From positions 1-64,000 of the forward strand of contig JASTWF010000337.1 of NCBI GenBank assembly GCA_030390025.1: a DNA stretch of 64,000 nucleotides, in the 5' to 3' direction. The notes beneath the pieces are model-generated. The model did no database searches. It was not told the DNA's origin and worked only from the letters and a program-made list of their open reading frames with translations. Origin of the DNA: Squalus acanthias (lineage: Eukaryota). The translations under genes and the position numbers were made by a program. Positions 1 to 64,000 of this stretch are shown piece by piece; within the stretch, counting starts at the first letter, position 1, and the number at the start of each line of letters is the position of its first letter.

Positions 1-3000
1 GCTGCTTTTCTCTATAATATACACAGGGGCTGCTATTCCCTATAATATGCACAGGGGCTGCTATTCTCTATAATATACACAGGGGCTGCTATTCTCTATA
101 ATATACACAGGGGCTGCTATTCTCTATAATATACACAGGGGCTGCTATTCTCTATAATATACACAGGGGCTGCTATTCTCTATAATATACACAGGGGCTG
201 CTATTCTGTATAATATGCACAGGGGCTGCTATTCCCTATAATATACACAGGGGCTGCTATTCTGTATAATATGCACAGGGGCTGCTATTCCCTATAATAT
301 ACACAGGGGCTGTTATTCTCTATAATATGCACAGGGGCTGCTATTCTCTATAATATGCACAGGGGCTGCTATTCCCTGTAATATACACAGGGGCTGTTAT
401 TCTCTATAATATGCACAGGGGCTGCTATTCCCTATAATATACACAGGGGCTGCTATTCTGTATAATATGCACAGGGGCTGCTATTCTCTATAATATGCAC
501 AGGGGCTGTTATTCTCTATAATATGCACAGGGGCTGCTATTCTCTATAATATGCACAGGGGCTGCTATTCTCTATAATATGCTCAGGGGCTGCTATTCTC
601 TATAATATACACAGGGGGCTGTTATTCTCTATAATAAACACAGGAGCTGCTATTCTCTATAATATTCACAGGGGCTGCTATTCTGAATAATATACGCAGG
701 TGCTCATATTCACTACAATATACACAGGGGCTGCTATTCTCTATAATATTCACAGGGGCTGCTATTCTGAATAATATACGCAGGTGCTCATATTCACTAC
801 AATATACACAGGGGCTGCTATTCCCTATAATATACACAGGGGCTGCTATTCTGTATAATATGCAGAGGGGCTGCTATTCTCTATAATATACACATGGGCT
901 GCTATTCCCTATAGTATACACAGGGTCTGCTATTCCCTATAGTATACACAGGGGCTGCTATTCACTATAATATACACAGGGACTGATATTCCCTATAGTA
1001 TACACAGGAGCTGATATTCTCTATAATATGCATAGGGACTGCTATTGTCTATATTTTACACAGGGGCTGCTATTCAGTATAATATACTTAGGGACAGCTT
1101 TCCCCTATAATATACACAGGGGCAGTTATTTTCTATAATATACACAGGGCCCGCTAATCTCTATAATATGCACAGGAGCTGCTATTCTCTATAATATACA
1201 CAGGAGCTGCTATTCTCTATAATATACACAGGAGCTGCTATTCTCTATAATATACACGGGGCAGCTATTCTCTATAATATTCACAGGGGGCTGTTATTCT
1301 CTATAATATACACAGGGGCTGTTAGTCTCTATAAAATACACAGGGGCTGCTATTCGCTATAATATACACAGGGGCTGCTATTCCCTATAATATACACGGG
1401 GCTGCTATTCTCTATAATATACACAGGGGCTGCTATTCTCTATAATATACACAGGGGCTGTTAGTCTCTATAAAATACACAGGGGCTGCTATTCTCTATA
1501 ATATACACAGGGGCTGCTATTCCCTATAATATACACGGGGCTGCTATTCTCTATAATATACACAGGTGCTGCTATTCTCTATAATATACACAGGGGCTGC
1601 TATTCTCTGTAATATACACAGGGCTGCTATTCTCTATAATATACACAGGGGCTGCTATTCTCTATAATATACACAGGGGCTGCTATTCTCTATAATATAC
1701 ACAGGGGGCTGTTATTCTCTATAATATACACAGGCGCTGCTATTCTCTATAATATACACGGGGCTGCTTTTCACTACAATATACACAGGGGCTGCTATTC
1801 TCTGTAATATACACAGGGACTGCTATTCCCTATAATATACACAGGGGCTGCTATTCTCTGTAATATACACAGGGACTGCTATTCCCTATAATATACACAG
1901 GGGCTGCTATTCTCTATAGTATACAAAGCGGCTCTTAATCTCTGTAATATACACAGGGACTGCTTTGCCCTATAATATTCAAAGGGCAGCTATTCTCTAT
2001 AATATGCATCGGGGCTGCTATTCTCTATAATATGCACAGGAGCTGCTATTCTCTATAATATACACAGGGGCTGCTATTCTCTATAATATACACAGGGGCT
2101 GCTATTCTCTATAATATACACAGGGGCTACTATTCTCTATAATATGCACAGGAGCTGCTTTTCTCTATAATATACACAGGGGCTGCTATTCTCTATAATA
2201 TACACAGGATCTGCTATTCTCTATAATATACACAGGGACTGCTATTCCCTATAATATTCAAAGGGCAGCTATTCTCTATAATATGCATCGGGGCTGCTAT
2301 TCTCTATAATATGCACAGGGGCTGCTATTCTCTATAATATACACAGGGGCTGCTATTCTCTATAATATACACAGGGTCTGCTATTCTCTATAATATGCAC
2401 AGGGGCTGCTATTCTCTATAATATACACGGGGCTGCTTTTCACTACAATATACACAGGGGCTGCTAGTCTCTATAATATACACGGGGCTGCTTTTCTCTA
2501 TAATATACACAGGGGCTGCTATTCTCTATAATATGCACAGGGGCTGCTATTCTCTATAATATACACAGGGGCTGCTATTCTCTATAATATACACAGGGGC
2601 TGCTATTCTCTATAATATACACAGGGGCTGCTATTCTCTATAATATACACAGGGGCTGTTATTCTCTATAATATGCACAGGGGCTGCTAGTCTCTATAAT
2701 ATACACGGGGCTGCTTTTCTCTATAATATACACAGGGGCTGCTAGTCTCTATAATATACACGGGGCTGCTATTCTCTATAATATGCACAGGGGCAGCTAT
2801 TCTCTATAATATGCACAGGGGGCTGTTATCCTCTATAATATACACAGGGGCTGCTATTCTCTATAATATACACAGGGGCTGTTATTCTCTATAATATACA
2901 CAGGGGCTGCTATTCTCTATAATATACACAGGAGCTGTTATTCTCTATAATATAGACAGGGGCTGCTATTCTCTATAATATACACAGGGGCTGCTATTCT

Positions 3001-6000
3001 CTATAATATAAACAGGGGCTGCTATTCTCTATAATATGCACAGGAGCTGCTTTTCTCTATAATATACACAGGGGCTGCTATTCCCTATAATATGCACAGG
3101 GGCTGCTATTCTCTATAATATACACAGGGGCTGCTATTCTCTATAATATACACAGGGGCTGCTATTCTCTATAATATACACAGGGGCTGCTATTCTCTAT
3201 AATATACACAGGGGCTGCTATTCTCTATAATATACACAGGGGCTGCTATTCTGTATAATATGCACAGGGGCTGCTATTCCCTATAATATACACAGGGGCT
3301 GCTATTCTGTATAATATACACAGGGGCTGCTATTCCCTATAATATACACAGGGGCTGCTATTCTGTATAATATGCAGAGGGGCTGCTATTCTCTATAATA
3401 TGCACAGGGGCTGTTATTCTCTATAATATGCACAGGGGCTGCTATTCTCTATAATATGCACAGGGGCTGCTATTCTCTATAATATGCACAGGGGGCTGTT
3501 ATTCTCTATAATAAACACAGGAGCTGCTATTCTCTATAATATACACAGGGGCTGCTATTCTCTATAATATTCACAGGGGCTGCTATTCTGAATAATATAC
3601 GCAGGTGCTCATATTCACTACAATATACACAGGGGCTGCTATTCTGTATAATATGCACAGGGGCTGCTATTCCCTATAATATACACAGGGGCTGCTATTC
3701 TGTATAATATGCACAGGGGCTGCTATTCTCTATAATATGCACAGGGGCTGTTATTCTCTATAATATGCACAGGGGCTGCTATTCTCTATAATATGCACAG
3801 GGGCTGCTATTCTCTATAATATGCACAGGGGCTGCTATTCTCTATAATATGCACAGGGGGCTGTTATTCTCTATAATAAACACAGGAGCTGCTATTCTCT
3901 ATAATATTCACAGGGGCTGCTATTCTGAATAATATACGCAGGTGCTCATATTCACTACAATATACACAGGGGCTGCTATTCTCTATAATATTCACAGGGG
4001 CTGCTATTCTGAATAATATACGCAGATGCTCATATTCACTACAATATACACAGGGGCTGCTATTCCCTATAATATACACAGGGGCTGCTATTCTGTATAA
4101 TATGCAGAGGGGCTGCTATTCTCTATAATATACACATGGGCTGCTATTCCCTATAGTATACACAGGGTCTGCTATTCCCTATAGTATACACAGGGGCTGC
4201 TATTCACTATAATATACACAGGGACTGATATTCCCTATAGTATACACAGGAGCTGATATTCTCTATAATATGCATAGGGACTGCTATTGTCTATATTTTA
4301 CACAGGGGCTGCTATTCAGTATAATATACTTAGGGACAGCTTTCCCCTATAATATACACAGGGGCAGTTATTTTCTATAATATACACAGGGCCCGCTAAT
4401 CTCTATAATATGCACAGGAGCTGCTATTCTCTATAACATACACAGGGGCTGCTATTCCCTATAATATACACAGGAGCTGCTATTCCCTATAACATACACA
4501 GGGGCTGCTATTCCCTATAATATACACAAGGGCTGCTATTCCCTATAATATACACAAGGGCTGCTATTCCTTATAATATACACAGGGGCAGCTATTCCCT
4601 ATATTATACACAGGGGCTGCTATTCACTATAATATACGCAGGGGCTGCTATTCTCTATAATATACACACTGGCTGCTATTCTCTATAATATACACAGGGG
4701 CTGTTAGTCTCTATAAAATACACAGGGGCTGCTATTCTCTATAATATACACAGGGGCTGCTATTCCCTATAATATACACGGGGCTGCTATTCTCTATAAT
4801 ATACACAGGTGCTGCTATTCTCTATAATATACACAGGGGCTGCTATTCTCTGTAATATACACAGGGCTGCTATTCTCTATAATATACACAGGGGCTGCTA
4901 TTCTCTATAATATACACAGGGGCTGCTATTCTCTATAATATGCACAGGGGCTGCTAGTCTCTATAATATACACGGGGCTGCTTTTCTCTATAATATACAC
5001 AGGGGCTGCTAGTCTCTATAATATACACGGGGCTGCTTTTCTCTATAATATGCACAGGAGCTGCTTTTCTCTATAATATGCACAGGGGCAGCTATTCTCT
5101 ATAATATGCACAGGGGCTGCTATTCTCTATAATATGCACAGGGGCAGCTATTCTCTATAATATGCACAGGGGGCTGTTATCCTCTATAATATACACAGGG
5201 GCTGCTATTCTCTATAATATACACAGGGGCTGTTATTCTCTATAATATACACAGGGGCTGCTATTCTCTATAATATACACAGGGGCTGCTATTCTCTATA
5301 ATATAGACAGGGGCTGCTATTCTCTATAATATACACAGGGTCTGCTATTCCCTGTAATATACACAGGAGCTGCTATTCTCTATAATATACACAGGAGCTG
5401 CTATTCTCTACAATATACACAGGAGCTTCTATTCTCTATAATATACACAGGGGGCTGCTATTCTCTATAATATACACAGTAGCTGTTAATCTCTATAATA
5501 TGCACAGGAGCTGCTATTCTCTATAATATACACAGGAGCTGCTATTCTCTATAATATACACAGGAGCTGCTATTCTCTATAATATACACGGGGCAGCTAT
5601 TCTCTATAATATTCACAGGGGGCTGTTATTCTCTATAATATACACAGGGGCTGTTAGTCTCTATAAAATACACAGGGGCTGCTATTCTCTATAATATACA
5701 CAGGGGCTGCTATTCCCTATAATATACACGGGGCTGCTATTCTCTATAATATACACAGGGGCTGCTATTCTCTATAATATACACAGGGGCTGTTAGTCTC
5801 TATAAAATACACAGGGGCTGCTATTCTGTATAATATACACAGGGGCTGCTATTCCCTATAATATACACGGGGCTGCTATTCTCTATAATATACACAGGTG
5901 CTGCTATTCTCTATAATATACACAGGGGCTGCTATTCTCTGTAATATACACAGGGCTGCTATTCTCTATAATATACACAGGGGCTGCTATTCTCTATAAT

Positions 6001-9000
6001 ATACACAGGGGCTGCTATTCTCTATAATATACACAGGGGGCTGTTATTCTCTATAATATACACAGGCGCTGCTATTCTCTATAATATACACAGGGGCTGC
6101 TATTCTCCATAATATGCAGAGGCGCTGCTATTCTCTGTAATATACACAGGGACTGCTATTCCCTATAATATACACAGGGGCTGCTATTCTCTGTAATATA
6201 CACAGGGACTGCTATTCCCTATAATATACACAGGGGCTGCTATTCTCTATAGTATACAAAGCGGCTCATAATCTCTGTAATATACACAGGGACTGCTTTG
6301 CCCTATAATATTCAAAGGGCAGCTATTCTCTATAATATGCATCGGGGCTGCTATTCTCTATAATATGCACAGGAGCTGCTATTCTCTATAATATACACAG
6401 GGGCTGCTATTCTCTATAATATACACAGGGGCTGCTATTCTCTATAATATACACAGGGGCTACTATTCTCTATAATATGCACAGGAGCTGCTTTTCTCTA
6501 TAATATACACAGGGGCTGCTATTCTCTATAATATACACAGGATCTGCTATTCTCTATAATATACACAGGGACTGCTATTCCCTATAATATTCAAAGGGCA
6601 GCTATTCTCTATAATATGCATCGGGGCTGCTATTCTCTATAATATGCACAGGGGCTGCTATTCTCTATAATATACACAGGGGCTGCTATTCTCTATAATA
6701 TACACAGGGTCTGTTATTCTCTATAATATGCACAGGGGCTGCTATTCTCTATAATATACACGGGGCTGCTTTTCACTACAATATACACAGGGGCTGCTAG
6801 TCTCTATAATATACACGGGGCTGCTTTTCTCTATAATATACACAGGGGCTGCTATTCTCTATAATATGCACAGGGGCTGCTATTCTCTATAATATACACA
6901 GGGGCTGCTATTCTCTATAATATACACAGGGGCTGCTATTCTCTATAATATACACAGGGGCTGCTATTCTCTATAATATACACAGGGGCTGTTATTCTCT
7001 ATAATATGCACAGGGGCTGCTAGTCTCTATAATATACACGGGGCTGCTTTTCTCTATAATATACACAGGGGCTGCTAGTCTCTATAATATACACGGGGCT
7101 GCTATTCTCTATAATATGCACAGGGGCAGCTATTCTCTATAATATGCACAGGGGGCTGTTATTCTCTATAATATACACAGGGGCTGCTATTCTCTATAAT
7201 ATACACAGGGGCTGTTATTCTCTATAATATACACAGGGGCTGCTATTCTCTATAATATACACAGGGGCTGCTATTCTCTATAATATGCACAGGGGCTGCT
7301 ATTCCCTATAATATACACAGGGGCTACTATTCTCTATAATATACACAGGGGCTGCTATTCTCTATAATATACACAGGGGCTGCTATTCTCTATAATATAC
7401 ACAGGGGCTGCTATTCTCTATAATATACACAGGGGCTGCTATTCTCTATAATATACACAGGGGCTGCTATTCTCTATAATATACACAGGGGCTGCTATTC
7501 TCTATAATATGCACAGGGGCTGCTATTCTCTATAATATAAACAGGGGCTGCTATTCTCTATAATATGCACAGGAGCTGCTATTCTCTATAATATACACAG
7601 GGGCTGCTATTCTCTATAATATAAACAGGGGCTGCTATTCTCTATAATATGCACAGGAGCTGCTTTTCTCTATAATATACACAGGGGCTGCTATTCCCTA
7701 TAATATGCACAGGGGCTGCTATTCTCTATAATATACACAGGGGCTGCTATTCTCTATAATATACACAGGGGCTGCTATTCTCTATAATATACACAGGGGC
7801 TGCTATTCTCTATAATATACACAGGGGCTGCTATTCTCTATAATATACACAGGGGCTGCTATTCTGTATAATATGCACAGGGGCTGCTATTCCCTATAAT
7901 ATACACAGGGGCTGCTATTCTGTATAATATGCACAGGGGCTGCTATTCCCTATAATATACACAGGGGCTGTTATTCTCTATAATATGCACAGGGGCTGCT
8001 ATTCTCTATAATATGCACAGGGGCTGCTATTCCCTGTAATATACACAGGGGCTGTTATTCTCTATAATATGCACAGGGGCTGCTATTCCCTATAATATAC
8101 ACAGGGCTGCTATTCTGTATAATATGCACAGGGGCTGCTATTCTCTATAATATGCACAGGGGCTGTTATTCTCTATAATATGCACAGGGGCTGCTATTCT
8201 CTATAATATGCACAGGGGCTGCTATTCTCTATAATATGCTCAGGGGCTGCTATTCTCTATAATATGCACAGGGGGCTGTTATTCTCTATAATAAACACAG
8301 GAGCTGCTATTCTCTATAATATTCACAGGGGCTGCTATTCTGAATAATATACGCAGGTGCTCATATTCACTACAATATACACAGGGGCTGCTATTCTCTA
8401 TAATATTCACAGGGGCTGCTATTCTGAATAATATACGCAGGTGCTCATATTCACTACAATATACACAGGGGCTGCTATTCCCTATAATATACACAGGGGC
8501 TGCTATTCTGTATAATATGCAGAGGGGCTGCTATTCTCTATAATATACACATGGGCTGCTATTCCCTATAGTATACACAGGGTCTGCTATTCCCTATAGT
8601 ATACACAGGGGCTGCTATTCACTATAATATACACAGGGACTGATATTCCCTATAGTATACACAGGAGCTGATATTCTCTATAATATGCATAGGGACTGCT
8701 ATTGTCTATATTTTACACAGGGGCTGCTATTCAGTATAATATACTTAGGGACAGCTTTCCCCTATAATATACACAGGGGCAGTTATTTTCTATAATATAC
8801 ACAGGGCCCGCTAATCTCTATAATATGCACAGGAGCTGCTATTCTCTATAATATACACAGGAGCTGCTATTCTCTATAATATACACAGGAGCTGCTATTC
8901 TCTATAATATACACGGGGCAGCTATTCTCTATAATATTCACAGGGGGCTGTTATTCTCTATAATATACACAGGGGCTGTTAGTCTCTATAAAATACACAG

Positions 9001-12000
9001 GGGCTGCTATTCTCTATAATATACACAGGGGCTGCTATTCCCTATAATATACACGGGGCTGCTATTCTCTATAATATACACAGGGGCTGCTATTCTCTAT
9101 AATATACACAGGGGCTGTTAGTCTCTATAAAATACACAGGGGCTGCTATTCTCTATAATATACACAGGGGCTGCTATTCCCTATAATATACACGGGGCTG
9201 CTATTCTCTATAATATACACAGGTGCTGCTATTCTCTATAATATACACAGGGGCTGCTATTCTCTGTAATATACACAGGGCTGCTATTCTCTATAATATA
9301 CACAGGGGCTGCTATTCTCTATAATATACACAGGGGCTGCTATTCTCTATAATATACACAGGGGGCTGTTATTCTCTATAATATACACAGGCGCTGCTAT
9401 TCTCTATAATGTACACAGGGGCTGCTATTCTCCATAATATGCAGAGGCGCTGCTATTCTCTGTAATATACACAGGGACTGCTATTCCCTATAATATACAC
9501 AGGGGCTGCTATTCTCTGTAATATACACAGGGACTGCTATTCCCTATAATATACACAGGGGCTGCTATTCTCTATAGTATACAAAGCGGCTCATAATCTC
9601 TGTAATATACACAGGGACTGCTTTGCCCTATAATATTCAAAGGGCAGCTATTCTCTATAATATGCATCGGGGCTGCTATTCTCTATAATATGCACAGGAG
9701 CTGCTATTCTCTATAATATACACAGGGGCTGCTATTCTCTATAATATACACAGGGGCTGCTATTCTCTATAATATACACAGGGGCTACTATTCTCTATAA
9801 TATGCACAGGAGCTGCTTTTCTCTATAATATACACAGGGGCTGCTATTCTCTATAATATACACAGGATCTGCTATTCTCTATAATATACACAGGGACTGC
9901 TATTCCCTATAATATTCAAAGGGCAGCTATTCTCTATAATATGCATCGGGGCTGCTATTCTCTATAATATGCACAGGGGCTGCTATTCTCTATAATATAC
10001 ACAGGGGCTGCTATTCTCTATAATATACACAGGGTCTGTTATTCTCTATAATATGCACAGGGGCTGCTATTCTCTATAATATACACGGGGCTGCTGTTCA
10101 CTACAATATACACAGGGGCTGCTAGTCTCTATAATATACACGGGGCTGCTTTTCTCTATAATATACACAGGGGCTGCTATTCTCTATAATATGCACAGGG
10201 GCTGCTATTCTCTATAATATACACAGGGGCTGCTATTCTCTATAATATACACAGGGGCTGCTATTCTCTATAATATACACAGGGGCTGCTATTCTCTATA
10301 ATATACACAGGGGCTGTTATTCTCTATAATATGCACAGGGGCTGCTAGTCTCTATAATATACACGGGGCTGCTTTTCTCTATAATATACACAGGGGCTGC
10401 TAGTCTCTATAATATACACGGGGCTGCTATTCTCTATAATATGCACAGGGGCAGCTATTCTCTATAATATGCACAGGGGGCTGTTATCCTCTATAATATA
10501 CACAGGGGCTGCTATTCTCTATAATATACACAGGGGCTGCTATTCTCTATAATATACACAGGGGCTGCTATTCTCTATAATATACACAGGGGCTGCTATT
10601 CTCTATAATATAGACAGGGGCTGCTATTCTCTATAATATACACAGGGGCTGCTATTCTCTATAATATAAACAGGGGCTGCTATTCTCTATAATATGCACA
10701 GGAGCTGCTTTTCTCTATAATATACACAGGGGCTGCTATTCCCTATAATATGCACAGGGGCTGCTATTCTCTATAATATACACAGGGGCTGCTATTCTCT
10801 ATAATATACACAGGGGCTGCTATTCTCTATAATATACACAGGGGCTGCTATTCTCTATAATATACACAGGGGCTGCTATTCTCTATAATATACACAGGGG
10901 CTGCTATTCTGTATAATATGCACAGGGGCTGCTATTCCCTATAATATACACAGGGGCTGCTATTCTGTATAATATACACAGGGGCTGCTATTCCCTATAA
11001 TATACACAGGGGCTGCTATTCTGTATAATATGCAGAGGGGCTGCTATTCTCTATAATATGCACAGGGGCTGTTATTCTCTATAATATGCACAGGGGCTGC
11101 TATTCTCTATAATATGCACAGGGGCTGCTATTCTCTATAATATGCACAGGGGGCTGTTATTCTCTATAATAAACACAGGAGCTGCTATTCTCTATAATAT
11201 ACACAGGGGCTGCTATTCTCTATAATATTCACAGGGGCTGCTATTCTGAATAATATACGCAGGTGCTCATATTCACTACAATATACACAGGGGCTGCTAT
11301 TCTGTATAATATGCACAGGGGCTGCTATTCCCTATAATATACACAGGGGCTGCTATTCTGTATAATATGCACAGGGGCTGCTATTCTCTATAATATGCAC
11401 AGGGGCTGTTATTCTCTATAATATGCACAGGGGCTGCTATTCTCTATAATATGCACAGGGGCTGCTATTCTCTATAATATGCACAGGGGCTGCTATTCTC
11501 TATAATATGCACAGGGGCTGTTATTCTCTATAATATACACAGGAGCTGCTATTCTCTATAATATTCACAGGGGCTGCTATTCTGAATAATATACGCAGGT
11601 GCTCATATTCACTACAATATACACAGGGGCTGCTATTCTCTATAATATTCACAGGGGCTGCTATTCTGAATAATATACGCAGGTGCTCATATTCACTACA
11701 ATATACACAGGGGCTGCTATTCCCTATAATATACACAGGGGCTGCTATTCTGTATAATATGCAGAGGGGCTGCTATTCTCTATAATATACACATGGGCTG
11801 CTATTCCCTATAGTATACACAGGGTCTGCTATTCCCTATAGTATACACAGGGGCTGCTATTCACTATAATATACACAGGGACTGATATTCCCTATAGTAT
11901 ACACAGGAGCTGATATTCTCTATAATATGCATAGGGACTGCTATTGTCTATATTTTACACAGGGGCTGCTATTCAGTATAATATACTTAGGGACAGCTTT

Positions 12001-15000
12001 CCCCTATAATATACACAGGGGCAGTTATTTTCTATAATATACACAGGGCCCGCTAATCTCTATAATATGCACAGGAGCTGCTATTCTCTATAACATACAC
12101 AGGGGCTGCTATTCCCTATAATATACACAGGAGCTGCTATTCCCTATAACATACACAGGGGCTGCTAATCCCTATAATATACACAAGGGCTGCTATTCCC
12201 TATAATATACACAAGGGCTGCTATTCCTTATAATATACACAGGGGCAGCTATTCCTATATTATACACAGGGGCTGCTATTCACTATAATATACGCAGGGG
12301 CTGCTATTCTCTATAATATACACACTGGCTGCTATTCTCTATAATATACACAGGGGCTGTTAGTCTCTATAAAATACACAGGGGCTGCTATTCTCTATAA
12401 TATACACAGGGGCTGCTATTCCCTATAATATACACGGGGCTGCTATTCTCTATAATATACACAGGTGCTGCTATTCTCTATAATATACACAGGGGCTGCT
12501 ATTCTCTGTAATATACACAGGGCTGCTATTCTCTATAATATACACAGGGGCTGCTATTCTCTATAATATACACAGGGGCTGCTATTCTCTATAATATACA
12601 CAGGGGGCTGTTATTCTCTATAATATACACAGGCGCTGCTATTCTCTATAATATACACAGGGGCTGCTATTCTCCATAATATGCACAGGCGCTGCTATTC
12701 TCTGTAATATACACAGGGACTGCTATTCCCTATAATATACACAGGGGCTGCTATTCTCTGTAATATACACAGGGACTGCTATTCCCTATAATATACACAG
12801 GGGCTGCTATTCTCTATAGTATACAAAGCGGCTCATAATCTCTGTAATATACACAGGGACTGCTTTGCCCTATAATATTCAAAGGGCAGCTATTCTCTAT
12901 AATATGCATCGGGGCTGCTATTCTCTATAATATGCTCAGGAGCTGCTATTCTCTATAATATACACAGGGGCTGCTATTCTCTATAATATACACAGGGGCT
13001 GCTATTCTCTATAATATACACAGGGGCTACTATTCTCTATAATATGCACAGGAGCTGCTTTTCTCTATAATATACACAGGGGCTGCTATTCTCTATAATA
13101 TACACAGGATCTGCTATTCTCTATAATATACACAGGGACTGCTATTCCCTATAATATTCAAAGGGCAGCTATTCTCTATAATATGCATCGGGGCTGCTAT
13201 TCTCTATAATATGCACAGGGGCTGCTATTCTCTATAATATACACAGGGGCTGCTATTCTCTATAATATACACAGGGTCTGTTATTCTCTATAATATGCAC
13301 AGGGGCTGCTATTCTCTATAATATACACGGGGCTGCTTTTCACTACAATATACACAGGGGCTGCTAGTCTCTATAATATACACGGGGCTGCTTTTCTCTA
13401 TAATATACACAGGGGCTGCTATTCTCTATAATATGCACAGGGGCTGCTATTCTCTATAATATACACAGGGGCTGCTATTCTCTATAATATACACAGGGGC
13501 TGCTATTCTCTATAATATACACAGGAGCTGCTATTCTCTATAATATACACAGGGGCTGCTATTCTCTATAATATACACAGGGGCTGCTATTCTCTATAAT
13601 ATACACAGGGGCTGCTATTCTCTATAATATACACAGGAGCTGCTATTCTCTATAATATACACAGGGGCTGCTATTCTCTATAATATACACAGGGGCTGCT
13701 ATTCTCTATAATATACACAGGGGCTGCTATTCTCTATAATATACACAGGGGCTGCTATTCTCTATAATATACACAGGAGCTGCCATTCTCTATAATATAC
13801 ACAGGGGCTGCTATTCTCTATAATATACACAGGGGCTGCTATTCTCTATAATATACGCAGTGGCTGTTATTCTCTATAATATGCACAGGGGCTGCTAGTC
13901 TCTATAATATACACGGGGCTGCTTTTCTCTATAATATACACAGGGGCTGCTAGTCTCTATAATATACACGGGGCTGCTATTCTCTATAATATGCACAGGG
14001 GCAGCTATTCTCTATAATATGCACAGGGGGCTGTTATCCTCTATAATATACACAGGGGCTGCTATTCTCTATAATATACACAGGGGCTGCTATTCTCTAT
14101 AATATACACAGGGGCTGCTATTCTCTATAATATACACAGGGGCTGCTATTCTCTATAATATACACAGGGGCTGCTATTCTCTATAATATACACAGGGGCT
14201 GCTATTCTCTATAATATAAACAGGGGCTGCTATTCTCTATAATATACACAGGAGCTGCTATTCTCTATAATATACACAGGGGCTGCTATTCTCTATAATA
14301 TAAACAGGGGCTGCTATTCTCTATAATATGCACAGGAGCTGCTATTCTCTATAATATACACAGGGGCTGCTATTCCCTATAATATGCACAGGGGCTGCTA
14401 TTCTCTATAATATACACAGGGGCTGCTATTCTCTATAATATACACAGGGGCTGCTATTCTCTATAATATACACAGGGGCTGCTATTCTCTATAATATACA
14501 CAGGGGCTGCTATTCTCTATAATATACACAGGGGCTGCTATTCTGTATAATATGCACAGGGGCTGCTATTCCCTATAATATACACAGGGGCTGCTATTCT
14601 GTATAATATGCACAGGGGCTGCTATTCCCTATAATATACACAGGGGCTGCTATTCCCTATAATATACACAGGGGCTGCTATTCTGTATAATATGCAGAGG
14701 GGGCTGTTATTCTCTATAATAAACACAGGAGCTGCTATTCTCTATAATATACACAGGGGCTGCTATTCTCTATAATATGCACAGGGGGCTGTTATTCTCT
14801 ATAATAAACACAGGAGCTGCTATTCTCTATAATATACACAGGGGCTGCTATTCTCTATAATATTCACAGGGGCTGCTATTCTGAATAATATACGCAGGTG
14901 CTCATATTCACTACAATATACACAGGGGCTGCTATTCTCTATAATATTCACAGGGGCTGCTATTCTGAATAATATACGCAGGTGCTCATATTCACTACAA

Positions 15001-18000
15001 TATACACAGGGGCTGCTATTCCCTATAATATACACAGGGGCTGCTATTCTGTATAATATGCAGAGGGGCTGCTATTCTCTATAATATACACATGGGCTGC
15101 TATTCCCTATAGTATACACAGGGTCTGCTATTCCCTATAGTATACACAGGGGCTGCTATTCACTATAATATACACAGGGACTGATATTCCCTATAGTATA
15201 CACAGGAGCTGATATTCTCTATAATATGCATAGGGACTGCTATTGTCTATATTTTACACAGGGGCTGCTATTCAGTATAATATACTTAGGGACAGCTTTC
15301 CCCTATAATATACACAGGGGCAGTTATTTTCTATAATATACACAGGGCCCGCTAATCTCTATAATATGCACAGGAGCTGCTATTCACTACAATATGCACT
15401 GGGGCTGCTATTCTCTATAATATTCACAGGGGCTGCTATTCTCTATAATATACACAGGGGCTGCTATTCTCCAAAATATACACAGGGGCTGCTATTCTCT
15501 GTAATATACACAGGGGCTGCTATTCTCTATAATATACACAGGGCCTGCTATTCTCTATAATATGCACAGCGGCTGCTAGTCTCTGTAATATACACAGGGG
15601 CTGTTTTCCCCTATAGTATACACAGCGGCTGCTATTCAGTATAATATGCACAGTGTCTCATATTCCTTATAATATACACTGGGGCTGCTATTCCCTGTAG
15701 TATACACAGGGGCTGCTATTCCATATAATACACATAGGGACAGCTTTCCCCTATAATATACACAGAGGCAGTTATTCTCTATAATATCCACAGTGTCTGC
15801 TATTCTCCATAATATGCACAGGGACTTCTATTATAAATAATATACGCAAGTGCTCATATTCTCTATAATATACACAGGGGCTGCTATTCTCTGTAATATA
15901 CACAGGAGCTGCTATTCTCTATAATATGCACAGGAGCTGCTATTCTCTATAATATGCATAGGGGCTGCTTTTCTCTATAATATACACAGGGTCTGTTATT
16001 CTCCATAATATGCACAGGGACTGCTATTCTAAATAATGTAGACAGGTGCTCATATTCACTACAATATACACAGGGGCTGCTATTCCCTATTATATACACA
16101 GGGGCAGCTATTCTCTATAATATACACAGGGCCCGCTAATCTCTATAATATGCACAGGAGCTGCTATTCACTACAATATGCACAGGGGCTGCTATTCTCT
16201 ATAATATACACAGGGGCTGCTATTCTCTATAATATGCACAGAGGCTGCTATTCTCTATAGTATACACATGGGCTGCTATTCTCTGTAATATACACAGGGG
16301 CTGCTATTCCCTATAGTATACACATGGGCTGCTATTCCCTATAGTATACACAGGGGCTGATATACTCTCTAATATGCACAGGGTCTGCTTTCCCCTGTAA
16401 TATACACAGGGGCTGCAACTTTATATAATATTCACAGGGGCTGCTAGTCCCTATAATTTGCATAGGGGCTGCTATTCCCTATAATATACACATGGACTGC
16501 TATTCTCTGTATTTTACACAGGGGCTGCTATTCTCTGTATTTTACACAGGGGCTGCTATTCTCTATAATATGCACAGGGGCTGCTATTCTCTATAATATG
16601 CATAGGGACTGCTATTGTCTATATTTTACACAGGGGCTGCTATTTTCTATAATATACACAGGGGATTCTATTCTCTATAATATGCACAGGAGCTGATATT
16701 CGCTATAATATGCACAGGGGCTGCTATTGTCTATATTTTACACAGGGGCTGCTATTCAGTATAATATACTTAGGGACAGCTTTCCCCTATAATATACACA
16801 GGGGCAGTTATTCTCTATAATATCCACAGGGTCTGCTATTCTCCATAATATGCACAGGGACTGCTATTCTAAATAATATACACAGGTGCTCATATTCACT
16901 ACAATATACACAGGGACTGGTTTCCCCTATTATATACACAGGGGCAGCAATTCTCTATAATATACACAGGGCCCGCTAATCTCTATAATATGCACAGGAG
17001 CTGCTATTCACTACAATATGCACAGGGGCTGCTATTCTCTATAATATGCACAGGGGCTGCTATTCTCTGTAATATACACAGGGGCTGCTATTCCCTATAA
17101 TATACACAGGGCCTGCTATTCTCTATAATATGCACAGCGGCTGCTATTCTCTGTAATATACACAGGGACTGTTTTCCCCTATAGTATACACAGGGGCTGC
17201 TATTCAGTATAATATTCACAGTGTCTCATATTCCTTATAATATACACTGGGGCTGCTATTCCCTGTAGTATACACAGGGGCTGCTATTCCTTATAATAGA
17301 CACAGGGGCTGATATTCTCTATAATATACACAGGGGCAGCTATTCTCTATAATATGCAGAGGCGCTGCTATTATATATAATATTCACAGTAGCTGCTATT
17401 CCCTATAATATGCACAGGGGCTGCTATTCTCCATAATATGCACAGGGACTTCTATTCTGAATAATATACGCAGGTGCTCATATTCACTACAATATACGCA
17501 GTGACTGCTTTCCCCTATTATATACACAGGGGCAGCTATTCTCTATATTATGCACAGGGATCGCTATTCGCTATGACATACACAGGGGCTGCTATTCGAT
17601 ATAATATGCACAGCGGCTGCTATTCTCTATAATATACAGAGGGGTGGCTATTCTCTGTAATATACACAGTGGCTGCTATTCTCTATACTATACACAAGGC
17701 CTGCTATTCTCTATAATATGCACAGGGGCTGCTATTCCCTATAATATACACAGGGGCTGCTATTCCCTATAACATACACAGGGGCTGCTATTCCCTATAA
17801 TATACACAGGAGCTGCTATTCCCTATAACATACACAGGGGCTGCTATTCCCTATAATATACACAAGGGCTGCTATTCCCTATAATATACACAAGGGCTGC
17901 TATTCCTTATAATATACACAGGGGCAGCTATTCCCTATATTATACACAGGGGCTGCTATTCACTATAATATACGCAGGGGCTGCTATTCTCTGTAATATA

Positions 18001-20760
18001 CACAGGGGCTGCTATTCTCTATAATATACACAGGAGCTGCTATTCCCTATAACATACACAGGGGCTGCTATTCCCTATAATATACACAGGGGCTGCTATT
18101 CACTATAATATACACAGGGGCTGCTATTCCCTATAATATAGACAGGGGCTGCTATTCACTATAATATACACAGGGGCTGCTATTCTCTGTAATATACACA
18201 GGGGCTGCTATTCTCTATAATATACACAGGGGCTGCTATTCTCTGTAATATACACAGGGGCTGCTATTCGCTATAATATACACAGGGGCTGCTATTCACT
18301 ATAATTTGCACAGGGACTGCTATTCCTTATAATATACACAGGAGCAGCTATTCCCTATATTATACACAGGGGCTGCTATTCACTATAATATACACAGGGG
18401 CTGCTATTCCCTATAATATACACAGGAGCTGTTATTCCCTATAATATACACAGGAGCTGCTATTCCCTATAACATACACAGGGGCTGCTATTCCCTATAA
18501 TATACACAGGGGCTGCTATTCACTATAACATGCACAGGGGCTGTTATTCTCTATAATATACACAGGAGCTGCTATTCCCTATAACATACACAGGGGCTGC
18601 TTTTCCTTATAATGTACACAGGGGCAGCTATTCCCTATATTATACACAGGGGCTGCTATTCACTATAATATAGACAGGGGCTGCTATTCACTATAATATA
18701 CACAGGGGCTTCAATTCTCTGTAATATACACAGGGGCAGCTATTCTCTATAATATACACAGGGGCTGCTATTCTCTATAATATACACAGGGGCTGCTATT
18801 CTCTGTAATATACACAGGGGCTGCTATTCGCTATAATATACACAGGGACTGTTTTCCCCTATAGTATACACAGGGGTTGTTATTCAGTATAATATGCACA
18901 GGGACGGCTATTCCTTATAATATACACAGGGGCTGCTATTCTCTGTAATATACACAGGGGCTGCTATTCCCTATAGTGTACACAGGGGCTGCTATTTCCT
19001 ATAGTATACACAGGGGCTGATATTCTCTATAATCTACACAGGGGCTTCTATTCCCTATAATATACACAGGGCTGCTATTCACTATAATATGCACAGGGAC
19101 TGCTATTCTCTATATTATGCACAGCAGCTGCTATTCTCTATAATATGTACAGGTACTTTTATTCCCTATAATATACACAGGGGCTGCTGTTCCCTATAAA
19201 ATACACAGGGGCTGCTATTCCATAGAATACACATAGGGCTGGTTTCCCCTATAATATACACAGGGGCAGTTATTCTCTATAATATCCACAGGGTCTGCTA
19301 TTCTCCATAATATGCACAGGGACTTCTATTATAAATAAAATACACAGGTGCTCATATTCACTACAATATACACAGGGACTGCTTTCCCCTATTATATACA
19401 CAGGGGCAGCTAGTCACTATATTATGCACAGGGCCCGCTATTCTCTATAATATGCACAGGGGCTGCTATTTTCTATAATACGCACAGGGGCTGCTATTCT
19501 CTGTAATATACGCAGGGGCTGCTATTCCCTATAACATACATAGGGGCTGCTATTCTCCATAATATACACATGGGCTGTTTTCCCCCATATTATACACAGG
19601 GGCTGCTATTCAGTATAATATACACTGGGGCTGCTATTCTTTGTAATATACACAGGGTCTGCTATTCCCTATAGTATACACAGGGACTGATATTCTCTGT
19701 AATATGCACAGGGACTTCTATTCTAAATAATATACACAGGTGCTCATATTCACGTCAATATACACAGGGACTGCGTTCCCCTATTATATACACAGGGGCT
19801 GCTATTCTCTATAATATACACAGTGGCTGCTATTCACTGTAATAAACACACGTGGCTGCTAATCCCTATTATATACACAGGGGCTGCTATTCCCTATAAT
19901 ATGCACAGGGGCTGCTATTCCCTATATTATACACAGGGGCTGTTATTCTCTGTAATATATATAGAGCCTGCTATTCTCTATAATATGCACAGGGGCTGCT
20001 TTTCCCTATAATATACACAGGGGCTGCTTTTCCCTATAATATACACATTGGCTGCTATTCACTATAATATAGACAGGGGCTGCTATTCTCTGTAATATAC
20101 ACAGGGGCTGCTATTCTCTATAATATACCTAGGACCTGCTATTCTCTATAATAAACACAGGGGCTGCTATTCTCTATATTATACACAGGGGCTGCTATTC
20201 TCTGTAATATACACAGAGCCTATTATTCTCTATAATATGCACAGGGGCTGCTATTCTCTATAATATGCACAGGGGCTGCTATTCCCTATAATATACACAG
20301 GGGCTGATATTCCCTATAATATACACAGGTGCTGCTATTCTCTGTAATATACACAGGGGTAGCTATTCTCTATAATATGCACTGGGGCTTCTATTCCCTA
20401 TAGTATACACAGTGGCTGCTATTCCCTATAGTATACACAGGGTTTGCTGTTCCCTGTAGTATACACAGTGGCTGCTATTCCCCATAGTATACACAGGGGC
20501 TGCTTTTCCATATAATATACAGAGGGGCTGCTATTCACTAAAATATGCACAGGAACTGCTATTCCTTATAATATACACAGGGGCTGCTATTCTCTGCAAT
20601 ATACACAGGGGCTGTTTTCCCCTATAATATACACAGGGGCTGCTATTCTGTATAATATACACAGGGGCTGTTATTTCCTAGAGGATACACAGGGGCAGCT
20701 ATTCCCTATAATATACACAGGGGCTGCTATTTTGTATAATATACACAGGAGCTGCTATCA
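1..20760. repeat. 28-bp satellite array (consensus ACAGGGGCTGCTATTCTCTATAATATAC) with higher-order repeats; truncated by window start
   Basis: Period of 28 nt is read directly (GCTGC at 1, 29, 57...). A variant block containing TGAATAATATACGCAGGTGCTCATATTCACTAC recurs, and the matching 71-aa spurious ORFs start at 622, 3864, 8279, 11521 and 14820. Confidence 0.98.
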
Positions 20761-20852
20761 GTATAGAAGCAGAGAAGATAGGAGCGGGAGTAGGCCATTC
20801 GGCCCCTCGAGCCTGCTCTGCCATTAATGAGATCATGGCTGATCATCCAAAT

Positions 20853-23800
20853 TCAGTACCCTGTCCCTGCTTTCTCCCCATATCCCTTGTTCCCTTTAGC
20901 CTTAAAAAATATATCTGTCTCATTCTTGAATATATTTAATGAATTGGCCTCAACTGCCTTCTGTGGTAGAGAATTCCACAGGTTCACCACTCTCTGGGTG
21001 AAGAAATTCCTCCTCATCTTAGTCCTAAATGGCTTACCCCTTATCCTTAGACTGTGACCTCTGGTTCTGGACACCCCCGCCATCGGGAACATCCTTCCTG
21101 CATCTAGTCTGTCTAGTCCTGTTCGAATTTTATAAGTTTCAATGAGATCCCCTCTCATTCTTCGAAACTCTAGCGATTATAAGCCTAATCGACCCAATCT
21201 CTCTTCATACGTCATTCCTGCCATCCCAGGTATCAGTGTGGTAAATCTTCGCTGCACTCCCTCCATGGCAAGAACATCCTTCCTCAGATAAGGCGACCAA
21301 AACTGCACACAATACTCAAGGTGTGGTCTCACCAAGGCCCTGTACAACTGCAGCAAGACATCCTTGCTCCTGTACTCGAATCCTCTCACTATGAAGGCCA
21401 ACATACCATTTGCCTTCTTAACCGCCTGCTGCACCTGCATGCTTACCTTCAGCAACTGGTGCACAAGGACTCCCAGATCTCGTTGCACTTTCCCTTTTCC
21501 CAATCTATTGCCATTCAGATAATAATCTGTCTTCCTGTTTTTGCCACCAAAGTGGATAACCTCGCATTTATCCACATTATACTGCATCTGCCATGCATCT
21601 GCCCAATCACCCAACCTGTCCAAATCAAACTTGAGTTTCTCTGCATCCTCCTCACAGCACACACGCCCACCCAGCTTTGTGCTGTCTGCAAACTTAGAGA
21701 TATTACATCTAGTTCCCTCGTCTAGATCATTAATATATATTGTGAATAGCTGGGGTCCTAGCACCGATCCCTGCGGTACCCCACTAGTCACTGCCTGCCA
21801 CTCGGACAAAGACCCGTTTATTCCAACTCTTTGCTTCCTGTCTGCCAACCAGTTCTCTATCCAAATCAGTACCTTACCCCCAATCCCATGTGCTTTAACT
21901 TTGCACGCTAATCTCTTATGCGGGACCATATCGAAAGACTTCTGAAAGTCCAAATACACCACATCCACTGTTTCTCCCTTATCTATTCTACCAGTTACAT
22001 CCTCAAAAAATTCCAGTAGATTAGTCAGGCATGATTTCCCTTTTGTAAATCCATGTTGACTTTGTCCGATCCTGTCACTGTTTTCCAAGTGCTCTGCTAT
22101 TTCATCTTTTATAATGAACTCTAGCATTTTGCCCACTACCGATGTCAGGCTTACGGTCTGTAATTCCCCGTTTTTTCTCTACCACCTTTTTTAAATAGTG
22201 GGGTTACATTAGCTACCCTCCAATCCATGGGAACTGTTCCAGAGTCTATTGAATTTTGAAAGATGACCAGCAATGCATCTACTATTTCTAGGGCCACTTC
22301 CTTAAGTACCCTAGGATGTAGATTATCAGGCCCTGGGGATTTATCGGCCTTCAATCCCGTCAATTTCCCTAACACCATTTCCCTACAAATACTGATTTCA
22401 TTCAGTTCCTCCCTCTCATTAGACCCTATGTACCCCGACATCTCTGGGAGTTTATTTGTGTCCTCCTTTGTGAAGACAGAAAGAAAGTATATATTTAATT
22501 CGTCAGCCATTTCTTCGTTCCCCATTATAAATTCCCCTGATTCTGACTGCAAGGGACCTACGCTTGACTTCACCAATCTTTTTCTCTTCACATATCTATA
22601 GAAGCTTTTACAGTCAGTTTTTATGTTCCCTGAAAGCTTACTCTCATATTCTATTGTCCCCCTCTTAATTAATCCCTTTGTCCTCCTTTGCTGAATCCTA
22701 AACTGCTCCCAATCCACAGGTTTGCTGCTTTTTCTGGCCAATTTATATGTCCTCTCCTTGGATCTTATGCTATCCCTAATTTCCCTTGTTAGTTGTGCCA
22801 CCTTTTTTGTTTTATTTTTATGCCAAACAGGGATGAACAAATTCTGTAGTTCATCCATGCGATCTTTAAATGTTTGCCATTGCCTATCTACCATCAACCC
22901 TTTAAGTAACGCTCCCCAATCCATCCTAGCCAAGTCGTGCCTCATACCATCGTAGTTGCCTTTATTTAAATTCAGGACCCTAGTCTCTGAGTCAACTACT
23001 TCACTCTCCATCTTAATGAAGAATTCTATCATACTATGATCGCTCCTCCCCAAGGGGCCTCGCACAACAGGATTGCAATTAATCCTTTCTCATTACATAA
23101 TACCCAGTCTAAGATGGCCTGATCTCTAGTTGGTTCCTCGACATATTGGTCCAGCAAACCATCCCGTATACACTCTAGGAATTCCTCCTCCACAGTATTG
23201 TTACTAATTTGGTTAGCCCAATCTATATGTAGATTAATGTCACCCATGATAACTGCTGTGCCCTTATTGCATGCATCTCTAATTTCCCATTTAATGCCAT
23301 CCCAACCTCAGCATTACTGTTTGGGGGTCTGTATACAACTCCCACTAACATTTTCTGCCCCTTGGTATTTCTCAGCTCTACCCATACAGATTCCACATCA
23401 TCAGAGCTAATATCCTTCCTTACTATTGTGTTAATCTCCTCTTTAACCAGCAATGCTACCCCACCTCCTTTTCCTTTTTGTCTGTCCTTCCTGAATATTG
23501 AATACCCCTGGATGTTGAATTCCCAGCCTTGGTCACCCTGGAGCCATGTCTCCGTAATCCCAATTATATCATATCTGTTTACATCTATTTGTGCAGCTAA
23601 TTCATCCATCTTATTACGAATGCTCCTCGCATTAAGACACAAAGCCTTCAGACTTGTTTTTTTAACACTCTTAGGGGTAGAAATTAGGTCGCGCCCCATT
23701 TGGGGCGCAAATATCGTCTGGACGCAAATATTAGCGCCTGGCGCTAATTATCGGCACTGACAGGAAACTTCACTTTTACCGCCCCGGGAGGTGAGTGGAG

Positions 23801-24720
23801 CGCTAAAGCAGGCGCTGCACACCTGTCTTAAGGCGCAAAGGCCAAGGAGTGAGGCGCTAACTCAGAGCGCTGGCGAAGCTCATGTAATGTCAGTCAGCAA
23901 TGAAACACACACACAATGGCACGGGCCAGTTCTTAAAGGGGATGGTTAATCTTGCTTTCCATCCACATCCTGTTCATTGCAGCCTTGAATCTCGGCCTGG
24001 AGAGACTTGCACATCAAATGTGCTGGAAAGAACAATGGAGAGTACCAGGCAAAGAGCTCAGAGTGCAGCTCCCACAGTCTCTGCTAAATCGATACAAGGA
24101 ATGGCAAATCAAAATGAACCTGCAAAGTGCTGCTCAGTACCCAAAACTCCTTCCCACAACGTTGAATCTCTCCAGAAGTCTCTCCCTCTCTCTCTCAGAA
24201 TGCGTAGTTCAAAAATGCCACCAACAATAAAAGACAGGAAGAGACCCCCTTTAAATAGCGCCCCCCCCAGCCCCACAGCAATTGATAGCGTTCCAGTCTT
24301 CTGGTCGTTGGATGCGCCAGGCGGTAAGGCAGGGGGCGCCACTCAATTTCCGCTCCGGGGCGCCACAAGGGCGTTGCACCATGGAATGACGTCACAATCT
24401 GCGCGCGCAGGTGGTCGCAGCGGTAAGTTTTAGCGCCGCCGCACAATCTCAAGTTAAGTTCTCGAGCGGCGCAAACATCGCTGCGCACGGGTGTTAGCGG
24501 CTTTGCGCCCCATTAGCGCCCTCTTAAGGCGCTAACGGGAGGCGCAACCAAGTGAATTTTTACCCCTTAGTCCTTTTCGAATTATTATTTACTGTAGCCC
24601 TGTTTGACTTACACCCTTTATTTCTCTGACTTCCACTTTTGCTTTTCTCCTTCCTGTCTTTTGCTTCTACCCTTGCTTCCCTTTCCTCTGTTTCCCTGCA
24701 CAGGTTCCCAACCCCCTGCC
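20853..24720 (-). pseudogene. CR1 ORF2 (APE endonuclease-reverse transcriptase), frameshifted and split by a MITE
   Basis: Consecutive ORF pieces 23223-23699, 23029-23247, 22151-23065, 21177-22136 and 20853-21158 join into APE-RT. The catalytic FADD has mutated to FADS. Confidence 0.93.
23674..24566. mobile_element. Non-autonomous PIF/Harbinger-type DNA transposon (MITE, 893 bp)
   Basis: TTA is duplicated at 23671-23673 and 24567-24569. Terminal inverted repeats are GGGGTAGAAATT and AATTTTTACCCC (11/12). The segment is absent from the sister CR1 copy near 54770-54800. Confidence 0.88.
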
Positions 24721-24723
24721 ATT

Positions 24724-25672
24724 TTATTTTAAACCCTCCCCAACAGCACTAGCAAACACTCCCCCGAGGACATCGGTCCCGGTCCTGCCCAGGTGCAAAC
24801 CGTCCAGTTTGTACTGGTCCCACCTCCTCCAGAACCCGTTCCAATGTCCCAGGAATTTGAATCCCTCCCCCTTGCACCATTCCTCTAGCCACGTATTCAC
24901 CCGAAATATCTTTCTATTTCTACTCTGACTAGCACGTGGCACTGGTAACAATCCTGAGATTACTACCTTTGAGGTCCTATTTTTTAATTTACCTGCTAAC
25001 TCCATATATTCAGCTTTTAGGACCTCATCCCGTTTTTTTACCTATATCGTTGGTACCTATATGCACCACGACAACTGGCTGTTCAACCTCCCCCTCCAGA
25101 ATGCCCTGCAGCCACTCCGAGATGCTTGACCCTTGCACCAGGGAGGCAACACACCATCCTGAAGTCTCGTTTGTGGCTGCAGAAATGCCTATCTATTCCC
25201 CTTACAATTGAATCCCCTATCACTATAGCTCTCCCGCTCTTTTTCCTCGCCTCCTGTGCAGCAGAACCACCCATGGTGCCTGGAAGTTGGCTGCTGCTGC
25301 CTTCCCCCGATAAGCCATCTCCCTCAACAATATCCAAAGTGGTATATCTGTTTGAGAGGGGGATGTCCACAGGGGACCCCTGCACTAACTGCCTGCGCCT
25401 ACTACTCTGCCTGGTGGTCACTCATTCCCTTCCTGCCTGTGCAGCCTTTACCTGTGGTGTGACCAACTCCCTAAACGTGCTACCACAATGTCCTCAGCAT
25501 CGCGAATGCTCTAGTATGCATCCATTCGCAGCTCCAGCACCACAATGTGGTCTGCCAGTAGCTGCAGCTGGATACTTTTCCCGCACACATGGTTGCCAGG
25601 GACACAGGAAGTGTCCCTGATTTCCCACATAGTGCAGGAGGAGCATACCACGGGGCCGAGCTGTGCTGCCAT
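24724..25672 (-). pseudogene. CR1 ORF1 (N-terminal CxxC..CxxC zinc finger, leucine zipper, SGNH/GDSL esterase), frameshifted
   Basis: ATG at 25672 (MAAQLGPVVCSSCTMWE), IVIGDSIVRG motif, VVISGLLPVP and the C-terminus DGLHL...FASAVGEGL. Confidence 0.88.
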
Positions 25673-25988
25673 GACTTACCCTTTTAATTAATTTAAATTA
25701 ACTCAAATCAATACCACAAATTACACTACAATTAAATGATATAATCAAGGGTCCTTGTAAACTTGCTCTCCCTGCTACACAACAGAGACCTTAGAAACTA
25801 TAACCACAAAAATTAGGACCTTCTAAACTTTATAAACTATTAACCTGAACTGTCAAACTACAGAGTAGTATAAATACTCACCTGGCCCTACTCACCCAAT
25901 CAGCTGCTTCCTCCTGTCCGCATCACTTTTTGAATTATGACGTGGCTCTGGAACGCCACTGCCGGTCTGTGAGATTGGTAAGACTTTG

Positions 25989-26230
25989 AAAAAAAGCCCG
26001 TGAAAGTGAGCTTAAATACTCAGTGTGCTGCTGCTCTCTCTGCTCCCGACACTGGCCTCTGCAAAAAAGCCCGTGAAAGTGAGCTTAAATACTCACTGTG
26101 CTGCTGCTCTCTCCGCTCCCGACACTGGCCTCTGCAAAAAAGCCCGTGAAAGTGAGCTTAAATACTCACTGTGCTGCTGCTCTCTCCGCTCCCGACACTG
26201 GCCTTTGATAAAAAGCCCGCGAAAGCCCGT
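25989..26230 (-). repeat. 73-bp tandem monomers (about 3.3 copies) at the CR1 5' end
   Basis: GCCCGTGAAAGTGAGCTTAAATACTCA starts at 25996, 26069 and 26142, with a partial copy near 26215. Confidence 0.9.
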
Positions 26231-26231
26231 G

Positions 26232-28757
26232 TATATTCTCTATAACATACACATGAGCTGCTATTCTCTATAATATACACAGGGGCTGCTATTCCCTATA
26301 ATATACACAGGGGCTGCTATTCCCTATAATATACACAGGGGCTGCTATTCCCTATAATATACACAGGGGCTGCTATTCCCTATAATATACACAGGGCCTG
26401 CTATTCTCTATAATATACACAGGGCCTGCTATTCCCTATAATATACACAGAGGCTGCTATTCTCTATAATATACACAGGGGCTGCTATTCTCTATAATAT
26501 ACACAGGGCCTGCTATTCCCTATAATATACACAGGGGCTGCTATTCTATATAATATACACAGGGCCTGCTATTCTCTATAATATACACAGGGGCTGCTAT
26601 TCTCTATAATATACACAGGGGCTGCTATTCTCTATAATATACACAGGGGCTGCTATTCTCTATAATATACACAGGGGCTGCTATTCTCTATAATATACAC
26701 AGGGGCTGCTATTCTCTATAATATACACAGGGCCTGCTATTCTCTATAATATACACAGGGGCTGCTATTCTCTATAATATACACAGGGCCTGCTATTCCC
26801 TATAATATACACAGGGGCTGCTATTCTATATAATATACACAGGGGCTGCTATTCTCTATAATATACACAGGGGCTGCTATTCTCTATAATATACACAGGG
26901 CCTGCTATTCCCTATAATATACACAGGGGCTGCTATTCTCTATAATATACACAGGGGCTGCTATTCTCTATAATATACACAGGGCCTGCTATTCCCTATA
27001 ATATACACAGGGGCTGCTATTCTATATAATATACACAGGGCCTGCTATTCCCTATAATATACACAGGGGCTGCTATTCTCTATAATATACACAGGGCCTG
27101 CTATTCTCTATAATATACACAGGGCCTGCTATTCTCTATAATATACACAGGGGCTGCTATTCTCTATAATATACACAGGGGCTGCTATTCTCTATAATAT
27201 ACACAGGGCCTGCTATTCTCTATAATATACACAGGGGCTGCTATTCTCTATAATATACACAGGGGCTGCTATTCCCTATAATATACACAGGGGCTGCTAT
27301 TCTATATAATATACACAGGGGCTGCTATTCTATATAATATACACAGGGGCTGCTATTCTCTATAATATACACAGGGGCTGCTATTCTCTATAATATACAC
27401 AGGGGCTGCTATTCTATATAATATGCACAGGGGCTGCTATTCTATATAATATACACAGGGCCTGCTATTCCCTATAATATACACAGGGGCTGCTATTCTC
27501 TATAATATACACAGGGGCTGCTATTCCCTATAATATACACAGGGCCTGCTATTCTCTATAATATACACAGAGGCTGCTATACTCTATAATATACACAGGG
27601 GCTGCTATTCTCTATAATATACACAGGGGCTGCTATTCTCTATAATATACACAGGGGCTGCTATTCTCTATAATATACACAGGGGCTGCTATTCTCTATA
27701 ATATACACAGGGGCTGCTATTCTCTATAATATACACAGGGGCTGCTATTCTCTATAATATACACAGGGGCTGCTATTCTCTATAATATACACAGGGCCTG
27801 CTATTCTCTATAATATACACAGGGGCTGCTATTCTCTATAATATACACAGGGCCTGCTATTCCCTATAATATACACAGGGGCTGCTATTCTATATAATAT
27901 ACACAGGGGCTGCTATTCTCTATAATATACACAGGGGCTGCTATTCTCTATAATATACACAGGGCCTGCTATTCCCTATAATATACACAGGGGCTGCTAT
28001 TCTCTATAATATACACAGGGGCTGCTATTCTCTATAATATACACAGGGCCTGCTATTCCCTATAATATACACAGGGGCTGCTATTCTATATAATATACAC
28101 AGGGCCTGCTATTCCCTATAATATACACAGGGGCTGCTATTCTCTATAATATACACAGGGCCTGCTATTCTCTATAATATACACAGGGCCTGCTATTCTC
28201 TATAATATACACAGGGGCTGCTATTCTCTATAATATACACAGGGGCTGCTATTCTCTATAATATACACAGGGCCTGCTATTCTCTATAATATACACAGGG
28301 GCTGCTATTCTCTATAATATACACAGGGGCTGCTATTCCCTATAATATACACAGGGGCTGCTATTCTATATAATATACACAGGGGCTGCTATTCTATATA
28401 ATATACACAGGGGCTGCTATTCTCTATAATATACACAGGGGCTGCTATTCTCTATAATATACACAGGGGCTGCTATTCTATATAATATGCACAGGGGCTG
28501 CTATTCTATATAATATACACAGGGCCTGCTATTCCCTATAATATACACAGGGGCTGCTATTCTCTATAATATACACAGGGGCTGCTATTCCCTATAATAT
28601 ACACAGGGCCTGCTATTCTCTATAATATACACAGAGGCTGCTATACTCTATAATATACACAGGGGCTGCTATTCTCTATAATATACACAGGGGCTGCTAT
28701 TCTCTATAATATACACAGGGGCTGCTATTCTCTATAATATACACAGGGGCTGCTATT
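26232..28757. repeat. Continuation of the 28-bp satellite (homogeneous block with GGGCCTG variant)
   Basis: Same monomer as 1-20760. The rare variant AGAGGCTGCTATACTC recurs 1064 bp (38 monomers) apart. Confidence 0.97.
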
Positions 28758-28769
28758 TCATTTATTTTT

Positions 28770-29150
28770 TTCTTGGACTTGGTGGTCGTTGCTGGTCAAA
28801 CTATATTCATAGATCATCCCTGATTTCCCTGAGAACGTGGTGGTGGGTCTTATCCTTCCAGCGCTGCCAATCGTGTAGTGATGATGCCCCTAGACTGGTG
28901 TTAATACCGAGATCCAGTCTATGAATGCTGCACCGATGGAGGAATTGCCATGTATGTCCAGGTTGGGATGGTGTGTAACTTGGAGTTGATGGTGTTCACA
29001 TGATATTGCTGCTCTTGTTCTTCTTGGTGGTAATGTTCGCAGGGGTGGAAGGTGCTGCCAAAAATAGCCTTGGCGAGTTGCTGCAGTGCATCCTGTAGAG
29101 AGGACACACTGTAGCCGCAGTGCGCCGGTGGTGGAGGGAGTGGGGAAATG
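28770..29150 (-). mobile_element. Old 3' fragment of the same LINE family as 33276-36576
   Basis: Reverse complement aligns by eye with about 36175-36550 (compare QHLPPLRTLPPRRTRAA with QHLPNPRPLPPRRTRAA); diverged. Confidence 0.8.
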
Positions 29151-30892
29151 AAGGTTGCAGAGATTGTAGGAGCATTGTTTACAGATGGTGCCTGACATGG
29201 GGTTTGAGTAGTGATGAATTCTGCGATATAACTCAAATTATATTTGTTAATCATATTGAGTTGTAGTAATTCAATTAACAACTTGGAATGGTTCCTATTT
29301 AATCTCATTTGGCTTCACAGAATGGGGTTGTGTCCATCAGCAGCCTGTTCATCTTGTACTGTGACCAGAATCCCTTCTGTGGGACTTTAATCATTTCTCA
29401 GAATGAGCTCTCAGAATATGAATTCCATTTCTTGCTTTTCAGCAGTCTTGTTTTGGCACACGCAGAAACCCATCACTCCTGCTTCAGCATTTCCAAACCA
29501 AGCTGTTTCAAAATCCACATACGGTCTCTGTTTGTCTAATAAGAAGGGCAGTTCATGCACACGCTCTCCCCACAGAGACCCTCCCCATTTACCTGTCCAG
29601 GGAGCTGAAGGGAACCTGACAGAACCGAGGCTTAGGAATCACAGGTGTGTGCAGGGGCACTGCTGGAGTGAACCAGCTAATACCACGTAACTCACCCACT
29701 GCTACTTGCTGCCTGTCCAGAGAGAACAATCCTACTCATTCAGACACTGGTTGCAAGATTATTTGAAGCCAAGTGGGAATTACCCAACCCCCAGTGACAG
29801 ATCTCTCCCTCCAGCTTCCATTAACGAGCCAGGCTGGCTGGTTAATTATCAACATTACCCTGGATTACTGCAGCCCTGCCTGGTTCCGATGCTGCGTTAC
29901 TGAGCGAACAGTGAGCTTGTGACTCAGTTCCAATCTTCTATCAACAGCCATGTCATTTTAGAATCAATCCAACCACAAAGAGACTTTACTTACTCCACTG
30001 CCCTCCCCAAGAGGAGTCACCAGTTGGTCATTAGACAGCTGACAAGTGTGGTTTTGAGCCCTGTTAGGTGTCAAATACCAAGGACTGTTCATTAGCAGCA
30101 TGGTGAGCAGTACAGCTCAGTACCACATGTGTCAGTGCACTGCCACCATCCTACTAACTAGAGCACGGGCACACACTGTATCCCAGTTGGAGGTGTAGAG
30201 CTTCAGCTGATGGTCTCACTGAGGTGCCTAGCCCTGGATATATGATCATGTGTTCTCAAACCCAGCCTCCAGGTAAAGCCAGCAGTTCTCACCCCAAATC
30301 TCAGATCTTCCTCATCAACTGTACAACATGGGCCTGGTGGAATGGCCTCCGCAGTGCAGCCTGCAATGTGCCGTCTACCTTTATGTTTGAGATGTTTAAG
30401 CCCAATGCCAACTCAGGCCAACTCTACACCAACTGTTTCATCCTATTGGCAGTCATTGCCAATGAGGTGCTGAGGACGCATCTGACAAATGTGATAAAGA
30501 TATAAATGCAAATCTGTCTTTCTTTTAATCCAGATCGTTTTATGCCTTTGGCAAGTAGATGTGGTGTGAAGATGCCTCCTGCAGGATACCCAATGGTGAT
30601 TGGCATCGAGAACCAAGCTCTCACTGGCCACAGCCATTTTTCCTTTGAGCCACAAATCCATCTCAGAGCTTGGTCCCAGACATTGCATGTGGGCAGAAGG
30701 AAGCCATTCTGTGGCAGGCCTAGCTCTTCTGAGTCATGGAAGAGAACAGTTTGGACACATGTATTATCTGCCACCAGCTTAAATTACATTGGGATTTTAC
30801 TGTCATTGAGGAGAGACGGGATTGATTCAATTGTCCCTTCTCAACAAGATCCTAAAAAACTGTGTCAAGCTAAAGTTGGCACCCATCAGGAC

Positions 30893-32362
30893 CCCGGGGA
30901 AGTGCCAGAGGACTGGAGAACAGCTAACGTAGTACCATTATTCAAGAAGGGTAGTAGGGATAAACCAGGGAATTACAGGCCAGTGAGCCGAACATCAGTG
31001 GTAGGGAAATTATTGGAAAAAATTCTGAGGGACAGAACTAGTCTCCACTTGGAGAGGCACGGATTAATCAGGGATAGTCAGCATGGCTTTGTCAGGGGGA
31101 GATCATGTCTAACCAATTTGATTGAATTTTTCGAGGGGGTGACTAGGTGTGTGGATGAGGGTAGTGCAGTTGATGTAGTCTATATGGACTTCAGTAAGGC
31201 TTTTGACAAAGTCCGCATGGGAGACTGGTCAAGAAGGTAAGAGCCCATGCGATCCAGGGCAATTTGGCACATTGGATCCAAAATTGGCTTAGTGGCAGGA
31301 GGCAGAGGGTGATGGTCGAAGGTTGTTTTTGTGACTGGAAGCCTGTGTCCAGTGGTGTACCGCAGGGATCGGTGCTGGGTCCTTTGCTGTTTGTAGTGTA
31401 CATTAATGATTTAGATATGAATGTAGGAGGTATGATCAGTAAGTTCGCAGATGACACGAAAATTGGTGGAGTGATAAATAGCGAGGAGGGAAGCCTCAGG
31501 CTACAGGACGATATAGATGGGTTGGTCAGATGGGCAGATCAGTGGCAAATGGAATTTAACCCTGAAAAGTGTGAGGTGATGCATTTTGGGAGGACTAACA
31601 AGGCAAGGGAATACACAATGAATGGTAGGACCCTAGGAAGGACAGAGGATCAGAGGGACTTTATTGTGCATGTACATCGATCCCTGAAAGCAGCAGGACA
31701 GGTAGATAAGGTGGTTAAAAAGGCATATGGGATACTTGCCTTCATTATCCGAGGCATAGAATATAAGAGCAGGGAGGTTATGATGGAGCTGTACAAAACG
31801 CTAGTTAGGCCACAGCTGGAATACTGTGTGCAGTTCTGGTCGCCACACTATAGGAAGGATGTGATTGCATTGGAGAGGGTGCAGAGGAGATTCACCAGGA
31901 TGTTACCTGGGCTGGGGCGTTTCAGCTATGAAGAGAGACTGGACAGGCTGGGGTTGTTTTCCTTAGAGCAGAGAAGGCTGAGGGGGGACCTGATTGAGGT
32001 GTACAAAATTATGAGGGGCGTAGATAGGATAGATAGAAAGGAATTATTCCCCTTAGTAGAGGGGTCAATAACCAGGGGGCATAGTTTCAAGATAAGGGGC
32101 AGGAGGTTTAGAGGAGATTTGAGGAAAAACTTTTTCACCCAGAGGGTGGTTGGAATCTGGAACTCACTGCCTGAAAGGGTGGTAGAGGCAGGAACCCTCA
32201 CAACATTCAAGGAGCATTTAGATGAGCACTTGAAACGCCATAGCATACAAGGCTACTGACCAAGTGCTGGAAAATGGGATTAGAATAGACAGGGCTTGAT
32301 GGTCGGCGCGGACACGATGGGCCGAAGGGCCTCTTTCTGCGCTGTATAACTCTATGACTCTC
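30893..32362 (+). mobile_element. 5'-truncated CR1 LINE (RT region plus 3' UTR), one frameshift
   Basis: GEVPEDWRTANVVPLFKKG...DFSKAFDKV, then ORF 31264-32259 with SGVPQGSVLGP and KFADD. The tail is TAACTCTATGACTCT. Confidence 0.95.
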
Positions 32363-32464
32363 TGACCAACCCCTTCTCATTCATGACCTTTGTATAGACT
32401 CCCAGTGGATCCGATCCTTCCAATTCAATCCACTATAGAATTCCAATGAATCAGGATACAGAAC

Positions 32465-32617
32465 TATAGAATCCTGCAGCACAGAAGGAGACCATTCGGC
32501 CCATCATGCCTGTGCCGGCTCTTTGAAAGAGCTCTCCAATTAGTCCCACTCCCCTGCTCTCTCCCCGTAGCCCTGCAAATTTTTCCTTTTCAAATATTTA
32601 TCCAATTTCCTTTTGAA
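32465..32617 (-). mobile_element. Short CR1-type 3' end fragment
   Basis: AGAAGGAGACCATTCGGCCCATC...CTCCCCGTAGCCCTGC resembles the reverse complement of the CR1 3' UTRs elsewhere in the window. Confidence 0.6.
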
Positions 32618-33081
32618 TTACTGTAATCATTTCTATTGCTTCCCTTGCTTTCTCATTGTATAGAATATCAATGGACCGCACATTCCCATATATTCCCACT
32701 GTACAGAATTTTAATGTACCGTCACTCTCTGTTTATCCCATTATAAGGAGTTTCTTTGTATTCCTCATTTAACAGTGAACAAAGTGTGGTGTCGGGATAA
32801 GAAACCTGACTGGAGAAGTTGTTGACTGCGGTGAAACGTTCAAATTCCAGAAGTAAGTAGTTCTGTGTAAGAGGGGACGGAGGTTCCAGGGATCTCATGC
32901 GGGGAAGGTGTAAGGACAAATCCCCACGGTTGCAAAGTTGTGCTTCAAGGCATCGGCTGTACAAGTGGTGATTGGTCAATGTGCTGCTCTCCTTTGAGAA
33001 GAAGAGGGTACCTGATAACAACTCTTCAATTTTGGACATAAATAAGAAAAATAAACATCAAAAACAGAGGAAACATCACAG

Positions 33082-33275
33082 GCAACCTGTATTTATATCG
33101 TGCCTCATGCGTCCTTAGGATGGACTAAAGTGCTTCATTGCCAACTAATTACTTTCTGAAATGTAGTTACTGCTGTAATGTAGGAAAACACAGCAGCCAG
33201 TTTGCGCACAGCAAGGTCCCACAAACAGCAATGAGGTGAATGCCCAGCTAATTTGTTTTTCTGGTGATGTTGGTT
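33082..33275 (-). mobile_element. Deu-domain SINE, 3' half (split by the LINE at 33276)
   Basis: Reverse complement matches 41500-41670 (GCTGTTTGTGGGA.CTTGCTGTGC.CAAA.TGGCTGC). Confidence 0.78.
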
Positions 33276-36200
33276 CATAGTGGTAACGTCACTGGGCTAG
33301 TAATCCAGAGGCCTGGGCTAATGATCAAGAGACGTGAGTTCAAATCCCACCACGGCAGCTGGGGAATTTAAATTCAGTTAATTAAATAAATCTGGAAAAA
33401 TTACTAGTATCAGTAATGGTGACCATGAAACTATCGGATTGTTGTAAAAACCCATCTGGTTCACTAATGCCCTTTAGGGAAGGAAATCTGCCTTCCTTAC
33501 CTGGTCTGGCCTATATGTGACTCCAGACCCACAGTAATGTGGTTGAGTCTTAACTGCCCTCTGAAATGGCCCAGCAAGCCACTCAGTTGTAACAAACCGC
33601 TACGAAACACAAAAATAAGAATGAAACCGGACGGACCACCCGGCTTCGAGCTTGGCACCGGCTTCGGACACGACAACGGCACACCCAGCCCAGTCGACCC
33701 TGCAAAGTTCTCCCCACTATCAGGGGACTTGTGCCAAAATTGGGAGAGCTGTCCCACAGACTAGTCAAGCAACAGCCTGACATAGTCATACTCACAGAAT
33801 CATACCTTTCAGCCAATGTCCCAGACTCCTCCATCACCATCCTCTGGTATGTCCTGTCCCACCGGCAGGACAGACCCACCAGGGGTGGCGGCACAGTGGT
33901 ATACAGTCAGGAAGGAGTGGTCCTGGGAGTCCTCAACATTGACTCCGGACCCCATGAAGTTCATGGCTTCAGGTCAAGCATGGGCAAGGAAACCTCCTGC
34001 TGATTACCACCTACCGCCCCCCTCAGCTGATGAATCAGTACTCCTCCATGTTGAACACCACTTGGAAGAAGCACTGAGAGTAGCAAGGGCACAGAATGTA
34101 CTCTGGGTGGGGGGACTTCAATGTCCATCACCAAGAGTGGCTCGGTAGCACCACTACTGACCGGGCTGGCCGAGTCCTGAAGGACATAACTGCCAGTCTG
34201 GGCCTGCGACAGGTGGTGAGAGAACCAACATGAGGGAAAAACCTACTTGACCTCGTCCTCACCAATCTACCTGTCACAGATGCATCTGTCCATGACAGTA
34301 TTGGTAGCAGTGACCACAGCCCAGTCATTGTGGAGACGAAGTCCCGTCTTCACACTGAGGACACCTTCCATTGTGTTGTGTGGCACTACCACTGTGCTAA
34401 ATGGGATAGATTCAGAACAGATCTAGCAGCTCAAAACTGGGCATCCATGAGGCGCTGTGGGCCATCAGCAGCAGCAGAATTGTACTCCACCACAATCTGT
34501 AACCTCATGGCCCGGCATATCCCTCACTCTACCATTACCATCAAGCCAGGGGACCAACCTCGGTTCAATAAGGAGTGTAGAAGAGCATACCAGGATCAGC
34601 ACCAGGCGTAACTAAAAATTAGGTGCCAACCTGCGGAAGCTGCAACACAGGACTATATGCATGCTAAAAAGCAGAAGCAGAATGCTATAGACAGGGCTAA
34701 GCGATCCCACAATCAACGGATCAGATCAAAGCTCTGCAGTCCTGCCACATCCAGTCGTGAATGGTGGTGGACCATTAAACAACTAACGGGAGGAGGAGGC
34801 TCCATGAATATCCCCATCCTCAATGATGGTGGAGTCCAGCACGCGAGTGCAAAAGACAAGGCTGAAGCATTTGCAACCATCTTCAGCCAGAAGTGCCGAG
34901 TGGATGATCGATATCGGCCTCCTCCTGTGGTCCCCACCATCAGAGAATCCAGTCTTCAGCCAATTCGATTCACTCCACGTGATATCAAGAAATGGCTGAG
35001 CGCACTGGATACAGCAAAGGCTGTGGGCCCCGACAACATTCCGGCTATCGTGCTAAAGACTTGAGCTCCAGAACTAGCCGCGCCTCTAGCCAAGCTGCTC
35101 CAGTACAGCTACAACACTGGCATCTATCCGACAATGTGGAAAACTGCCCAGGTATGTCCTGTCCACAAAAAGCAGGACAAATCCAACCCGGCCAATTACC
35201 GCTCCATCGGTCTACTCTCAATCATCAGCAAAGTGACGGAAGGTGTCATCGAAAGAGCTATCAAGCGGCACTTACTCACCAATAACCTGCTCACTGATGC
35301 CCAGTTTGGGTTCCGCCAAGACCACTCGGCTCCCGACCTCATTACAGCCTTGGTTCAAACATGGACAAAGGAGCTGAATTCCAGAGGTGAGGTGAGAGTG
35401 ACTGCCCTTGACATCAAGGCAGCATTTTATCAAGTGTGGCATCAAGGAACCCTCGTAAAACTGAAGTCAATGGGAATCAGGGGGAAAACGCTCCATTGGC
35501 TGGAGTCATACCTAGCACAAATGAAGATGGTTGTGGTGGTTGAAGGTCAATCATCACAGCCCCAGGACATCGCTGCAGGAGTTCCTCAGGGGAGTGTCCT
35601 AGCCCCAACCATCTTCAGCTGCTTCATCAATGACCTTCCCTCCAATATAAGGTCAGAAATGGGGATGTTCGCTGATGACTGCACAGTGTTCAGCACCATT
35701 CCCAACTCCTCAGATAATGAAGCAGTCCATGCCCGCATGCAACAAGACCTGGATGACGTTCATGCTTGGGCTGATAAGTGGCAGGTAACATTCACGCCAC
35801 AGAAGTGCCAGGCAATCATTTTCTCCAACAAGTGAGAGTCTAACCACCTCTCCTTGACATTCAACAGTATTACCATCGCCGAATCCCCCACTATCAACAT
35901 CCTGGGGGTCGCCATTGACCAGAAACGTAACTGGACCAGCCACATAAATACTGTGGCAACAAGAGCAGGTCAGAGGCTGGGTATTCTGCGGCGAGTGTCT
36001 CACCTCCTAACTCCCCACAGCCTTTCCACCATCTACAAGCACAAGTCAGGAGTGTGATGGAACACTCTCCACTTGCCTGGATGAGTGCAGCTCCAACAAC
36101 ACTCAAGAAGCTCGACACCATCCAGGACAAAGCAGCCCGCTTGATTGGCACCCCATCCACCACCTTAAACATTCACTCCCTCCACCACCGGCGTACCGTG

Positions 36201-36576
36201 GCTGCAGTGTGCACCATCTACAAGATGCACTGCAGCAACTCGCCAAGGCTTCTTCGGCAGCACCTCCCAAACCCGCGACCTCTTCCACCTAGAAGGACCA
36301 GGGCAGCAGGCGCATGGGAACACCACCACCTCCAAGTTCCCCTCCAAGTCACACACCATTCTGACTTAGAAGTATATCGCCGATCCTTCATCGTCGCTGG
36401 GTCAAAATCCTGGAACTCCCTCCCTAACAGCACTGTGGGAGTACCTTCACCACACGGACTGCAACAGGTTCAAGGTGGCGGCTCACCACCACCTTCTCAA
36501 GGGCAATTAGGGATGGCAATAAATGCTGGCCTTGCCAGTGACGCCCACATCCCATAAACAAATTAAAAAAATAAAC
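33276..36576 (+). mobile_element. 3.3-kb APE-RT LINE (CR1/L2 group) with a tRNA-like 5' head and no visible ORF1; decayed
   Basis: Partial A box CATAGTGGT (33276) and B box GTTCAAATC (33338). APE motif PDIVILTESYL; RT motifs ALDIKAAF, AGVPQGSVL and MFADD. The 3' tail has AATAAA and an A-rich end. Several stops and frameshifts. Confidence 0.9.
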
Positions 36577-36672
36577 AAATATTGGCTGGCACACCGGGGA
36601 GAACTCCACTTGCTCTTCGCGATTAGATCCACCTGAGAGGGCAGATGGAGCCTCAGTTCAACGTCATCTCTC
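36577..36672 (-). mobile_element. Deu-domain SINE, remaining 5'-ward part of the split copy
   Basis: AATATTGGC..GCACACCGGGGAGAACTCC...ATCCACCTGAGAG is the reverse complement of about 41385-41495. Confidence 0.75.
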
Positions 36673-36682
36673 GCAATACGAC

Positions 36683-37033
36683 AGTCCTTCAGACAGAGGG
36701 TTAATGGGCTCTGTGTAGAAAGAGTCCTTCAGACAGAGGGTTAATGGGCTCTGTGTAGAAAGAGTCCATCAGACAGAAGGTTAATGGGCTCTGTGTAGCA
36801 AGAGTCCATCAGACAGAGGGTTAATGGGCTCTGTGTAGAAAGAGTCCTTCAGACAGAGGGTTAATGGGCTCTGTGTAGAAAGAGTCCATCAGACAGAGGG
36901 TTAATGGGCTCTGTGTAGCAAGAGTCCATCAGACAGAGGGTTAATGGGCTCTGTGTAGAAAGAGTCCATCAGACAGAGGGTTAATGGGCTCTGTGTAGCA
37001 AGAGTCCATCAGACAGAGGGTTAATGGGCTCTG
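36683..37033. repeat. 40-bp minisatellite (about 9 copies) AGTCCWTCAGACAGAGGGTTAATGGGCTCTGTGTAGMAAG
   Basis: Exact 40-nt periodicity is visible. Confidence 0.97.
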
Positions 37034-37524
37034 AGAACAGGAAGCGAGTCACCACTCGGGGTTTAATGGATGCCGTTTTTAAACACTATTATACTGGGTT
37101 GAATGTACAGTGTGAGGAGTTAATCGATTCTGTTTTGTGTAATGGTCCCTGGGGACTGAAAGCATTCGTTATATTCGCCTCCACTCCTGCCCGAATCGGA
37201 AGGCTTGGTAAAGATTTAACAGCTTTCTGTCACACTGAATTGTTTTATGTTTTAATAAGTGTCTCCTGGGAATTGATTTATCTTTACGCTGGTACGAGAG
37301 TGCTGTTGTAACCCAGGGTGGAAGTGCTGGGTGCTTCTCAACATGATTCACCACATGATTGTAGAGCTGAACCACTTCCAACATGACCTGATGATGTCAT
37401 TCTGGTTACCACGGTAATATGGAGTTGTTGGCATCTTTTCCATTTGTTGATGGTTCATTTTTTCCAACCTGTGCCGGTCAGACGCAGGGATGATTTTTGC
37501 GCCTATAATACGCCGAGAATATCT

Positions 37525-37942
37525 TGGTCTTTGTCCTTGCCTCAGTTCATCTGCTGCTGAAACCCTCATCCATGCCTTTGTTACCTCAAGGTTCAATTAT
37601 TCCAGTGTACCCCTGGCCGGCCTCCTATCTTCCACCCTCTGTGAACTTGAGCTCTTACAGAATTCGGCTGCCCGTGTCCTAACTCACACCAAGTCCCGTT
37701 CACCCATTACCCCTGTGCTCGCTGACCTACATTGACTCCCGGTCCGGAAACACCTCGATTTTAAAATTCTCATCCTTGTTTTCAAATCCCTCCATGGCCT
37801 CGCCCCATCCTATCTCTGTAACCTCCTCCTGCCCTATAACCCTCCAAGATCTCTGTGCTCCTCTCGTTCTGGCCTCTTGCACATCCCCAATTTTCTTCAG
37901 TCCACCATTGGTGGCTGTGCCTTCAGCTGCCTAGGCCCTAAA
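37525..37942 (+). mobile_element. L2-clade LINE ORF2 C-terminal fragment
   Basis: AETLIHAFVTSR...LQNSAARVLT...ITPVLADLH, followed by FKILILVFKSLHGLAP; these are typical L2 motifs. Confidence 0.85.
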
Positions 37943-38247
37943 GGTAATGGCAATAGCGCTTATCACAACTTTGGCATCTTCTCTGTTTAACCCACCCCAA
38001 TATTCCCCAACATGCCCAAATGGCACCAAGTGGGCCAAAACCCCAACGGAACAACTGCCAGCATTACCAACATCCCAAGACACATCACAGAATGAACATG
38101 GACACCATGCGCCAATAGCAGTGAGATGGGCAAACAGGACAGTTATCAGATGGCTTTTGAATGGGAGAGAGACGTACCAAAGTGGTGGGTTTACAGAGAG
38201 ATCTCCAGAGCGATGTGCTGAGGACTCGGCACCGAGAGTAGAGCACA

Positions 38248-39846
38248 GTGAGGGGGGATTGTGAGGGGGGATTGTGAGAGGGGATTGTGAGGGGGGGATG
38301 TGAGGGGGGATTTTGAGGGGGGATTGTGAGGGGGGGATGTGAGGGGGGATTGTGAGGGGGGATTGTGAGAGGGCATTGTGAGGGGGTGGATTGTGAGGGG
38401 GGGGATTGTGAGGGGGGGATTGTGAGAGGGCATTGTGAGGGGGTGGATTGTGAGGGGGGGGATTGTGAGGGGGGGGATTGTGAGGGGGGGATTGTGAGGG
38501 GGGGGATTGTGAGGGGGGGATTGTGAGGGGGGGGATGTGAGGGGGGATTGTGAGGGGGGGATGTGAGGGGGGGATTGTGAGGGGGGATTGTGAGGGGGGA
38601 TTGTGAGGAGGGGATTGTGAGGGGGGGATTGTGAGGGGGGATTGTGAGGGGGGATTGTGAGGGGGGGATTGTGAGGGGGGATGTGAGGGGGGATTGTGAG
38701 GGGGGGATGTGAGGGGGGGATTGTGAGGGGGGGATTGTGAGGGGGGGATGTGAGGGGGGATTGTGAGGGGGGGATGTGAGGGGGGGGATTGTGAGGGGGG
38801 ATTGTGAGGGGGGATTGTGAGGGGGGATTGTGAGGGGGGGGATTGTGAGGGGGGGATTGTGAGGGGGGGATTGTGAGGGGGGATTGTGAGGGGGGATTGT
38901 GAGGGGGGATTGTGAGGGGGGATTGTGAGGGGGGATTGTGAGGGGGGATTGTGAGGGGGGATTGTGAGGGGGGGATTGTGAGGGGGGATTGTGAGGGGGG
39001 ATTGTGAGGGGGGATTGTGAGGGGGGATTGTGAGGGGGGATTGTGAGGGGGGATTGTGAGGGGGGATTGTGAGGGGGGATTGTGAGGGGGGGATTGTGAG
39101 GGGGGATTGTGAGGGGGGATTGTGAGGGGGGGATTGTGAGGGGGGGATGTGAGGGGGGATTGTGAGGGGGGATTGTGAGGGGGGATTGTGAGAGGGGGGA
39201 TTGTGAGGGGGGGATTGTGAGGGGGGATGTGAGGGGGGGATTGTGAGGGGGGATGTGAGGGGGGGATTGTGAGGGGGGGATGTGAGGGGGATTGTGAGGG
39301 GGGGATTGTGAGGGGGGGATTGTGAGGGGGGGATGTGAGGGGGGATTGTGAGGGGGGGATTGTGAGGGGGGGATTGTGAGGGGGGGATGTGAGGGGGGAT
39401 TGTGAGGGGGGATTGTGAGGGGGGATTGTGAGGGGGGATTGTGAGGGGGGATTGTGAGGGGGGATTGTGAGGGGGATTTTGAGGGGGGATTTTGAGGGGG
39501 GGATTGTGAGGGGGGGATTGTGAGGGGGGATGTGAGGGGGGATTGTGAGGGGGGGATGTGAGGGGGGGATTGTGAGGGGGGATTGTGAGGGGGGGATTGT
39601 GAGGGGGGGATTGTGAGGGGGGGATTGTGAGGGGGGGATGTGAGGGGGGATTGTGAGGGGGGATTGTGAGGGGGGATTGTGAGGGGGGGATTGTGAGGGG
39701 GGATTGTGAGGGGGGATTGTGAGGGGGGATTGTGAGGGGGGATTGTGAGGGGGGATTGTGAGGGGGGATGTGAGGGGGGATTGTGAGGGGGGGATTGTGA
39801 GGGGGGGGATTGTGAGAGGGGATTGTGAGGGGGGGATGTGAGGGGA
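38248..39846. repeat. G-rich minisatellite, unit about ATTGTGA(G)6-8 (12-15 bp)
   Basis: Directly visible; strongly strand-asymmetric. Confidence 0.97.
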
Positions 39847-40204
39847 TTTATTAATGAGGATAAGGATTTTCAATGAAATATTTTATGGAATGGGAGCCAA
39901 TGGTAGTTGTTGAGGATGGGAGTGAAGTGGACAATGACTGTGTGGAATATCATGGTGTGATGGACAGTGGGATAGGATGGTGTTTCTGGGGATCAGGAAT
40001 ATGGGATAGGATGAGGGTGATGGGGAATATTGGGGTGGGTTAAACGCAGAGATAGGTGATGCTGTGGAGGTGGAAATGGCTTGTCGCTGGGAGACAGGAT
40101 GTGGGGGTTTGAATCTCAACTCAGGGTCAAACAGGGCAGTGAGACTGAACCTGAATGAACAGCTGGAAAGAAGATTGGAATTGAGCGCTTGAAGGCCTGG
40201 CTGG

Positions 40205-40517
40205 AGACTCTAGAACTAGGGGTCACAGTCTCAGGATAAGGGGTCGGCCATTTAGGACTGAGATGAGGAGGAATTTCTTCACTCAGAGGGTGGTGAATCT
40301 TTGGAATTCTCTGCCCCAGAGGGCTGTGGATGCTCAGTCTTTGAGTATATTCAAGGCTGAGATCGATAGATTTTTGGACTCTAGGGGAATCAAGGGATAT
40401 GGAGATCGGGCGGGAAAGTGGAGTTGAGGTGGATGATCAGCCATGATCTTATTGAATGGTGGAGCAGGCTCGAGGGGCCAAATGGCTGACTCCTGCTCCT
40501 ATTTCTTATGTTCTTAT
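40205..40517 (+). mobile_element. CR1 3' terminal fragment
   Basis: Encodes SRTRGHSLRIRGRPFRTEMRRNFFTQRVVNLWNSLP, followed by the 3' UTR and a TTCTTATG tail. Confidence 0.9.
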
Positions 40518-41247
40518 GATGAGAGCTTGCCACAGACCCACAGGTCAGAGGGCTGTGACACGCACACATGCTTGATTTCAGTTTATCTCCCACACATGTG
40601 ATCTGGTTGTCTGTTCGGTGCCTTTGGAATCTCTTCAGATGCCTTGATTGTGATTGCACCTCTTTGTCCATTTGCTTACTGCGCCTTCTTAAACCTTCTT
40701 AAATATCTAAATATAGCTCATGGACATCTGGGCCTCAGTGTTTGTTTAGCAGTCCCATCATTATTCCCGAGCAGTAGGCCTGTGGCCCAGAGGGACAGGC
40801 TGACCGAGGTGGAGTCAGTGTGGCTGATGTTAAGTTGAGAAAGTACTTGGACCTATTGTGAACCAGCAGTTGGACAGCACAGACCTGCCCATGAAGTGCA
40901 GGGTGGTGAAGGAGAGATAGGAGGGCGGGCCCTCAGATGGCCCCATGTCTGCGGATGATGTCACTGGAGGGCAGCCTGCAGACATTGGGCACCCCCAAGG
41001 TGACTGTGTGGGGGTTAGAGGAGAAGCCATTGCAGGCTACATTGGTGCGGGAGCGTGGACCATGCAGATGTGTTGGAGGAGGATGCAGTGGTAGACCATG
41101 CCTGATATCTGGAAGTTTGGAGAGGACAAGAGAGGAAAGCTGCTACAGTCGGCCACACAGGACGTTGTTGATGAATTGAGGTCAGTGATTCAGGGCGGAC
41201 CTCAGCTGAATGAGTCCAGCTGGTATCTCATTTTTAGACAGTAGATA

Positions 41248-41672
41248 TCAGCCGTGGCTCACTGGGTCGCACTCTTGCGCGAGTCAAAAGGTTATGGGTT
41301 CGAGCTCCACTCCAGAGACTCGAGCCCATAATCTAGACCGGCGCTCCAGTGCAGTGCTGAGGGAGTGCTGCACTGTCTTTCGGATGAGACGTTAAACCGA
41401 GGTCCCGTCTGCTCTCCCAGGTGGATGTAAAAGATCCCATGGCACTATTCGAAGAAGAGCAGGGGAGTTCTCCCCGGTGTCCTGGGGCCAATATTTATCT
41501 CTCAATCAACATCGCAAAAACAGATTATCTGGTGATTATCACATTGCTGTTTGTGGGAGCTTGCTGTGCACAAATTGGCTGCCGTTTATCCTACATTACA
41601 ACAGTGACGACGCTTCAAAAAGTACTTCAAAGGCTGTAAGGTGCTTTGCAACGTCCTGAGGATTTTAAAAGG
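41248..41672 (+). mobile_element. tRNA-derived Deu-domain SINE (SacSINE1/AmnSINE1-like)
   Basis: tRNA-like head (GTGGCTCACTGG...GGTTCGAGCTCC), then TTCGGATGAGACGTTAAACCGAGGTCC...AAAGATCCCATGGCAC...CCCCGGTGTCCTGG, recognised as the Deu core from memory. Confidence 0.78.
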
Positions 41673-42424
41673 TGTTTTGAAGTACTGTTGGGTTCAGGAA
41701 CAGCTCCTCCTCCTACTCTTTGCCACTGGCGCTAACTCACAGAATGGCCTAACCAGGAACCTGCTGACACTGCCGATTCCGTTAACTTTCAGCTCCAATA
41801 CTCTCAGATTATCCTGGCAGCATTTCACTGACTTTAATCAATCTTTGACCTCTTTAAAATTGCGACCGAGGTTTCATTATTTGACACAATTTAATTAATT
41901 GCAATTTTAACAGAATTTGTTATTTAACGCCCTGCAGCATTTTGCTAGCAGTGACCGACGAGCCAGCTGGCTCCAGATTGTGCCAGGACATTCCCGGAGC
42001 TGAGCGGACTGGACACAGAGACATCTCACACTGGACCATTCTTCACTCACTTTAAAATGAAGCAGCAACTCATTAGCCCCATCGAGGAGAGAGATTAGAG
42101 GCTGAGAAATTAGAAAACACACATTCATTCAGCAAGACTTTAATTAGAAGAAAGTCAGTAAATGAAATGGATTTTTTTGGCAGATTAAATGGTTATCGAG
42201 CTGGTCGCTGAGTTGGGTGTGAAAACAGTTTGAGCTCAGTCGCCCTTGGTGGGCAATCACGCAACTCAGAGCTTTAGAGTGAAGAACATCAAGTTACTGT
42301 GGCAACATCCCATAGTCTGTCAGGAGAGTCCCAAACATCTCAGAGCAACAAGGAGGAGCTCAGCTCCTTGTGGCCGAGCGAACAGAAGGACTCCTGGGAT
42401 AAGGTGCAGACAATGCTATCAGCA

Positions 42425-42572
42425 CGTTACCTGTGCCTGGAGGCCTCAGACCCATCGCAAACCCCTGGGTGGACAGTTGATGGAAAGCCCCTGCTGGCCC
42501 TCGTGTGCCTTGGGGTCTTATTCCACAACTCGGTTACCCACTGGGACAAACATTCCAACGTCTTATTGCTGT
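42425..42572. repeat. 148-bp direct repeat, copy 1
   Basis: Matches 45450-45597 with 3 mismatches. Confidence 0.95.
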
Positions 42573-42624
42573 GTTCCCCAATCTCTGTGTCTGATGCATT
42601 CAGGGAGGTGTTAGCAGGAGATCA

Positions 42625-45450
42625 CCGAGTTCTGTGGGATTAACCCCGAGAGTTCTGTGGGATTAACCCCGAGAGTTCTGTGGGATTAACCCCGAGAGTT
42701 CTGTGGGATTAACCCCGAGTGTTCTGTGGGATTAACCCCGAGAGTTCTGTGGGATTAACCACACGAGTTCTGTGGGATTAACCCCGAGTGTTCTGTGGGA
42801 TTAACCCCAAGTGTTCTGTGGGATTAACCCCGAGAGTTCTGTGGGATTAACCCCGAGAGTTCTGTGGGATTAACCCCGAGAGTTCTGTGGGATTAACCCC
42901 GAGTGTTCTGTGGGATTAACCCCGAGAGTTCTGTGGGATTAACCCCGAGTGTTCTGTGGGATTAACCCCGAGTGTTCTGTGGGATTAACCCCGAGAGTTC
43001 TGTGGGATTAACCCCGAGAGTTCTGTGGGATTAACCCCGAGTGTTCTGTGGGATTAACCCCGAGAGTTCTGTGGGATTAACCCCAAGTGTTCTGTGGGAT
43101 TAACCCCGAGAGTTCTGTGGGATTAACCCCGAGTGTTCTGTGGGATTAACCCCGAGAGTTCTGTGGGATTAACCCCGAGTGTTCTGTGGGATTAACCCCG
43201 AGAGTTCTGTGGGATTAACCCCGAGAGTTCTGTGGGATTAACCCCGAGAGTTCTGTGGGATTAACCCCGAGTGTTCTGTGGGATTAACCCCGCGTGTTCT
43301 GTGGGATTAACCCCAAGTGTTCTGTGGGATTAACCCCGAGAGTTCTGTGGGATTAACCCCGAGAGTTCTGTGGGATTAACCCCGAGAGTTCTGTGGGATT
43401 AACCCCGAGTGTTCTGTGGGATTAACCTCGAGTGTTCTGTGAGATTAACCCCGAGTGTTCTGTGGGATTAACCTCGAGTGTTCTGTGAGATTAACCACAC
43501 GAGTTCTGTGGGATTAGCCACATGAGTTCTGTGGGATTAAACCCGAGAGTTCTGTGGGATTAAACCCGAGAGTTCTGTGGGATTAAACCCGAGTGTTCTG
43601 TGGGATTAACCCCGAGTGTTCTGTGGGATTAACCTCGAGTGTTCTGTGGGATTAACCCCGAGTGTTCTGTGGGATTAACCTCGAGTGTTCTGTGAGATTA
43701 ACCCCGAGTGTTCTGTGGGATTAACCTCGAGTGTTCTGTGAGATTAACCCCGAGTGTTCTGTGGGATTAACCTCGAGTGTTCTGTGGGATTAACCCCGAG
43801 TGTTCTGTGGGATTAACCTCGAGTGTTCTGTGAGATTAACCCCGAGTGTTCTGTGGGATTAACCTCGAGTGTTCTGTGAGATTAACCACACGAGTTCTGT
43901 GGGATTAGCCACATGAGTTCTGTGGGATTAAACCCGAGAGTTCTGTGGGATTAACCCCGAGTGTTCTGTGGGATTAACCCCGAGTGTTCTGTGGGATTAA
44001 CCTCGAGTGTTCTGTGAGATTAACCCCGAGTGTTCTGTGGGATTAACCTCGAGTGTTCTGTGAGATTAACCACACGAGTTCTGTGGGATTAGCCACATGA
44101 GTTCTGTGGGATTAAACCCGAGAGTTCTGTGGGATTAAACCCGAGAGTTCTGTGGGATTAAACCCGAGTGTTCTGTGGGATTAACCCCGAGAGTTCTGTG
44201 GGATTAACCCCGAGTGTTCTGTGGGATTAACCCCGAGTGTTCTGTGGGATTAACCCCGAGTGTTCTGTGGGATTAACCCCGAGTGTTCTGTGGGATTAAC
44301 CCCGAGAGTTCTGTGGGATTAACCCCGAGTGTTCTTTGGGATTAACCCCGAGAGTTCTGTGGGATTAACCCCGAGTGTTCTGTGGGTTTACCCCGAGTGT
44401 TCTGTGGGATTAACCCCGAGTGTTCTGTGGGTTTACCCCGAGAGTTCTGTGGGATTAACCCCGAGAGTTCTGTGGGATTAACCCCGAGTGTTCTGTGCGA
44501 TTAACCCCGAGAGTTCTGTGGGATTAACCCCGAGAGTTCTGTGGGATTAACCCCGAGTGTTCTGTGGGATTAACCCCGAGAGTTCTGTGGGATTAACCCC
44601 GAGTGTTCTGTGGGATTAACCCCGAGTGTTCTGTGGGATTAACCCCGAGTGTTCTGTGGGATTAACCCCGAGAGTTCTGTGGGATTAACCCCGAGAGTTC
44701 TGTGGGATTAACCCCGAGAGTTCTGTGGGATTAACCCCGAGTGTTCTGTGGGATTAACCCCGAGAGTTCTGTGGGATTAACCCCGAGTGTTCTGTGGGAT
44801 TAACCCCGAGAGTTCTGTGGGATTAACCCCGAGTGTTCTGTGGGATTAACCCCGAGAGTTCTGTGGGATTAACCCCGAGTGTTCTGTGGGATTAACCCCC
44901 AGTGTTCTGTGGGATTAACCCCGAGAGTTCTGTGGGATTAACCCCGAGAGTTCTGTGGGATTAACCCCGAGAGTTCAGTGGGATTAACCCCGAGAGTTCT
45001 GTGGGATTAACCCCGAGAGTTCTGTGGGATTAACCCCGAGTGTTCTGTGGGATTAACCCCGAGTGTTCTGTGCGATTAACCCCGAGTGTTCTGTGGGATT
45101 AACCCCGAGAGTTCTGTGGGATTAACCCCGAGTGTTCTGTGGGATTAACCCCGAGAGTTCTGTGGGATTAACCCCGAGTGTTCTGTGGGATTAACCCCGA
45201 GAGTTCTGTGGGATTAACCCCGAGTGTTCTGTGGGATTAACCCCGAGTGTTCTGTGGGATTAACCCCGAGTGTTCTGTGGGATTAACCCCGAGAGTTCTG
45301 TGGGATTAACCCCGAGAGTTCTGTGGGATTAACCCCGAGTGTTCTGTGGGATTAACCCCGAGTGTTCTGTGGGATTAACCTCGAGTGTTCTGTGGAATTA
45401 ACCCCGAGTGTTCTGTGGAATTAACCCCGAGTGTTCTGTGGAATTAACCC
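42625..45450. repeat. 23-bp minisatellite GATTAACCCCGAGWGTTCTGTGG (about 120 copies)
   Basis: 23-nt periodicity is visible (GATTAAC at 42661, 42684...). Confidence 0.98.
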
Positions 45451-45597
45451 GTTACCTGTGCCTGGAGGCCTCAGACCCATCGCAAACCCCTGGGTGGACA
45501 GTTGATGGAAAGCCCCTTCTGGCCCTCGTGTTCCTTGGGGTCTTATTCCACAACTCGGTTACCCACTGGGACAAACATTCCAACATCTTATTGCTGT
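45450..45597. repeat. 148-bp direct repeat, copy 2
   Basis: Matches 42425-42572. Confidence 0.95.
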
Positions 45598-46204
45598 AGG
45601 GTTCTCAAAATTCCCACATTCCCCAGAGTTATTAATAAAGTGTACCCAAGACAAAGTGGCTTCTAGACCTCGTGGCAGAAGCCTGCGACATTGAACAGAA
45701 ACCAGGACCCTGCAAAAACAGCAGGCCAGGTGGCATGCCTGGGTCTGTAAGAGAGTTGCGAAATTCCCAGACCCCCAAAAGACTCAGAGGAAAAGAGAGA
45801 GACCCTAAGAAAAAGGGGCTTTGGACATTTTAAAACCAATTGAGTATATTGGATCAGGGACATTTTAAAACATTTTTAAACAGACCTCAGTACAGGCTGC
45901 CAAAGGAGGCGGGGCGGGGCTGGCCGCTACAAACAATGTTGTATATTACAGGTGATCGGCTTGTCTCCAGCCCCATCAAACTGTTTAGCATTTATACAAA
46001 GAAGTAAAGGCAACACAAATGAACAACCATCAGACCAGCAATCATCCTCCACTTAACAAATATTTAATATCATTAAAGGCCATCTCCTGCCATTAAAGTT
46101 AACTACCTTAACGAGCCCACCAGAATTAAACAAAGCACTGGGAAGATTTGGCGGGCAAATAAGGAACAATCGAACAGTATAACTTTAGACTGGAACAAGC
46201 TGGA

Positions 46205-47866
46205 GTGCTACAGAGACCTGTGCTGGAACAAGCAGGAGTTCTACACAGAGAGGCCCCAAGCAGGACAGCTGAAGCACAGGAGTTCTCCAGTACACAGTTC
46301 AACAGGGAGGAGCTGAGGGAAATCCTTATCAGTCAGGAAAAGGTGTTGGGGAAATTGATGGGACTGAAGGCTGATAAATCCCCAGGGCCTGATGGTCTGC
46401 ATCCCAGAGTACTTAAGGAGGTGGCCTTGGAAATAATGGATGCATTGACGATCATTTTCCAACATTCCTTAGACTCTGGATCAGTTCCGAATGAGTGGAG
46501 GGTGGCTAATGTAACCCCTCTTTTTAAAAAAGGAGGGAGGGAGAAAGCAGGGAATTATAGACCGGTCAGCCTGACATCGGTGGTGGGTAAAATGATGGAA
46601 TCAATTATTAAAGATGTCACAACAGACCATTTGGAAAGTGGCGACATGATAGGTCCAAGTCAGCATAGCTTTGTGAAAGGGAAATCATGCTTGACAAATC
46701 TTCTGGAATTTTTTGAGGATGTTTCCAATAGGGTGGATGGGGGGGAACCAGTAGATGTGGTGTATTTGGACTTTCAGAAGGCCTTCGACAAGGTCCCACA
46801 CAAGAGATTGGTGTGCAAAGTTAAAGCACATGGGATTGGGGGTAATGTGTTGACGTGGATTGAGAACTGGTTGGCACACAGGAAACAAAGAGTAGGAGTA
46901 AATGGGTACTTTTCAGAATGGCAGGCAGTGACCAGCGGGGTACCGCAGGGTTCGGTGCTGGGGCCCCAGCTGTTTACATTATATATTAATGATTTGGACG
47001 AAGGGATTAATTGTAATATCTCCAAATTTGCGGATGACACTAAATTGGGAGGCAGTGTGAACAATGAGGAGGATACTAGGAGGCTACAGAGTGACTTGGA
47101 CAGGTTGGGTGAATGGGCAAATGTATGGCAGATGAAGTACAATGTGGATAAATGTGAGGGTATCCACTTTGGTGGTAAAAATAGGGAGGCAGACTACTAC
47201 CTGAATGGTGGCAGATTAGGGAAAGGGGAGGTGCAACGAGACCTGGGCGTCATGGTACATCAGTCACTGAAGGTGGGAAGGCAAGTGCAGCAGGCAGTCA
47301 AGAAAGCAAATGGCATGATGGCCTTCATAGCAAGGGGATTTGAGTACAGGAGTAGGGAGGTGATGCTACAGTTGTACAGGGCCTTGGTGAGGCCACACCT
47401 GGAGTATTGTGTGCAGTTTTGGTGTCCTAACTTGAGGAAGGACATTCTTGCTATTGAGGGAGTGCAACAAAGGTTCACTAGATTGATGCCTGGGATGGCC
47501 AGACTGACATATCAAGAAAGACTGGATCAACTGTACTTGTATCCTCTGGAGTTCAGAAGAATGAGGGGGGATCTTATAGAGACGTTTAAAATCCTGACTG
47601 GTTTAGACAAATTAGATGCGGGCAGAATGTTTCCAATGTTAGGAAAAACTAAAACCAGGGGTCACAGTCTAAGGATAAAGGGGAAGCCATTTAAGACTGA
47701 GATGAGGAGGAACTTCTTCACTCAGAGAGTGGTGAATCTGTGGAATTCTCTACCACAGAAGGTTGTTGAGGCCAGTTCGCTAAATATATTCAAAAGGGAG
47801 TTAGATATAATACTCACAACTAGGGGGATCAAGGGGTATGGCGAGAAAGCAGGAATGGGGTACTGA
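46205..47866 (+). CDS. Open CR1 reverse transcriptase ORF lacking the endonuclease; first ~33 codons come from the LTR, first ATG at 46358
   Basis: 553-codon ORF with DFQKAFDKVPH, SGVPQGSVLGP, KFADDTK and the C-terminal HLEYC/FFTQRVVNLWNSLP. No evidence of expression. Confidence 0.6.
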   Translation: MLQRPVLEQAGVLHREAPSRTAEAQEFSSTQFNREELREILISQEKVLGKLMGLKADKSPGPDGLHPRVLKEVALEIMDALTIIFQHSLDSGSVPNEWRVANVTPLFKKGGREKAGNYRPVSLTSVVGKMMESIIKDVTTDHLESGDMIGPSQHSFVKGKSCLTNLLEFFEDVSNRVDGGEPVDVVYLDFQKAFDKVPHKRLVCKVKAHGIGGNVLTWIENWLAHRKQRVGVNGYFSEWQAVTSGVPQGSVLGPQLFTLYINDLDEGINCNISKFADDTKLGGSVNNEEDTRRLQSDLDRLGEWANVWQMKYNVDKCEGIHFGGKNREADYYLNGGRLGKGEVQRDLGVMVHQSLKVGRQVQQAVKKANGMMAFIARGFEYRSREVMLQLYRALVRPHLEYCVQFWCPNLRKDILAIEGVQQRFTRLMPGMARLTYQERLDQLYLYPLEFRRMRGDLIETFKILTGLDKLDAGRMFPMLGKTKTRGHSLRIKGKPFKTEMRRNFFTQRVVNLWNSLPQKVVEASSLNIFKRELDIILTTRGIKGYGEKAGMGY

Positions 47867-47963
47867 GGTAGCATGTTCAGCCATGACGCATTAAATGGCA
47901 GTGCAGGCTCGAAGGACCGAATGGTCTACTCCTGCACCTATTTTCTATGTTTCTATGTTTCTA
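46304..47963 (+). mobile_element. Young 5'-truncated CR1 LINE
   Basis: Uninterrupted RT coding region and (TTTCTATG)n tail. GTTCAACA occurs near both junctions (possible TSD). Near-identical to 58716-60802. Confidence 0.95.
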
Positions 47964-49594
47964 AGACCGTTCAACAAAGAAGGCCAGCAGCTCCAGAAAC
48001 AGACCGACACGTAAGAAACCAGAGCAACGGTTCCAGTGACAATCAAACACCTCAAGGCACAAGGGCCTTATGAAACTTTTTACTTAAAAGGACTTTAAAC
48101 CATATCTCAACTGTCAAAGGATTCGTTTGGTGAGCATTATCCCTGGTCCTCAAGAGTCTAACTTAACTAGTAAAGTGGGGTTGGGAGGGGTGAGGTATTG
48201 TTCTACTGTCATTTCCCTCGTTTATACCGAAGTTAAGATTGACATGTTATGTTTCATCTCTGTTAAATAAACATTGGTTTTCCTCGCACCAATCCACGGG
48301 TCTGTTCGTTTGTCCTTATCGCCGCTCGATAAGTCCTGGGCTCAGAACTAATAAGGGGATAGCGATTCGCAACCGCACAGCGGGCAGAACAGTCCAGGAA
48401 AACATAACTGGCTGACCTACAAATAAGCCCGAGACAAAAACCCCTTACATTGCGGAACCAATATCCTCATGGGAGGGTTTGCTAGTGCTGTTGGGGAGGG
48501 TTTAAACTAGCTTGGCAGGGGGATGGGAACCTAAGTATAGAGTCAATAGGGAGGGAAGTAAAACTGGAATTGGAAAACAAAAACGTAGAAAGTAAATTGG
48601 AAGGACAGAGGAATAAAGGGCTAGATAGTAGTCAACAAGGAGGTTTGCCTGTACTAAATGGTATATACTTCAATGCAAGGAGTATAGCGAACAAGGCAGA
48701 TGAGCTGAGGGCACAGGTAGACACTTGGGACTATGATATTACAGCTATTACAGAGACGTGGCTGAAAGAGGGGCAGGTATGGCAGCTCAACATTCCTGGT
48801 TACAGGATTTTCAGACGGGATAGAGAGGGAGGTAAAAAGGGAGGGGGGGTCGCGGTATTGATTAAAGAAACTATTACAGCTGTGAGGAGGGATGATATGT
48901 TGGAGGGATCATCAAACGAGGCCATATGGGTCGAATTGAAAAACAAAAAAGGGGCAATCACACTGCTGGGAGTGTACTACAGACCCCCAAACTGTGAGAG
49001 GGAGATAGAAGAACAAATATGTAGACAAATTTCTGAGAAATGCAAAAACTATAGGGCAGTAATAGTAGGGGATTTCAACTACCCCAATATTAACTGGGAT
49101 AAAATTAGTGTGAAAGGTATAGAGGGTGCGGAATTCCTAAAATGCATCCAGGAGAACTTTTTTAGCCAGTATGTAGCAAGCCCAACAAGGGAGGGGGCGG
49201 TTCTGGACTTAGTTTTAGGGAATGAAGCTGGGCAGGTAGAAGGCATATCAGTGGGGGAGCATTTTGGTGCTAGTGACCATAATTCTGTTAGATTTAAGGT
49301 AGTTATGGAAAAGGACAAGGATAGACCAGGAATAAAAATTCTAAATTGGGGAAAAGCAAATTTTGCTAAACTCAGAGGGGATTTAGCCATAGTGGACTGG
49401 AAACAGCTACTTGAAGGTAAATCAGTGTCAGAGCAGTGGGAGGCATTCAAGGAGGAGATCCGGAGGGTTCAGACCAAATATGTGCCCTTAAAGAAAAAAG
49501 GTGGGACTAACAAATCTAGAGCCCCCTGGATGTCCAGAGACAAAATTGAGAGGTCGCACAACACCAGGTTATAGTCCAACAGTTTTATTTGAAA

Positions 49595-49637
49595 TCACAA
49601 GCTTTCGGAGCTATCGATTTGCTCCTTCCTCAGGTGA
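49595..49637 (-). ncRNA. Minimal type I hammerhead ribozyme motif (inverted copy)
   Basis: Reverse complement of 50328-50370. Confidence 0.72.
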
Positions 49638-50327
49638 AGTAAATTAGATACAGAATCTCCAAAGCATATATAGATGGAAAACAAAGCATGTGTACTTTAC
49701 AATTGCAGACCAATAAATTAAATCATCCTGACTATCTGCCGAGGTGTGATAAAGTTAATTAAGTCAGCCAGGAAGGTACCACATCAAAGACATAGCAAGA
49801 TACAACTGAGACAATGAGGTGTAGTCGCAGGGGTTCCAATGTGTCAAAAGCTGCCGTCTGTATGTAAAACGAAAAGCTTTAACATTTTTTTACTTTTTTA
49901 CTGGGAAAATTTTTACTTTTTTACTGGGAATCACATCTGTGAACAAGCTAACGACGACTCGGGATCTTGGGTTTATGTCACGATACATGACGTGATCCGG
50001 ACTCGAGTCGTCGTTAGCTTGTTCACAGATGTGATTCCCAGTAAAAAAGTAAAAATTTTCCCAGTAAAAAAGTAAAAAAATGTTAAAGCTTTTCGTTTTA
50101 CATACAGACGGCAGCTTTTGACACGTTGGAACCCCTGCGACTACATCTCATTGTCTCAGTTGTATCTTGCTATGTCTTTGATGTGGTACCTTCCTGGCTG
50201 ACTTAATTAACTTTATCACACCTCGGCAGATAGTCAGGATGATTTAATTTATTGGTCTGCAATTGTAAAGTACACATGCTTTGTTTTCCATCTATATATG
50301 CTTTGGAGATTCTGTATCTAATTTACT

Positions 50328-50370
50328 TCACCTGAGGAAGGAGCAAATCGATAGCTCCGAAAGCTTGTGA
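50328..50370 (+). ncRNA. Minimal type I hammerhead ribozyme motif (Penelope-type)
   Basis: TCAC-CTGAGGA-A-GGAGC(loop)GCTCC-GAAA-GCTT-GTGA: CUGANGA and GAAA cores, stem II GGAGC/GCTCC, stem I TCAC/GTGA and palindromic AAGCTT in place of stem III. Confidence 0.72.
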
Positions 50371-50537
50371 TTTCAAATAAAACTGTTGGACTATAACCTG
50401 GTGTTGTGCGACCTCTCAATTTTGTCCACCCCAGTCCAACACCGGCATCTCCGCATCATGTCTAGAGACATACAGGGTAGGATAAAGAAAAAAAGGGAGG
50501 TGTATGACAGATACCGAGGGCTAAATACTGCAGAATC

Positions 50538-51782
50538 TGTGTTTGAGTGTGTGTGTGTGAGAGTTTGAGTGTGTGTGTGTTTGAATGTGTGTGTGAGTTT
50601 GAGTGTGTGTTTGAGTGTGTGTGTGCGTGTGAGTTTGAGTGTTTGTTTGAGTGTGTGTGCGTGAGTTTGAGTGTTTGTTTGAGTGTGTGTTTGAGTGTGT
50701 GTTTGAGTGTGTGTGCGTGTTTGAGTGTGTGTGTGTGAGTTTGAGTGTGTGTTTGAGTGTGTGTGCGTGTGAGTTTGAGTGTTTGTTTGAGTGTGTGTGC
50801 GTGAGTTTGAGTGAGTGTTTGAGTGTGTGTTTGAGTGTGTGTTTGAGTGTGTGTGCGTGTTTGAGTGTGTGTGTGAGTTTGAGAGTGTGTGTGTGAGTTT
50901 GAGTGTGTGTGTGTGAGTTTGAGTGTTTGTTTGAGTGTGTGTGCGTGAGTTTGAGTGTGTGTTTGAGTGTGTGTGCGTGTGAATTTGAGTGTTTGTTTGA
51001 GTGTGTGTTTGAGTGTGTGTTTGAGTGTGTGTGCGTGTTTGAGTGTGTGTGTGTGAGTTTGAGTGTGTGTTTGAGTGTGTGTGCGTGTGAGTTTGAGTGT
51101 TTGTTTGAGTGTGTGTTTGAGTGTGTGTGCGTGTTTGAGTGTGTGTGTGTGTGAGTTTGAGTGTTTGTTTGAGTGTGTGTTTGAGTGTGTGTGCGTGTTT
51201 GAGTGTGTGTGTGTGAGTTTGAGTGTGTGTTTGAGTGTGTGTGCGTGTGAGTTTGAGTGTTTGTTTGAGTGTGTGTTTGAGTGTGTGTGCGTGTTTGAGT
51301 GTGTGTGCGTGTGAGTTTGAGTGTTTGTTTGAGTGTGTGTTTGAGTGTGTGTGCGTGTTTGAGTGTGTGTGTGTGTGAGTTTGAGTGTGTGTTTGAGTGT
51401 GTGTGCGTGAGTTTGAGTGTGTGTTTGAGTGTGTGTGCGTGTGAGTTTGAGTGTTTGTTTGAGTGTGTGTTTGAGTGTGTGTGCGTGTTTGAGTGTGTGT
51501 GTGTGTGAGTTTGAGTGTGTGTTTGAGTGTGTGTGCGTGTTTGAGTGTGTGTGTGTGAGTTTGAGAGTGTGTGTGTGTGAGTTTGAGTGTGTGTTTGAGT
51601 GTGTGTGCGTATTTGAGTGTGTGTGTGTGAGTTTGAGAGTGTGTGTGTGTGAGTTTGAGTGTGTGTTTGAGTGTGTGTGCGTATTTGAGTGTGTGTGTGT
51701 GAGTTTGAGAGTGTGTGTGTGTGAGTTTGAGTGTGTGTGTGTAAGTTTGAGTGTGTGTTTGAGCATGTGTGTGTGTGAGTTT
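50538..51782. repeat. Compound (GT)n/TTTGA microsatellite
   Basis: Directly visible. Confidence 0.97.
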
Positions 51783-51784
51783 GC

Positions 51785-52740
51785 GTGAGGACAGGAGGAG
51801 GGCCACCTTCAATTGCCCATTTGACCAACGCTGAGGAGGCTGTACTCAAAATCATCGGAGGTGCTAAGGATCTGGAAGTGAGGGACGGTCAGACGGGCGC
51901 CGCAGAGCAAGCTGGTGACAGAATAGATTTGCATCTCTCTCATTGACATTGCATGAGTGACTGATATGGCATCTGATGCTCATACAGATTGAGTTATGAT
52001 CATCTGTACAATTCCATGTGCATGCTACGTTAATATCACGTGTCTAACTCATGCCTTTACTCCCCCATAGGACCATCGACAGCCCCCCTCCCCACTGTCC
52101 AGGAGGAAGAGCAGGAAGACTCCTCAGAGGAAGCTGCAACCTCTGAGGGCGCAGCGTCAGCAGAATTAAGCGCACCCAGCACCAGCGCAGACCTCGGTGG
52201 GACCTTCGGGAGATAGAGTAGTGTTGTGACCTGGTGTATCACAGCTCACAAGTGAGCATCAGCAGATGGTGGAGACAGGGACAGCAGTGCTCAGCTGCAT
52301 GTCGACCCTGTGCCTCCGGGTCCATCCAGAAGGAGAGCGATGATTGAACTCCAGGAACAGGTGCAGGAGTCTCTGGCAGATTTTGTCTCCAGGGTCACTG
52401 CGAGTGTGGAGAGGATGGAGGAGTCCATGTCTAACATGAGCATTGCCTTTGTGGAGGCATTGGCGCATGAATGCATCACCATGGAAAGGATGGCAACCTC
52501 CGTGGAAAGGCTGGCTATGGTCATGGAGGAAATAAGTCGCCAGAGTCAGGAAAACATGGTGAATATTCGGAATAGACTGACATCTCTGGAGGAGCGATGG
52601 GCAGCTATTAAGCAGGGAGACCAGAGCTTCATGGAAGTCCTTTTGAGGAGGACTGCCAGTGCAGATACGGCTCCTTATGACCCCCCTGATGTGCAGCAAG
52701 GTGCTGTCCAGCCACTTGCTGGCACTGAAGTGGGGCTGAC
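51785..52740 (+). pseudogene. Harbinger-associated Myb/SANT-like protein gene remnant, 5' part (two exons)
   Basis: 51785-51914 reads VRTGGGPPSIAHLTNAEEAVLKIIG. GT at 51915, CTAAC branch point and AG at 52070. An acidic low-complexity segment and a coiled coil follow (ORF 52310-52753). Confidence 0.65.
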
Positions 52741-53366
52741 TGTAGAAATATGAACTGGTGAATTGTGCCTTTAGAAAATGGTCGAGGACTTGCAAAAACT
52801 GCAGCCAGTGAGATCTCAAATAAACAAAACCTTGAAGCTGGGGGCCGAGGGCTGCTCAAATAACATAGTTAACAGGCCTGCAAAAGATGACAAGCTTGCA
52901 GGATGATCGAGTCTACGACAATAATTAACTCAAGATAAGGGTGACAATCTAGTCTAACGGTTGAGCAGTCGCAAACCACATAATAAGGGACCTCTGGAAT
53001 TCCCTAACCGACCAAGGATACCGATTGGCTAAGGATGGACACATCTCAGACAAAATGGCCGAATCTGCACACGGCACGCCTTGACCATTCTGTTGTGATG
53101 ATCACAGAAGCTGTGAGCTAACTGTCAACTGATCAACTTTCAAACGGGTAATATTGTTTTAAGCTAGCACACATGGGGAGTGAGCCCTGTGTCATTTTCC
53201 TTGTAAGTTATTCAAACAACTTGTTAACCAATAAAGTACTAAATGTATGCAACTTACTGAGTGTGACCGACATTTGACACTCTGAACTAAGAACCATAAC
53301 TGTTGAACTGTTGTTGAGCTGACTACTTATTACTAGCTCAATAGATACAGTGAATTTAGGACAACA
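52741..53366 (+). repeat. 5' LTR (626 bp; lacks about 203 bp present in the 3' LTR)
   Basis: TGTAGAAATATG...GGACAACA; AATAAA at 53230; direct repeat of 62569-63389. Confidence 0.95.
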
Positions 53367-53369
53367 AAC

Positions 53370-53387
53370 TGGCGACTCTGGCGGGAC
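53370..53387 (+). promoter_or_regulatory. Primer binding site, probably tRNA-Arg(UCU)
   Basis: TGGCGACTCTGGCGGGAC lies 3 nt after the LTR. It is complementary (17/18) to the 3' end ...GTCCCACCAGAGTCGCCA of vertebrate tRNA-Arg-TCT as recalled from memory. Confidence 0.78.
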
Positions 53388-53543
53388 TTTTGACTTGAGA
53401 TGTGGGACTTTTCAAGAAGGATAAATTAAAAGTGTCAAACGGAACGAGTTGGAATCTTAAAAATAAGATGCTACGTTACGGGATAACAATGGCGAGTAAT
53501 AAAGGGGCGACCTCCCAGAGTTGCGAAGAACAGTATAATAAAT

Positions 53544-55828
53544 TAATTTTTGTGGTTATAGTTTCTAAGGTCTCTGTTGTGTAGCGGGGAGTGCTAGTAA
53601 ACAAGGGCCCTTGAGTATATCATTTAATTGTAGTGTAATTAGTGGCATTGATTTGATTTAATTTAATTTAAATTAATTAAATGGTAAGTCATGGCAGCAC
53701 AGCTCGGCCCCGTGGTATGCTCCTCCTGCACTATGTGGGAAATCAGGGACACTTCCTGTGTCCCTGACGACCATGTGTGCGGGAAGTGTATCCAGCTGCA
53801 GCTACTGGCAGACCGCATTGTGGCGCTGGAGCTGCGAATGGATACATAATGGAGCATTCGCGATGCTGAGGATGTCATGGATAGCACATTTAACCGCAGG
53901 TAAAGGCTGCACAGGCAGGAAGGGAATGGGTGACCACCAGGCAGAGTAGAAGGCGCAGGCAGGTAGTGCAGGGGTCCCCTGTGGCCATCCCCCTCTCAAA
54001 CAGATATACCACTTTGGATATTGTTGAGGGAGATGGCTTATCGGGGGAAGGCAGCAGCAACCAACTTCCTGGCACCATGGGGGGTTCTGCTGCACAGGAC
54101 GGAAGGAAAAAGAGCAGGAGAGCTATAATGATAAGGGAATTCTATTGTAAGGGGAATAGATAGGCATTTCTGCGGCCGCAAACGAGACTCCAGGATGGTG
54201 TGTTACCTCCCTGGTGCAAGGGTCAAGGACGTCTCGGAGCGGCTACAGAACATTTTGGAGGGGGAGGACGAACAGCCAGTTGTCGTGGTGCATATAGGTA
54301 CCAACGATATAGGTAAAAACCGGGATGAGGGCCTAAAAGCTGAATATATGGAGTTAGGAGGTAAATAAAAAAATAGGACCCCAAAGGTAGTAATCTCAAG
54401 ATTGCTACCAGTGCCATATGCAAGTCAGAGTAGAAATAGAAGGATATTTCAGATGAATACATGGCTACAGGAATGGTGCAAGGGGGAGGGATTCAAATTC
54501 CTGGGACATTGGAACCGGTTCTGGGGCAGGTGGGACCAGTACAAACTGGACGGTTTGCACCTGGGCAGGACCGGGACTGATGTCCTAGGAGGAGTGTTTG
54601 CTAGTGCTGTTGGGGAGGGTTTAAACTAAAATGGCAGGGGGTTGGGAACCTGTGCAGGGAGACAGAGGAAAGGGAAGCAAGGATAGAAGCAAAAGACAGG
54701 AAGGAGAAAAGCAAAAGTGGCAGTCAGAGAAATCAAGGGTGTAAATCAAACATGACCACAGTAAATAATAATTCTAAAAGGTCTAAGAGTGTTAAAAAAA
54801 CAAGCCTGAAGGCTTTGGGTCTAAATGCAAGGAACATTCGTAATAAGGTGGATGAATTAGCTGCGCAAATAGATGTAAACGGATATGATATAATTGAGAT
54901 TACGGAGACATGGCTCCAAGGTGACCAAGGATGGGAATTCAACATCCAGGGGTATTCAATATTCAGGAAAGCCAGGCAAAAAGGAAAAGGAGGTGGGGTA
55001 GCATTGCTGGTTAAAGAGGAGATTAACACAATAGTAAGGAAGGATATTAGCTCTGATGATGTGGAATCTGTATGGGTAGAGCTGAGAAATACCAAGGGGC
55101 AGAAAATGTTAGTGGGAGTTGTATACAGACCCCCAAACAGTAATGCTGAGGTTGGGGATGGCATTAAATGGGAAATTAGAGATGCGTGCAATAAGGGCAC
55201 AGCAGTTATCATGGGTGACTTTAATCTACATATAGATTGGGCTAACCAAATTAGTAACAATACTGTGGAGGAGGAATTCCTGGAGTGTATACGGGATGGT
55301 TTCCTGGACCAATATGTTGAGGAACCAACTAGAGATCAGGCCATCTTAGACTAGGTATTATGTAATGAGAAAGGATTAATTAGCAATCTTGTGCGAGGCC
55401 CCTTGGGGAGGAGCGATCATAATATGATAGAATTCTTCATTAAGATGGAGAGTGAAGTAGTTGACTCAGAGACTAGGGTCCTGAATTTAAATAAAGGAAA
55501 CTACGATGGTATGAGGCATGAGTTGGCTAGGATGGATTGGGAAACATTACTTAAAGGGTTGATGGTGGATAGGCAATGGCAAACATTTAAAGATCGCATG
55601 GATGAACTACAGAATTTGTTCATCCCTGTTTGGCATTAAAATAAAACAAAAAAGGTGACTCAACCGTGGCTAACAAGGGAAATTAGGGATAGCATAAGAT
55701 CCAAGGAGAGGACATATAAATTGGCCAGAAAAAGCAGTAAACCTGAGGATTGGGAGCAGTTTAGGATTCAGCAAAGGAGGACAGAGGGATTAATTAAGAG
55801 GGGGAAAATAGAGTATGAGACTAAGCTT
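53544..55828 (+). mobile_element. CR1 5' half (5' UTR, ORF1, APE) occupying the gag/pro position of the provirus
   Basis: Same subfamily as 20765-26231. ORF1 ATG at 53691; APE ORF 54752-55354. It ends abruptly and joins retroviral RT sequence. Confidence 0.92.
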
Positions 55829-55829
55829 C

Positions 55830-58260
55830 CTCCTGGAACAAGGCATACTTAGACCTATCGCGTCTACCAATAACTCACCCATTTGGCCAGTCCAAAAGCC
55901 TGATAAATCATAGCGCATGACTATAGACTACCGAGTATTAAATAAAGTCATGCCTTCAGCAGCGCCCACGGTCATCACTGCACCAGAGGCTGCCCTCAAT
56001 TTTTCCCCAACCGCAAAATTCTTCACAGTATTGGATATTAGTAATGGATTTTGGTCCATACCGTTGGCCAAGGAATGTCAGTATAAATTTGCATTCACTC
56101 ATAAAGGACAACAATACACTTGGACTTGTTTGCCCCAAGGTTTCCATAATAGCCCCTCGATATTCTCGAATATGACAACAAATGGGTTAAAGGGATTTTC
56201 TCAACCCTCAGCCCTTGTTCAGTATGTAGATGATATCCTACTCCAAACAGACACCCTTGAGAAACACGAGATCCTGTTACAAGAACTATTAGTAACTCTG
56301 TACAGATTAGGGGTTAAAATAAACCCGAAAAAGGCACAGATTGGAAAACCAAAAGTGCAATATTTAGGGATGCAAGTAACCCAGGGGGCACGGGAGTTGA
56401 CCGAAGATAGAAAGAAGTCTGCCGCCACCTTACCCCACCCCCACAGACGTCAAATCCCTCAGGTCCTTTTTAGGGATTACAGGGTACTGCCGGGATCACA
56501 TTGAGGACTACTCTGTGGTCACCAAACCCTTGTATAATCTACTATAAAAGGGGGTGCTATGGGAATGGACCCAAGAACATGCGAACTCGTTCGGTAAATT
56601 AAAGTCAGCATTGATCCAAGCCCCTGCACTACGAAACCCAGACATGTCTTCGAGCTTTTATCTGGAAACGGCCTCGAGCAAAGATGGTCTGTCAGCGGTA
56701 TTGCTGCAGGAACACTCTGCAAAGCTCCAACCTGTTGGTTACGCAGGGACAATATAGAATGAAAAAGGTTAAAGCCCATGTAAAAACCACACCATTAGGA
56801 AATCAATTAGCAGATGAAGCAGCAAAACAAGGAGCTATTGATGGTTACCTATGGGACCCTCTGCAGGGAAAGGAAGGCACACTAACAGAAACCCTTCGGC
56901 TGTCAAGGTAACCTCCAAGACAGTAATAGATCTAAGGGAGAGCCAAAGCTCTGACCCGGATCTGAACAATATCCAATTAGGAAAGCCTTATCCCGAACCA
57001 TATAGTCAATATAGAACCGGTTTAATTTTAAATCAAGGGGTGGTGCTAAAGAACGGAAGATATGTGGTACCGGAGGTGGATAGACCCGAAATAATTTACC
57101 AGTTCCATGATGTGGGAGGACACCAGGGGATAGATAGAACTACTGCCAAGATTAGGGATGTATGCTGGTGGCCAGAAATACAATCAGATGTAGAGAAATA
57201 CGTCAAGAACTGTCTGATTTTTGCTCAAAATAACCCTGGGAAATACAAGAATCAGGCTTTAATGGGACGCACTCGACAGGGCAAGAGCCCCGGGCCCAAC
57301 TTCAGATAGATTATATAGGGCCACTGCTCACCTGCCCAGGAGGAAAGAAGTACATATTGGTAATAGTAGATGTATTTTCTAAATGGATTGAGGCCTTCCC
57401 AACCAATAACAATTCAGCTGCCACTACCGTCAAAATCCTAATGGAAGAAGTGTTCTCCCGATGGGGATTACCCGAAAGCATCGACTCAGATCAAGGGACC
57501 CATTTTACTGGGCAGGTCATGAGATCGGTCATGCAGTTGGCTGGGGTAAAACAGGATTTTCACATTTCATACCATCCAGAGTCCAGTGGGATAGTAGAAA
57601 GAATGAAGAGGACCCTAAAAACTATGATGAGGAAATTGGTCCAACAAAATCATACCTCCTGGCATAGGGTTGCTCCCTTCTGCATTAATGGCCATCCGGA
57701 ACACGGTGGTAGCATCCACCGGCTGCTCACCACATGAGTTCATGACAGGAAGGATTCTGAAAGGTATCGAGGCATTTATGGGTAGGGACCTAAGTGAAAT
57801 CCAGAAGACATCCTTGTCATCTGAAAAATACATGACTGATTTGGTGAAGTATTTGGAAGCGGCAAAAATGACCGCAGCCGTAAAAATGGGAAAAAGGCAT
57901 CAGAAAAGTAAAGCCTATTTTGACGGGAAAACCCACCCATGGGAAGTCAAGATAGGTGACCAGGTCATGGTTAAGGTCCAAAGGGAGGGAACATTCCTGA
58001 GCCCAAAATATGCAGGGCCCTTTAGAGTAATGGAAAAAGCTAGTCCCTCCGTATATAAGATAATGGACGGACAAGGAAAGTAAAAAAGGCACCACATCCA
58101 TCAGTTAAAAACTTTCGGGAAAGTGGATAGTTTTCACCAGTACCATGTACAACTGGATGCTTCAGACCCCCAGGGATTGGATGAAGGAAATGATGGTTCA
58201 GATGACGGTAACAAATCAGATAGGTCGATCAGGACTCAACAGGTCTGGTGGACGGAGTAG
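55830..58260 (+). pseudogene. pol: Proviral pol: RT, RNase-H-like tether, RNase H C-terminus, integrase (HHCC, DDE, GPY/F)
   Basis: RT: LLEQGILRP..NSPIWPVQKPD, LDISNGFWSIPL, YTWTCLPQGFHNSP, YVDD. Tether: FYLETASSKDGLSAVLLQ. RNase H: KVKAH..GNQLADEAAK. Integrase: HDVGGHQG..WWP..C, QIDYIGPL, SDQGTHF, SSGIVER, PKYAGPF. Stops and frameshifts throughout. Confidence 0.93.
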
Positions 58261-58517
58261 GGAACCTGTTCCTAAATGATGAACGGGACCCAAATGAATC
58301 TCCTCCTAACTCACCAATAAGGGAGACAGCGAGTACCGGGTCAGCAAATTTCATGGCTGCCACTCACCGACTCCTTGGTTGGGCACACCTACTTGGAATG
58401 GATCGCTCCTCAAAGACCCCTCGTTTACAAAGGGTGACTGATATATAAGAAATAATTCATAAACTGTACATAAGAGCAGCTAGTATCTTGATCATGTTTG
58501 TATGTGTTTAGAAATGA

Positions 58518-61500
58518 ATGCCGGAAATAATTCCAGTCGAAACCTCAGACGACTATCGCAATCGTTATCAAGAATGGAGTGAGGAGCTGTTCTGGACCCT
58601 TTTTCCATCTGGGACTTTTGATGTTCGGAACATTCTTTATCCTATGGATCATCCATCAAATATGAAAGAATAGGGGACACCAACAGAACAACGAAGAAGG
58701 ACAAGAGGAAATAGAAACATAGAAACATAGAAAATAGGTACAGGAGTAGACCATTCGGTCCTTCGAGCCTGCACCGCCATTCAATGCGTTCATGGCAGAA
58801 CATGCTAACTCAGTACCCCATTCCTGCTTTCTCGCCATACCCCTTGATCCCCCTAGTTGTGAGTGTTATATCTAACTCCCTTTTGAATATATTTAGCGAA
58901 CTGGCCTCAACAACCTTCTGTGGAAGAGAATTCCACAGATTCACCACTCTCTGGGTGAAGAAGTTCCTCCTCATCTCAGTCTTAAATGGCTTCCCCTTTA
59001 TCCTTAGACTGTGACCCCTGGTTCTAGTTTTCCCTCACATTGGAAACATTCTGCCCGCATCTAATTTGTCTAAACCAGTCAGGATTTTAAACGTCTCTAT
59101 AAGATCCCCCCTCATTCTTCTGAACTCCAGAGGATACAAGTTCAGTTGATCCAGTCTTTCTTGATATGTCAGTCTGGCCATCCCAGGAATCAATCTAGTG
59201 AACCTTCGTTGCACTCCCTCAATAGCAAGAATGTCCTTCCTCAAGTTAGGAGACCAAAACTGCACACAATACTCCAGGTGTGGCCTCACCAAGGCCCTGT
59301 ACAACTGTAGCATCACCTCCCTACTCCTGTACTCAATTCCCCTTGCTATGAAGGCCATCATGCCATTTGCTTTCTTGACTGCCTGCTGCACTTGCCTTCC
59401 CACCTTCAGTGACTGATGTGCCATGACGCCCAGGTCTCGTTGCACCTCCCCTTTCCCTAATCTGCCACCACTCAGGTAATAGTCTGCCTCCCTATTTTTA
59501 CCACCAAAGTGGATAACCTCACATTTATCCACATTGTACTTCATCTGCCATACATTTGCCCATTCACCCAACCTGTCCAAGTCACTCTGTAGCCTCCTAG
59601 TATCCTCCTCATTGTTCACACTGCCTCCCAATTTAGTGTTATCCGCAAATTTGGAGATATTACAATTAATCCCTTCATCCAAATCATTAATATATAATGT
59701 AAACAGCTGGGGCCCCAGCACCGAACCCTGTGGTACCCCGCTGGTCACTGCCTGCCATTCTGAAAAGTACCCATTTACTCCTACTCTTTGTTTCCTGTGT
59801 GCCAACCAGTTCTCAATCCACGTCAACACATTACCCCCAATCCCATGTGCTTTAACTTTGCACACCAATCTCTTGTGTGGGACCTTGTCGAAGGCCTTCT
59901 GAAAGTCCAAATACACCACATCTACTGGTTCCCCCCCATCCACCCTATTGGAAACATCCTCAAAAAATTCCAGAAGATTTGTCAAGCATGATTTCCCTAT
60001 CACAAATCCATGCTGACTTGGACCTATCATGTCGCCACTTTCCAAATGGTCTGTTATGACATCTTTAATAATTGATTCCATCATTTTACCCACCACCGAT
60101 GTCAGGCTGACTGGTCTATAATTCCCTGCTTTCTCCCTCCCTCCTTTTTTAAAAAGAGGGGTTACATTAGCCACCCTCCACTCCTTCGGAACTCATCCAG
60201 AGTCTAAGGAATGTTGGAAAATGATCGTCAATGCATCCACTATTTCCAAGGCCACCTCCTTAAGTACTCTGGGATGCAGACCATCAGGCCCTGGGGATTT
60301 ATCAGCCTTCAGTCCCATCAATTTCCCCAACACCTTTTCCCGACTGATAAGGATTTCCCTCAGCTCCTCCCTCTTACCAGATCCTTTGATCTCTTTTATT
60401 TCCGGAAGGTTGTTTGTGTCCTCCACAGTAAACACCGAACCAAAATACTTGTTCAATTGATCTGCCATTTCTTTGTTCCCCATTATGACTTCCCCTGTTT
60501 CTGACTGCAGGGGACCTACGTTTGTTTTTACTAACCTCTTTCTTTTTACATATTTATAGAAGCTTTTGCAGTCCGTTTTAATGTTCTCCGCAAGCTTCCT
60601 TTCATATTTTATTTTCCCTGCCCTAATCAAACCCTTCGTCCTCCTCTGCTGAGTTTTAAAGTTCTCCCAGTCCCCAGGTTTGCTGCTACTTCTGGCCAAT
60701 TTGTATGCCACTTCCTTGCTTTTAATACTATCCCTGATTTCCCTTGTTAGCCATGGTTGAGCCACCTTCCCTTTTTTATTTTTACGCCAGACAGGGATGT
60801 ACAATAGAGGCGGTTCGACAATGACGTGTTATATAATATTAACTTGTGTACTTATGATATGTGTAGAATTAAACAGGGTACTGGGTGAACAGAAGGTGAT
60901 TCTCACCTCCGGGGACACAGACTATAATAGCGCGAATTGTATCGCAGAGTTTAGTCACTGGAAGGCCCCTACCCACGGAAACCATGAGTGTAGCTGCAGT
61001 GGGATGGCTAGGACATGCCACCAGACTAGCTATGCGGGGAACCTGACTAGGGTGTGTGTGACTTGCAGCCATACTAATCAAGGTAAACGATCTATAGTCT
61101 GGCAGGCAAAGGCCGAGAAGGATGGAATATACACAGTATCGTCAGGAGCCAATCCACTAAGTAGAGCAAATTGTACCATCGAGGGCAGAAAGGTATGTTG
61201 TCAGATGGATCCACAGGCAAAGAGTTTACACTTATTCATGGGATGTAGTAGTAATAGGGCGGTGGGAAACCTGACTTCTAATGCAAGGGTCTCCCAGAGA
61301 CCTAATTGCTCCTGCGAAAGTCAAGTGAAGATCATAGTTCATCAGCTCCCTTCCACACCCACCCCAGGACCAACTCCCACCCCTATGACCACTTCCCCAT
61401 TCCCACCCACTCTGGCTCCTCCGACAGAATGTCTCCAAGAAACGTTCGGACCAAAGGGAGGAGTTGTATTCAGAACCACTGGCGAGATTGTGTATGATAA

Positions 61501-62451
61501 TGTACAGTATGCTTTGGTACCCATCGTTTTGAATATGTCAGATATCCAGCTGCCCGCCTGGTGTCCTACTAAACTGCAATAAATTCACCGAGACTTGATT
61601 AAGGGGTTGCTCCAACAGGAAATAGGCAATAATACTGGGGGGAACCGTACCCAGGAAGGAGCAAGTGAGAGCAAGAAGGAATGAAGTTAGCGGAGTTTAA
61701 GAATATAGGGACAATACAGGAAGGAATATGGATGAGGTTTGATAATCTGTTACCATATGCTGTCGAACTAGATGGTACCCTAGTCGGTACCACCCTAAAT
61801 CAATGTCAACAAACTGACCAAACGGTAATATGCCCCGATAAGATTTATCCAACTAACGCGGCAAGATGTGGGTTCAATGGGATCAAAACCCTAAATCGTA
61901 CGCTGGTAGTGGAATCTACCACTGGAAGAATCGAGAGAACCGGCTATCAGGGAAATAGAACTTACTGTTTTACCACAACCAAGGTCAGCTATCACTATGG
62001 AAACAGGGAATGTCCCATAGAAACCCCGACTTTCTGTCTGCACCCTTTAATACCGATGAGATTGGGTAATGAAGAAATTATCGATATCGAGCGAAGAGAA
62101 ACGGTTCAGATTAATGTGGCTGACGGCCTGAAAGGAAACTTGGAGAATTACTTTGGAAAATATGACATCAGTATCCAATTAGAGAAGGAACATTTGATTA
62201 GGATCAAGCATCAGCTTGAACTGATACATCAGACTTACATACGAGTGGAACAGAACACACAGGAAAATGGCAAGGACATAAAGAGCATCAAGATAGACAC
62301 ATGGTGGGATGAAATATGGAATTGGGGTACAAATGTCAATATACACCCATGGATTAGAATATTCTCACACATTACAGTTATTCTAATTACTGTAATATTC
62401 CTGTGTCTGTGTGTCACCTGGAGAAGTATGATGAGATTGGAAAAAGATTGA
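58518..62451 (+). pseudogene. env: Proviral env, F-fusion-glycoprotein-like; split by a CR1 and internally deleted
   Basis: ATG at 58518 follows a splice-acceptor-like TGTTTAG. Removing the CR1 restores the frame to the hydrophobic YIILTCVLMICV. A Cys-rich domain, PT-rich linker, RARR (61668-61679), Cys-rich segment, heptad region, WWDEIWNW and TM (IFSHITVILITVIFLCLCVTW) follow. Confidence 0.82.
58716..60802 (-). mobile_element. Young 5'-truncated CR1 LINE inserted in env
   Basis: ORFs 60193-60804 and 59035-60174, (CATAGAAA)n tail, and AATAGA duplicated at 58710-58715 and 60803-60808. Confidence 0.95.
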
Positions 62452-62557
62452 AGGGGCGACTCGGAATGATGGAGACGGGGCAAGTGATGAAGATGGAAGA
62501 CCGGAGGAGGCTACTAACTACGAAAGGTGATCAATATAATCGATGATTAAAATGATC

Positions 62558-62568
62558 AAAGGGAGGAG
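62558..62568 (+). promoter_or_regulatory. Polypurine tract
   Basis: AAAGGGAGGAG immediately precedes the TG of the 3' LTR. Confidence 0.88.
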
Positions 62569-63389
62569 TGTAGAAATATGAACTGGTGCCTTTAGAAAAT
62601 GGTCGAGGACTGCGAAAACTGCAGCCAGTGAGATCTCAAATAAACAAAACCTTGAAGCTGGGGGCCTAGGGCTGCTCAAATAACAGAGTTAACAGGCCTG
62701 CAAGAGATGACAAGCTTGCAGGATGATCGAGTCTACAACAATAATTAACTCAAGATAAGGGTGACAATCTAGTCTAACGGTTGAGCAGTCGCAAACCACA
62801 TAATAAGGGACCTCTGGAATTCCCTAACCGACCAAGGATACCGATTGGCTAAGGATGAACACATCTCAGACAAAATGGCCGAATCTGCACACGGCACGCC
62901 TTGACCATTCTGTTGTGATGATCACAGAAGCTGTGAGCTAACTGTCAAGAGGTCTCATGACTGATTAGAGCAACCTTGTGCAAACGGTCTTATCGGTGGG
63001 GGGGGGGTGGGGGGGGGGGCACATAGGTAGTAAAAATATCGATATAAAAGAAGGGAGCCAAGAGCTAGTTTAGCAGCGAGAACCTGGGAATCACACTTGA
63101 GAAGGGAGGAGCCACAAGTCTGGGACTTGTTGTAGGACACCAGCGCGAAGGCTGATCAACTTTCAAACGGGTAATATTGTTTCAAGCTAGCACACATGGG
63201 AAGTGAGCCCTGTGTCATTTTCCTTGTAAGTTATTCAAACAACTTGTTAACCAATGAAGTACTGAATGTATGCAACTTACTGAGGCCGACCGACATTTGA
63301 CACTCTGAACTAAGAATCATAATTGTTGAACTGTTGTTGAGCTGACTACTTATTACTAGCTCAATAGATACAGTGAATTCGGGACAATA
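62569..63389 (+). repeat. 3' LTR (821 bp)
   Basis: TGTAGAAATATG...GGACAATA (terminal CA mutated to TA). G-tract near 62998-63019 and TATAAAA at 63043. Confidence 0.95.
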
Positions 63390-63704
63390 CTGACCCATGA
63401 GGGAGGTGTTGGTGGCAGGCAACAAGGAAGTGTGGGCTCCTCTCCAAGCGCTCACACTGCCATGCCACTGCGGAGCCCTTGATCAGAGCCCCACCAGAGT
63501 CCTCACCCAACTGAGATTGGCGTCTCAGCCCCTGCACAGACGCAGGAGTAGCAAACTGTTGCCGAGCCCTCCCAGGATCGCAAACCCAGAGGATGCCCGC
63601 CAAAGGTGTCGAAGCAGCAGCAGCATGAAAGTGAGCAAGGTGCCTCCACATCTGCGGAAGCACCACGTAGAAGCACGCATAAGAGGAAGATAAAGCACAA
63701 ATAG
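63390..63704 (+). pseudogene. Harbinger Myb/SANT-like gene remnant, 3' part
   Basis: In frame with 52310-52740 once the provirus and one TSD copy are removed (GLT-HEGGVGG...). It ends KPRGCPPK...APRRSTHKRKIKHK* and has two internal stops. Confidence 0.6.
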
Positions 63705-64000
63705 TCACAAGGGTAGTCACTTGGGTGTTCTGTTCTGTTGTCTTTTGTTCTGTTTAATATTTGCCATTGTCATCCTTTTGTGTATGTATTAAACAAAAGT
63801 GATGGCAAACAGTTGAAGTTCTGGCCTATGTGTTCTGGAAAATGGAAGTTGCACATTGATGGCTCAGGGCGACTGGCATTTGTAATGATGGTGGTGAGAG
63901 TGATACATTGTGTATGATCTGTTAAGAAGGTGCCAGCCACATGTATTTGATTCATCTACCTAAGCGAATCTGTCAAAGATTAGTGCATCCCTTGCATCTG

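Follow-up and report, generated by a model that had tools for sequence, protein, structure and literature searches.

The window analysed here, a stretch of 64,000 nucleotides from the Squalus acanthias contig JASTWF010000337.1, harbours a dead germ-line copy of a retrovirus that falls outside classes I and II and is probably allied to snakehead retrovirus (SnRV) and its clade Huo, with a predicted envelope protein (Env) of the F type. The provirus is real and is one dead copy, destroyed by two CR1 pieces and several deletions. The following features were found, given by window position and strand:

51788..52735, + strand: left part of the host target, a copy of a Harbinger-type DNA transposon, which continues at 63395-64000
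52736..52740, + strand: left copy of the TSD CTGAC, single in 4/4 empty paralogous sites
52741..53366, + strand: 5′ LTR, TG...CA, 626 nt (LTR alignment)
53370..53387, + strand: PBS, 3 nt past the 5′ LTR, 18/18 complement of the 3′ end of host tRNA-Arg(TCT)
53489..53547, + strand: remnant of the gag start, ~20 codons (compared with sibling Gag)
53548..55828, + strand: 5′ half of a CR1-type LINE, occupying the place of gag-pro (Exo_endo_phos 6e-11, Lipase_GDSL_2 9e-4)
55829..56500, + strand: RT, N-terminally truncated (RVT_1 1.9e-31, Pfam)
56548..56744, + strand: tether, the degenerate first RNase H (RT_RNaseH_2 8e-16, Pfam)
56745..56840, + strand: second RNase H, of which a C-terminal remnant is left (RNase_H 6e-5, Pfam, below the cut-off; the whole domain scores 2e-17 in a sibling)
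57067..58080, + strand: integrase with HHCC zinc domain, DDE core and GPF/SH3-like C-terminus (Pfam: Integrase_H2C2 2e-19, rve 7e-18, SH3_Tf2-1 5e-7)
58716..60802, − strand: 5′-truncated CR1-type LINE with RT and short tandem tail (RVT_1 4e-32)
60821..62451, + strand: env, with a signal-like stretch at 60827-60883 and TM at 62359-62415
62558..62568, + strand: PPT (sequence reading)
62569..63389, + strand: 3′ LTR, 821 nt (LTR alignment)
63390..63394, + strand: right copy of the TSD CTGAC (empty-site comparison)

The structural elements that an earlier note on this DNA had reported were recovered. In particular, the two LTRs were 3.0% apart (K2P 0.030 over 618 aligned columns), the 5′ LTR being without 203 nt found in the 3′ LTR, including the sole TATAAAA motif, and the 3′ LTR ending in TA where siblings end in CA. 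Moreover, the four host-repeat paralogues fetched all had CTGAC once, followed by the 3′ flank of the window (45-52 of 56 bases), and since it is single in empty sites that continue into this flank, CTGAC is a true 5-bp TSD. The target belonged to a Harbinger-type repeat (3726 candidates, 40 of them scored, at 92-94%), of which one paralogue contained DDE_Tnp_4 and Myb_DNA-bind_5; the LTR-flank junction was not found among the contigs listed. The PBS, the PPT, the quoted RT motifs, the two RNase-H-like regions and the integrase after RNase H likewise stood, the tether plus RNase H bearing out a retrovirus-type pol, and both a TM-like hydrophobic stretch and a signal-like stretch were seen in env, which had been described as TM-anchored.

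CR1 LINE DNA, as we presume both LINE pieces to be from their domain layout, accounted for ~4.4 kb of the provirus span. The first piece carries an esterase-like ORF1 piece and an endonuclease, and the second sits immediately upstream of the env signal peptide. The remaining gag and the protease are absent from the window copy, the RT has one stop and one frameshift, the tether is cut by a deletion of ~0.7 kb relative to the siblings, and the integrase is frameshifted. Furthermore, env is broken by one stop and by a frameshifting deletion of ~0.54 kb, which takes out the cleavage site, the fusion peptide and the first heptad region. The CR1 content, the reduction of gag to ~20 codons and the losses of the protease and of this env segment had not appeared in the earlier note.

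A total of ~24 related env-bearing loci were found in the genome, and the family is burst-like, the copy trees being star-like (of their 18 and 16 inner branches, a single one was starred in each) and compatible with either one or several origins of the env deletion. The env-deleted variant represents the majority of copies, the same env deletion being common to 14 of the 20 scorable ones. Gag, whose recovery from related copies had been proposed, could be read in the siblings as a non-myristylated protein with one zinc knuckle (CCHC intact in 13 of the 14 siblings showing it) and a coiled coil, called from weak Pfam matches and a crude heptad score. The family thus has a Gag zinc finger, together with a GPF/Y motif in pol, and showed no dUTPase match. 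Moreover, gag and pol lie in one frame across a UGA-CUG stop in all 15 siblings keeping the junction, out of 20 examined, while RNA structure 3′ of the UGA was not significant in the one sibling analysed (z −1.3 against base shuffles). Within the family, the primer switches between two tRNA-Arg isoacceptors. A scan of IMG/VR with pro-RT gave no match, and there was no RNA run among the sequencing runs listed as carrying family sequence.

To place pol, an RT tree of 40 rows was used, in which foamy viruses, Odin, ERV-L and CmiERV had no reference row, Loki was represented by two Loki-type RTs identified by motif against the alignment of PMC7947760, and SnRV by P0038, whose RT by eye resembles the SnRV row of that alignment. 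Of the RT and IN trees proposed by the earlier note, the former placed the element among retroviruses, while the latter left the window, its relatives and Loki in a polytomy (no CGIN1 row). In particular, the window RT fell inside the retrovirus clade (100/97), with the Loki-type RTs outside the clade holding it (100/99); ten gamma/epsilon-like rows, so named from their host and motifs, formed a separate 100/99 clade that excluded it, and ten Gypsy-type RTs were separated from it at 100/99. A clade joining the window RT with the Loki-type RTs was rejected (AU p=0.003), whereas one that unites the window and its nine nearest relatives with SnRV and a class-III-like RT from a bird was not (p=0.36), SnRV grouping weakly (87/67) with other lineages in the best tree and not with the window RT. 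The closest pol relatives were frog and coelacanth ERV proteins (49-56% RT identity); the RT was 46% identical to the SnRV-like P0038 and 38-41% to the Loki-type RTs. In contrast, the integrase was 44-45% identical to Loki-type proteins vs. 31% to SnRV, and the tether 36-37% vs. 30%.

The env product is arranged as a Cys-rich N-terminal arm, a Pro/Thr linker, an F-like core, TM and a very short tail, with ~12 residues past the TM and ~0.1 kb to the LTR, which leaves no space for a 3′ ORF. An F-type fusion protein is predicted from a structural model of a sibling Env and from a language-model search (Atlas), in which the top match was Fusion_gly (0.93). The model, with a pLDDT of 66 overall and mostly 80-98 in the core, matched RSV F in Foldseek (E 1e-10), PIV5 F with Z 11.8 over 315 residues and foamy Env with Z 7.2, in support of the F-like reading of the earlier note. 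Models of walleye epsilonretrovirus Env also matched the F-type fold. A single-sequence model of Env was set aside (pLDDT 36). Pfam and PDB sequence searches with Env and 12 relatives gave nothing informative, apart from a weak Pfam match to Baculo_F (0.005), and a word-based homologue search returned 0 matches among 6884 candidates. Env relatives occurred in five shark genera and two frogs; there were 40 hits, the longest of 749 aa, and none of the 10 looked up by name was named SnRV. The host is likely a cartilaginous fish, as the earlier note had supposed; a beta-globin exon compared with PDB gave no placement of it. A literature search, with subscription papers, Repbase and bioRxiv supplements outside its scope, found no paper describing an F-like Env for retroviruses of the SnRV, epsilon or class-III type.

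These results bear on several other readings. A lokiretrovirus, as the earlier note had proposed, would be the first in cartilaginous fish; the note's statement that reported hosts did not include these animals was correct, with lokiretroviruses absent from 6/6 chondrichthyan genomes (Wang and Han, PMC7947760). The F-like Env, the dual RNase H, the good scores of integrase and tether against Loki-type proteins and a Gag start resembling by eye that of Loki-Bsp speak for this identity. However, it appears refuted on the RT sequence, which defines the group, by the tree and AU test given above and by a PFG signature present in 24/24 Loki RT rows of the PMC7947760 alignment (by eye) vs. PQG here. 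Moreover, Gag had no BLASTP similarity to the Loki-type polyprotein, and an exact search of the genome for the Loki RT motif pattern gave 0 matches, which is weak evidence. Nor does an F-like Env by itself identify Loki, since foamy Env is F-like and walleye Env models match as well. Overall, a lokiretrovirus is very improbable. A fish foamy-like ERV is just as improbable, even with foamy Pol as the best PDB sequence match for pro-RT (197 bits vs. 184 for MLV-type RT) and the match of foamy Env to the Env model, as the in-frame gag-pol readthrough, the zinc knuckle, the 5-bp TSD and the tRNA-Arg PBS are unlike foamy viruses, and the RT motifs differ by eye from the foamy rows of the PMC7947760 alignment. 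An env-carrying Ty3/Gypsy element of errantivirus type would agree with the F-type Env widespread among invertebrate Gypsy elements (10.1101/2023.10.26.564294) and with the Baculo_F match, but it is practically negligible in view of the tether plus second RNase H and the RT split from Gypsy-type RTs. The view of the earlier note that this is neither an ordinary Gypsy nor a foamy element was thus upheld.

A doubtful reading, though one of some weight, is that the shark, frog and coelacanth ERVs make up a deep, unnamed retroviral branch of their own, outside the SnRV clade, in which the Loki-like integrase and the F-type Env would, tentatively, have been kept ancestrally or gained by recombination. 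Against it, the grouping with SnRV was not rejected, the Gag traits and readthrough match SnRV, the long SnRV branches could account for the low IN identity, and SnRV-related ERVs are known in a cartilaginous fish, the elephant shark (CmiERV lineage I, PMC4422223).

Under the preferred SnRV-allied reading, tRNA-Arg and the PPT would have served as primers on the genomic RNA, and Gag-Pol would have been produced by leaky readthrough of UGA-CUG. The integrase would have made a 5-bp staggered cut, in this case in a transposon of the Harbinger type. Full-length Env may have been cleaved at an arginine run, with membrane fusion then proceeding as in paramyxovirus F. The env variant without fusion machinery likely arose by template switching of the RT at a short repeat, and could have spread within germ cells or by using the Env of full-length relatives, the window copy being then presumably killed by CR1 insertions, deletions and point mutations.

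Taken by itself, the locus amounts to an ordinary decayed ERV, and ERVs related to SnRV were already known from a cartilaginous fish. Of interest is that a canonical retroviral RT is combined here with a predicted F-type Env and a Loki-like integrase. F-like Env was considered a mark of lokiretroviruses absent from canonical retroviruses by Wang and Han, who left four scenarios for its origin standing (PMC7947760). Linked to a canonical RT and orthoretrovirus-style readthrough, the predicted Env suggests that this marker is no longer exclusive and speaks for a common ancestor with an F-type envelope, adding to the foamy structures of 2024. It may perhaps be, though this is rather unlikely, that the shark/frog/coelacanth branch, in which a canonical RT goes with a Loki-like integrase and a minimal F-type Env, represents deep unnamed retroviruses. 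If so, together with foamy Env and the walleye matches, retroviruses would ancestrally have had an F-type fusogen as their envelope, which gamma-, beta- and lentiviruses would later have replaced. The Env-origin scenarios would then be settled in favour of an ancestor shared with lokiretroviruses. Furthermore, the family illustrates tRNA-Arg isoacceptor switching and shows how an env variant unable to drive fusion has spread.

Compared with known systems, the stretch modelled from a sibling Env is predicted to share over its residues 164-559 the fold of RSV F (3RKI) and PIV5 F (2B9B), at only 10-14% identity and with an extra Cys-rich N-terminal arm of ~150 residues, which is not confidently folded in the shark ERV. 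Ty3/Gypsy elements of errantivirus type have a single RNase H and an RT in Metaviridae, in contrast to the tether and second RNase H found here, while Odin retrotransposons are without env, with an RT sister to Loki, whereas the shark ERV has env and an RT inside retroviruses. Foamy viruses share with it the paramyxo/pneumovirus F core in Env and an RT similarity comparable to that with MLV, but the shark Env is the shorter of the two and has a better score against F proper. Foamy Pol is made separately from Gag, unlike the readthrough Gag-Pol of the shark ERV, which also differs in its zinc knuckle, 5-bp TSD and Arg primer. Foamy Gag has no zinc finger (PMC2717909), and the F-like structure of foamy Env is given by 8RM0/8RM1 (PMC11468914). 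ERV4 of crocodilians and turtles is similarly a non-class-I/II ERV with a 5-bp TSD, env and no dUTPase match, but without the Gag zinc finger and GPF/Y motif of the shark family (PMC4299795, Table 1). Lokiretroviruses (PMC7947760) resemble it in an F-like Env that has a signal peptide, a basic cleavage site, heptads and a TM, in the integrase, and in the tether plus RNase H, a feature common to all retroviruses; in contrast, the shark RT lies inside canonical retroviruses without the PFG signature, its Gag is unrelated by BLASTP and no extra smc-like ORF was seen.

Finally, SnRV shares common RT motifs, gag-pol in one frame across a stop with readthrough and, with the siblings, a non-myristylated coiled-coil Gag with one knuckle. 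Its primer is reportedly tRNA-Arg (described by Hart in 1996), as is the primer here (18/18). On the other hand, the SnRV stop is UAG-GGC instead of UGA-CUG, its Env tail has 136 residues and is accompanied by accessory ORFs, and its integrase is the more distant one. The Gag traits and readthrough are those described for the SnRV type (PMC2717909), and SSSV, ZFERV and a toad ERV are reported to read through UGA (PMC13517186). Overall, an affiliation with SnRV and clade Huo, the ERV group to which SnRV was assigned by Xu 2018 (PMC6001957), is likely.

The element was found to be a real, decayed provirus of a retrovirus outside classes I and II, and not a lokiretrovirus. The following features were annotated in the window:

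1-20758: 28-bp satellite array, 742 copies
26234-28757: array of the same 28-bp unit, 90 copies
38248-39845: 13-bp array
42629-45450: 23-bp array
Elsewhere in the window: 40-bp and 73-bp arrays
50538-51787: TG-rich tract
52741-63389: provirus, with LTRs of 626 nt (5′) and 821 nt (3′)

The two LTRs differed by a K2P distance of 0.030 (618 aligned columns), and the 5′ LTR lacked 203 nt, the segment in which the sole TATAAAA motif lies. The motif CTGAC appeared at both flanks of the provirus, which had inserted into a high-copy Harbinger-type transposon; as all four fetched paralogues of this transposon carried CTGAC only once, running on into the 3′ flank, the duplication was considered real. 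Moreover, the primer-binding site (PBS, 53370-53387) matched host tRNA-Arg(TCT) at 18/18 positions, and Pfam placed the pol domains in the order RT, tether (the degenerate first RNase H), RNase H remnant, and integrase zinc, core and SH3-like domains. The earlier note had described a provirus with two RNase-H-like regions and integrase after RNase H, and both descriptions held. A total of 4.4 kb of the provirus was LINE DNA in two pieces, the first standing in place of almost all of gag and the protease, and the second preceding the env signal peptide. A 213-nt inverted repeat (79%; 55616-55828 and 60592-60804) is merely the overlap of these pieces in opposite orientation. Furthermore, pol and env carried stops, frameshifts and deletions, and this copy is unable to encode a working virus.

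Related copies (siblings) were found elsewhere in the genome. The 3′ env piece matched 19 other loci over its full length (93-97%) and about five in part; an LTR probe gave 105 candidates, and the 40 that were scored all reached at least 96%. Among the 20 copies fetched, none had an uninterrupted pol. In the 13 with both ends visible, target-site duplications (TSDs) were perfect over 5 bp in eight, matched over 4 bp only in two and were absent in three, with LTR distances of 0.012-0.034. The copy trees were star-like with end branches of about 1.5%, a pattern as after one burst. With the rate assumed for shark, 2.2e-10 per site per year (PMC4422223), the window insertion would be ~68 million years old, or ~7 million with a mammalian rate, both rates being assumptions that may not apply. 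Sequencing runs from six organism codes contained near-identical sequence; four of these were examined at contig level, and the deleted env junction described below was crossed by contigs belonging to two other organism codes. Sibling LTRs fell into two length classes (~715 and 820-840 nt), and each class was combined with either form of env, deleted or longer, a sign that copies have recombined with one another.

Other arrangements were also observed. Contig C944 carried five LTR matches and C16 had two near each other at 52.4-52.6 Mb, perhaps copies amplified within a larger duplicated unit. At G000:C6:89.89 Mb the same flank followed both LTRs of one copy (L001/L002) and no TSD was seen, which suggests local duplication or recombination. 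Another family within this lineage, sister to the present one (L059, G000:C26:3901500-3911499), showed 77-81% identity in pol and 58% amino-acid identity in the Env tail, with a larger env deletion of its own.

No sibling among the 12 whose primer site was listed carried the tRNA-Arg(TCT) form of the PBS; two were exact to tRNA-Arg(TCG) and the remaining ones resembled that form, one being partly deleted. This suggests a primer switch between tRNA-Arg isoacceptors within the family. The genome also contained big tandem tRNA gene arrays on contigs C26, C27 and several small contigs, with 120 exact matches to the Arg(TCT) pattern (~2.06-kb spacing) and 422 to Arg(TCG) (~1.62 kb). The primer of snakehead retrovirus (SnRV) is reportedly tRNA-Arg.

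The sibling Gag started with Met-Ala. Its coiled-coil signals, between residues ~108 and ~240, were weak, and its single CCHC knuckle was intact in 13 of the 14 copies showing it. The gag-pol junction was kept in 15 of 20 siblings; in each of these 15, pol was in frame across CAA-UGA-CUG, from which we infer readthrough from gag into pol. According to PMC13517186, the stop that is read through is UGA in SSSV, ZFERV and a toad ERV and UAG in SnRV; for alphaviruses it lists UGA-CUA/CGG. The sibling Pol comprised protease, RT, tether, RNase H and integrase.

In the longer sibling env, an arginine run precedes a hydrophobic stretch and heptads. A shared deletion of ~0.54 kb at a short repeat, which takes out all three and shifts the frame, was found in 14 of 20 scorable elements (21 examined), including the window copy, while the segment was retained in six. 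Env had no sequence match in Pfam or PDB, nor did a word-based homologue search return any. A full HMMER search yielded 40 relatives; of ten looked up by name, six came from five shark genera and two from frogs. A 619-residue sibling stretch was modelled together with 37 of these relatives, giving a pLDDT of 66, with most of the core at 80-98, most of the first 150 residues below 50 and no confident fold for the N-terminal arm. The model matched RSV F (E 1e-10) and PIV5 F (Z 11.8 and rmsd 7.7 over 315 residues). Z exceeded 9.7 for nine F proteins; the next unrelated chain reached 7.7 and foamy Env 7.2. An Atlas search agreed (Fusion_gly 0.93), and among viral models (BFVD) the matches were lispi-, filo-like, baculo- and paramyxovirus fusogens together with walleye epsilonretrovirus and foamy Env. 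The F-like env proposed from the sequence is well supported as a predicted fold.

The F-like model was matched in BFVD at E 9e-8 by the predicted Env of walleye epidermal hyperplasia virus 1, at 5e-6 by that of walleye dermal sarcoma virus and at 3e-4 by that of feline foamy virus. No paper was found stating such a match for an epsilonretrovirus Env, or on F-like Env in SnRV-, epsilon- or class-III-type retroviruses, although closed supplements, subscription papers or Repbase could contain one. An Ig-like N-terminal region was indicated in some Env relatives (P0181, P0206) by UniRef name and a weak V-set match (0.045).

An alpha-globin exon gave as top single-domain PDB matches 1cg5, 1gcv and 3mkb (82, 74 and 71 bits; next 63), which we take to be ray and shark haemoglobins. 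Together with the closest Env relatives being shark, this makes a cartilaginous fish the likely host, as had been supposed.

To place the element, 40 RT rows (28 retrovirus-type, two Loki-type and ten Gypsy-type) were chosen from 176 proteins obtained by protein searches; the RT and integrase trees were built without foamy, Odin, ERV-L, ERV4 and CmiERV (elephant-shark ERV) rows. The labels are our own, from the alignment in the lokiretrovirus paper PMC7947760: Loki-type for P0128/P0129 from the Loki signature in RT, and SnRV-like for P0038 from comparison by eye with the SnRV row. The window RT fell within the retrovirus clade (100/97), outside its gamma/epsilon-like clade and with the Loki-type rows outside, and a 103-row quick tree without Loki gave the same split from Gypsy. 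Moreover, holding it with the two Loki-type RTs was rejected (p=0.003), so that by RT it is not a lokiretrovirus, and the claim of a first shark lokiretrovirus fails. The earlier note's statement that reported Loki hosts included no cartilaginous fish agrees with PMC7947760 (0/6 chondrichthyan genomes). On the other hand, a constraint joining SnRV and a bird class-III-like RT to the window RT and the nine relatives closest to it was not rejected (p=0.36). In the elephant shark, ERV lineage I groups with SnRV (PMC4422223), and clade Huo, to which SnRV belongs, infects all major vertebrate lineages (PMC6001957). However, integrase and tether were nearer to Loki-type proteins than to SnRV, the integrase tree left the window, its relatives and the Loki-type rows in a polytomy, and the long Env tail and accessory ORFs of SnRV were absent in the window's family, which argues against a simple SnRV label.

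The remaining value of the element lies in a predicted F-type Env on a canonical RT, a combination relevant to how retroviral Env arose. Further literature behind the comparisons comprises PMC12193657, PMC9040795, PMC4299795, PMC2717909, PMC11468914, PMC12583693, PMC12440569, PMC10435555, PMC8672886, bioRxiv 2023.10.26.564294 and bioRxiv 2024.03.17.585361. Compared with the lokiretroviruses, the element would be alike in how its Env works, but by RT it is not a member.

Follow-up and report, generated by a model that had tools for sequence, protein, structure and literature searches.

A broken env gene in a multi-copy shark endogenous retrovirus family with a predicted F-type envelope protein and a Pol grouping with canonical retroviruses

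Introduction

Among the envelope (Env) proteins of retroviruses, those of the lokiretroviruses and the foamy viruses are known to resemble the F fusion proteins (PMC7947760; PMC11468914). Lokiretroviruses, described by Wang and Han (2021), have the organization LTR-gag-pol-env-LTR with a dual RNase H, and their Env protein is homologous to the F family PF00523 and contains a basic cleavage site, a fusion peptide, heptad repeats, and a transmembrane (TM) helix; the original screen was positive in 0 of 6 chondrichthyan genomes (PMC7947760). Independent gains of Env were preferred by Wang and Han for the lokiretroviruses and the canonical retroviruses, the Envs of which showed no similarity (PMC9040795). 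The Envs of walleye epsilonretroviruses lack the gamma-type hallmarks (PMC9967133). Snakehead retrovirus (SnRV) and the endogenous retroviruses (ERVs) of clade Huo, including the elephant-shark CmiERV lineage I, are deep canonical retroviruses of aquatic hosts, one of which is a cartilaginous fish, and the portions of the published accounts available to us do not describe an F-like Env for them (PMC4422223, PMC6001957).

Here, we compare these systems with a locus in a window of 64,000 nucleotides of Squalus acanthias DNA. With a probability of roughly 0.85, we consider the locus to contain a disrupted env gene from an ERV with many copies, likely of a shark or ray, with a predicted F-type (class Ib) Env and a Pol that groups with canonical retroviruses rather than with lokiretroviruses. 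No published description of the Env of this lineage was found, although F-type Envs are as such already known from lokiretroviruses and foamy viruses.

Provirus structure

The segment 52741-63389 of the window is a dead LTR-pol-env-LTR provirus of a multi-copy family, flanked by a 5-bp target duplication (Table 1). The divergence between the LTRs was 2.9%, corresponding to 18 mismatches in 619 aligned columns. The gag and protease genes of the family had no match anywhere in the window, and the LINE fragment found in their position contained an endonuclease-like ORF (54605-55354). The pol gene was disrupted by several frameshifts and stops and lacked about 700 bp at position 56744, while its domains were still recognizable as RVT_1 (E 2e-31), RNase_H (E 6e-5), Integrase_H2C2 (E 2e-19), and rve (E 7e-18). 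An element with 97% identity to the LINE inserted between pol and env was present at a different site in the sister copy L025, in which the dual RNase H (tether plus RH), a trait common to all retroviruses, was also seen. The terminal stop of the 51-codon ORF was retained in the window and in all 11 other copies with a match.

Elsewhere in the family, Gag contains a zinc knuckle, and the stop between gag and pol was in frame in 3 of 3 copies, so that Pol would have been made through readthrough of the gag stop. The env family was represented in the genome by 147 scored matches, at about 92%, 58%, and 35% identity. Nothing suggests a function for this locus, which is an ordinary dead provirus.

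Table 1. Features of the provirus in the Squalus acanthias window
Feature	Position	Strand	Remarks
Target-site duplication, left copy	52736..52740	+	5 bp; right copy 63390-63394
5' LTR, TG...CA	52741..53366	+	middle short by ~200 bp relative to 3' LTR
Primer-binding site (TGG start) and beginning of leader	53370..53547	+	matches corresponding region of full copies L032-L034
LINE fragment, CR1-type by eye, in gag/protease position of other copies	53548..55828	+	
Broken pol: RT, tether, RNase H, integrase	55829..58440	+	3' end approximate
51-codon ORF directly 5' of env	58518..58673	+	shares env frame in uninterrupted copies
LINE insertion, CR1-type by eye, between pol and env	58716..60802	-	6-bp target duplication
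env start and likely signal peptide	60821..60886	+	ATG 60821; hydrophobic N-terminus shared by relatives
Cys-rich N-terminal domain, predicted beta-rich	60887..61351	+	model pLDDT mostly <50
Pro/Thr-rich linker	61352..61429	+	also in relatives
F2-like segment with first long beta strand of F core	61430..61582	+	motif 61457-61537
541-bp deletion junction	61667..61671	+	short repeated purine stretch at both ends; frame shifted
Remaining F1-like beta domains, including Cys-rich segment 61729-61872	61669..62178	+	equivalent model residues pLDDT 80-97 up to ~600
Second heptad, Trp-rich membrane-proximal segment, TM helix, tail	62179..62451	+	frameshift near 62440 shortens tail
Polypurine tract	62558..62568	+	
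3' LTR	62569..63389	+	

The env gene of the window copy

An earlier note, made from the sequence alone, had pointed to an F-like ectodomain in the 3' part of env. All motifs that it quoted were recovered on the plus strand: GGVVF...VLNM in the frame of ORF 60761-61582, and WMRF...ARCG in another frame, that of ORF 61669-62451. The spacing in the second, Cys-rich motif is in fact C-x8-C-P-x3-Y-P-x5-C, and its C-x8-CP part recurred in 6 of 7 Env sequences. The heptad region, the Trp-rich segment, and the TM helix were located at about 62179-62295, 62302-62352, and 62353-62421, respectively. Neither CX6CC nor a motif resembling the immunosuppressive domain (ISD) was found by pattern in any of the 7 Env sequences; the note had already seen neither in the window Env. 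By these hallmarks, the Env is not of the gamma type.

The gene starts about 620 bp upstream of the region in the note, with the signal peptide, the Cys-rich domain, and the Pro/Thr linker. Between the two Env pieces lie a premature stop (61580-61582) and the 541-bp deletion at about 61667-61671. This deletion removed the cleavage site, the fusion peptide, and the first heptad from the window Env, all of which are present in the undeleted copies, in which a basic cleavage site is followed by the fusion peptide and the first heptad. The internally deleted Env of the window copy cannot work.

Predicted fold of the Env protein

The fold was studied in a natural open-frame relative with 59% identity to the window Env, modelled from a 93-row alignment that included lokiretrovirus Envs. 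The model had pLDDT values of 77 to 97 for most residues in the ranges 201-270 and 371-600, while the fusion peptide and first heptad (275-347) and the N-terminal domain were poorly modelled. In a Foldseek search of the PDB, all 41 matches listed were paramyxovirus or pneumovirus F proteins, the best with an E-value of 3.6e-10. The model aligned to post-fusion Nipah F with a Z-score of 12.2 (294 residues, rmsd 5.8 A), and only 10 of 48,161 chains reached Z>=8, of which 9 were F proteins and one was the foamy Env. The nested core of domains I to III, built from both subunits, was seen in the predicted model, and the alignment to solved F proteins started at the residue equivalent to GGVV (model 213-214 to F residues 23-38), in agreement with the suggestion that this motif recalls the N-terminal F2 strand. 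Together with the recurrence of the C-x8-CP motif, this start point indicates that the resemblance goes beyond coincidence. Sequence identity to F was only 9% to 15%, and whole-chain TM-scores were low, 0.22 to 0.31.

A second line of evidence was a chain of profiles. The family profile matched the lokiretrovirus Env with a probability of 99.2 (E 2.9e-19, 395 columns), and loki-type Env proteins matched Pfam Fusion_gly with E-values of 4e-7 to 5e-6 in 3 of 32 scanned, all three below the Pfam cut-off. The linking proteins agree by eye with the published lokiretrovirus Envs. Direct sequence searches of Pfam and the PDB with the window piece, the full-length relatives, and the family profiles gave no significant match to F; the window piece alone yielded only a sub-threshold match to Baculo_F (E 0.005).

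That the F-likeness is superficial or a modelling artefact, and the Env a divergent orthoretroviral SU/TM or a class III glycoprotein, could be argued from this lack of a direct match, from the HERV-K TM protein as the top hit of the broad profile in the PDB (E 0.003, confined to the heptad-TM part, with hMPV F at E 0.09), from a weak ESM Atlas lead to class III-type Monjiviricetes glycoproteins (0.92 to 0.93, a recognition below its threshold), and from a first, 9-row model that was unusable (pLDDT 42; its search gave the WDSV Env at E 6e-7, on which we do not rely). However, the second model is locally of high confidence, four structure searches were concordant, an independent sequence chain reaches Fusion_gly, and CX6CC and the ISD are both absent, and we regard this explanation as very unlikely. 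The F-like reading is supported by the predicted structure and by the profile chain through the lokiretrovirus Env.

The top structural matches could also be taken to indicate a captured paramyxovirus F gene, inserted as a stand-alone, non-retroviral sequence. This idea, to which we attach almost no credence, is refuted by the genomic context, since the gene lies between the integrase and the polypurine tract and LTR in many copies, with an LTR pair and a target duplication; furthermore, identity to F is only 9% to 15%, and relatives span sharks, frogs, and the coelacanth. The claim of the note that the Env is F-like and not of the retroviral SU/TM type stands in its first part, whereas the second was too strong, as foamy and lokiretrovirus Envs are F-like too. 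For the same reason, a match to the foamy Env, which the note had regarded as contrary evidence, was the wrong test.

Comparison with other Env proteins

The predicted core fold and the order of elements are shared with paramyxovirus and pneumovirus F and with the F-type Envs of errantiviruses and baculoviruses, to which identity is likewise 9% to 15%; a receptor domain is not attached to paramyxovirus F, and errantiviruses are Ty3/gypsy elements of invertebrates. The predicted models of the walleye epsilonretrovirus Envs of WDSV and WEHV-1 matched the family Env (E 3e-13 and 2e-11), but these proteins are about 1,160 to 1,320 residues long, are 12% identical, and belong to a different Pol clade. 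The in-frame gag-pol stop and the Gag zinc knuckle of the family are not known as foamy features. The foamy Env shares the class Ib F-like core (Z 8.5, 277 residues, rmsd 5.5 A to 8rm0) but has its receptor-binding domain between the subunits (Fernandez et al. 2024, PMC11468914), whereas the extra domain of the family is N-terminal, as in the coronavirus spike. Only about 70 residues separate the start of the F core from the cleavage site in the family, and a large receptor-binding insert between the subunits is therefore absent. The lokiretrovirus Env aligned over 395 columns but lacks the extra N-terminal region and Pro/Thr stalk, and its fusion peptide is more hydrophobic (1.8 to 2.05, vs 0.8 to 1.5 for the post-cleavage peptide of the family).

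The extra N-terminal region comprised 100 to 240 residues, and its Cys-rich domain is likely a receptor-binding module. It had no sequence match in the PDB. Its low-confidence model matched jelly-roll sandwiches at Z about 6, Ig rows in the Atlas reached only 0.80 to 0.82, and one distant relative had a V-set match at E 0.045.

Judging from the fold, the signal peptide would have directed the ancestral Env into the secretory path, and the protein would have formed trimers and been cleaved at the basic site that the undeleted copies retain. It would probably have bound cells via the N-terminal domain on its stalk, after which the peptide freed by the cut would have been inserted and the two heptads zipped together to fuse the membranes, as in F proteins.

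Pol phylogeny

The RT of the family was placed inside the canonical-retrovirus clade (SH-aLRT 97), apart from the lokiretrovirus clade (SH-aLRT 100), with unnamed elements of amphibians, coelacanth, and turtles as neighbours. The RT trees relied on contained no foamy row; P0037, a long branch, was omitted, and the final AU test also left out an unrelated, poor RT piece and the partial piece L045. Foamy RT was the best PDB match for the family RT (197 bits, vs 184 for the MLV type).

We also considered that the family could be a lokiretrovirus, in which case the only news would be a new host class, the cartilaginous fishes. The homologous Env and the dual RNase H fit this view, as do the hosts of the closest named Pols: lokiretroviruses occur in all of these groups, namely frogs, coelacanth, and turtles (the "NYNRIN-like" names found among these Pols are automatic labels). 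A wider group of 13 Pol rows as sister to the lokiretroviruses was not rejected (p=0.057). However, nesting of the family RT with the lokiretroviruses was rejected (AU p=0.00014), the RT motifs seen 64 and 34 times in the lokiretrovirus supplement are absent from the family, and the family motifs occur 0 times in the examined part of that file. The Env tree also sets the lokiretroviruses apart, their Envs lack the N-terminal domain, and the original screen recovered none in 6 chondrichthyan genomes. We therefore judge a lokiretroviral affiliation unlikely and prefer a canonical Pol.

The family may be linked to snakehead retrovirus. The RT motifs are similar by eye, but the SnRV RT, assigned by eye to row P0048 against the SnRV sequence, is only 41% identical (250 bits), and some other lineages are as close. 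The two lay in a polytomy, and their joint grouping was not rejected (p=0.16) but was absent from the recovered trees. No named SnRV Env occurred among the Env matches inspected.

A HMMER search over all representatives gave 72 Env homolog matches, while word-index searches returned no homolog for either the window piece or a full-length relative, and no relatives were found in viral contigs. Cartilaginous fishes were the source of 11 of the 29 Env relatives looked up, and it is among these that the family nests (SH-aLRT 98). A related Env was also found on a second Pol lineage in the same genome.

Implications for retroviral Env evolution

These results suggest that F-type entry machinery is more widespread in aquatic retroviruses than described. 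A broader scenario, put forward tentatively and at rather less than even odds, is that sharks, rays, amphibians, and the coelacanth have an undescribed group of canonical retroviruses that use an F-type Env with a swappable N-terminal receptor domain in a spike-like layout, and that the F-type fusogen, rather than being a one-off lokiretrovirus capture, may be the ancestral retroviral Env, later replaced by gamma- and beta-type SU/TM, because the same Env type occurs on the loki, foamy, walleye epsilon, and at least 2 further Pol lineages. An Env that is homologous to the lokiretrovirus Env at the sequence level, but is carried by a canonical Pol and, within one genome, by a second Pol lineage as well, bears directly on whether retroviruses gained Env once or repeatedly and supplies sequences for testing this.

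The shared env deletion

The 541-bp deletion was present in 10 of the 15 closest copies, and in 16 genomic places against 7 undeleted. The copy tree was star-like, the deleted copies formed no single clade, and the one supported pair joined a deleted and an undeleted copy; judged by this tree, a single origin is neither shown nor likely.

The abundance of the deleted form raised the question of whether it has been kept by the host as a secreted, TM-less surface fragment that blocks a receptor. Receptor-blocking secreted Env fragments are exemplified by Refrex-1 and suppressyn. The deletion ends the frame at the cleavage site and leaves the signal peptide, the N-terminal domain, and part of F2, and contigs bridging the deletion were found in runs of three organisms, although the contigs guessed to be RNA are uninformative on expression. 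The window stretch was in no run recorded as RNA. Nevertheless, at least 9 of the 10 deleted copies, the window copy among them, have a 5' piece with stops, frameshifts, or large losses, and the in-frame pN/pS of 0.70 was not clearly below the values of 0.83 to 0.86 in off-frame controls or 0.74 in undeleted copies. Retention by the host is accordingly quite improbable. A skip of 60859-61489 in two runs was rejected as a splice, since the corresponding segment is deleted from the genomic copies L024 and L030.

The copy in the window is dead: gag-pro has been replaced, pol is broken, and the fusion machinery of env has been lost via the widely shared deletion. Deleted copies probably spread within the genome or were helped to do so by intact viruses. 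A jump of the reverse transcriptase between two short similar stretches likely gave rise to the deletion.

Structure of the provirus copy

The gene under study is the env gene of a provirus (see table). An alignment of the two LTRs over 619 columns contained 18 differences (2.9%); the pair was flanked by a 5-bp duplication, with PBS-like and polypurine tracts at the expected places. The date is loose: under the rate that Han 2015 (PMC4422223) took for sharks, 2.2e-10 per site per year, the LTR distance corresponds to about 66 million years, and under the mammalian rate to about 7 million years. The pol fragments matched RVT_1, RNase_H, Integrase_H2C2 and rve; about 700 bp of pol was absent, a LINE fragment was located in place of gag and protease, and a second LINE between pol and env. 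None of Gag, Pol and a fusogenic Env can be produced from this copy. Sister copies encoded a zinc-knuckle Gag, protease, RT, tether and RNase H, and in each of the 3 copies compared gag and pol were separated by an in-frame stop, suggesting that Pol would have been produced by readthrough. A search of the 3.7-Gb genome with the env 3' piece gave 8,601 candidates; the 147 matches that were scored fell in tiers of about 92%, 58%, and 35% identity.

Features of the provirus copy and its env gene
Feature	Position in window	Strand	Remark
5' LTR	52741-53366	+	
env start, signal peptide	from 60821	+	upstream of the stretch described in the earlier note
Cys-rich domain of ~155 residues, then Pro/Thr linker	downstream of env signal peptide	+	
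GGVVF...VLNM motif	61457-61537	+	within ORF 60761-61582
Premature env stop	61580-61582	+	
541-bp loss in env	~61667-61671	+	relative to provirus copies L008, L014, L015
WMRF...ARCG motif	61729-61872	+	within second ORF 61669-62451
Heptad, then Trp-rich segment, then TM helix	3' of WMRF...ARCG motif	+	ORF 61669-62451
3' LTR	62569-63389	+	

The LINE at 58716-60802 and another in provirus copy L025 (2218-4305) belonged to one subfamily and were 97% identical, with different insertion sites in the two copies. A 51-codon ORF at 58518-58673, directly upstream of env and in the same frame, retained its stop in all 12 matching copies and is possibly an accessory peptide or a read-through leader. A satellite with a 28-bp unit covered positions 1-20758 (742 copies) and 26234-28757 (90 copies), and further arrays had units of 13 bp (38248-39845) and 23 bp (42629-45450).

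Evidence for an F-like envelope protein

The earlier note had proposed from the sequence alone that the Env ectodomain resembles the paramyxovirus-type F protein rather than retroviral SU/TM. Both motifs on which it relied were found in the sequence, as were the heptad, Trp-rich segment and TM helix said to follow the Cys-rich motif. Neither CX6CC nor an ISD-like motif was carried by any of 7 Env sequences checked, and 6 of the 7 contained C-x8-CP. The sequence signal was weak on its own: the window Env piece matched Baculo_F with an E-value of 0.005, below the cut-off, a domain scan of 7 Env relatives gave nothing relevant except one similar Baculo_F row, PDB sequence searches with Env gave no significant match to F, and an Atlas search gave a sub-threshold lead toward class III-type glycoproteins. 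A profile of 9 Env pieces from the same genome identified 72 relatives, and 3 of the 32 that were scanned matched Fusion_gly (PF00523) with E-values of 4e-7 to 5e-6, just under the cut-off. By eye, these 3 agree with lokiretrovirus Envs in the supplement of PMC7947760, where the lokiretrovirus Env is itself described as resembling PF00523. The family profile (43 rows) aligned to these loki-like Envs with a probability of 99.2 and an E-value of 2.9e-19 over 395 columns, which take in both motifs.

An AlphaFold2 model (93 alignment rows) was obtained for an unaltered open-frame relative that was 59% identical to the window 3' piece and 41% to the 5' piece. Its mean pLDDT was 65; most positions within residues 201-270 and 371-600 scored 77 to 97, and most of those in the N-terminal domain and in residues 275-347 scored below 50. 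The matches listed by Foldseek against PDB (41 rows) were paramyxovirus and pneumovirus F proteins only (best E 3.6e-10), in line with the fold proposed. VIA-align superposed 294 residues on post-fusion Nipah F (Z 12.2, rmsd 5.8 Å), and the structural alignments begin at model residue 212-214, placing the GGV strand opposite the first F2 strand, as had been predicted. Whole-chain TM-scores were low (0.22 to 0.31), likely because the helical parts were placed between a pre-fusion and a post-fusion arrangement. The predicted structure and the profiles support an F-like Env.

The accompanying contrast with retroviral envelopes was too strong. Of 48,161 chains searched, 10 reached a Z of at least 8; one was foamy Env (Z 8.5, 277 residues, rmsd 5.5 Å) and the other 9 were F proteins. 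Foamy Env shares the F core according to PMC11468914, which describes class Ib with an N-terminal or inserted RBD. Matches in BFVD included lispivirus glycoproteins, mumps F, baculovirus F, feline foamy Env and walleye epsilonretrovirus Envs. The models of the last matched with E-values of 3e-13 (WEHV-1) and 2e-11 (WDSV), and our literature search identified no paper reporting an F-type match of these two Envs.

By analogy with F proteins, the ancestral Env would have formed a trimer and been cleaved at a basic site, with insertion of the fusion peptide and formation of a six-helix bundle. The N-terminal domain was beta-rich in the model, with jelly-roll matches at Z of about 6 and weak Ig rows in Atlas, and gave no match in PDB sequence searches. 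Its position and variability suggest putative receptor binding in a layout that would be spike-like as Fernandez et al. use the word. Among the relatives, the N-terminal domains vary widely (P0135, P0138, P0148, P0166, P0169); some appear Ig-like by eye, one being named 'Ig-like domain-containing' and one matching V-set (E 0.045). Relatives P0164, P0177, and P0267 were without this domain, like the lokiretrovirus Envs.

An env deletion shared among copies

The 541-bp deletion, common to 10 of the 15 closest copies, removed about 180 residues that in undeleted copies contain the basic cleavage site, fusion peptide and first heptad. The deleted junction matched at 16 places in the genome and the undeleted flank exactly at 7, of which 5 were inspected; the remaining 15 of the 22 rows in the flank search were deleted-junction places. 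Contigs from 3 of 4 sequencing runs, representing three different organisms, bridged the junction, which is thus not private to this assembly. A short purine stretch, similar at both deletion ends, points to reverse transcriptase having jumped on its template. The deleted copies formed no clade in a star-like tree, and no selection signal was detected on the deleted form.

Retroviral affiliation

The closest named RTs (42% to 52% identity) were from elements of frogs, coelacanth and turtles. Three RT motifs of the family had no occurrences in the searched portion of the lokiretrovirus supplement, where lokiretrovirus RT motifs occurred at least 64 and at least 34 times. In a 39-row RT and tether tree without a foamy RT row, the family was placed inside the canonical-retrovirus clade (SH-aLRT 97), with lokiretroviruses separate (100). 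Nesting with lokiretroviruses by RT was rejected (p=0.00014), while a sister position of the family's 13-row Pol group to them was not (p=0.057, in this tree without foamy RT). Grouping of these 13 rows with the protein taken as SnRV Pol was absent from the tree found and was not rejected (p=0.16). These results support a canonical, deep-branching, aquatic retrovirus; that it is SnRV-like is only plausible. CmiERV lineage I groups with SnRV in PMC4422223.

In the Env tree, shark and ray proteins enclosed the family (SH-aLRT 98), which adjoined amphibian, coelacanth and eel proteins, with lokiretroviruses apart; 11 of 29 Env relatives looked up by name were chondrichthyan, and the host is on this ground taken to be a cartilaginous fish. 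F-type Envs are already known in retroviruses. What is new here is the combination of a canonical Pol with a loki-related Env, an added N-terminal domain and a probable cartilaginous-fish host; PMC7947760 lists 0 of 6 chondrichthyan genomes as lokiretrovirus-positive. Our search, mostly outside subscription journals, identified no report of an F-type Env for this lineage, including in the portions available of PMC6001957, PMC4977317, PMC11089739, PMC11521997, PMC12583693, PMC9967133, PMC8278194, PMC10699275 and the preprints 10.1101/2023.10.26.564294, 10.1101/2024.07.05.601823 and 10.1101/2025.09.25.678357. An F-type envelope ancestral to retroviruses is a tentative and somewhat doubtful proposition; independent Env gains are preferred in PMC9040795.

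The genome also contains another family (loci L019 G000:C12 and L042 G000:C1), whose homologous F-type Env, about 34% identical to the window piece, is linked to a different Pol lineage (RT identity 41% to 47%). A single clade for the Pols of both families was rejected (p=0.0005 and 0.007). Such an Env on a second Pol lineage points to env swapping or to a deep shared Env. Annotated proteins of the Env family were clustered in Mantella (16), Discoglossus (32), and Bombina (3), many of them full length, which suggests recent expansions in frogs.
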